Counted from the stretch's first letter, positions 1 through 42,672 are shown. The stretch is 42,672 bases of DNA from Polyangiaceae bacterium (GCA_029261965.1 JAJDAH010000357.1:1-42672); one strand, 5' to 3'. The notes: a model not told the origin generated them from the letters alone. Numbers and translations are program-made.

Positions 1-1
1 A

Positions 2-607
2 ATCGCCATCGCCATCGGCAACCCACTCGGTTACCAACACACCGTCACGACCGGCGTAGTGAGTGCATTGGGGCGGTCCTTGCGCACGCGGACCGGGCGA
101 CTCGTCGACGAGGTCCTCCAGACCGATGCCGCGTTGAATCCCGGTAACTCCGGCGGTCCGCTCGTGGATTCCGACGGGCGGGTGATCGGGGTGAACACCG
201 CGATGATCCGTCCAGCTCAGGGGATTTGTTTCGCGATCGGGATCAACTTGGCCAAGGTCGTTCTCGAGCAGATGCTGCGACACGGGCGAGTCCGACGGAG
301 CCAGATCGGCGTCGCGGGGCAAAACGTACCGGTGCACCGCAAACTCCTCCGGCACTTCGGCATCGAGGGTCAGAGCGGCGTGCGCGTCGCTTCGTTCAGC
401 GACGCGAGCCCGGCGCGCGATGCGGGGCTGCGCGGTGGCGACATCGTCATCGGGCTCGACGACGATCGTGTGGAAGGAGTCGACGATCTCCATCGTCTGC
501 TGACGCATTCCCGAGTGGGTGTGCCCACCCGTGTGGTCGCTCTCCGCGGCAGCGAGCGTGTACAGGTGGAGGTGGTGCCGCACGAGCGGAGCGCCGGGGC
601 GAGCTGA
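2..607 (+). CDS. DegP/HtrA-family serine protease, C-terminal part (5' end lies upstream of window)
   Basis: The reading frame is open from position 2 ([22 protein letters not shown]...). A GNSGGPL catalytic-serine motif of S1C trypsin-like proteases is followed by a PDZ-like segment. Stop at 605-607. Confidence 0.8.
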
Positions 608-616
608 TTTCGTAGG

Positions 617-1342
617 TCAGCCGAGTGTCGCGCCGATGGCCTTGGCGATCTCCTCGCGAACGGACGCCGCGGTGACCAGGTCTTGCCGCACCTCGATCTC
701 GATGGCGCGCCGACCGTGGGTCCGGCCGTGGCGATCGGCCGCATGGATCATCCCGGCCCGACCCGAGTACGGCTCGTTCAGCCTCGCGCGAAGTCCCGTT
801 CGCTCGATCGCAGCGTTCAGCCGGCCCGCCAGCTCGACCTCTTCGTCGAACAGCACACCGACTTCGACGTCGCGCTGCCGACCTTCGTAGGTTGGGGTGA
901 ACGTGTGCACCGACAGCACGACCTGCGCCTCGCTCCGAGCAAGCTCGCGGTCGATGGCGGCGTGGTAGGGCCGGTACAGTCTGTCGAGACGACGACGTCG
1001 TTCATCGTCGTCGATCGCCTCGTTCAACCGGACGACGCGACCTTCGGCGTGACGACGAAACAAATCGACGTGTTGCTCGTCGCGATTGGGGTCGGCGAGC
1101 AGTCGAGTGAATCGCGACAGGACAGCAACACTCCCCATGGCTCCGGCGAGATCTGCAGTGAGATCGCGAGCTCCAATGTCGTGGGCCCAATGGGTATCCA
1201 CGATCCAACGATCATCTTTTTTCCATTCCCACGGCTCCGGCAACCGGGCGGAAGCGTGCTCGCAGGTGAGAAACGCCGGACCGGTACCGGAGCCAGCCCT
1301 GATGATCTCGTAGGCTTCTTCGATTTCTACCTTCACGAACAC
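617..1342 (-). CDS. N-formylglutamate amidohydrolase (FGase, HutG-like) family protein
   Basis: An FLTCEHAS motif and the overall FGase-like sequence. The longest ORF runs to 1543 but would overlap the upstream same-strand gene by 210 bp. An in-frame GTG at 1340-1342 gives a family-typical N-terminus (VFVKVEIEEAYEIIRAGSG) ~25 aa before the CEHA motif and abuts the upstream stop. The start is uncertain. Confidence 0.55.
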   Translation of the reverse strand: MFVKVEIEEAYEIIRAGSGTGPAFLTCEHASARLPEPWEWKKDDRWIVDTHWAHDIGARDLTADLAGAMGSVAVLSRFTRLLADPNRDEQHVDLFRRHAEGRVVRLNEAIDDDERRRRLDRLYRPYHAAIDRELARSEAQVVLSVHTFTPTYEGRQRDVEVGVLFDEEVELAGRLNAAIERTGLRARLNEPYSGRAGMIHAADRHGRTHGRRAIEIEVRQDLVTAASVREEIAKAIGATLG

Positions 1343-2025
1343 GGGCCGCTGCAAAACGAGCTCAAACACGTCGCGAGCGTTGACGCCTGCGTCGTTCCGC
1401 TGCCGGAGAGCTGCGTGACGCAGACGAGTCCCCGCCCGTTCGCGATGCATCCGCCGAAGATCGTCAGCGCTGTCGCGCACATCACGTCGGATTGACAGGC
1501 GCGCAGCTCTGCGCAGCAACTCGTCGCTGCACAGTTTTCGCAAGCGTTCGCACGCGGGGCGCAGCTCGGTGCCCCACCGACGCCGCCACCGCCCGCGACT
1601 CCGCCTGAGCCAGGGCTACCGCTCGAGCCCGCCGCTCCTGCGGCCCCGCTCGCTCCAGCGCTTCCTCCTTGGCCGCCGCCGCCGCTGACTCCGGCGATTC
1701 CGGCCGCGCCAGCGCTCGCGCCGGCTCCGGCTGTCGCCCCTGATCCCGAGGCGCCTGCGGTGCCTCCGGTCGCGGCGGTGCCTCCGGTCGCGGCGGTGCC
1801 TCCGGTCGCTGCGGTGCCTCCGGTCGCCGCGGTGCCTCCGGTCGCCGCGGTGCCGCCAGTCCCGGCCGTGCCACCGCTCGCGCTCGTGCCACCGCTACCG
1901 CCGCCGTCCGCGACCCCACCACCAACTCCGGCGCCGCCGCCGCTACCGAGAAACCCATCGTCCTCGGCCGTGCCTGCACACGCGACAGCGACGAGGGAGC
2001 ACGACACCGATATTAGTCGCCTCAC
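1333..2025 (-). CDS. Cys-rich lipoprotein with Gly/Thr/Ala repeat linker (paralog of 2042-3016)
   Basis: A GTG start at 2025 lies 5 nt after an AAGGAG SD. The lipoprotein signal is MRRLISVSCSLVAVAC. The linker (GGTAAT)n is encoded by 18 bp tandem DNA repeats at ~1755-1900. The C-terminal domain has 12+ Cys with a CxxC...CC.EL..C motif shared with the upstream paralog. Confidence 0.55.
   Translation of the reverse strand: MRRLISVSCSLVAVACAGTAEDDGFLGSGGGAGVGGGVADGGGSGGTSASGGTAGTGGTAATGGTAATGGTAATGGTAATGGTAATGGTAGASGSGATAGAGASAGAAGIAGVSGGGGQGGSAGASGAAGAAGSSGSPGSGGVAGGGGVGGAPSCAPRANACENCAATSCCAELRACQSDVMCATALTIFGGCIANGRGLVCVTQLSGSGTTQASTLATCLSSFCSGPCS
1755..1900. repeat. 18 bp tandem repeat (about 8 copies) encoding the (GGTAAT)n linker
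   Basis: The unit gtgcctccggtcgc[gc]gcg repeats head-to-tail. Confidence 0.8.
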
Positions 2026-2041
2026 GCGCACTCCTTGGCTG

Positions 2042-3016
2042 TCACAAACAAGCAGGGCACTGCGCGCGAGCGCACGCAACGAGCTGCGCCCCTCCAGGTG
2101 TGAAGGGAGCACCGAGGCACATGTTCAAGCAACCCGCCCCCGAAGCCCCACACGCCATGAAACAATCGTAGCCGGCGCTGCACGCCGGGTTCTGAAGGCA
2201 GAAGTCGAGCTCGAAACAACAGTTCTGCGCCATACAGTTGCTGCAGTCGGTCGGCCCGGACGGGCAAACGATGGGCGGTGGGGGCGGCTGCGGATCACCA
2301 CAGAATCCCCCAGCGCAGATCCCGGAACAGCAAATTCCATCAGAATTGCAGGGCTGGCCGTTGCCCACGCACATCTGCCCCATCGAGCATCGCCCGCCCA
2401 CGCACGCGAGCCCGCCGCAGCAAGGCATCTCGGGACTGCAAACCGAGCCTGGATCCCCGCACTGGCAGAAATTGCGAACGCAGCTGAAGTCGAGGCAGCA
2501 CGGCAGATCGCGAGAGCATGGTTGGCGGTCACGACCACAGAACGGAAACTCGTCGCACGCGCCATCGACACACACGAGGTTGCCGCAACACTGTTCGTCC
2601 CCGCCGCATCCCCCACCGAAGTCCTGACACGACACGCACGCACCGTTCGGGCTGCAGAGCCCGGAGCAACACGGCAGTCCCAAGTCCGTTCCACACATCG
2701 ACCCGAGATCGACGCAGCCGCCCCCCACGCCGCCCGTACCCCCGGTCCCGGTCCCGCCGGAGCCGCCTGTGCTAGTGCCGCCCGTGCCGACGCCCCCGGT
2801 TCCGTTACCACCGGTTCCGTTACCACCGGTGCCGTTGCCACCGGTGCCGGCCCCTCCCGAGCCCCCGCTGCCCATGCCGGTCCCGCCGGTGCTCGCACCC
2901 CCGGCGCCAGCATCGGCCGACCCCCCAGTGCCGGACCCGGGAAAGAAGTCACTGGTACGCCCGCCACAACCGACGAGTAAAACGAGCGCGAAGAGAAGCC
3001 CCAGCCTCACGATCAT
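2042..3016 (-). CDS. Cys-rich lipoprotein with Gly-rich (GTGGN)n linker
   Basis: ATG at 3016. Signal peptide plus lipobox MIVRLGLLFALVLLVGC. The GTGGNGTGGN repeat linker is encoded by 15 bp DNA repeats at ~2790-2850. The C-terminal domain is extremely Cys-rich (>40 Cys). It is followed 16 nt downstream by the paralog at 1333-2025. Confidence 0.65.
   Translation of the reverse strand: MIVRLGLLFALVLLVGCGGRTSDFFPGSGTGGSADAGAGGASTGGTGMGSGGSGGAGTGGNGTGGNGTGGNGTGGVGTGGTSTGGSGGTGTGGTGGVGGGCVDLGSMCGTDLGLPCCSGLCSPNGACVSCQDFGGGCGGDEQCCGNLVCVDGACDEFPFCGRDRQPCSRDLPCCLDFSCVRNFCQCGDPGSVCSPEMPCCGGLACVGGRCSMGQMCVGNGQPCNSDGICCSGICAGGFCGDPQPPPPPIVCPSGPTDCSNCMAQNCCFELDFCLQNPACSAGYDCFMACGASGAGCLNMCLGAPFTPGGAQLVACARAQCPACL
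2790..2850. repeat. 15 bp tandem repeat (about 4 copies) encoding the (GTGGN)n linker
   Basis: ccggttccgttacca / ccggtgccgttgcca repeats. Confidence 0.75.
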
Positions 3017-3091
3017 CGCGGGAGCATAGCAGACGCCTCGGGACCTTCGAGCCACGTGAGGCCTTGGAGTAAATAAGCCGCGTGGTCTCGT

Positions 3092-4063
3092 TCAGCTGGC
3101 CGCCTTGAGCGCCAGCGCTTCGTCAGCCATTTCCGCGAAGCTCATCCGAGATGCGCGCCGCCGTTCCGACTCGCTGACGAGACGCTCCAGCATGTCACCA
3201 TCGACTCCGGCTACGCGCTCGATCACCCGTCCGAACAGCACGCGGATCACAGGGTGATCGTTGTAGAGGCTCTGCATGGCCGTCATGAACCGAGCAAACG
3301 GGGACGCGGCTACTTGGGGCTTGGCGCCGAGCATCTGGATTCGCTTGAACGCCTCTTTCATTCGCTTGCCCGACGGATCGAGCATTTCCATTGGTTGAAA
3401 AAACACGCTCTTGAAGAACGGGGCGGCGTAGTAGCCGGTGTTTAGGAGGGCCCAGACCGCGCGCGCTCGATGCGAGAGCGGGCGTGGAGGCCGGGCCCGG
3501 ACCCTCCGCGCGTGCTCGGTCGAGCAGTAGTACTCGACCATGTGAAAGTCGATCGCGATGTGGCGTGATTCATCGCGATTGATGAGATCCATCGCCTGCT
3601 GACTCATGTCGTCGCCGACGTAGTCGTTGAGCGATCGAAGTAGCGCGATGTCCAGGATGAGCTCGCCGCCGGTGATATAGGCGTTGGCGAGCTCCGGGGC
3701 GAGGTACTTGATCAGGTCGACGAAGTGAGGCGTGAACTTTCTGAGCGCGGGGTTGAGCTCGTAGACGCGATAGTGATTCACGTCGTAGTAGTCAGCGAGC
3801 ATTTGCGCTGCGTGCGAGTGCCTCACCTCGTCCTTGACGAAGGTTCGGAAGATCTCGCGAAGTACGGGGTCGTCGACCTTCCGCCGCTGCTCCTCGAAAA
3901 GGGCCCCCGCGAGCCTTTCGATGCCGGCCATGTCGGTGAAGTACTGGACGATGGTCGTTTCGTCAGCCTCGCTCATGTCGCGAGGCCTTTGACTCCAGTC
4001 CAAATCGCCGACACGCCACTGCTCGCGACGGCACTTTTCCAACATCCGGTCGAGATTCTGCAT
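3092..4063 (-). CDS. ferritin-like di-iron carboxylate protein (AurF / p-aminobenzoate N-oxygenase-like family)
   Basis: Two ExxH motifs (DEVRHSHAAQ and DESRHIAID) ~90 aa apart, typical of di-iron oxygenases. An internal ATG at 4063 (MQNLDRMLEK...) was chosen because the upstream 140 aa of the long ORF is Ala/Ser/Arg-rich and low in complexity. Confidence 0.55.
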   Translation of the reverse strand: MQNLDRMLEKCRREQWRVGDLDWSQRPRDMSEADETTIVQYFTDMAGIERLAGALFEEQRRKVDDPVLREIFRTFVKDEVRHSHAAQMLADYYDVNHYRVYELNPALRKFTPHFVDLIKYLAPELANAYITGGELILDIALLRSLNDYVGDDMSQQAMDLINRDESRHIAIDFHMVEYYCSTEHARRVRARPPRPLSHRARAVWALLNTGYYAAPFFKSVFFQPMEMLDPSGKRMKEAFKRIQMLGAKPQVAASPFARFMTAMQSLYNDHPVIRVLFGRVIERVAGVDGDMLERLVSESERRRASRMSFAEMADEALALKAAS

Positions 4064-4160
4064 GCGGGAGCGAACCTTTTGCTTCACTTTACCACGCAGT
4101 TCGAGAAATGCGCTTGAATGACCCGACCCGAGGGCGCAACGAATGCGCGAAGGCTCGCGC

Positions 4161-5210
4161 ATGGCGCTGACGAAGGACGACCGTGTTTTTACGGGCGCAT
4201 TGGTGCTCGCCGTGGCTCTGCATGCGGCGGGATTCGCTGCGGCAGTGCTCGCCCCACGAGAACACCGGCTTTGCATGGCTCCGGCAAGGTCGTCCGACGA
4301 CCTCCGCGTGTGGATCGAGTACGAGCCATTCGCCGAGAACATCGACCGCCACACGCCGGAGAGCGACCGTGCGGTCGACGCCCCGGACAAGCACATCGCT
4401 TTCCGGCGCGATGCCCGCTCCGAGCGGCCGAGCCTGGGATCCACCCAGCTTCGCGCGTCGGTCGAGGCCGTCGAGTCTGCCGAGGCCATCGAGTCGGGGC
4501 CTCACGAAGGATCTTCGTCGCCCACGAAACCCGGTTTGACGCTCGAACAGCTCGGCATCGCCGGCCGCAGTCGCGTGGGACTCTGGGGTGCAGACCAGCT
4601 CGGGACGAAGAAAAGGCGACCCGCTGTCGAGGAGTCGATGCGACGAGAGCTCGGGCGTCGTCGAGCCGAGGTCGGTCTCGGCGCTGGCGGTCCAGTCGTC
4701 ACCGCCCTCGAGCTCGCCGCGCGTTCGACGAATACCCCCCACAGCGGAAACGCCACGTTCCTTGCCCGCGTTGGCCCTGCGGGCAAGGTGCTCGGAATCG
4801 ACGTCTTGAGTGTGACCCGCGACTATCAAGCGTGGGCCCGGGCAGCGCGCCATGCCGTGGCCGCTTTGGCCGGCCGCGCGATGAGAGTCCCGGGCGACTC
4901 GAAAGGCGTCGACGTCGTGGTGGAAATCCGGTCGCGAGTTCAACTGCCGAGCGGCGCCGATCCCGGCGTCGCTGTCGACCTCTTCGGGTTGCCGGTCAAG
5001 TTGGGTCGCGGCAAGCACTCCACCAAGGTTTCGATCCTGACGCCCGTGCTTCGGCTCGAACCCATGGATCTCGGCGTGCCGGGCGGGGATTCGAAGCTTC
5101 CCGCCATCGTTTTCGGAATCGAAATGGGAGTGTTCGGGGATCCGGCGGACATCGGCGCGGCTGAACAGCGCGTCGTGAGCGGTCGCGTGCTCAGAGAAGA
5201 ACCGCTCTAG
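4161..5210 (+). CDS. hypothetical membrane-anchored protein (single N-terminal TM, periplasmic C-terminal domain)
   Basis: MALTKDDRVFTGALVLAVALHAAGFAAAVLAP, a TM helix right after the start. Reasonable GC3 codon bias. The competing antisense ORF 4089-5363 is Arg-rich low-complexity. An alternative start lies at 4143. Confidence 0.5.
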   Translation: MALTKDDRVFTGALVLAVALHAAGFAAAVLAPREHRLCMAPARSSDDLRVWIEYEPFAENIDRHTPESDRAVDAPDKHIAFRRDARSERPSLGSTQLRASVEAVESAEAIESGPHEGSSSPTKPGLTLEQLGIAGRSRVGLWGADQLGTKKRRPAVEESMRRELGRRRAEVGLGAGGPVVTALELAARSTNTPHSGNATFLARVGPAGKVLGIDVLSVTRDYQAWARAARHAVAALAGRAMRVPGDSKGVDVVVEIRSRVQLPSGADPGVAVDLFGLPVKLGRGKHSTKVSILTPVLRLEPMDLGVPGGDSKLPAIVFGIEMGVFGDPADIGAAEQRVVSGRVLREEPL

Positions 5211-5255
5211 CAGGCGTGTTAAGAAACACCCTGCTCCAGAAGAACCGTGCCCGCG
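5208..5255 (+). promoter_or_regulatory. conserved post-stop hairpin motif, copy A
   Basis: TAGCAGGcgtgttaaGAAACACCCTGCTCCAGAAgaaCCGTGC. Imperfect inverted repeat AGCAGGcGTG...CACcCTGCT. It starts on the TAG stop of ORF 4161-5210 and shares a 19 nt identical core with copy B. Confidence 0.5.
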
Positions 5256-5379
5256 AGAAACATTCTCGCCTCGGTGGAACCCGCGCTCGCACGGGACCCG
5301 AAAACACGACTGCAGCGCTCCTGCAGTTCTCGGATGCGGCTTTGCTGCCCCTGCCGATTCCACTCGGCGGTATTACGAA

Positions 5380-6429
5380 GTGGTCGTGACGAACACACCC
5401 GAGTGGTTTCAGAAGGCGATCGGGACCAGATTCGACGAACACGTCGTCGAGGTCGACGGCTGCCCCGTTCACTACGTGCGGTGGGGTGACACCGCCAACC
5501 CCGGAATCGTCTTGGTGCACGGTGGCGCTGCGCACGCCCACTGGTGGTCTTTCCTCGCGCCACTCTTGACCGATCGCTTCAGCGTCGTTGCCATCGACAT
5601 GAGTGGCCACGGCGAAAGCGGTCGTCGCGAGGACTACCCTCGCCGAACCTGGGCGAAAGAGGTCATCCGGGTGAGTGAGCACGCGAGCTTCGTCGGGCCG
5701 CCGATTCTCGTGGGTCACAGCCTAGGCGGGCTCGTCGGGATCGTCGCCGCCGCCCTGTACGGAGACCATCTCGCCGGGGCGATCATCGTCGACGCGCCGG
5801 TCAGGAAACCGGACCCGGAAACTCAGGAAGGTCGCCGCGGCGGCGGAATGTTCCGCAACCCGAAAATCTATCCGACGCTCGACGAGGCATTAGAACACTT
5901 TCACCTCGTACCGCCCCAGCCCTGCGAGAACCAGTTCGTGCTCGACCACATCGGCCGACACTCACTGAAAGAAACCAAGGATGGTTTCACCTGGAAGTTC
6001 GACCCGAGGATCTTTTCCCTCGCTCACCCTGAGGCCATGCACGAGCACCTGGCCAATGTGAAGTGCCGAGTCGCGCTCATGCGCGGGCAGAAGAGCATCG
6101 TCGTACCACCGGAAACGGGCGAATACATGTACGAGCTACTCCGCCGCAACGCACCGGTAGTCGAAATTCCCGAGGCGTATCACCACCTGATCCTCGACCA
6201 GCCTCTCGCGTTCATCGCGGCTCTCCGAGCGCTGCTCGCCGACTGGGAGCATTCAGTCCCCCGGACGGCACCCAGTCCCCCGGACGGCACTGCGTCCTCG
6301 GACGGCACTGCGTCCTCGGACGGACCGCGCTCCCCCGACCGACCGCGCTCCCCCGACCGACCGCACTCCTCGGACCCCGAGCCCGGCGACCCGCGCCTCG
6401 TGAAAGCGTCTCAGGTAGCGACGCAGTAG
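5380..6429 (+). CDS. alpha/beta-hydrolase fold protein
   Basis: HGGAAHAHWW oxyanion region and a GHSLGG nucleophile elbow. The C-terminal ~55 aa is a low-complexity repeat tail (PPDGTASSDGTASSDGPRSPDRPRSPDRP) encoded by tandem 18 bp repeats. Confidence 0.75.
   Translation: MVVTNTPEWFQKAIGTRFDEHVVEVDGCPVHYVRWGDTANPGIVLVHGGAAHAHWWSFLAPLLTDRFSVVAIDMSGHGESGRREDYPRRTWAKEVIRVSEHASFVGPPILVGHSLGGLVGIVAAALYGDHLAGAIIVDAPVRKPDPETQEGRRGGGMFRNPKIYPTLDEALEHFHLVPPQPCENQFVLDHIGRHSLKETKDGFTWKFDPRIFSLAHPEAMHEHLANVKCRVALMRGQKSIVVPPETGEYMYELLRRNAPVVEIPEAYHHLILDQPLAFIAALRALLADWEHSVPRTAPSPPDGTASSDGTASSDGPRSPDRPRSPDRPHSSDPEPGDPRLVKASQVATQ
6268..6380. repeat. two short tandem repeats (18 bp x2.3 and 18 bp x2.7) at the 3' end of the hydrolase gene
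   Basis: ggacggcactgcgtcctc x2 and ccgaccgcgctcccccga x2.7. Confidence 0.7.
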
Positions 6430-7685
6430 AGTCGATACACGTGCACGTCGCGGTTGAGGTAACCGCCAGTGATGCCGGCGAGAAAAATCTGCCAGGCGCG
6501 AAAAGTCGCCTTGCCGAGATTTTTTGTCATGAGCTCTTCACTCGCCATCATGCGCTCGTACCAAGCCGTCGTCGTCTTGGCGTAGTGGAACGTCAGGTTG
6601 ACCAGTTTGTCGACTTGGAAGCCGTTCTTCTCCAGCGCGCGAACGTGCTCGCCGACGGTGAACCAGTGAAAACCCGGCCAGACGTACTTCTTGTTGAAAC
6701 TGATGCCGACGCTGAATTCGATCGGGAGCGGCTTGTACACGGTCATCAGCGCGTGGTGGAGATAGCGACCGCCGGGTTTGATTCGTTTCCGAACGTTCTT
6801 CACGTAGGGAACCAGACCGCGCGGCCCGACGTGGCTGACCATCCCTGTCGACGTGATGTGATCGTAGACTCGTTTGTCCAGGCGGTAGTCGCCCTCGTTG
6901 AGCTCCCACTTCTTTTTGTCGTGGTCCTCCAGCAGGCGGCGACCCTCGGTCGCTTGGTTGCGTGAATGCGTCCACCCCACGACCTTGCCGAGGTCGTAGT
7001 TTTCGAGCGCCACCTCGAGCTGGCCGCCGTAACCGCAACCGACATCGAGCATCGTCTCGCCGGGCTTGGGATTGATGTAGTCGACCGCATCCTTGAACTT
7101 TCGCCATTGAGCTTTTTCGAGCGAATCCCAGTCGTCTTCTCGACCCTTGCCGACACGCAATAGCGACTCGATGTCGAGGTTGTCCGGATCCTCGAACATG
7201 CCGCACGAATAGGACATGTAGCGCCGGTCCAGGTATTCGTTGAGCGCTTCTTGAGGAATGTCGTAGTGACTCTTGACGCTGACGCTCGCGCGACTCGTGT
7301 CCTGAAACGCCGTGAAATCGAGCAACCGGCCAGCGAAGTGCCAGGGCATCATCTTGAAGCGACCGTGCTTGCGTATCGACGGGAGCGCGTAGAGGTTGCC
7401 CGTGAAATCGACTTCGCCTTCGAGGAAGCGCTCGAGGAAGCGCATGCCGTCGAGACGAAGCAAGTCGCGCCCCGCGGCTTCGGTGCGGATGTTCACGTAG
7501 AGTGGTTTTCCACTGAAATGCGGTTCCCGTCCGCCCACCGAGTAGGTGTCACCGCGCCAGTCGGTGATGACGACCTGCCAGGGGAAAACACCAAAACCGT
7601 ACTCGGCGAAGCTCTTGAGCTCATCGGCGAGCGACGAGCCGGTGCCCTGGAACGCTTGGCTGATTCGGCTTCGGATTGATTCCAT
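6411..7685 (-). CDS. cyclopropane-fatty-acyl-phospholipid synthase family SAM-dependent methyltransferase
   Basis: LDVGCGYGG SAM-binding motif and a CFA-synthase-like C-terminal region (GGRYLHH). ATG at 7685 is preceded by GGAGGGAG. It is convergent with the hydrolase gene, overlapping by 19 bp. Confidence 0.75.
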   Translation of the reverse strand: MESIRSRISQAFQGTGSSLADELKSFAEYGFGVFPWQVVITDWRGDTYSVGGREPHFSGKPLYVNIRTEAAGRDLLRLDGMRFLERFLEGEVDFTGNLYALPSIRKHGRFKMMPWHFAGRLLDFTAFQDTSRASVSVKSHYDIPQEALNEYLDRRYMSYSCGMFEDPDNLDIESLLRVGKGREDDWDSLEKAQWRKFKDAVDYINPKPGETMLDVGCGYGGQLEVALENYDLGKVVGWTHSRNQATEGRRLLEDHDKKKWELNEGDYRLDKRVYDHITSTGMVSHVGPRGLVPYVKNVRKRIKPGGRYLHHALMTVYKPLPIEFSVGISFNKKYVWPGFHWFTVGEHVRALEKNGFQVDKLVNLTFHYAKTTTAWYERMMASEELMTKNLGKATFRAWQIFLAGITGGYLNRDVHVYRLYCVAT

Positions 7686-7842
7686 CGGTGCTCCCTCCGG
7701 TCGGGGATGGACGCAGTACCTCGCCCAAACGGCGGGCGAAAGTGGCCTTACACACCGGGGCTCCGCAAGGCACCTCACGCGGCGCGTTAACACTTCTTCA
7801 CCGAGCCCCCCGACCGGGCTTCACACACGGGCCACAAGTTCA

Positions 7843-7867
7843 GGGGGCGGCGGGTTCTGCCGCCCCC
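7843..7867 (+). promoter_or_regulatory. GC hairpin in the 5' leader of the cpxP-like gene
   Basis: GGGGGCGGC-gggttct-GCCGCCCCC, a perfect 9 bp stem. It ends 4 nt before the AAGGAG SD and is followed by no T-run. Confidence 0.4.
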
Positions 7868-7881
7868 GAAAAGGAGAAAAG

Positions 7882-8337
7882 ATGCTGGGATTTTTGTTCG
7901 GTTCCGCGTGTTTAGTCGGGCTTTTTGTGGTGCTCCGGCGAGGCCACTGGGGCCGCGGCGGCTTTGGAGGCGGGCGGAGGTTCTTCCTCCGGCGCGTATT
8001 CGAACGGCTCGACACCACGCCGGGCCAGGAGAAGGTGATTCGCGACGCCGTGGACGAATTCGTCGACAGCGCCGGCGCCCTCAAGAGCGAAGCCAAGCGG
8101 TCGCGCGAAGACGTCGCCAATGCCATGCGCGGCGCATCGATCGACGAGACAGTCTTTGGGGAGCTGTTCTCACGCCAGGACGACGGAATTCAGATCGTCC
8201 GCAAGGAGCTGTTCGGAATGCTCGCCCGAGTGCATGACGCGCTGGACGAGAAACAACGTCGGCTACTCGCCGACATGATCGAGTCGGGGCCGTCATGGTC
8301 CTGGCGCCGCCACGGCCCATCGAATCGGTGGGCCTGA
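7882..8337 (+). CDS. CpxP/Spy/ZraP-like periplasmic stress protein (LTxxQ-type motifs)
   Basis: ATG at 7882 lies 6 nt after AAGGAG. It has an N-terminal hydrophobic signal/anchor, a Gly-rich segment, and two LTxxQ-like motifs (LDTTPGQ, LDEKQ). It sits directly upstream of an OmpR-family two-component pair. The upstream 112 codons of the long ORF are antisense to the CFA synthase and were discarded. Confidence 0.55.
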   Translation: MLGFLFGSACLVGLFVVLRRGHWGRGGFGGGRRFFLRRVFERLDTTPGQEKVIRDAVDEFVDSAGALKSEAKRSREDVANAMRGASIDETVFGELFSRQDDGIQIVRKELFGMLARVHDALDEKQRRLLADMIESGPSWSWRRHGPSNRWA

Positions 8338-8370
8338 ATAACCTCGTCGAACCAGAAGGGAGAACCCATC

Positions 8371-8559
8371 GTGAAACGAAAAGCACTGATCGCCTTGCTC
8401 GCTGCGGGAGCCATCGGCGGCTTCGCCGCGGGCTGCGCCAAGATGTCCCACCACCGCCACCATCATCACCGCGCCGCCTTCGAGAGTCGCATCGCGGACG
8501 TCTGCGTGAGCGCCGCTCACCGAGTCATGTCGCGTTCATCGAGCAGCGAGATCCGATAG
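8371..8559 (+). CDS. small His-rich lipoprotein (62 aa)
   Basis: A GTG start lies 9 nt after AAGGGAG. Textbook lipoprotein signal MKRKALIALLAAGAIGGFAAGC. The mature part contains HHRHHHHR, a possible metal-binding stretch. It sits between the cpxP-like gene and the response regulator. Confidence 0.5.
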   Translation: MKRKALIALLAAGAIGGFAAGCAKMSHHRHHHHRAAFESRIADVCVSAAHRVMSRSSSSEIR

Positions 8560-8600
8560 CAGGGTCTTGAAACACCCTGCTCCAGAAAAAATCCGTGCTG
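8557..8600 (+). promoter_or_regulatory. conserved post-stop hairpin motif, copy B
   Basis: TAGCAGGGTcttGAAACACCCTGCTCCAGAAaaaatCCGTGC. Perfect 8 bp inverted repeat AGCAGGGT/ACCCTGCT. It starts on the TAG stop of the His-rich lipoprotein ORF and ends 21 nt before the response-regulator ATG. Confidence 0.5.
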
Positions 8601-8620
8601 CTAGACTGCCCGCGGCGCGA

Positions 8621-9301
8621 ATGGCGATACGACTTCTCATCATCGACGACGACGAGCGTCTCTTCGAGTTGCTCGACTCGTATCTGTCGGAAAATGGTGT
8701 CGTCGCCACTCGTGCCGCGGACGGTAGACAGGGCTTCACGGCGCTCGAGCGAGACTCCTACGACGCAGTCTTGCTCGACATCATGATGCCGGGCATCGAT
8801 GGTCTCGAAGTACTCCGTCGCATTCGCGAGTCGAGCTCGATCCCGGTACTCATGCTCACCGCCAAGGGCGACGAAACCGACCGCGTGGTGGGCCTCGAGC
8901 TCGGCGCCGACGACTACGTCGCCAAGCCGTTCAGCCCGCGCGAGCTCCTCGCTCGCGTCAAAGCCGTGCTCCGAAGAGCCCAGCCCGACGCGGAAAAGGA
9001 ACGCCTTGCAGCCGGCGGACTCGTGGTGGAGGTCCCAACCCGGGAAGTTCGAGTCGATGGTGACCGCATCGACCTCACGGGCCTCGAGTTCGACCTGTTG
9101 GTCGCCCTGATGAGGCGAGCGGGTCGAGTCGTGCCGCGCGCTCGGCTCTTGTCCGAAGCAGGGCGCGACGAAGTGGTCAGCGAGAGAACCGTCGACGTTC
9201 ACATCTCCCATCTGCGGAGAAAGATTGGCGACGACCGGCGCGGCGCGCGACTCATCCAAACGGTGCGCGGCGTCGGTTACGTGCTCGCCCGGGACGCATG
9301 A
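8621..9301 (+). CDS. OmpR/PhoB-family response regulator
   Basis: A receiver domain (LLIIDDD...LLDIMMPGIDG...LMLTAKG) plus a winged-helix C-terminal domain. The ATG at 8621 was preferred over the upstream in-frame start. Confidence 0.85.
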   Translation: MAIRLLIIDDDERLFELLDSYLSENGVVATRAADGRQGFTALERDSYDAVLLDIMMPGIDGLEVLRRIRESSSIPVLMLTAKGDETDRVVGLELGADDYVAKPFSPRELLARVKAVLRRAQPDAEKERLAAGGLVVEVPTREVRVDGDRIDLTGLEFDLLVALMRRAGRVVPRARLLSEAGRDEVVSERTVDVHISHLRRKIGDDRRGARLIQTVRGVGYVLARDA

Positions 9302-10560
9302 GGCACCCAGGGCGCTGGGTCCGAGCGCGGCTCCATCGGCGGCTTTTTTTTTGGTTCGGCGCGGCGATAATCCTGACAGGAATCGTCACGGGGATCGTCG
9401 GAAGCATCGTCACTGCTGGCTCGGTATCGGATGTCGAGCGACTGCGCGCGTTCGCCAGCGACCAATTCGCCGAGGTCTGGGACGACCTCCCCAAACGCGA
9501 AGCGCTCGTCGAGAGGGTCCACCACGGATTCGAGGTGCGCGTCATCCTCGAGTCCCGAGCAGGAGAGGTGCTCGAACGCCGGGGAGAGAGTTGCCACAGC
9601 AAGGAGTACACGGTCGACATCGAGCGAGACGGCGTCGCGCTCGGAACATTGAAAATTTGCCGTGAACGCGAAACCGGTCGGCGCGGGGGATTTTTGGTCG
9701 TTCTATTCGCCGCCGGCGGCACCCTCTGGTTCATCGCCGCCGTGGTCGCGCACCGCGTCGTGCGGCCGCTTCGCGATCTGGTCCGGGTAACGAACGAAAT
9801 CGGCGCCGGAAAGCTGTCGAGCCGAGTGCGCCTCGGTCGCCACCACTCCGGCGAAGTGGGCGAGCTCGCCGAATCGGTCAACCTGATGGCAGAGCGCATC
9901 GAACGCCAGATCGAAGACCAACGCGAGTTGCTTGCCGGCGTGTCGCACGAGATCCGAACCCCGCTCACTCGTCTTCGGGTGCTCGTCGAGCTCGCGAGGG
10001 AACGCGGCGCGGAGGAAAAGACCCTCGACGGCCTCGAACGCGAGGTGCGCGAGCTCGACGACCTCGTTGGGCAACTCTTGGCGAGCTCCCGGCTCGAGTT
10101 CTCCGCCATGAACAAACGCGAGCTCCGCGCCAAGGACGTCGCTTCGCGGGCAATCGACCGGGCCGGGCTCGACCCCAGCGTCTTTTTCGACGACGCGCCG
10201 GACGCGAACATCGTCGGCGACGCGACGCTTCTGGGCCGAGCTCTCGCCAACCTGCTGGACAACGCGAGCCGGCACGGCGGCCGCGTGGTCGCCATGCGGC
10301 TACGCCGAGAGGAGGGCCAAGTCGTATTCGAGGTGGCCGACGATGGCGACGGCTTCCCCCCGGAATTTCTGCCGCGCGCGTTCGAAGCGTTCACCCGGAG
10401 CCCGACGCGGCCAGACGACCCGCGCGGCGGCTCCTCGCTGGGGCTGGGGCTCGCCCTGGTCAAGCGCATCGTCGCAGCGCACGGTGGCGTCCCGCACGCA
10501 GCGAACCGAACCGAAAAAGGCGCGCGCGTCGGCTTCCGATTACCCGAAAAACATGCATGA
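9298..10560 (+). CDS. sensor histidine kinase (2 TM, HAMP, HisKA, HATPase_c)
   Basis: An ATGA overlap with the regulator stop suggests translational coupling. SHEIRTPL H-box. N, G1 and G2 boxes (DNASRHGG, DDGDGFP, GLGLALV). Confidence 0.85.
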   Translation: MRHPGRWVRARLHRRLFFWFGAAIILTGIVTGIVGSIVTAGSVSDVERLRAFASDQFAEVWDDLPKREALVERVHHGFEVRVILESRAGEVLERRGESCHSKEYTVDIERDGVALGTLKICRERETGRRGGFLVVLFAAGGTLWFIAAVVAHRVVRPLRDLVRVTNEIGAGKLSSRVRLGRHHSGEVGELAESVNLMAERIERQIEDQRELLAGVSHEIRTPLTRLRVLVELARERGAEEKTLDGLEREVRELDDLVGQLLASSRLEFSAMNKRELRAKDVASRAIDRAGLDPSVFFDDAPDANIVGDATLLGRALANLLDNASRHGGRVVAMRLRREEGQVVFEVADDGDGFPPEFLPRAFEAFTRSPTRPDDPRGGSSLGLGLALVKRIVAAHGGVPHAANRTEKGARVGFRLPEKHA

Positions 10561-10678
10561 TCCTGTCGGTTTAGCCGCCACCGTGCCCCTCCGGCGACCT
10601 GCCCCCTGCCCTCGGGCAAACGTTGGCGCGTGCGGCGTGAGTCAGTGTATGTAGAATTTGTTCGCCTGGAGGTCCCTC

Positions 10679-11944
10679 ATGCGCGCCCACCTCGTCGCTT
10701 TGTCCGCCGCTTGTCTGTCCGCTGCGTTCTTTCTCGCCACTGGCTGCGGGTCGAGCAACGACGACTTCACGAACAGCGGGACCGCTGGCGGCGCCGCGTG
10801 CGTGGCCAACGAGGACTGCAGCGGCTGCGGCGACTGCTTGGAGCGCTGCATCTGCACGACCGGCCAAGCCGACACCTGCGCCGTGGCTTGTGGCGGCGGC
10901 GCCGGCGGCGCGACGGGCACGGGCGGCACGCCCGGCACGGGGGGAGGAGCCGTGGGCGGCAGTCCAGGCACGGGGGGAGGAGCCATGGGCGGCAGTCCAG
11001 GCACGGGCGGCATCGGCATGGGAGGAACGCCGGGGACCGGCGGCGCCACAGGCACTGGCGGCGGACCGACCGGCGGCACCGTCAAGCTGATCGCCATCGG
11101 CGACACCGGCGAAGGCAACGCGGACCAGAATTTGATCGCCGATCAGATGGACATCAAGTGCGCTGCCGTCGGCGGCTGCACCGCGGTGATCATGAACGGA
11201 GACAACTTCTACAACGACGGCGTTCAGAACGTGGACGACCCCCAATGGGGCCCCAAGTTCGAGCAAGCCTACGACCGGCCCAACCTCAATGGCCTCAAGT
11301 TCTACGCCACCCTCGGCAACCACGATCACGGGTTCACGAGCTCGGGCGTCGGGCAAGCGCAGATCGACTATTCGACCGCGCCGGTGGGAACGGGCCCTGG
11401 AACCCGCGCGAGCGACAAGTGGGTGATGCACGACTTTTGGTACGATGTCTCTTTCGGGGACGTGCACTTGTTCTCGATGGACACTCAAAACGGTGATCGA
11501 CCGCAGATCGATGACATGACGGCGCGGGTCGCCGCGTCCCCCTCGACCTGGAAAATCGTCTTTGGCCACCACCCCCGCTTCACGTCCGGCGATCACAACA
11601 AGGACAACTGGCTGGTCAACGGGGTTAACAATTACTACGCCGCGGCGGAGGCGATCTATTGCGGCGCCGACTTCTTTTTGACGGGCCACGACCACAACGT
11701 GGAGTGGATCGACGCCGGCCGCGATCCGAATTGCCCAGGCACGCACTTCGTCATCAGTGGCGCTGGCGCCAAGACGCGTAGCGGCGAGGTCCTGTTCGCC
11801 GCCGACGGACCAGCGGACAAGCAGCTCTACTACAACGACAGCATCGAGGCCTTCGCGTACTTCGAGTTCTCGGGCCGCACGCTGCACTTCGAGTTCATCG
11901 ACAAGAACGGGCAGATCCTGTTCATGCGCGATCTCCAGAAATAG
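10679..11944 (+). CDS. lipoprotein: Cys-rich module + Gly-rich linker + calcineurin-like metallophosphoesterase domain
   Basis: ATG at 10679 lies 7 nt after GGAGG. Signal plus lipobox LSAACLSAAFFLATGC. The Cys-rich segment is followed by a (GTGG/PGTGG)n linker encoded by a 30 bp tandem repeat. Phosphoesterase motifs GDTGE, GDNFY, GNHD, GHHP and GHDH are present. Confidence 0.8.
   Translation: MRAHLVALSAACLSAAFFLATGCGSSNDDFTNSGTAGGAACVANEDCSGCGDCLERCICTTGQADTCAVACGGGAGGATGTGGTPGTGGGAVGGSPGTGGGAMGGSPGTGGIGMGGTPGTGGATGTGGGPTGGTVKLIAIGDTGEGNADQNLIADQMDIKCAAVGGCTAVIMNGDNFYNDGVQNVDDPQWGPKFEQAYDRPNLNGLKFYATLGNHDHGFTSSGVGQAQIDYSTAPVGTGPGTRASDKWVMHDFWYDVSFGDVHLFSMDTQNGDRPQIDDMTARVAASPSTWKIVFGHHPRFTSGDHNKDNWLVNGVNNYYAAAEAIYCGADFFLTGHDHNVEWIDAGRDPNCPGTHFVISGAGAKTRSGEVLFAADGPADKQLYYNDSIEAFAYFEFSGRTLHFEFIDKNGQILFMRDLQK
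10950..11010. repeat. 30 bp tandem duplication in the phosphoesterase lipoprotein linker
   Basis: cacggggggaggagcc[ag]tgggcggcagtccagg occurs twice, encoding GTGGGA[VM]GGSP. Confidence 0.7.
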
Positions 11945-12036
11945 CTCGCGTCAGTCACGCACCAGCTCGCTGCAACCGCGTCAAAGGTATCTGTCTGGCT
12001 CCGCGCAAGCTTCGTTGTCGCGAACTGCGCGGGCCG

Positions 12037-12570
12037 TCATGGACGCGGGTCGCTCACCGTCGGGCAGTCATCGAGGTCGACGCACGGACCCCAGCACTGC
12101 CCGACGACCGCAGCCACCTGTCCGTCGGGGCAATCAGGCTCCGCGGCACGACAGGTCACCACCGATCGGTCGCAGTTGATGTCCAAAATGCAGCGCCCTC
12201 GCTCACAGAGCGGCGCGACGCGATCACCGATGCGCTGGCACGCCGGGATCGCGCAATCCGCAGGGCACAAGAGCAACGTTTCCTCGACGGGCACAGACTG
12301 ACACCTACAGCAGTCGTCGCCGAGCTTGCAGTCCGCCGGTGAGGAACACTCCGCACCGCCATTCCCGCCACCGCCGGTCGCACTGCCGCCGGCGCCGTCG
12401 CCCCCGGTACCGCCGGCCGAAGAGCCACCACCCGAAGTCGACGCGGTTCCACCCGACGACGTGGTAGATCCCCCGGTCCCACCGCCGTCGTCGGTCGTTC
12501 CGCCGCACGCCACCGCCATTGCGCCCCACGAGACCGCCATTTTGAGTCTCCAGATCGCCCAACCACGCAT
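12037..12570 (-). CDS. Cys-rich lipoprotein with Gly/Ser/Thr linker
   Basis: ATG at 12570 lies 5 nt after GGAGG. Signal MRGWAIWRLKMAVSWGAMAVAC. A Gly-rich linker is followed by a domain with ~20 Cys. Confidence 0.6.
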   Translation of the reverse strand: MRGWAIWRLKMAVSWGAMAVACGGTTDDGGGTGGSTTSSGGTASTSGGGSSAGGTGGDGAGGSATGGGGNGGAECSSPADCKLGDDCCRCQSVPVEETLLLCPADCAIPACQRIGDRVAPLCERGRCILDINCDRSVVTCRAAEPDCPDGQVAAVVGQCWGPCVDLDDCPTVSDPRP

Positions 12571-12669
12571 GTTTGCCTCCGCGGTCACCATAGCCGGCGG
12601 CCCGCCTGATGCCAGCTCCGTTCGACACGAGCGAGTCTGGCCATCCCCGGTGCGGGGCCAGGCGGCATC

Positions 12670-12927
12670 GTGACGCCGTCGATGGATCACCTCTCGCCCA
12701 CTGCCCAGCAAATCGGCCCATGGGTGGCGCTACTGCTCGGGTGGCTGCTACCGGGGGCGCCTCAGCTCGTGATGGGACAAAGGAGCAAAGGCGCGTTCTT
12801 GTTCTTCGTTTGCATTTTCACGTGCTGGGGCTTCGGTTTAGGCGCCCTCGTCGTCGGAATCGACGCCTTCCGAATCGCTCGGAGACTCGCTCGCGACGAG
12901 GCTCTCGAAGAATGGCAGTTTTTCTGA
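12670..12927 (+). CDS. small TM2-domain-like membrane protein (85 aa)
   Basis: Two hydrophobic helices (WVALLLGWLLPGAPQLVMG...FLFFVCIFTCWGFGLGALVVGI). A GTG start at 12670 with an alternative ATG at 12682. The stop overlaps the next start (TGATG). Confidence 0.45.
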   Translation: MTPSMDHLSPTAQQIGPWVALLLGWLLPGAPQLVMGQRSKGAFLFFVCIFTCWGFGLGALVVGIDAFRIARRLARDEALEEWQFF

Positions 12928-13466
12928 TGAGCTCAGAGAAGATCGCGCTGTTCGAGTCGCTGGCCAGTGCGGCGCCGCCCCGTTCGATGGTGCCATATCG
13001 ACCGTTGGCGACGTCAGTGCACCGCGTTTGCGCCATGATTTCGGCCGGCCTCCTGTTGACGTTCCCCGGTGGTTTCGGAATCGTCAGCCTAGCCATCGGC
13101 GTTTGGAAGAACGACACGAATCTCGTCGTCTCCGGCGCTGGTCTGTTGGTCATGTGGCTCGTGGTCACCCTTTTACTGTGGCTCGTGTTGTGGACGGAGC
13201 AGCTTCGGCTGGAACGGGTGCTACGCCACGGCTCGCCATGTTCAGCGACGCTCTTTTTCTCCGGGGCATCCTACTTGGTGAGCTTTCGCGACTCCCGCGG
13301 ACAGGAGCGAGTCGGCGTCTTGGGCATGGGCGAGAAGGCCCCCGAGTATTGGGGAGCCGGAGCCGTGACGATTCTGCACAGCACGGAGCACCCCGACGAG
13401 CTCGCGCTGGTCGCACGGAAGAAGCACCAGCTCGTGTCAGTGAAAATTCGGCCGCCGCGACCTTGA
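12927..13466 (+). CDS. hypothetical membrane protein (2 TM + soluble C-terminal domain)
   Basis: An ATG at 12927 overlaps the stop of the upstream small ORF. TM segments MISAGLLLTFPGGFGIVSLAIGVW and LVVSGAGLLVMWLVVTLLLWLVLW. Confidence 0.45.
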   Translation: MSSEKIALFESLASAAPPRSMVPYRPLATSVHRVCAMISAGLLLTFPGGFGIVSLAIGVWKNDTNLVVSGAGLLVMWLVVTLLLWLVLWTEQLRLERVLRHGSPCSATLFFSGASYLVSFRDSRGQERVGVLGMGEKAPEYWGAGAVTILHSTEHPDELALVARKKHQLVSVKIRPPRP

Positions 13467-13573
13467 AAACGAGCGACAGCTGCTCGAACGCCGCGGTGCA
13501 CCAGCAGCTTCTCGCGTTGAAGACCGTCGAGAACGCGGATCACGCCCGAATAGGCGTCGTTGAATTCTTCGAT

Positions 13574-14296
13574 TCAGCAGCAGCCTTTCGCCTCGGTGCG
13601 TTCGTCCCCGCAACACACTAGGTCATAGGCGAAAGCTCCGAGGGCGGCACCGACGAGGGGACCCGCGAAGTACACCCAGAGGTGCGCGACTTCTCCGGAA
13701 GCGAGCGCGGGCCCGAGAGTGCGCGCCGGATTCATGGAGGCGCCCGAAATCGGTCCTCCGAACACCGCGGCGAGCGCCACCGTTCCTCCGATCGCGACCG
13801 CAGCCATCCCGCCGCTCGCCCGTGCGTCCGTAGCCACCGCGGTGATGACGAACATCAGAAAAAATGTGAGCACGGTCTCGAGCGCCAGCGACTGGTTGGC
13901 CGACGCGATGGGCACCGTGGCTCCGACTCCTCCGACCTGACCCAGAATGAGCACGAGCAGCGTGGCTGCGAGCCACGCCGCTGCGAATTGGCCGATCAAA
14001 TAGGGCAGTACTTGCCGCCAGGGGAAACGCCCCGTCGCCGCAAAGGCAATGGTGACCGCCGGGTTGAAGTGCGCACCGGAGACGTGGCCGGTGGCAAAAA
14101 TCATGACCATGATGACCAAGCCAAAAGCTGCCGAGACACCGACGTGGGTGACCCCACCGTTCGTCATTTCGTTGACCATGACCGCGCCGCAACCCACGAA
14201 CACGAGCCCGAACGTGCCAATCATTTCGGCGCCGACTTTGCGCGCCAGTAACCCCGGGGACAACTCCGACGAGCATAACTCCGGCGCGCGACTCAT
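13574..14296 (-). CDS. MIP-family channel (aquaporin/aquaglyceroporin)
   Basis: Two NPA boxes (SGAHFNPAVT and NPART) and six predicted TM helices. The ATG at 14296 overlaps the arsR stop (ATGA). The longer start at 14329 would overlap arsR by 37 bp. Confidence 0.85.
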   Translation of the reverse strand: MSRAPELCSSELSPGLLARKVGAEMIGTFGLVFVGCGAVMVNEMTNGGVTHVGVSAAFGLVIMVMIFATGHVSGAHFNPAVTIAFAATGRFPWRQVLPYLIGQFAAAWLAATLLVLILGQVGGVGATVPIASANQSLALETVLTFFLMFVITAVATDARASGGMAAVAIGGTVALAAVFGGPISGASMNPARTLGPALASGEVAHLWVYFAGPLVGAALGAFAYDLVCCGDERTEAKGCC

Positions 14297-14679
14297 GACT
14301 TGTTCCTCTTTTTGGTTGCCGGCTTGCACGAGACGTCGCGGCAGACGCGACGAGCGCGCTGGATGTCGCTTCGCGCCCGCGAGTCCGAGCGAAGCGCCGA
14401 CTGAACGGCTACCGTGAGTGCGCCCGCCGCGCTCTGTTGCTCGCTACTCAGCCGGTAGTAGATCCAGGTCGCATCGCGCTCGTCCTCGACGATGCCTACG
14501 TGCTTGAGGTGGCCGAGATGCCGCGACGCTTTGGACTGCGAAATTCGGAGCGTTTGCTCGATGTCGCAAACACAAAGCTGCCCGTAGTGACCGAGCAGAT
14601 TGACGATGCGAAGCCGGGTCTCGTCACCGAGCGCCTTGTGTACCCGGGCGAGCTGGCCCATATATTCGTTTACCCGCAT
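14293..14679 (-). CDS. arsR: ArsR/SmtB-family metalloregulator
   Basis: A wHTH with an LCVCDI metal(loid)-binding Cys pair in the position typical of ArsR. An internal ATG at 14679 was chosen; the N-terminal extension of the long ORF is Ser/Arg-rich junk. A GAGGGA SD lies ~11 nt upstream. Confidence 0.8.
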   Translation of the reverse strand: MRVNEYMGQLARVHKALGDETRLRIVNLLGHYGQLCVCDIEQTLRISQSKASRHLGHLKHVGIVEDERDATWIYYRLSSEQQSAAGALTVAVQSALRSDSRARSDIQRARRVCRDVSCKPATKKRNKS

Positions 14680-14782
14680 GTACGGATGTATCCCTCGGCC
14701 GGCCCCGAGAACGCAAGCGCACCGTTGTTCCGCCGCTATGGCCAAAGGCCCGGGCGAATCCGAGCGACGGCCCATCGCTGAC

Positions 14783-16327
14783 TCATTGGAGCTCGGAAAT
14801 CCTGCCGTCGTTTCCGATGAGATAGCTACCTCGAGCGGGTGGGCCGTACGCGACGTCGACTCGAAACAGCTCGAACAGCACCTGGTGGCTCCGATTCCAT
14901 GTCCCCAGCGGCATGATCTCGATCGGCATGAACCCATCGACGAAGGTGCGGCGCGCTGGCGGCTGGGCTTCGAGTAGCCGCAGATCCGTCTCGAGATTGG
15001 CGAAGTACCTCCGCGCCACGGCTGACGCCGGGAAACGACTGTCGACCAGGCTCGCGAACTGCTCGTAAGACGACGCAGCCACGCCGAGAACGAGGACCGC
15101 GGCGAGCACGCGAGGGGCAAATTCGGGAGGCCGCCAGATGGCCGTCAATCGTGGAATCGTGGCCTGCACAGCCATCGCCAGGAACAAGACCAGGAGAAAC
15201 AGCAACTCGAAATAGTACCGATACGCGAAGGCGACGAAGTGACCGTATGCGGCCGCGCGATCCGAAAGGCCGAGGACTGCGATGTTCGTGCTGATGGTAA
15301 CCAGCGCCGCAAGCCAAACAATCGCGTTCCTCGGCCTGAGAGCCACGGTCAGGGCGACGATAGCCGCCCAACAGAGCCAGAGGCCCAAGGAGATCCCTTG
15401 CACGGTCCCGAGCACGCGGCCCATCGTGCTTTCGATCAGCACGGACCAGCTCAGGCGCTGGAACTCGAGCTGAAACGCCAAGCTCAGATGCACGCGTGTC
15501 GCGTACTCGCCGGCGTGATGTCCGACCGCCGCCGTGTAGGCCAAACTCACGAGCCCACCGACCACAAGCAACCAGGCGCCGCGGGGCCGCAAGCGGTATC
15601 CAGGCGACGCTAGACTCACCGTCACCGCCGCCAGGTATAGGGGGATGAGCATCGCCTTCGGGTAGAAGCCAAAAGCAGCGACGAAACACGCAGCCACGCC
15701 ATAGAGCGACTGCCGCTGGCCGAGCTTCAAGTGTCGGACCCAGTAGTAGATCGCCATGATCGAGAGCGCGATGTAGGGCAACCGGTGCAAGCCGGACGAC
15801 CACCACATGAGGAGCACGCCGACGTAGACGTGAGTCGCGTAGGCGGCGACGAAGACGAGGTTGACCCAGGAGCGTTGGAGCAACTGGAGCGTTCGGTGCA
15901 GATAGACGACACCTAGGGCGTGGAACAGCAACAAGCACAGAACGGCGATCGGAAACTTCATCGGGGCGACGCCGTCGACGACGAAAGACGCCAGTCGATG
16001 GAGCGGAACGACATGCACGTTGATCGGGTTGAATAGATACGCACCCATCGATTGCTTCCGCGCGTACCAGAACCCGAGCAAATCGTCGCCGACGTAGTGG
16101 CCGTGGGTCAGCACCAGCCAGGCGACCAAAAAGAGTTGCACGCTGGCGGTCAGCCCGACGAGAGCGCCAACGGCACGCCGTCGGGTAGAGGTTCCCCATG
16201 AAGTTGAGCGCAAAGATCGACTCCTCGGTGGAGGCGCCGGATCTCCGGGGTGGGCCTCGAGACCACCGCATAAGAAAGAACCGTGCCGACTCGCGTGTGG
16301 CTTCTCCGTCGGCGAACGGACGGTCAA
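14783..16327 (-). CDS. polytopic integral membrane protein (>=10 TM), possible GT-C-type glycosyltransferase
   Basis: Many hydrophobic helices followed by a ~100 aa soluble C-terminal region. There is no ATG near the start of the hydrophobic region, so the start is uncertain. The overlapping ORF 14826-16538 is Arg-rich and rejected. Confidence 0.45.
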   Translation of the reverse strand: MTVRSPTEKPHASRHGSFLCGGLEAHPGDPAPPPRSRSLRSTSWGTSTRRRAVGALVGLTASVQLFLVAWLVLTHGHYVGDDLLGFWYARKQSMGAYLFNPINVHVVPLHRLASFVVDGVAPMKFPIAVLCLLLFHALGVVYLHRTLQLLQRSWVNLVFVAAYATHVYVGVLLMWWSSGLHRLPYIALSIMAIYYWVRHLKLGQRQSLYGVAACFVAAFGFYPKAMLIPLYLAAVTVSLASPGYRLRPRGAWLLVVGGLVSLAYTAAVGHHAGEYATRVHLSLAFQLEFQRLSWSVLIESTMGRVLGTVQGISLGLWLCWAAIVALTVALRPRNAIVWLAALVTISTNIAVLGLSDRAAAYGHFVAFAYRYYFELLFLLVLFLAMAVQATIPRLTAIWRPPEFAPRVLAAVLVLGVAASSYEQFASLVDSRFPASAVARRYFANLETDLRLLEAQPPARRTFVDGFMPIEIMPLGTWNRSHQVLFELFRVDVAYGPPARGSYLIGNDGRISELQ

Positions 16328-16522
16328 TAGCGGTCGTCGGCCGCATGGCAGCTCGCGCGGCGCCAGAGTGTTTGGGCATCACAGGACAGGTGCCCGAGAC
16401 AGTGGAGCAGCTGGCCGCAACAAGACTTGGCTGTCCCGCAGCCGAACCGCCGTCGTCGCAGCCGGAATCCTCCCCGCGCGCGGACACCTGCCGTCCTTGG
16501 TAGGCTCGGAACGCACGCCCTG

Positions 16523-17803
16523 ATGCCCCAGCAAACAACGGTCGAGCCGCTCACCGATCCCCAACCGCCCCGAGCCGGCGAGACGCGCGAGCTCGTCGTG
16601 GTGTTCAGCGCCGACGAAACGTGCGTTGGCCGGCGCCAGCAGCTCGACGAGCGCTCGGTGCTGCCGATTGGCCGCGAAGTATCTGGCGGGCTCGAGATTG
16701 TGGACGCCGCAATGAGCCGACTTCATGCCCAGCTGACGTGGGACCCCCGCTACAAGACCCATCGCATTGGTGACGCGAACAGCGCTAACGGCTGCTTTGT
16801 CAACGCCAAGCGCGTGCGCACATCCCCGCTCGACGCTGGAGACGTGATTCGCCTCGGCGATACGCTGCTCGTGTACCGGGACGACGAGCTCATGCCGCGC
16901 ATTCGTGAACGCGCGGACTCGATCGCCGAATCGGACCTCAACGTGCTCGTGCTCGGCCCGACCGGCAGCGGCAAGGAGGTGCTCGCCCGACGAATCCACG
17001 ATCGATCGAGACGAAGCGGGGAAATCACCGCCGTCAATTGTGGAGCCATCCCCCGAGAGCTCGTGGGGTCGGAGCTGTTCGGCCACGCCAAGGGGGCGTT
17101 CTCCGGCGCCGTCAGCGACCGCGAGGGATTGTTCCTGACGGCGGGAAAGGGAACGGTGTTTCTCGACGAGGTCGCCGAGCTCAAACCCGACATTCAAGCG
17201 GCGCTCCTGCGTGTGCTTCAGGAACGCACCGTGCGCCCGGTGGGTTCCGACCGAGAGGAAAAGTTCACGGGTAGAGTCATCAGCGCGACCAACGTGGATC
17301 TCGAAGCGGCGACTCGCGACGGCAAGTTTCGGGCGGACCTTTTTGCGCGGCTGTCGGAGGTCAGGCTGACTCTTCCGTCGCTAGCGGACCGCAAACACGA
17401 GGTACTCGCACTGATGCGGGAGTTTCTCGAACGCGAACGCGCCGCGGCGACGTTGACCCCCGACGCTGCAGAGGCCCTGCTGGTGTACGACTGGCCCTAC
17501 AACGTGCGCGAGCTCGAATCGTTGGCAAGCGAATGCGCCACGGACAAGCGGTCACCCAGGCTCGATTTGTCGCGGCTCGACGAAATGAAACCCGAAGCCG
17601 TCGACCCGTTCAACCAGGCGCGAACCGAGGTGAACGAGGACGAGGGACCGCAGCCGTCAAACATCGATCGCGACAAGCTCAAGGAGTCGTTGAAGAAGCA
17701 CTCGGGGAACGTGGCAGCGGCAGCACGCGAGCTCGGCAAGCCGAGGAGCTTCGTGTACCGCTGGATGAAAGCACTCGGTGTTTCGCCGCGCGACTTTCGC
17801 TGA
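16523..17803 (+). CDS. sigma54-dependent transcriptional activator with N-terminal FHA domain (FHA-AAA+-Fis HTH)
   Basis: FHA-like segment (VGRRQQLDERSVLPIG...GDVIRLGDTLLVY). Walker A GPTGSGKE, a GAFSGA sigma54-contact motif (GAFTGA variant), ESELFGH, and a C-terminal HTH (NVAAAARELGKPRSFVYRWMK). ATG at 16523. Confidence 0.8.
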   Translation: MPQQTTVEPLTDPQPPRAGETRELVVVFSADETCVGRRQQLDERSVLPIGREVSGGLEIVDAAMSRLHAQLTWDPRYKTHRIGDANSANGCFVNAKRVRTSPLDAGDVIRLGDTLLVYRDDELMPRIRERADSIAESDLNVLVLGPTGSGKEVLARRIHDRSRRSGEITAVNCGAIPRELVGSELFGHAKGAFSGAVSDREGLFLTAGKGTVFLDEVAELKPDIQAALLRVLQERTVRPVGSDREEKFTGRVISATNVDLEAATRDGKFRADLFARLSEVRLTLPSLADRKHEVLALMREFLERERAAATLTPDAAEALLVYDWPYNVRELESLASECATDKRSPRLDLSRLDEMKPEAVDPFNQARTEVNEDEGPQPSNIDRDKLKESLKKHSGNVAAAARELGKPRSFVYRWMKALGVSPRDFR

Positions 17804-17842
17804 CGAGGGCGGCGCGCGAGCGCGTGCTACTCTCGTCTACTC

Positions 17843-19246
17843 ATGGGTGACGCGGCTCGTCGTTCCGCAGATGCACGCCTCGGGCGCACGCTCGGCGACC
17901 GTTGGACACTCGAACGACTCATCGGCGTCGGCGGGACCGCAGCCGTGTACGCGGCTCGCCACCGCAACGGAAAGCGTGTCGCGGTCAAAGTGCTGCATCC
18001 GGATCTGTCGAGCAATGCGGAACGGGTGCGCCGATTCCTTCGAGAGGGCTACGCCGCAAACGCCGTCGGACATCCCAACATCGTCAAGATCGATGACGAC
18101 GGCGTCGACACCGGAAGCGCGTTTCTCGTCATGGAACTCCTCGAGGGGGAATCGCTCGAAGCCAAGCTCGAACGTGACGGCCCGCTCGACGCGGAGGAGG
18201 CGGCGGCACACGCCGACCGACTTCTCGACGCGCTCGCCAGTGTCCACGATCGCGGCATCGTTCACCGCGATATCAAACCCGAGAACCTGTTTGTCACGAT
18301 CGACGGCGATCTCAAGGTGCTCGACTTCGGAATCGCACGACTTCGCGACGGGTCAGAGTCGAGCACCGAGACGCGAGATGGCGCCATCATGGGCACGCCG
18401 GCCTACATGGCACCCGAACAGGCACGCGGCCGCTGGGACGAAGTGGACACTCGCACGGATCTCTGGGCGGTCGGAGCCACGCTCTTTACTCTGCTGACGG
18501 GTGAGCACGTGCACGAAGCCGAGACCCCGAACGAGCAACTCGGCCTCGCCATGACCGCGCCGGCGCGCTCGCTCCGCAGGCTAGCGCCGCAATTGCCGGG
18601 GGGCTTGCTCGACGTGGTCGAGAACGCACTGGCCTACGATCGAGAGGATCGCCCGGAAAGCGCGTTGGCCATGCAGCAGTCGCTTCGCGCGGCAGTTGCG
18701 GGCAGCGGAGCACCTCCCAAAAAGACCGTGAGCAGGGTGCGCAAGAGACCGCTAGCGCCGGCGATAGGGCGCGCGAAACAAACCATCGGCGCGGAACGAG
18801 ATCTCGACGCGACACAGCCCGGCAGGGCGCCGTTGGTGTTCGTCGCCGGAGCCGCGGCCGTCGTCCTGGGCGGGGTAGCCATCGTCGCCCTCGCACCGGG
18901 CCACGCGCCGCGAAGCGAGCTAAGAACGCCATCGAGCACCGCTTCGACCACCACGACGGAGCGCGCCGACGACGAAGCCACTGAAGCCGTCGACCCCGAC
19001 CACGGCGCAACAGCCACCGCCAAGCGCGGCGAGCACGCCGACGACGAAGAGCACTCGCCGAAGCCGGCGCCGACGCGATCGACGCCGCCGGCGAGCGCGG
19101 ACGCGCCCGCGGGATCGCCCGGCCAGACCACGCTTCCTGCCGCAGACGAGCGTGCACGGGAGCCGCGCTCGAATGAGCGATTACGACCCCAAACCGAGGC
19201 CAGCTCCCGCACCGATCCGCGGCGTCCGCTGGACCGTCGACGCTGA
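17843..19246 (+). CDS. Hanks-type Ser/Thr protein kinase with TM segment and disordered C-terminal tail
   Basis: GVGGTAAVY...VAVK ATP-binding region, HRDIKPEN catalytic loop, DFG, and GTPAYMAPE activation segment. A TM helix (LVFVAGAAAVVLGGVAIVAL) and a Pro/Ala/Asp-rich tail. Confidence 0.85.
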   Translation: MGDAARRSADARLGRTLGDRWTLERLIGVGGTAAVYAARHRNGKRVAVKVLHPDLSSNAERVRRFLREGYAANAVGHPNIVKIDDDGVDTGSAFLVMELLEGESLEAKLERDGPLDAEEAAAHADRLLDALASVHDRGIVHRDIKPENLFVTIDGDLKVLDFGIARLRDGSESSTETRDGAIMGTPAYMAPEQARGRWDEVDTRTDLWAVGATLFTLLTGEHVHEAETPNEQLGLAMTAPARSLRRLAPQLPGGLLDVVENALAYDREDRPESALAMQQSLRAAVAGSGAPPKKTVSRVRKRPLAPAIGRAKQTIGAERDLDATQPGRAPLVFVAGAAAVVLGGVAIVALAPGHAPRSELRTPSSTASTTTTERADDEATEAVDPDHGATATAKRGEHADDEEHSPKPAPTRSTPPASADAPAGSPGQTTLPAADERAREPRSNERLRPQTEASSRTDPRRPLDRRR

Positions 19247-19278
19247 GACAGCGCACCCGAACCCTGTATCATGCGCGC

Positions 19279-20256
19279 GTGCACGCGCGGGCGCTCTGTC
19301 TGGCAGTGATGCTGAGCTCGACGGCCGCGCTCGCACAACCGAAAGACCCGGTCACCGCCGAGGCCCTCTTCAAAGCGGGCCGCAGCGCCGCCGACCTCGG
19401 TGAGCATGCCGAAGCCTGTGAAAAATTTCAGGAGAGCCATCGACTCGATCCAGCGCTGGGCACTCTGCTCAACATCGGCATTTGTGAGGAAGGCCTCGGT
19501 AATCTCGCCGGCGCATGGCAGCACTACCAAGAAGTGATCCACGGACTCGATGCCCGAGACGGCCGCCTACCGGTCGCCCAAGCCCGAGCCGCGGCCCTCG
19601 ATCCGCGCCTTCCGCGACTCGTCATTCGCCGCGCGCCGAACGCGCCCGAGGCCATGCGTGTTCGGCGTGAAGGGATCGAGCTCACGGAGGCCAGCTTCGA
19701 CGTGGCGCTGCCCATCAACCCAGGGCGCCATTCGCTCGTCGTCACGGCCACCGGCTACGACGAGCAGCGCTTCTGGGTGCAACTCGACGAGGGCCAAACG
19801 CGGGAACTCGTGGTTCACACAGGTCCGAAGACCGCCCCACCCCGCTCACCCCCGCCCGCCACCAAGGAGCAACGCGCAGCGTTGGTCCCGCGAGCGCGAC
19901 CTGTGATGCGACCGCCTATGCCACCAGACGAGTCTTCGGTTGCGCGGCCAACCGGTTTCGCGATCCTGGGCGTGGGCGCGGCGTCTCTCGGGGTCGGTGC
20001 CGTGGCGGGCGCGCTGGTGCTCGACCGAAAAAACACCGTCGACGCCGAGTGTGAGGTCGAGCTATGCACGAGCCGCGGACTCCGAGCAGCAGACGACGGC
20101 AGGCGATTCACGCGGCTCAGCACCGCTACGTTCGCCATTGGGATCGCCGGGGTCGGCGCTGGCCTGTACCTGGTTCTGAAAAGACCGCGCCGTACAGCGA
20201 TCACGGCAACCGTCAGCCCCGAACGTTCGAGCATCTGGCTCGTGCAACCGTTCTGA
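19279..20256 (+). CDS. secreted hypothetical protein (signal peptide, C-terminal TM)
   Basis: A GTG start. Signal ARALCLAVMLSSTAALAQP. A C-terminal hydrophobic stretch FAILGVGAASLGVGAVAGALVL. Confidence 0.5.
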   Translation: MHARALCLAVMLSSTAALAQPKDPVTAEALFKAGRSAADLGEHAEACEKFQESHRLDPALGTLLNIGICEEGLGNLAGAWQHYQEVIHGLDARDGRLPVAQARAAALDPRLPRLVIRRAPNAPEAMRVRREGIELTEASFDVALPINPGRHSLVVTATGYDEQRFWVQLDEGQTRELVVHTGPKTAPPRSPPPATKEQRAALVPRARPVMRPPMPPDESSVARPTGFAILGVGAASLGVGAVAGALVLDRKNTVDAECEVELCTSRGLRAADDGRRFTRLSTATFAIGIAGVGAGLYLVLKRPRRTAITATVSPERSSIWLVQPF

Positions 20257-20259
20257 AGC

Positions 20260-21735
20260 TCACTCGAGAGCGCCACTGGCGCCGTCGATCCTGAGGATCA
20301 GGCCATCGGTGGCGCCGCCGCCGCTGAAGGCTGCACCTTGATAGCGAGCGGTCGACGTGAAGGAGCCTCCAATGAACAGTGATCCGTCTTGACCGAGAGC
20401 GATCGAGCTCGCGTCGTCACGAAACGGACCACCCAGGCTCGTTGCCCAGCGCAGCTCGCCGTCAGCAGTCCAGCTCGCCACGAGGACGTCGCGACCACCG
20501 CGGCTCGAAAGCACGCTACCCGCGACCTCGATCTGGCCCATGAACGGCGCGACGACAAAAACATTCCCATCGACGTCCACCGCGGTCTGCGCATCGGTCG
20601 GATCCCCGGTGGGGACTCCGGTGCGAATGCGCTCCACCCACGAGAAACGCGTCGAAGCGCTCGAAGTGAGATCGTCGATGCTTACTCTCCCAATGACCGA
20701 GCTAGACGGCGAAACGTCGATTGCCCCGAGCACGTACAAGTCTTGCTGGTCGTTGGACCTCGCATTGCCCACCGCGGTGGCGAAGCCTGGTTTCGACATC
20801 GCCAGACTGGTCAAGCAGTCGAAGTCCGCCTCCCCGACGACCGCCACCGTTTGCGCTGTCGAAGCGTCGTCGAAGCAAACCAAGAACGAGTCAGGTCCTG
20901 TCCCAACCGAGTCGAGCATCTTGCCGCCGAGAGTGACTGCGCCTTCGAAGCAACCGCCCACGCAGAACTCCCCCGCGGCGGCGGCTACGCCGAGGGCGAA
21001 ACCCGAACCCGATTCGAGAAAATCCCCGTCCGCTGGCACTTGATCGCCTGTCGAAAGGTCGTGCCGAGAAACGAAGAGCTGCGCTCGGAGAGCATCTTGT
21101 CGCGCTGTCAGTCCTCCGACGACCAGGTGGTTGCCCACCACGGCTATGGCTCGCCCTTCGTCCCAACCTCCGCCTCGAATCGCGTGGGCCCAGCGAAAAG
21201 TGCTGAGTCCGCTGTAGCTGACGACAAACGCGTCGAACAGGCCCTCGGTCACGAGCGGACCGCCGCCGAAGTCGGCAAACGGAGTGCCAAAAGCGCCGGT
21301 GACATAGACGTTGCTTTCATCGTCCACCGCGAGGGCCGTCGACACATCACCGATGAATGCGAAGCCGACTTCGCCACCAAAACGCTGAACCCACTGAAAT
21401 TCTCCGGTAGCGGAATAGCGCGCAACGAAACCGTCGAACTCGCTCGCCGTGAGCGAAACCCCGGGCGCGAAATCTATGCGTTGGGAAAAGTGCCCCGCGA
21501 TATAGACGCTTCCTTCCGCATCGAGAGCGATGGCCGTGACCGCATCGAAACCGTCCCCGCCGACGACGCGCGGCCAAAACGCCGAGGGCGGCGGCCGCGG
21601 CGGCGGCGATCCGGCGTCCACCGGGGCGAGGGCGTAGCCTCGAAAGTCCTCTCCGACGAGATCGGCGCACGCGCTAGCGCACACGGCCGCCGCTCCGACC
21701 AAGCCGGCGACGCGACAGGAGAACAGCTCGTGCAC
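20260..21735 (-). CDS. secreted beta-propeller repeat (SBBP-type) protein
   Basis: Repeated G.xxD.G..IA.D..GNVYVTG-like blocks. A signal-like segment RVAGLVGAAAVCASAC. The start is placed at an in-frame GTG (~21735) because the upstream part of the long ORF is Arg-rich. The antisense ORF 20389-22107 is rejected. Confidence 0.55.
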   Translation of the reverse strand: MHELFSCRVAGLVGAAAVCASACADLVGEDFRGYALAPVDAGSPPPRPPPSAFWPRVVGGDGFDAVTAIALDAEGSVYIAGHFSQRIDFAPGVSLTASEFDGFVARYSATGEFQWVQRFGGEVGFAFIGDVSTALAVDDESNVYVTGAFGTPFADFGGGPLVTEGLFDAFVVSYSGLSTFRWAHAIRGGGWDEGRAIAVVGNHLVVGGLTARQDALRAQLFVSRHDLSTGDQVPADGDFLESGSGFALGVAAAAGEFCVGGCFEGAVTLGGKMLDSVGTGPDSFLVCFDDASTAQTVAVVGEADFDCLTSLAMSKPGFATAVGNARSNDQQDLYVLGAIDVSPSSSVIGRVSIDDLTSSASTRFSWVERIRTGVPTGDPTDAQTAVDVDGNVFVVAPFMGQIEVAGSVLSSRGGRDVLVASWTADGELRWATSLGGPFRDDASSIALGQDGSLFIGGSFTSTARYQGAAFSGGGATDGLILRIDGASGALE

Positions 21736-21775
21736 GTCATGAGCATAGCTCAGCCGCGCTCGAGCACGCGCGGCC

Positions 21776-22330
21776 TCAACGCTGAAACGGGTTCGCTCGG
21801 GCGAAGTTGCCGCGAACGACGACTTTGCCGGACCTCGTCTTCGCTTTGCTCGGCCCGCCGACTTCGGCGCACAGCGGATCGGTGCAGCTGCCCGGCGCGC
21901 GAGGCCGTGGACTCGGTTTCGGCGCTGGCACCGCCTCGAGCTCGTCGGCGGCACGAGCTATCGCTACGGCTTGCCCTTCGAAGTCGAGATCGACACTCGA
22001 GGCTCGCGAAATGGGCACAGCGCTCGCCGCCGCGACAGCCCTCGTTCGAAGACTCCGGAGCTTCGCGCGGAGCTTCTGTTGCGCCGCCCGCTCTTTTCCG
22101 GCCTTGAAGAGCTCGTTCGCTTCCTGGATCACCGCCGCCGTCTCAGCGCGCCCGAGCCGCGCCGAGACGAGGCCATCGAGCGGTGAAGATTTTTCGTCAC
22201 GCGACGCTCGCGCGACTTCGAGATGGCCATCGACGCGTACGGGCCGCCCGGAGCTTTCGCCATATTCCAAACGCACAGAAGCGAGCGACTGGACCGAGGT
22301 CGGGGAATCGGACACGCGTACGCGCAACAA
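21776..22330 (-). CDS. hypothetical protein, or C-terminal continuation of the VWA protein after a frameshift
   Basis: Coherent non-repetitive translation (VIQEANELFKAGKERAAQQKLRAKL...) in the frame adjacent to the point where the VWA ORF turns low-complexity. Confidence 0.35.
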   Translation of the reverse strand: MLRVRVSDSPTSVQSLASVRLEYGESSGRPVRVDGHLEVARASRDEKSSPLDGLVSARLGRAETAAVIQEANELFKAGKERAAQQKLRAKLRSLRTRAVAAASAVPISRASSVDLDFEGQAVAIARAADELEAVPAPKPSPRPRAPGSCTDPLCAEVGGPSKAKTRSGKVVVRGNFARANPFQR

Positions 22331-23280
22331 AACCGTCTTCTGTCGGCAGCGGCGAGATCGCCGAGCGGAACTTCGACGGTTCGACCGTTGCGACGAAATG
22401 CGCGATCGTAGACTTCGGCGAGTTCGATGCCCGCCGGCAGATCGATCGCGAGAGATGCGCCAGTCGCCACGGTGCTCGCCAATGCCGTGAGCTCGCGGTC
22501 GAAAGTGGCGGGCAAGTCGGCCGAGTCCTCCACGAAGTGGTGCCGTCCGTTCGACTCGCGGGCCAACACGCCCAGTACTCGCTCGTTGTAGTCGACGTCG
22601 ACGCCGATCGAGCTGATGGCCACACCCCCAGCCCGCACTCGCTCGGCGAGACCACGAAACCCGTCGAGGGAGCGCACGCCAGAATTAGCCTCGCCGTCGC
22701 TCAGCAAGAGCACGTGGTTGACCATGTCTTTTCGATCGCCGAGGGCGCCGAGCGCGGCCTCGACGCCACACGAAACGCATGTGTCGCCGCTCGCGCTGAT
22801 CCGGCCGAGCGCAGCGACCGCGCGCTCGCGCGAATCGTCGTCGATGCGAGTGGCGGGCAGGTCAACGCTCGTCGTCGTGTTGTAGCTGACGACATTGACG
22901 AAGTCGCCAACTCGCAAACGACGAATCATCCCGCGCGCGGCATCGAGCGCGTTTCGCAAGCGTTTGCCCTTCATCGAGCCGGAGCGGTCGATGGCGATCG
23001 ACAGGTTGACTGGCGGCGAGCGGTCGACGGCGCCCGCGGGAGCCGTGACGTCGACGAACACGAAGGTCTCTCGGCTGCCCCTCTCGAGCTGGGCATGGCC
23101 GGCGCGTGCTTCGACGTTCAGCGTGCCGCTCGACAAGAACTCGGTTTTCGCCCGAGGCTCGGGAGGCATTTCGACCGACGCGAAGCGGAGCCTCGAAGCC
23201 GGCTCGGTAACGGACCAAACCGTCACGCTCGTGAGCACCATGCTCGCCGCTGCCAAAAACCCCGCAATTTTCACATTCAT
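22129..23280 (-). CDS. von Willebrand factor type A (VWA) domain protein; C-terminal region probably frameshifted
   Basis: ATG at 23280 lies 7 nt after GGAGG. Signal/TM MNVKIAGFLAAASMVLTSVTVW. MIDAS motif DRSGSM and LLLSDGEAN. After ...DLAAADRRR the frame degenerates into Arg/Ser-rich text. A coherent protein sequence continues in the -1 frame (ORF 21776-22330) across an A4 run at 22330-22333. Confidence 0.6.
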   Translation of the reverse strand: MNVKIAGFLAAASMVLTSVTVWSVTEPASRLRFASVEMPPEPRAKTEFLSSGTLNVEARAGHAQLERGSRETFVFVDVTAPAGAVDRSPPVNLSIAIDRSGSMKGKRLRNALDAARGMIRRLRVGDFVNVVSYNTTTSVDLPATRIDDDSRERAVAALGRISASGDTCVSCGVEAALGALGDRKDMVNHVLLLSDGEANSGVRSLDGFRGLAERVRAGGVAISSIGVDVDYNERVLGVLARESNGRHHFVEDSADLPATFDRELTALASTVATGASLAIDLPAGIELAEVYDRAFRRNGRTVEVPLGDLAAADRRRFCCAYACPIPRPRSSRSLLCVWNMAKAPGGPYASMAISKSRERRVTKNLHRSMASSRRGSGALRRRR

Positions 23281-23416
23281 CGCCAGCCTCCTCGTAGACC
23301 CCCGGGTTCCCGCTCAGCTTGAACCCTGAAACACACAGCGGGGAGCCGCATTGGGATTCTTTCGCAGGTCTCGAGGCGCCCAAACCATGGCAGCCGCCGG
23401 TGGTAACCTCCCGCCG

Positions 23417-24001
23417 ATGCAGCCTCCGACCCGTGGACCGTCGATTCTGAAGCGGATTTTCTTGCTGGCCGCCCTCACCAGCCCGTTTGCGGCCTGCGGC
23501 GCAAGCCAGCCGCCCAGCGCACTTCCGCCGGCACCGAGCGCTCCCGATGCGGCAACCTCCGAAAACCCGGGCAAAGATGCGGGAGGCGAAGCCCCGGCAA
23601 GAACCCAAGCGCCGACCTCGCCGCGGCGGCCGGAGTGCCAGGGGTGTCTTCCGAAAGTCGAAGGAGGGTGCTCGAAAACCGCCACCGCGGCATGCGGCAC
23701 GCCCGCCGAGGCTCGCTCTTGCACGCGAGACATCCCTTGCGAGCAAAGCTGTTGCGATGACGCGTGCCAGGCGGACGCCGAATGCCACCTGGGCGACTTG
23801 ATGCCGTGCTGCACGAGCTGCGTTTGTCCGGCGCCACCGACAGCCGTCAGCAAGGCCGCTTTCGAACGCCAGACCGCGTGGTGCGCACAAGTCGACTGCG
23901 CCGCCGAAGACGTCGAGTGCCCGCCCTGCGATACGGCCGCGAGGTACCCGCCGATGCGCGCAGCGTGCGTCAAAGGGCACTGTCGAGCACTGCCAGAATG
24001 A
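23417..24001 (+). CDS. Cys-rich lipoprotein
   Basis: ATG at 23417. Signal plus lipobox ILKRIFLLAALTSPFAAC. A Pro/Ala-rich linker is followed by a domain with ~24 Cys. Confidence 0.6.
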   Translation: MQPPTRGPSILKRIFLLAALTSPFAACGASQPPSALPPAPSAPDAATSENPGKDAGGEAPARTQAPTSPRRPECQGCLPKVEGGCSKTATAACGTPAEARSCTRDIPCEQSCCDDACQADAECHLGDLMPCCTSCVCPAPPTAVSKAAFERQTAWCAQVDCAAEDVECPPCDTAARYPPMRAACVKGHCRALPE

Positions 24002-24052
24002 AATAGCGACGGCCGCGACGCCTTGGGGAGGGCACCGCGACCGTCCGGGTGG

Positions 24053-24469
24053 TCACGCGACGAAGACTCGAACGACTTCGATCTCGCCGACGATGGCGTC
24101 GTTGAAGGCGTCGAGATCCACCGCCGGGATCCAGTACTCTTCGTGGATGTGCGACCCGACTCGATGCACCGAGTAGCGCGCGAGGAACTCGGAGAGAACG
24201 CGGAAGCGCGTGACGAATCCGACGCCGGCGTGCTTCGCGTTCCAGTCCTCGGCGATCTGCGCAGCGTAGTGCTCGTGGCAGACCGGGTAGAAGAACTCCT
24301 GCTGGCGCAAGCGCGGCGGGAACCGACGATACTTGGCGAGGGCGATCTCCCGGAGCTCGAGATCGCCGACCGGCCGGTAGAGCCGACGGGTCTCGAGCGC
24401 CTCGACTCCGTGCGGGAACAGGAGTCGAGCGGGCGCGCTCGGAGGCTGGTTGTGGATCTTGGTCTTCAT
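24053..24469 (-). CDS. hypothetical protein (138 aa)
   Basis: ATG at 24469 lies 6 nt after GGGAGG. The N-terminal extension of the long ORF overlaps the tRNA-Ser gene and was discarded. No family was recognised. Confidence 0.45.
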   Translation of the reverse strand: MKTKIHNQPPSAPARLLFPHGVEALETRRLYRPVGDLELREIALAKYRRFPPRLRQQEFFYPVCHEHYAAQIAEDWNAKHAGVGFVTRFRVLSEFLARYSVHRVGSHIHEEYWIPAVDLDAFNDAIVGEIEVVRVFVA

Positions 24470-24682
24470 GACGGACCTCCCGCGTCGGGAGGAAAAAAAC
24501 TCGCAGGTTCGACGACTCGTGCAGGGTGGATCTTGGGTCCGGGAATGGAATGCAGCTCCGGGCCGTTTAGTAGGTTGGAGGAAGCTGGAGGTCTCGATCC
24601 CCAAACGGCGTGAGCCGCTCGCATCGGCTAGCAACCGAGCTCGCTCCCGTGAGCGATTCAGCTTCCGGAGAGAAGCAGGCAG

Positions 24683-24769
24683 AGGAAGGTGACGGAGTCG
24701 AACCGCTGCCACGACTGTGACCACTGGTTTTCGAGACCAGCCTGAGCACCAGCGCTCAGCTCACCTTCC
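24683..24769 (-). tRNA. tRNA-Ser (anticodon CGA), class II with long variable arm
   Basis: The reverse-complement folds as acceptor GGAAGGT/ACCTTCC 7/7, anticodon stem CTGGT/ACCAG with loop CTCGAAA, a long variable arm, and T-loop TTCGACT. The D-arm is atypically long and the discriminator is not G, so the call is tentative. Confidence 0.6.
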
Positions 24770-24855
24770 GAAAGAAGTTGCCCTCGCCTCGTTTTTTTCG
24801 AGTCGTGACGCCCGGGCCAGGCGGCGGAGTTTTTCGTCCTCCGATTCGACGGGGC

Positions 24856-25389
24856 TCAGACGATGCCTGCCGACGCTTGCGGTCGACAGAAGTCACGCCA
24901 CTCGTTCGGAACGCGGTTGACGTCCATGAACGGCGGCGTGAGCGGCAGCGTCTTCGGCTGAAACGGCGCTCGAGCGAGCCGCATGCTCGCCTCGGCCGGC
25001 GTACGGTTCGCCTTCTTCGAGTTGCAGCCGTAGCACGAGGTCACGATGTTCTCCCACGTCGTCCGGCCACCCCGAGCCCGCGGGGTGACGTGGTCGTACG
25101 TGAGCTTGCGCGCCGGAAGCTGCGTGTTGCAGTAGCAGCACGTGAAGCGGTCACGGGTGTAGACGTTGATCCGCGAAAACTTCACGCCCCGCTTGGTGCG
25201 ACTCAACTTCTTCTTGAGGCGCATCACTGCCGGCATCTTGATCGTCGTGGACGGCGAGCTGATCTCTTCGGCGTACTCGACGACGACGTCGGCCTTGCCG
25301 AGGAAATGCAGCGTCACCGCGTCCTGCCAGGACACGATCTTGTGCGGGAAGTACCAATGCGTGAGCAGCAGCGTTTGTTGCGGATTCAT
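24856..25389 (-). CDS. HNH endonuclease
   Basis: CCYCN...YDHVTPRARGG...NIVTSCYGCNSKK, the HNH/zinc-hook signature. ATG at 25389 preceded by GGAGG. Confidence 0.8.
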   Translation of the reverse strand: MNPQQTLLLTHWYFPHKIVSWQDAVTLHFLGKADVVVEYAEEISSPSTTIKMPAVMRLKKKLSRTKRGVKFSRINVYTRDRFTCCYCNTQLPARKLTYDHVTPRARGGRTTWENIVTSCYGCNSKKANRTPAEASMRLARAPFQPKTLPLTPPFMDVNRVPNEWRDFCRPQASAGIV

Positions 25390-25543
25390 GACTCCTACCT
25401 CCGTTTTCGTTTCATTTTCTCTTCACGTCTCCGAAAGAAGCTCCCGAAGGAGCGACAGAAAAAGTCGAGCTCGGGGGCGCGGACTCACCCGCGGCGAGGA
25501 GCCCGCAAGACCCCCGAGCTCTGTGTGTTCGCACCTCGGTCAC

Positions 25544-26656
25544 TCAGACGTGACCGTTGTTGCCGCGCGGACCGAGCAAGTCGGCCGGCAGCAACGACTT
25601 GAGGCCGTCGGCGCCGACGACGATCCGGACTTCTCCGATTTGCGAAGCAATGTCCTTCATCGCGTCGAGCTCCTTGAGCCGAAGCAGGACCGGCTGGTCC
25701 GCCATGACCCGCGCCGTGTTGGCCAGCGACCGCGTCGCCGCCGTCTCCTCGCGACGGAGAATGACGTTGGCTGCGGCCTCCTTCTCGGCCTCGATGACGC
25801 GATTGAGCAGCGTCTTCATCTCGCCGGGCAACACGACGTCCTTGACGCCGACCCGTTCGACGCGAACGCCGAACTTGGCTGCCTTGCCGATGACCTGCTG
25901 CTCGAGCGCGTTGGTCATCGCGTCGCGACCTTCGAGAAGCTCGTCGAGGGTCGCGGCCGAGACGTAGTCCCGAGCCGCGAGCTGCACGACCGTGTAGATC
26001 GTGTCTCGCAGGTTCGTGACCGCGTGGGCGGCGAGCGCCGGGTCTTCGATCGCGTACTCGACCGTCAGCGACAGGCGAAGCGTGACCTTGTCACGCGTCA
26101 TCAAGTCCTGACCGACGATGGCGAGCTGGTCGCTACGCATGTCGATGACGCCCACGTGGACTTCCTTTTCCGGGTGCGTCCAGAACGTGTGCCGACCCGG
26201 CTCGAGCAAACGCTCGAGGCGACCCTGCACGTACAGAAGGCCACGCTGGTACGCGAGGACCGTCGCTTCGACGATCTCACGCGCCGGCACGACGAGCTTG
26301 AGCTCGTCCGTGAGCTCCGGCAGCGGCTCGTCGACGTCGAAGACGTCGAGCTTCACCGACGGGTCGACCGTCCAGAAACGGTGCGTGCCCGGCCGGAGGA
26401 ACTTGCGCGGCTTGCCGTCGGCGTAGAGCACCGCACGCTGACGCTTGCCGAGGGTGATCTCCTGGAACCACTCGGCCGGCAGCGCGGCGCGCACCTCGGG
26501 CAGCGCGTCGAAGAGCAGCTGGTCCGTCTTGAACCGCTGCTCGGTCAGGCGCAGTCCCCAAAGAACGTGGCGACCCGGACCGCATGCACGGATCGGGAGG
26601 CCGTTCTTGAAGATGACCGCGCGTTCGTTCAACTTGACGCGAATCGTCTTGTACAT
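25544..26656 (-). CDS. SPFH/band-7 (stomatin/prohibitin-like) domain protein
   Basis: ATG at 26656 lies 8 nt after GGAGG. MYKTIRVKLNERAVIFKNG N-terminus, then an SPFH core (LTVEYAIEDP...VKDVVLPGEMK...) and a coiled-coil tail. The 120-codon upstream extension is Pro/Ser/Arg-rich junk. Confidence 0.75.
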   Translation of the reverse strand: MYKTIRVKLNERAVIFKNGLPIRACGPGRHVLWGLRLTEQRFKTDQLLFDALPEVRAALPAEWFQEITLGKRQRAVLYADGKPRKFLRPGTHRFWTVDPSVKLDVFDVDEPLPELTDELKLVVPAREIVEATVLAYQRGLLYVQGRLERLLEPGRHTFWTHPEKEVHVGVIDMRSDQLAIVGQDLMTRDKVTLRLSLTVEYAIEDPALAAHAVTNLRDTIYTVVQLAARDYVSAATLDELLEGRDAMTNALEQQVIGKAAKFGVRVERVGVKDVVLPGEMKTLLNRVIEAEKEAAANVILRREETAATRSLANTARVMADQPVLLRLKELDAMKDIASQIGEVRIVVGADGLKSLLPADLLGPRGNNGHV

Positions 26657-27094
26657 TTTCGATGCCTCCACGTGAGGTTTGGGGTGAGGTGCCGGGTGCT
26701 CACCATCGAGCACGTCGGCGTGGCTCCGCATTGGCGGAGCCGAAGTAGGGGGATCGGGGCACGGCCGCAGTTGCGATGAGTTGCGAGGGGGGAGGAGCGG
26801 CCATGCCCCGTCCGAAGTAGTGGTCCAGAGAGCCGCGGAGACCCCAAACGCTCGAGGGTCGCTCGTGTTGCCGGCTGCAGACGTGCGGCAGCCGGTTCGA
26901 CGTGGCGACGCTCGAACGCTCGCGGACCCTCGGAGGCGCGGAATGGGCGGACCGCTGTTCGGGAGCGATGGTGGTCGCCGCAACGATGACCACCGCCCGT
27001 GAAAAGCGGCGCGCATGACCCCGGGCCTACCGTGGGCTCGTCGCCTACGAGTGCTTCCGAGGAAGCACCCGCGGCAACGCTGGGGCTCGGACTC

Positions 27095-27170
27095 TTTGGA
27101 CCGATAGGAAGACGTTGTTGTTACGTCGTGGGAGTTGCAGTCCCATTTTCCAACTGAGCTACATCCGTTT
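27095..27170 (-). pseudogene. degenerate tRNA-like unit with Cys (GCA) anticodon arm
   Basis: A canonical 5' part GGATGTAGCTCAGTTGG, then anticodon arm TGGGA-CTGCAAC-TCCCA. There is no D-stem 3' strand, a non-canonical T-arm (GACGT-AACAACA-ACGTC), and no acceptor pairing. Confidence 0.3.
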
Positions 27171-27171
27171 C

Positions 27172-27256
27172 ATGGATGACGGGAGTCGAACCCGCGACCG
27201 TCAGATTCCAAGTCTGATGCTCTTACCGAGGGGGTGGTCCCGACTTACGAGGTCGG
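27172..27256 (-). pseudogene. degenerate tRNA-like unit with Pro (UGG) anticodon arm
   Basis: Good anticodon arm TCAGA-CTTGGAA-TCTGA and T-arm GCGGG-TTCGACT-CCCGT. The 3' acceptor strand CATCCAT has no 5' partner upstream. Instead it is complementary (6/7) to the 5' end (ACGGATG) of the next unit downstream. Confidence 0.3.
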
Positions 27257-33535: not shown

Positions 33536-35710
33536 GTGGCATCATTTTCTTCGGGCACCAACACGAGGCTCCCCTGGCTACTGGCGGCGATGCTGCTGGC
33601 TCAAGGGTGCTCGTCTGACGGCGATTCGAGAGCCGACGGCTTCGGCGGCGCGTCGGCGTCGAGCGGCGCTGGCGGCGTCGGGGGTAGCTCGAACGTGGAC
33701 GGGAGCGCGAGTGGAGGAACAGGCAACGTGCTGATTTCCGATGCCGGAAACGGCTCAGTCATGAGTCTCGCGGTCGATCCACCGATGGCGACGATGGAAG
33801 TCGTGAACTTGATGGCCGGCTCCCAACAGTTCCAAGCCATCGCGACTTACCAAGACGGATCGACCGGACCGGTGACGGCCAACTGGGTGTTCGATCGACC
33901 CGAGCTCGGACGAGTCAACGCCACCGGTGGGCTTTTCACTCAGCAAGGCTTCCGGGGCGGCGTTGGTACGGTCAGCGCCGACAGCGAAGGCGTCACGGCC
34001 ACGGCACAGGTGACGGTGGTGCTGAAATTCGAGGACGACACCGGAGCACCGACACAACCCGAGAAGGACGCCTTCAACCCGCCAGGAACGACCCCGAGCG
34101 GCACTTTCGTCTACCCTTATGACCAGACCGTCTTCCCGCGAGGCCTGCTGCCTCCGGAGTTGATGTGGGACGGCGGCGGCGCCGGCGACAAGTACAAGGT
34201 GACAATTCGCGACGCGTTCGTGGAGCTCACCGCGTACATCAGCGCCGATCCGCCGAGCCGTTGGTCCATGGCGGACAACTGGTGGCGTTCGCTCACAGAA
34301 AGCAGCGACGGCACCACCCCGGTATCCGTCGAGGTGCAGCGCCTCGATTTGACAGGACAGGCGCACCAAGCGATGAGCCAAAGCTGGGTGATCGCTCCCG
34401 GCAGCTTGCGGGGAACGATCTACTACTGGGCGGTGTCCCAGGGCGCGATCATGAAGATCAATCCTGGCGCCGCGGCGCCAGTGCCCGCCTTCGACCCCCA
34501 GCCGTCCGGAATGATCGGGGCGCCAGCGCCAATCGCTGGTTACGACAACCGAATGCCGCCGTGGGACGCGAACCCGCAAGGAGACCGCTGCGTTGCCTGT
34601 CACACGGTGTCTCGCGACGGCACGAGACTCTCTGCAGCGTTCAGCGCAACTTGCGACGGCAGCGGGGAATGCAACCGTCCGTGGGGAATCGTCGACAATG
34701 CAACCCAAACCATCGAGTTGGTGTCGACATACCGGCCGGCGAACTCGAACTTCCAGGCGCTGAGTCCCGACGGATCGCGCATCGTGTTCGACTTGACCGA
34801 CTTCACGATGCGTTTGGCCGATCCTTCGACCGGGGCAGTGCAACCGAGCGCATTGGATTCGATGACCGGTGTCGCGCATCCGCAGTTCAACCACGACGGC
34901 AGCATGCTCGCCTACGTTTCGAGCGCCGCGGGACCCGGTGGCCCGATCGAAATGAACCAGAGCAACCTGAACGTCATCGACTTCAATGGTGTGGATTTCG
35001 CCAATGGCCGCACGATCCAGCTCGCCGCCACCGAGGCACCACCTTCGGGCGAAGGCTCCGTCATCGCGTTCCCGAGCTTCCTGCCGGACGGGCAATGGGT
35101 CATCTATCAGCGCGGCACGTACAGCCGCGCGAAGTTCGGGCCGGCTGGGACGGACACGGGATTCAACAACCTCTTTCTGTCTCCCGTCGCCGGCGGAGCG
35201 CCGATCAAGCTCGGCCGGATGAGCGGCGCGAACCTGGACACGAAGGACAACCGCCGCAGCTACTCGCCTCGCCCACTCCCGGTGGCGGCCGGTGGCTATT
35301 TCTGGGTCGCGTTCACCAGTCCGCGCACCTACGGAAACCGCATGGTGTCGACCACCGACGCGACCATAGACAACCGAAAGCAGCTGTGGGTCGCGGCGAT
35401 CGACCTCAGTCCGTCCGCGGGCGCGGACCCGAGCCACCCGGCCTTTCTTCTGCCGGGACAGGACCTCACGACGATCAACATGGATCCCTATTGGGCGCTC
35501 GAACCGTGCCACAGCAACGGCGAGTCGTGCGACGAGGGGTTCGAGTGTTGCTCGGGATTCTGCCGTGAACTCAGCGGAACGTTCCAGTGCGTTCCGCCGG
35601 TCAACGACTGCAGTCGGGTCGGCGACCGATGTGCCACGAGCGGAGACTGCTGCGAACCAAACCTTCAGTGCATCGCCGGCGTCTGTTCGCTACCGACGCC
35701 ACCGAGATAG
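33536..35710 (+). CDS. large lipoprotein: Gly/Ser linker, TolB/PD40-like beta-propeller repeats, C-terminal Cys-rich module
   Basis: Signal plus lipobox LPWLLAAMLLAQGC. PD40-like repeats (ALSPDGSRIVF, QFNHDGSMLAY, PSFLPDGQWVIY). The terminal ~70 aa carry 14 Cys (CHSNGESCDEGFECCSGFC...). The antisense ORF 33755-35512 is Arg-rich. Confidence 0.75.
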   Translation: MASFSSGTNTRLPWLLAAMLLAQGCSSDGDSRADGFGGASASSGAGGVGGSSNVDGSASGGTGNVLISDAGNGSVMSLAVDPPMATMEVVNLMAGSQQFQAIATYQDGSTGPVTANWVFDRPELGRVNATGGLFTQQGFRGGVGTVSADSEGVTATAQVTVVLKFEDDTGAPTQPEKDAFNPPGTTPSGTFVYPYDQTVFPRGLLPPELMWDGGGAGDKYKVTIRDAFVELTAYISADPPSRWSMADNWWRSLTESSDGTTPVSVEVQRLDLTGQAHQAMSQSWVIAPGSLRGTIYYWAVSQGAIMKINPGAAAPVPAFDPQPSGMIGAPAPIAGYDNRMPPWDANPQGDRCVACHTVSRDGTRLSAAFSATCDGSGECNRPWGIVDNATQTIELVSTYRPANSNFQALSPDGSRIVFDLTDFTMRLADPSTGAVQPSALDSMTGVAHPQFNHDGSMLAYVSSAAGPGGPIEMNQSNLNVIDFNGVDFANGRTIQLAATEAPPSGEGSVIAFPSFLPDGQWVIYQRGTYSRAKFGPAGTDTGFNNLFLSPVAGGAPIKLGRMSGANLDTKDNRRSYSPRPLPVAAGGYFWVAFTSPRTYGNRMVSTTDATIDNRKQLWVAAIDLSPSAGADPSHPAFLLPGQDLTTINMDPYWALEPCHSNGESCDEGFECCSGFCRELSGTFQCVPPVNDCSRVGDRCATSGDCCEPNLQCIAGVCSLPTPPR

Positions 35711-35842
35711 ACCCGCGACGGTAAAACTCGACGCGGACGCGCCGTTTCGGCTCGACGCGCCGCTCGAAAGGGCCCGTGCTCGAGCTGCGCACCGCCCCGG
35801 ATAGCGGTTCAATCAGCGGCCAAGTCGGCGTAGGGTTCGCTC

Positions 35843-36451
35843 GTGGCGGAGCACAGGCTCACGATGTCGGACACCCTCACCGACAAGATCAACATCGAGC
35901 AGCGAGCCATCCAGATCCCTTCGTCGTATCTGGTCAAGGGCATGTTCTTCTCGCGCCTGGTCGACATGCTGGGGGACGATTGGCAGCGTGTCCAACGCGA
36001 AGTCGACAAGCCACCGCGTCTCGGTCGCTACATCGCGTTCAAGGACTACCCTCAGGCGGACTACTTGAGGGTCACCGGGGCGCTCGCTCAAAAGCTCTAT
36101 CCGCGGAGCGCGGCTTCCGAGGGCCTTCGCCGAGTTGCCCGCGACGACTTTGCTTTGTTCGCGAGCTCGACCTTCGGCAAGGTCGTTCTCGCGGTGGTCG
36201 GGGACGCGAAGAGCGCACTTCTGAAAATGCCGACCATCTACGAAAAAATGGCCCCGGGAGATTGGACGGTCACCGCCAGTGAAATCGACGAGCGCGTCGT
36301 GCGCCTCGAATTCAAACCGAACTACGGCACTTGGCACTACCAGGTTGGCCAAATAGAAGGCCTGATCTGCCACTTCGGACAGACACCGACCATCACGGTG
36401 TCAGAGCCGGAGAAACACCACTTCAGGTACGACATTCAGCACGGTAGCTGA
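35843..36451 (+). CDS. DUF2378 / TIGR02265-type protein (myxobacterial paralogous family)
   Basis: Recognised from memory by the IEQRAIQIPSSYLVKGMFF-type N-terminal block and ~200 aa size. A GTG start at 35843, with an alternative ATG at 35864. Confidence 0.5.
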   Translation: MAEHRLTMSDTLTDKINIEQRAIQIPSSYLVKGMFFSRLVDMLGDDWQRVQREVDKPPRLGRYIAFKDYPQADYLRVTGALAQKLYPRSAASEGLRRVARDDFALFASSTFGKVVLAVVGDAKSALLKMPTIYEKMAPGDWTVTASEIDERVVRLEFKPNYGTWHYQVGQIEGLICHFGQTPTITVSEPEKHHFRYDIQHGS

Positions 36452-36479
36452 CGTCGAGGGCACTGTCCCTCACCCACCG

Positions 36480-37049
36480 CTAGCTCGTCGACGCCGTGCG
36501 CATGTTGCCCTTGAGCGACATCAGTGTTTGCGGCGTGTAGAAGTAGGGATAGCGCGGGTTCGGCGCTTTCAGATTTGGCATCGGCTGACCGTCCTTGTCG
36601 AGAAAGACGATCCGAGGAATGTAGTTGCCGAGGTTCCCGAGCTTTTGGGCGAGTCCCGAGGGCGCGTTGTCTTGGTCCAAGAGAACCATGACGAGCGAGT
36701 CAGCTAGCTTCGCGACCTCGGGGTCCATGAACACCGGTGCGAGGTTGCGACACTTTGGACACCAGTCCGCGTAGACGAGCAGGAAGATGTTCTTGCCGCT
36801 CGTCTTGGCCTCGGCGAGGCCCGCGTCCCAGGTGCGCCAAACGAACGGCGCTTTCCACTCGATGGCACCGCCCTTCTTTTTGGAGGGAGCACGCGCGGTC
36901 GGCACGACGGCGGCAGGAGCGGGATTTCGAACAGCGGCTACCGGTTCCGCCCTCGGCGTTTCCTTTTTGGCGATGGGCCCTGGCTCACACCCCAACGAGA
37001 CGCCGAGAAGCAACGCGGCCGCCCAGCCGCGGCGACGGGAGTCGAACAT
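36480..37049 (-). CDS. thioredoxin-like (TlpA/ResA-type) lipoprotein
   Basis: WCPKC active-site CxxC. Signal plus lipobox AAALLLGVSLGC. ATG at 37049; the longer ORF begins with GTG at 37124. Confidence 0.7.
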   Translation of the reverse strand: MFDSRRRGWAAALLLGVSLGCEPGPIAKKETPRAEPVAAVRNPAPAAVVPTARAPSKKKGGAIEWKAPFVWRTWDAGLAEAKTSGKNIFLLVYADWCPKCRNLAPVFMDPEVAKLADSLVMVLLDQDNAPSGLAQKLGNLGNYIPRIVFLDKDGQPMPNLKAPNPRYPYFYTPQTLMSLKGNMRTASTS

Positions 37050-37084
37050 GATGGCGGATTCATAACACGTGCCGACCGGAAAGC

Positions 37085-38263
37085 TCACGACAAGTCCGCC
37101 AGAACCATCGCTCCAGCAACGCACTGGTACCGCCGTAGCGAGACCCCGTCACCGGTTGGCACCAGGACGAGTAATGCAGACCCGGTCCAAACAGCGCGAG
37201 ACGCACCGGGCGCCATCTTCTCCGGCAGGACGCCCGCGAGCCGGGGCGCCGGTTTGCTCAATCGATACGACAGCGCGGGATCGTGAGGCCACTCAAGCCG
37301 GGGTCGATCCCCATCGCAGGAGAGCTCGGCACCGGAAAAGTCGTGGCTCACCGACGGGGCTCCGCCCCCGACGATCCGAACCGCTCGACGTCCGCGGGCA
37401 CAGTCCGCAGAGACGAAGGTGACGTCGCCCAAGACCACCGACCCACGCGGTCCACATCCGGGAAGCACGTCGTTCGCCTGAGCGTACTCTGGATCCGTCT
37501 GAATGCTGAAAACGGTCGTCGTACGCTTGCCGGCTTTCCGCGTGCACACGCCGTAGTGCCGTCGGCCGGGCGTCGACGAGAAAGCCGCGATGCCGACGTC
37601 GCACGGCTCGGGCACCGCTAGCGGCAGACCGCGCTTCGCGGCCCCTTCGGGGCGGAGCCGGAAAAAATCGAACCCCGTGCACGGTTGGTCGCTTTGCTCG
37701 GTGCACGGAACGACGCTCCCGCGCCGCAGAACGACGAGCTCCCCATCGGAAGACGCATCCACCGCCACGTGACCCCTCTTGCCGACGCGACCGAGTTCGG
37801 TCGGCCCGAGGTCCATCGCCTCTTGGCGAAACACCATGGTGTCGAGATCTCCCAGAGTAGCGAAACTTCGTACCCGCGATCGGTCGCGCTCGAGCCACCC
37901 GATCCCGAGCATCGGTCCAGCGGTGGCAACCGAGATCTCGACGGAATGTGCCGCGATTTGCTGCTTGTCGCGCGGGGGCCGATGAACGATGAGCTCGTTG
38001 CCTTCCGGAGCCCCGACGTGCGTGAGCTTTTGCACGCGAATGCTCCCGCCACTCCGTCCGGGATCTCCCCAGACGAGCACCGCACCGTGCGGAGCGAGGG
38101 CAATGTCGAAGGCGGTCGGCGTGGCAACTCGCCGACTGGTCTTGGTCGGTGGTGCGGGCGTCGTGCTCGCACTCGGCGCCGGACCTGGTGAAATTTCTTT
38201 GACCTCGTCACATGCACCGAGGAGCAGCGACAACAGGAGAGGAGAACCGGTTTTCACAAGCAC
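37085..38263 (-). CDS. hypothetical lipoprotein
   Basis: Signal plus lipobox SPLLLSLLLGAC. A GTG start directly after the upstream terminator T-run; an alternative GTG lies at 38255. Confidence 0.5.
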   Translation of the reverse strand: MLVKTGSPLLLSLLLGACDEVKEISPGPAPSASTTPAPPTKTSRRVATPTAFDIALAPHGAVLVWGDPGRSGGSIRVQKLTHVGAPEGNELIVHRPPRDKQQIAAHSVEISVATAGPMLGIGWLERDRSRVRSFATLGDLDTMVFRQEAMDLGPTELGRVGKRGHVAVDASSDGELVVLRRGSVVPCTEQSDQPCTGFDFFRLRPEGAAKRGLPLAVPEPCDVGIAAFSSTPGRRHYGVCTRKAGKRTTTVFSIQTDPEYAQANDVLPGCGPRGSVVLGDVTFVSADCARGRRAVRIVGGGAPSVSHDFSGAELSCDGDRPRLEWPHDPALSYRLSKPAPRLAGVLPEKMAPGASRAVWTGSALLVLVPTGDGVSLRRYQCVAGAMVLADLS

Positions 38264-38297
38264 AAAAAAATGTCGCCCCGCTGAGGAGGCGGGGCGA
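38263..38297 (-). terminator. rho-independent terminator for PEGA-domain gene
   Basis: Perfect 10 bp stem GTCGCCCCGC / GCGGGGCGAC with loop TGAGGAG. On the minus strand it is followed by ATTTTTTTG. Confidence 0.75.
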
Positions 38298-38322
38298 CGT
38301 CTGAGGTGTCAGCTCAGTCTGA

Positions 38323-40035
38323 CTAAAATTTCGCGTGAATGCTCGAAGTACCTCCACCGGCGACGTTCACCGAACGCACTTTGCGGCCCGAAGGTCCCGC
38401 GAATACGATGGTGTGGGCGCCGGCGCTGACGCGCACCGACTTCGGCGTCATGCCGAGAGGACGGCCGTCGACGATGATGTTTGCCGGAGGATCCGCGCTG
38501 ATGTTGATGATGCCCTTGCCCGCCTTCTGCGGCTTTTGGGCAATCGCCGGTGAGCCACCGCTGGACGCGGCGAGCTTCTTCATGAGCGCCGAAGCCGGCG
38601 CCGGAGGTGCGCTCGCACGAGTCGCTGCCGTCAGCTTCGAGCCGTAGCTCTCTCCTGCGGACTCGTCGTCCGCTTCTTGGGGCGCAGCCGCGAACAGGTC
38701 GTCCGCGCTCGCGATCCCATCGCCTTCCTTTTTGGCCTTGGCTGTCTTCTCGTCGAGCGTCAGCTCGAGGTTGAGAACCGCGTCGGAGCTACCGGTCACC
38801 GAAATCGCGCGATCCGCCATGGGCTGAAAACCCTTGGCTTCGGCTTTCACGAAGTGGGTGCCTGGCTCGACGTTTTCTACGCGGCACGGCGAGGTGTCAC
38901 ACTTCTTGGTTCCGTCGACGTAAATCTCGACACCGCTGACCGTGGCATTGCCCGGTCCTGCGACGGTGACGACGAGCGAGCCGTCGCCGGACGCCGCCGC
39001 GCTCTTCGCGCCCACGACACCAATCACGCCAAGCGCTCCAATGACGACCGCGGCAGCGATCGCGAACGGCGCGACGCGCGAGGTCCAGCTACTCGACGCC
39101 GGTGGCGGCAGAGTCGCCGCCATCGGCGCGATGCTGGTGCGGTGGTAGCCGACGGGAGTTTCGACGGGCGAGGGAATCGACGGAGGCGGGGGCAAAGGTG
39201 CTACCGCATGCGCATTCGCCGAAGCCGGGGGCAGCGACGTCGTCGACACCCGCGAAGGCACCGGCGTCATCGAACGCACCGGTCGGGTCGACGGCAGCGG
39301 TGGAAGATGCGCGGCTGCCGTCGGCATCGAAGCGATTGCAGACGCCGGTGGCGCCGCGACAGGCGGGGCGGCAGCGACGGGCACACGGGGCGCCGGGGGC
39401 AGCGGCGACGGCAACGCACGCGTCGGCGTCTCTTCCGCGTCCGCAACGGGCTCCGGAGGTACCGGCCGCTCGAGCGACTGCGGGAACGCGGCAAGATTGC
39501 CACCGAACACGACGGTGGGTTCTTCCTCGTCGTCGTCGATGTCGTCGAGTGGCTCGGCTATGTCCTCGATGGGAGCCGAAGCCAAGGCGGGTGGCGCCAC
39601 GGAGCTCGGCGCAGGCGGCGGCGTGGCCGGACGCATGCTGGGTGGCGGCGGCGCCGAAGCACGCGCGGTCGCGACCGGCGCGGGCACCATGCTGGGCGGC
39701 GGAGCGGAAGCGCTCGTCACGGCAGCCGCGGTCAGCTGTGCGACCGAGGACGCCGATACCGAAGAGCGCGCGCTCGGCGGCGCCGGAATCGGACTCTTCG
39801 TGGACGAGCCTCCACCCACGAGGCTCGCTAGCGCGTTCGAATCGAGCGAACGGCCAGTGGGTGGTGGTGGTACCGACGAACCGGCGCGAGGCGCCTTCTT
39901 CGTCAGAGAGGCAAAAACATCGAGATCACCGCTCGACGCCTCACGCTCCGTGTCCGGGGCGACTTCGGCTGTCTCGGGCGCGTCCCAATCGAGCTCCGCT
40001 TCATCAACATCAGCTTCCAGATCCTCTTTAGTCAT
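38323..40035 (-). CDS. PEGA-domain membrane protein with acidic N-terminus and long Pro/Ala-rich linker
   Basis: ATG at 40035 lies 6 nt after GAGGAG. TM helix VAPFAIAAAVVIGALGVIGVVGA. Two PEGA-like domains (VSGVEIYVDGTKKCDTSPC...PGTHFVKAEAKGF and ADPPANIIVDGRPLGMTPKSVRVSAGAHTIVF). Confidence 0.7.
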   Translation of the reverse strand: MTKEDLEADVDEAELDWDAPETAEVAPDTEREASSGDLDVFASLTKKAPRAGSSVPPPPTGRSLDSNALASLVGGGSSTKSPIPAPPSARSSVSASSVAQLTAAAVTSASAPPPSMVPAPVATARASAPPPPSMRPATPPPAPSSVAPPALASAPIEDIAEPLDDIDDDEEEPTVVFGGNLAAFPQSLERPVPPEPVADAEETPTRALPSPLPPAPRVPVAAAPPVAAPPASAIASMPTAAAHLPPLPSTRPVRSMTPVPSRVSTTSLPPASANAHAVAPLPPPPSIPSPVETPVGYHRTSIAPMAATLPPPASSSWTSRVAPFAIAAAVVIGALGVIGVVGAKSAAASGDGSLVVTVAGPGNATVSGVEIYVDGTKKCDTSPCRVENVEPGTHFVKAEAKGFQPMADRAISVTGSSDAVLNLELTLDEKTAKAKKEGDGIASADDLFAAAPQEADDESAGESYGSKLTAATRASAPPAPASALMKKLAASSGGSPAIAQKPQKAGKGIINISADPPANIIVDGRPLGMTPKSVRVSAGAHTIVFAGPSGRKVRSVNVAGGGTSSIHAKF

Positions 40036-40296
40036 GACCAGCTCCTCAACTAGCGATTGACACCTACGACACTCATGTTCGGGGACAGTCGGCCCGTGAG
40101 CCAGCCGAAAGTACCTGAAAACGTTGGGGATTCCGTTATTGGAGAAGAATTCCAACGTCCATGCACCGATCGGTGCAGTCCCGGTGGATCCTGCCCGCCA
40201 GGGCGGACTCGACGTGTGTCGTCGACGCGCGCCAGAGTGATGAAGCCTGCAGTTTAGTGCGTGTTTGGTAGAGCCGGTGTGCAGTCGCGCCGCCGA

Positions 40297-42063
40297 TCAG
40301 CGGTAAGGCCCCCCGCGCCCTCGAAGCTCCATGCCGAGACCGATCAAGCGGTCGAGCCACGGCAGAGCGACTGCGGGATCTTTCATCGGTGCGGGCAAGA
40401 CAATCTCGAGCGAATGCGATTCGATCCGCAAGCCGAGTGTCTCCGCCCGAATGTCGGCAACGATTGCCGCAGCTCTCGGTGAAAACGGCGAGGCAGAGCC
40501 GACCTCGTTTCCAGCATCGCGGCTGACGTGTCGTCGATACTTCTTGGCGATCGCCTTCGGCACCCAAACCGTTACGTGGGTCGCCTCGGGACGCGCATCG
40601 GCATCCCACCAGATCGTTGCGACGCTCACTTGAAAGCCATCGAGCTCACCGGTGACGACCATGCGCGCCGTCTCGAGCTCGCCATGCAGGTGCCCCGCGA
40701 GCGCACGCCAAGCTTTCTCGAATGGCTGTAGCATGGCGGGTGGCGGTATTCGCGCCCGACCTTGCTCGACGCGCTGGGCGATTTGGATCACCGACCACGC
40801 GAACGCCGCTAGCCGCTTTGGATCCTGGCCAGAACCCCGCCGCACGATCCGGATGTTCTCGTCGTCCATGTCCGCGAGAGTGAAAAGAAGACCGCGTCGG
40901 TGCATGGGCGCGATGAACGCCTTCACTTGCGCGAGCTCTCTGCCCGTCGCGTAGTGGTTTTTACCGATGGGGAACTCGCGCCTCCCCTCGACGTATCGGC
41001 GAAATCCACGACGTGGGCCGCCGTCCAGACCAAGATGCAACGACGGGAACGCGAGCTCGCCGACGAGGTGGGCCGTGCGACGTCGGTACTCCTTGCGAAT
41101 CTCGAGCCGCACACGACCAACTTCGCCCACGAGCACACCGCTTTCGAGTGTGAGGTCGAGCTGGTCGGCCACCGAATCCCAAACCGCGTCGACTCTACGC
41201 GAGCCGACTGCCGGGGGCGCTTGCCCCTCGCCGTGGCTCTTCGAGCCGTCGGGCAACACGACTATGGGGCACGCTCCGACGATGTCCGAAGCCAACAGAC
41301 CTCGCCGGAGCTTCACTTCGAGCTTCCAATCCAGCGACCAGAGCCGCGAGCTCGTTGGGACCGTTGCCGGCAGGTTCGTCGGGGCGCGCATGCGAAACGG
41401 AACGCTCCCGCCACCCGCCAGACCCTCGGCTCCAAGAGTGAGCGCGTATCGAAATGCCTCCGTGGGCTGCGAGTGACGCGATTGTTGCGTCCCCACCAAC
41501 GAAACGACGATGGCCTCGAAGTCGATGCCGGCGGCGTCTCCCACGGCGATTTCGCCGCGCACGGTCTTGTCGGGGCGTATGTGGGTATCCGCTAGGCTCC
41601 ACTCGACGTACGGCCCCACCCGGCTCGGCGACGCGGTGGTGAAGACACCCGGCGTCGAACGAACGTCCACCGGTGCGGGCGCCGCTAGAAGCGTAAAGTG
41701 GCTCCGTCGGTCAGGCCACCACGGAACCTGCACGTGCACGAGCACTCCGTATTCGGTCGTCGCGCCCGCGCCCGAGTAAGTCGCTGGAGCACTTGCCGGG
41801 AGCGAGAAGCGACACTGAAACTGCTGGCGACCGCGCTCGAGGCGCCGCGCCTTGGAGAGGGTCGCCCCCTGCCGCAAGGCCACCCGCTTCCAGCTCCGCT
41901 TGCCGACCCTCAGCTCGTCGACCACCTTCAAGCTCACCTGCAAGCGATCGATCGCGACCGCACGCTTGGCGTCGAGCACGATCGTGGCGACGAAGCTCGC
42001 TCCGGGATGGACGACTTTTGGCGCGAGCAGTTGCACGCTCGGACGTGTCTTGATGATCGCCAC
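40297..42063 (-). CDS. hypothetical protein (588 aa)
   Basis: A long ORF with balanced composition and high GC3. No family was recognised. Confidence 0.5.
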   Translation of the reverse strand: MAIIKTRPSVQLLAPKVVHPGASFVATIVLDAKRAVAIDRLQVSLKVVDELRVGKRSWKRVALRQGATLSKARRLERGRQQFQCRFSLPASAPATYSGAGATTEYGVLVHVQVPWWPDRRSHFTLLAAPAPVDVRSTPGVFTTASPSRVGPYVEWSLADTHIRPDKTVRGEIAVGDAAGIDFEAIVVSLVGTQQSRHSQPTEAFRYALTLGAEGLAGGGSVPFRMRAPTNLPATVPTSSRLWSLDWKLEVKLRRGLLASDIVGACPIVVLPDGSKSHGEGQAPPAVGSRRVDAVWDSVADQLDLTLESGVLVGEVGRVRLEIRKEYRRRTAHLVGELAFPSLHLGLDGGPRRGFRRYVEGRREFPIGKNHYATGRELAQVKAFIAPMHRRGLLFTLADMDDENIRIVRRGSGQDPKRLAAFAWSVIQIAQRVEQGRARIPPPAMLQPFEKAWRALAGHLHGELETARMVVTGELDGFQVSVATIWWDADARPEATHVTVWVPKAIAKKYRRHVSRDAGNEVGSASPFSPRAAAIVADIRAETLGLRIESHSLEIVLPAPMKDPAVALPWLDRLIGLGMELRGRGGPYR

Positions 42064-42093
42064 GCGGCCATCGTAGCCCGGACAGAGCCGGGG

Positions 42094-42672
42094 TCACCGT
42101 CGAGATCGCCGCCGTCGGCGCACGACGACGAGACTCGCGCAGAGCGCCAGAAGCCCGAGCGGCCCTGCATTGCCGGGCGCCGCAAGCCGGCAGCTGCACC
42201 CCGAGCTCGTGTCAGCGTCAGCCGCCGACGAGTTTCCCGATCCCGCGGCGCCAGCCGCTGATGGAACGCCGCCCGTTCCCGACCCGGTGTTCGCCGCGGC
42301 GCCCCCTGCCCCACCCGTGCCGGGTGATGCTCCGCCCGACGACACACCGCCGGTAGAAGTGCCACCACCCGTACCCGGCGCAGCTCCGCCAGCACCGACT
42401 GGCATGGCGCTACCGTCGTGCCATTCGTAGGCGCCGACATCGACCTGAGTGCCTTGTGGCCGAGGGATCCGATCCGCGTCGAGACTCGGCGCGAGATCCG
42501 AGCCCCCGCTGTCGATCGCAGGGGCACTCGGCAAAAGATGCAGATCGTAGCCCGCGGGATCGACGAACATCAGCGCCAGATCGGTCACCACGATGTTGTT
42601 GTCCTCGACGATTCCGGGTCCCTCGTTACTCAAGTCCGTCACGATGTTGTTCCGCACCACGCACCCCTCGCT
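42094..42672 (-). CDS. secreted protein fragment ending in a MYXO-CTERM sorting signal (N-terminus beyond window end)
   Basis: Gly/Thr/Ser-rich segment, then SGCSCRLAAPGNAGPLGLLALCASLVVVRRRRRSRR (GC motif, hydrophobic helix, Arg cluster), which is the MYXO-CTERM pattern. The ORF runs off the 3' edge of the window. Confidence 0.6.
   Translation of the reverse strand, partial: SEGCVVRNNIVTDLSNEGPGIVEDNNIVVTDLALMFVDPAGYDLHLLPSAPAIDSGGSDLAPSLDADRIPRPQGTQVDVGAYEWHDGSAMPVGAGGAAPGTGGGTSTGGVSSGGASPGTGGAGGAAANTGSGTGGVPSAAGAAGSGNSSAADADTSSGCSCRLAAPGNAGPLGLLALCASLVVVRRRRRSRR

Follow-up and report, generated by a model that had tools for sequence, protein, structure and literature searches.

The window analysed here (the whole stretch of DNA, 42,672 nt, from an uncultured myxobacterium) contains a unit of 42–43 nt, TAGCAGG…GAAACACCCTGCTCCAGAA…CCGTGC, which is present twice (Table 1). 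Both copies are in sense orientation and are flanked by + strand gene pairs. Copy 1 is situated between the gene for a 355-aa protein and an alpha/beta hydrolase gene, and copy 2 between a small lipoprotein gene and a response regulator gene, within a four-gene module (CpxP-like/lipoprotein/regulator/kinase) that is kept in the related loci L031–L034 and L041. The 355-aa protein belongs to no Pfam family; a database protein of the same length (355 aa) and six further homologues were found. The gene encoding the His-rich lipoprotein is conserved in four related loci. The products of both upstream genes are envelope proteins. In a sequence-only reading of this DNA, each copy had been placed on the TAG stop codon of the gene before it, and the homologues and orthologues confirm that both of these genes are real. 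The distance from the upstream stop is thus 0 in both cases, and the downstream starts are 129 nt (copy 1) and 21 nt (copy 2) away.

Table 1. Features at and around the two copies of the repeat unit; positions refer to the window
Feature	Position	Strand	Remarks
Gene upstream of copy 1	4143..5210	+	355-aa membrane-anchored protein; the unit opens with its TAG (5208-5210)
Repeat unit, copy 1 (43 nt)	5208..5250	+	TAGCAGGCGTGTTAAGAAACACCCTGCTCCAGAAGAACCGTGC; borders set where similarity to copy 2 is lost
Hairpin, copy 1	5209..5235	+	Outer stem AGCAGG/CCTGCT, bulged C5215, inner stem GTGTT/AACAC, loop AAGA
Alpha/beta hydrolase gene, downstream of copy 1	5380..6429	+	First possible start 129 nt past the unit
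Probable module operator/promoter	7787..7826	+	TTAACacttcTTCAC (7787-7801) and CTTCACAC (7819-7826); outside the unit
CpxP/Spy-like periplasmic protein (Metal_resist)	7882..8337	+	Heads the conserved four-gene module
Small His-rich lipoprotein gene (62 aa)	8371..8559	+	the unit opens with its TAG (8557-8559)
Repeat unit, copy 2 (42 nt)	8557..8598	+	TAGCAGGGTCTTGAAACACCCTGCTCCAGAAAAAATCCGTGC
Hairpin, copy 2	8558..8581	+	Stem AGCAGGGT/ACCCTGCT, loop CTTGAAAC
Extended -10 promoter element of the regulator/kinase genes	8599..8607	+	TGCTAGACT; adjoins the 3' edge of the unit, outside it
OmpR-family response regulator	8621..9301	+	Histidine kinase gene next, 9298-10560

The core of the unit is the 19-mer GAAACACCCTGCTCCAGAA, which is exact at 5223–5241 and 8569–8587, on the + strand both times. 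No further match to it was found in the window, either at up to three or at up to five mismatches, and none of 100 shuffled windows yielded even one match at up to three mismatches. When tRNA genes and in-frame tandem repeats are set aside, the 19-mer is the joint-longest dispersed exact repeat in the window. The outer parts are conserved too. TAGCAGG occurs just twice when both strands of the window are searched, at 5208 and 8557, and CCGTGC follows the core after 3 nt (copy 1) or 5 nt (copy 2). Beyond the borders of the unit, the resemblance between the copies ends abruptly. The window scans and shuffles thus uphold the original observation of a near-identical motif, with a 19-nt identical core and conserved outer parts, placed twice. 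The three blocks are separated by spacers of 8 versus 5 nt and then 3 versus 5 nt (copy 1 versus copy 2). The layout comprises a ‘TAG’ head, a stem-loop of 8–11 bp and an A-rich tail of 15–17 nt with CCGTGC at its end.

A search with nhmmer, using a profile of the two copies, revealed no extra copies, and neither did scans in which mismatches were allowed, run on the window and on related loci; the unit is absent from approximately 90 kb of related loci. Exact scans for the 19-mer gave 10 matches in GTDB representative genomes, 18 in JGI metagenome contigs and 0 in IMG/VR. The GTDB and JGI matches are regarded as unrelated and of chance level, since the flanking AGCAGG or CCGTGC blocks are missing from all 28. 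Comparison of the unit with plasmid and phage collections by blastn gave no match, and neither site is covered by any Rfam match, at the gathering threshold or at E ≤ 10. Hairpins of the AGCAGG…CCTGCT type were otherwise seen only as tRNA T-arms and in the orthologous hairpin of L041. Two forms of mobile DNA were considered and rejected. The flanks of the unit (ccgctc…ccgcga and gatccga…tgctag) lack the direct target-site duplication of a MITE. The 3.35-kb segment between the direct copies is not a mobile cassette either, as the closest relative has the same gene order and copy 2 lies within a module conserved in the Myxococcota.

Both copies can form a hairpin. In copy 1, AGCAGG(c)GUGUU pairs with AACACCCUGCU to give 11 bp and one bulge, with a minimum free energy of −17.2 kcal/mol in a 61-nt context (z = −2.6). 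In copy 2, AGCAGGGU pairs with ACCCUGCU over 8 bp; the centroid structure has −13.1 kcal/mol and, with z = −1.0, is no more stable than shuffles. The loops are of 4 and 8 nt, respectively, and the sole differences between the 5' arms are a C insertion and two additional pairs. There is no compensatory change or covariation between the two copies, and their MAFFT alignment is inconsistent with the structure. Hairpins at gene ends were also considered as a general trait of the contig; this is not supported, as the first 45 nt from the stop codon fold no better than coding controls across the contig (p = 0.78).

Folding and a terminator scan bear out the further claim that the 5' arm takes in the upstream stop codon and that no T-run follows the stem. 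Two stop-codon bases are inside the stem in each case (A5209 and G5210 in copy 1, A8558 and G8559 in copy 2), and there is no T-run after the hairpin at either copy. A canonical intrinsic (Rho-independent) terminator, used twice, would account for the position directly after genes, and L032 has a classical terminator (z = −5.1), complete with its T-run, at the orthologous spot. This explanation is nevertheless highly improbable. The bases 3' of the stem are CCAGAAGAA or CCAGAAAAAAT, and the A-rich tract CCAGAA(G/A)AA is present instead of a U-tract within 0–2 nt. The T-run on the opposite strand precedes the hairpin, the terminator scan calls neither site, and this genome has a canonical T-run terminator elsewhere, after the gene at 38323–40155.

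Of 29 gene ends inspected in the window, only 7 have TAG as the stop codon. Both genes upstream of the unit use the TAG of the unit, and their orthologues in all relatives use TGA. When aligned with the 355-aa protein, its L035 orthologue stops at the same column, on a TGA codon, and all four orthologues of the lipoprotein gene likewise have TGA. This suggests that the unit brings its own TAG, and the stops of both upstream genes appear to have been supplied by it, as with GTAG-type REPs. Stop-codon readthrough, or a PYLIS-like signal, was rejected: there is no tRNA with a CUA anticodon among the 30 tRNAs, and the in-frame extensions, of 3 and 14 codons, are unlike each other.

The unit is absent from the orthologous lipoprotein–regulator spacer in five of five relatives examined, and hairpins of other sequence are found at this position. 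In addition to the terminator in L032, there is a GC-rich hairpin in L031 and, in the closest relative, L041, a 10-bp hairpin (z = −3.2; arms AGCAGGCCG…CGGCCTGCT), in which the outer stem AGCAGG/CCTGCT is kept and the inner pairs differ. The 19-mer loop and the tail are not present in the L041 spacer. The comparison with L041 covers the spacer of copy 2, its contig beginning approximately 25 nt downstream of the position equivalent to copy 1. In L035, the hairpin after the stop of the 355-aa orthologue is no better than shuffles (z = −0.01).

The L041 hairpin makes the site in the spacer look ancestral. The unit could then be the product of one ectopic event, in which gene conversion or repair placed a single copy of a patch of approximately 43 nt, from a hairpin native to the lipoprotein/regulator spacer, at the end of the 355-aa gene; there would be no family, and the hairpin would do no more than any other hairpin at a gene end. 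The presence of two copies in 42.7 kb, and of none in the other collections and loci scanned, is in keeping with such an event. It is, however, considered rather unlikely. A chance patch would have replaced the stop of the second gene exactly with TAG, leaving the protein length unchanged, which would be a coincidence, and, with the 19-mer loop and tail missing from L041, the complete unit is not ancestral to this spacer.

A shared site at the DNA level could co-control the hydrolase and the regulator/kinase genes, either as a transcription-factor operator, possibly for the adjacent OmpR-type regulator, or as an alternative-sigma promoter element. Both copies are upstream of + strand genes, the stem is palindromic, and the core contains GAAAC, which is like an ECF −35 element, and then CGT. 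Furthermore, the 19-mer is located at about −45 to −27 from the transcription start that the extended −10 element (8602–8607) implies. Even so, a DNA-level site is improbable, as the spacing differs between the copies throughout: the AGCAGG–CCTGCT half-sites are 15 versus 12 nt apart, GAAAC and CGT are 18 versus 20 nt apart, and the distances to the downstream starts are unequal (129 versus 21 nt). A hairpin can accommodate unequal internal spacers, which a rigid DNA-binding site cannot. The promoter scan calls neither site. Sigma-70, ECF and sigma-54 promoter readings were each rejected, as the hexamer content is wrong, the block spacings vary by 2–3 nt and the scan calls none.

The promoter and the probable operator of the module are both located outside the unit. 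A TGnTAnnnT sequence is present 12–20 nt ahead of the regulator ATG in five of six loci, the sixth having TAGAGT, and TGCTAGACT occurs once in the window. It had been noted that one copy ends 21 nt before the regulator start; this is correct when counted from T8599 to the ATG at 8621, and the gap is explained by the conserved extended −10 element, which occupies it. The unit itself was rejected as the promoter of the regulator, because this conserved element lies outside it and has no counterpart after copy 1. The hydrolase gene is preceded by a TATTAC −10-like element at 5371–5376, which is common to L041, and there is no −10-like element at the equivalent distance after copy 1.

Upstream of the CpxP-like gene, a TTAAC-N5-TTMAC box at 7787–7801 is kept in six loci, and this is the sole match to TTMAC-N5-TTMAC in the window (0.08 expected). 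The CpxR-type operator is GTAAA-N5-GTAAA. The box is a look-alike of it, whereas nothing alike is present in the unit, and the box is a much better candidate for the binding site of the regulator. OmpR/CpxR-type operators are direct repeats spaced by 10–11 bp and conserved in orthologous loci; the unit has neither property. In the relatives, the −10 element and the box are conserved, but the sequence of the unit is conserved in none. That both copies are an operator for the neighbouring response regulator, as suggested earlier, is therefore not supported, given the better box elsewhere, the lack of a direct repeat, the unequal spacers and the absence of the unit from the orthologous spacer in all five relatives.

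Sequence-specific recognition of the RNA is suggested by the perfectly kept 19-mer, which reaches past the stem into the tail. The hairpin and its single-stranded A-rich tail (AGAAGAA or AGAAAAAA) might dock an RNA-binding protein or a small RNA, or mark small RNAs derived from 3' UTRs, and a post-transcriptional signal of this kind could couple the two envelope-related transcripts. In enterobacteria, the small RNA CpxQ derives from the cpxP 3' UTR, and here a cpxP-like transcript carries copy 2 in its 3' region; that both upstream genes encode envelope proteins is in line with such coupling. The probability of a regulon signal is nevertheless low. Rfam yields no match at E ≤ 10, the window has no target complementary to the 19-mer at up to five mismatches, and the element is not kept in relatives with the same operon. 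With two copies only, their identity may just reflect a recent common origin.

Of the explanations first listed for the motif, a REP-like repeat and a stop-codon-context structure fit best, given the sharp borders, the hairpin, the use of TAG versus TGA and the constant distance of 0 from the upstream stop as opposed to 21 and 129 nt from the downstream starts; a regulator operator does not, and the results tell neither for nor against a small-RNA target. The preferred reading, held with moderate confidence, is that this is a lineage-specific, REP-like dispersed palindromic unit, acting through a hairpin in the RNA at the 3' end of the gene before it. The other hairpins in the orthologous spacer of relatives and the unequal internal spacers also speak for this reading. 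Such a unit may have spread by copying or mobility, and further copies would be expected elsewhere in the genome. Uni-REPs are found between co-directional genes, near the upstream stop and at a variable distance from the downstream start (Di Nocera et al., 2013; PMC3733652). Like uni-REPs and the REPs of the GTAG super-family described in that survey, which mentions no myxobacterium, the unit is a short extragenic stem-loop with a stem of 8–11 bp and a lineage-specific sequence. It also hugs the 3' end of the upstream ORF, at a variable distance from the downstream one, between co-directional genes, and the flanking ORF stops on its terminal TAG. Both copies are within the REP limits for the stem (5–13 bp) and loop (2–20 nt), and both have the REP placement, which is extragenic, between unidirectional or convergent ORFs and near the upstream 3' end.

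There are also differences. GTAG REPs have an unpaired GTAG head in which the first and last G are conserved, whereas the heads of the unit are CTAG (5207–5210) and ATAG (8556–8559), and their AG is paired with the 3' CT of the stem. The conserved tail of 15–17 nt after the stem is longer than is usual for REPs. REPs of this super-family are associated with a RAYT gene that has units on its flanks. Head-to-head dimers of the unit (REPIN/BIME) were not seen in the window, and neither a RAYT (IS200/IS605-like Y1 transposase) nor any other transposase is present among the 30 window ORFs scanned against Pfam. GTAG REPs number from tens to thousands per genome, compared with two copies of the unit in this contig. 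Also against the REP-like reading are the absence of the unit from the collections and related loci scanned, the copy 2 hairpin with its shuffle-like stability, the ordinary folding of gene ends across the contig and the lack of covariation. Two copies within one 42.7-kb contig do not demonstrate a family, and the finding is modest as it stands.

Under the REP-like reading, the unit would be transcribed as the extreme 3' end of the mRNA of the upstream gene, and the hairpin most likely works as RNA, in one or more of three ways. First, it may be a barrier to 3'-to-5' exonucleases, which are blocked by REP hairpins (Khemici & Carpousis, 2004, as cited in PMC12306157), or a weak, U-tract-independent signal for transcript ending or attenuation, which sets the upstream cistron apart from the transcription unit that follows. 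Second, at copy 2 it may insulate the CpxP-like/lipoprotein pair from the regulator–kinase pair, which has an extended −10 promoter of its own. Lastly, with a stem that starts in the stop codon, terminating ribosomes would have to melt the hairpin, and the output of the upstream gene could drop. Where a REP is found no more than 15 nt from a stop codon, ribosomes stall (Liang, Rudd & Deutscher, 2015, as described in PMC12306157), and a lower output of the upstream gene is reported for such REPs in E. coli. The unit resembles those E. coli REPs in that the hairpin begins at the stop, in the unit even inside it, and would have to be unwound by a terminating ribosome. The two differ in organism, sequence and copy number, and the unit is known here from sequence alone.

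In GC-rich bacteria, there are intercistronic or 3' stabilizer hairpins and terminator-like hairpins lacking a U-tract, which are normally unique in sequence. The unit is similarly a gene-end hairpin without a U-tract and, like such hairpins, copy 2 separates a probably strongly induced pair, CpxP-like/lipoprotein, from a separately promoted regulator/kinase pair. Unlike the stabilizer hairpins, the unit reuses one 42–43 nt sequence at a second gene.

A more specific proposal is that the unit represents an undescribed mobile hairpin family of uncultured Polyangia, TAG-headed rather than GTAG-tagged and with a conserved single-stranded tail, which inserts exactly at stop codons so that its own TAG replaces the native TGA. 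It would thereby create a conflict between ribosome and hairpin, or a common docking site for a protein or sRNA, at the 3' ends of selected envelope genes. This is decidedly unlikely. If the unit does belong to a multi-copy family, REP-like elements that supply stop codons would be extended to the Polyangia, and there would be a handle on how such hairpins tune the expression of the gene they end. A by-product of the comparison for annotation is the likely operator and internal extended −10 promoter of a conserved envelope-stress module in the Myxococcota.

The sequence-only reading had described a motif placed twice, with an identical 19-nt core and conserved outer parts, each time on a TAG stop codon, and this is confirmed. 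The 19-mer GAAACACCCTGCTCCAGAA occurs exactly at 5223 and 8569, both on the forward strand; the window holds no further copy at up to three mismatches and none beyond these two at up to five. As none of 100 shuffles contained a match, and as the 19-mer ties as the longest dispersed exact repeat of the window (tRNA genes and in-frame tandem repeats set aside), a chance origin is excluded. A TAGCAGG block lies 5' of the core (8 nt away in copy 1, 5 nt in copy 2) and a CCGTGC block 3' of it (3 and 5 nt, respectively); TAGCAGG occurs only twice in the entire window, both times in the units. Since the copies share no similarity beyond the limits tabulated, the repeated object is a sharply bounded unit of 42–43 nt. 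The 28 exact 19-mer matches outside the window all lack the flanking blocks.

Features associated with the two copies of the repeat unit
Feature	Position	Strand	Description
Gene before copy 1	4143–5210	+	355-aa membrane-anchored protein, without Pfam family; TAG stop starts unit
Copy 1	5208–5250	+	stem AGCAGG(c)GTGTT/AACACCCTGCT, loop AAGA; A-rich tail CCAGAAGAA-CCGTGC
Spacer hairpin	5253–5269		GCGAGAA-aca-TTCTCGC
Spacer hairpin	5309–5327		CTGCAG-cgctc-CTGCAG
−10-like element	5371–5376		TATTAC, before hydrolase
Gene after copy 1	5380 (first possible start)		alpha/beta hydrolase
Conserved box	7787–7826	+	CTTAACRCTTCTTMAC then CTTCACA, upstream of CpxP-like gene; direct repeat TTAAC-N5-TTMAC, 10-bp period
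Gene before copy 2	8371–8559	+	62-aa His-rich lipoprotein, conserved in four related loci; TAG stop starts unit
Copy 2	8557–8598	+	stem AGCAGGGT/ACCCTGCT, loop CTTGAAAC; A-rich tail CCAGAAAAAAT-CCGTGC
Extended −10	8599–8607	+	TGCTAGACT, directly 3' of copy 2, outside unit
Gene after copy 2	8621 (ATG)		OmpR-family response regulator, followed by its histidine kinase

Each unit consists of a TAG head, a stem-loop and an A-rich tail. The proposal that a hairpin arm takes in the upstream stop codon, without a T-run behind, was borne out by the folds and the terminator scan: neither stem has a T-run on its 3' side, the opposite strand has one before the stem instead, and the scan made no call at either site. 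With the U-tract missing, a canonical terminator is highly improbable; one with a T-run is present on the contig after the gene at 38323–40155. Against shuffles, copy 1 folded with z = −2.6 and copy 2 with z = −1.0; the hairpins are real, yet not outstanding in DNA this G+C-rich. On this contig, the 45 nt from the stop codon at gene ends fold no better than coding sequence. The only differences between the 5' arms are a single bulged C and two extra pairs, so the copies show no compensatory change. The spacer after copy 1 (169 nt) holds two more hairpins, the second of which has a T-rich tract behind it on the reverse strand and was called terminator-like there, without a reverse-strand gene ending at that point.

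Both copies lie 0 nt from the upstream stop, and 129 nt (copy 1) and 21 nt (copy 2) from the downstream starts. The 355-aa protein has an identical database entry and six homologues, and its orthologue in the related locus L035 terminates in the same alignment column. TGA is the stop codon in all orthologues of both upstream genes, and both window genes use the TAG of the unit; of 29 window gene ends that were inspected, only 7 have TAG. The 19-mer is absent from the orthologous spacer in all five relatives whose spacer could be compared, and an nhmmer search of L029–L031 found nothing resembling the unit. Several relatives have a hairpin at the place equivalent to copy 2: a textbook terminator with a T-run in L032 (z = −5.1), a GC-rich hairpin of 10–11 bp without a T-run in L031, and a 10-bp hairpin, AGCAGGCCGu…gCGGCCTGCT (z = −3.2), in L041, the closest relative, which has an 80% identical CpxP-like protein and shares the order hydrolase/CMAS/CpxP-like/small/regulator. 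The L041 hairpin keeps the six outermost base pairs of the stem seen in the window, has different inner ones, and abuts an identical −10. In L035, a hairpin after the stop of the 355-aa orthologue is only as stable as shuffled sequence (z = −0.01). A single ectopic copying event, starting from a hairpin specific to one locus, would agree with the outer stem being kept in L041, but is doubtful, as the stop codon of a second gene would have been replaced exactly.

The order CpxP-like (Metal_resist), small lipoprotein, regulator and kinase is kept in L031, L032, L033 and L041, and also in L034, where the small gene is uncalled. Two elements are conserved across the module loci, and neither is the unit. 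The TTAAC-N5-TTMAC box with CTTCACA is conserved in six Myxococcota loci (the window, L041 at 2437–2476, L031, L032, L033 and L034); the box has one match in the window vs 0.08 expected. CpxR boxes are direct-repeat binding sites and, by analogy, this box is the natural candidate for the site that the regulator binds. The region probably serves as operator/promoter for a Cpx-like module of envelope or metal stress, comprising a CpxP-like protein, a small His-rich lipoprotein, an OmpR-type regulator and a HAMP kinase. The second element, an extended −10 (TGnTAnnnT), lies 12–20 nt before the regulator start codon in five of the six loci; the sixth has TAGAGT. Its position between copy 2 and the ATG explains the gap of 21 nt described in the sequence-only reading. 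The regulator and kinase genes have a promoter of their own and a very short leader, and the unit lies upstream of this promoter, where the preceding transcript ends. A shared operator of the adjacent regulator is disfavoured by the better-conserved box and −10 elsewhere, the variable internal spacing of the unit and its lack of conservation; distances to the downstream genes also differ between copies, and any role as a DNA operator or promoter element is unlikely. There is similarly a slim chance that the unit is a 3'-UTR docking site or sRNA module. L041 shares the −10-like element before the hydrolase; this element and the extended −10 are only 3–13 nt from start codons, which points to mRNAs with very short leaders, or none, in this lineage.

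We see an even chance that the unit is a REP-like dispersed palindromic element that works at the RNA level, as a hairpin on the 3' end of the upstream gene, because its borders, hairpin, orientation, stop distance, TAG supply and lineage-specific sequence match descriptions of REPs (short palindromic repeats). Like uni-REPs, which are single REPs (PMC3733652), it has sharp borders and a hairpin, lies in sense orientation between co-directional genes at 0 nt from the upstream stop and a variable distance from the downstream gene, supplies the TAG stop and is lineage-specific in sequence. REP hairpins block exonucleases, and REPs ≤15 nt from a stop codon stall ribosomes (evidence summarised in PMC12306157). 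Copy 2 fills a slot that relatives occupy with a terminator or other hairpin, and this slot divides the CpxP-like/lipoprotein transcript from the regulator and kinase genes with their separate promoter. We infer both the RNA-level function and further copies elsewhere. Unlike the GTAG super-family of REPs, the unit has a CTAG or ATAG head with the AG paired and so lacks one defining feature, and its conserved tail is longer than in usual REPs; the window encodes no RAYT (REP-associated transposase) genes. As the GTAG head is missing and a gene-end folding tendency is undetectable on the contig, the claim is confined to the unit working like a REP-like gene-end hairpin, and not to its being a GTAG REP; copy number, the key criterion, is two on this contig. 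From the alternatives of the sequence-only reading, the REP-like and stop-codon-context readings are retained, and the regulator operator is dropped, the box and −10 lying elsewhere. The unit would gain in importance should the full genome reveal a family that targets stop codons.

The window is a complete contig of 42,672 bp (~65% G+C). The closest named homologues of its kinase are from Polyangiaceae, Archangium and Stigmatella, and the gene content (FHA/sigma-54 activator, Ser/Thr kinase, DUF2378, PEGA) points to a myxobacterial chromosome. The reverse strand carries an array of 30 tRNA genes (24576–30441), 28 of them crowded into 27376–30441, with most amino acids represented; only 19 of the 30 reach the Rfam tRNA gathering score. 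Its neighbours are an HNH endonuclease (24856–25389) and an SPFH/Band-7 protein (25544–27016). Arrays so dense seem unusual in myxobacterial chromosomes, and this may be a mobile tRNA array. The reverse-strand gene at 24682–24769, called tRNA-Ser with anticodon CGA by ARAGORN, scores 54.1 as Rfam tRNA-Sec (gathering threshold 47 bits); its anticodon speaks for a plain tRNA-Ser with a long variable arm. In-frame 18-nt tandem repeats occur at 1757–1846 (GCGGTGCCTCCGGTCGCG, five times) and at 6254–6350, in the C-terminal tail of the hydrolase, where they code for DGTASS and PRSPDR repeats. The reverse-strand gene 2042–3055 encodes a cysteine-rich, secreted lipoprotein-like product with GGTG/GNGTG repeats and without a Pfam match. 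An exact 18-mer direct repeat, CGAGTGTGAGGTCGAGCT, at 20046–20063 and 41145–41162, falls within two unrelated genes whose coding strands are opposite, and is probably due to chance.
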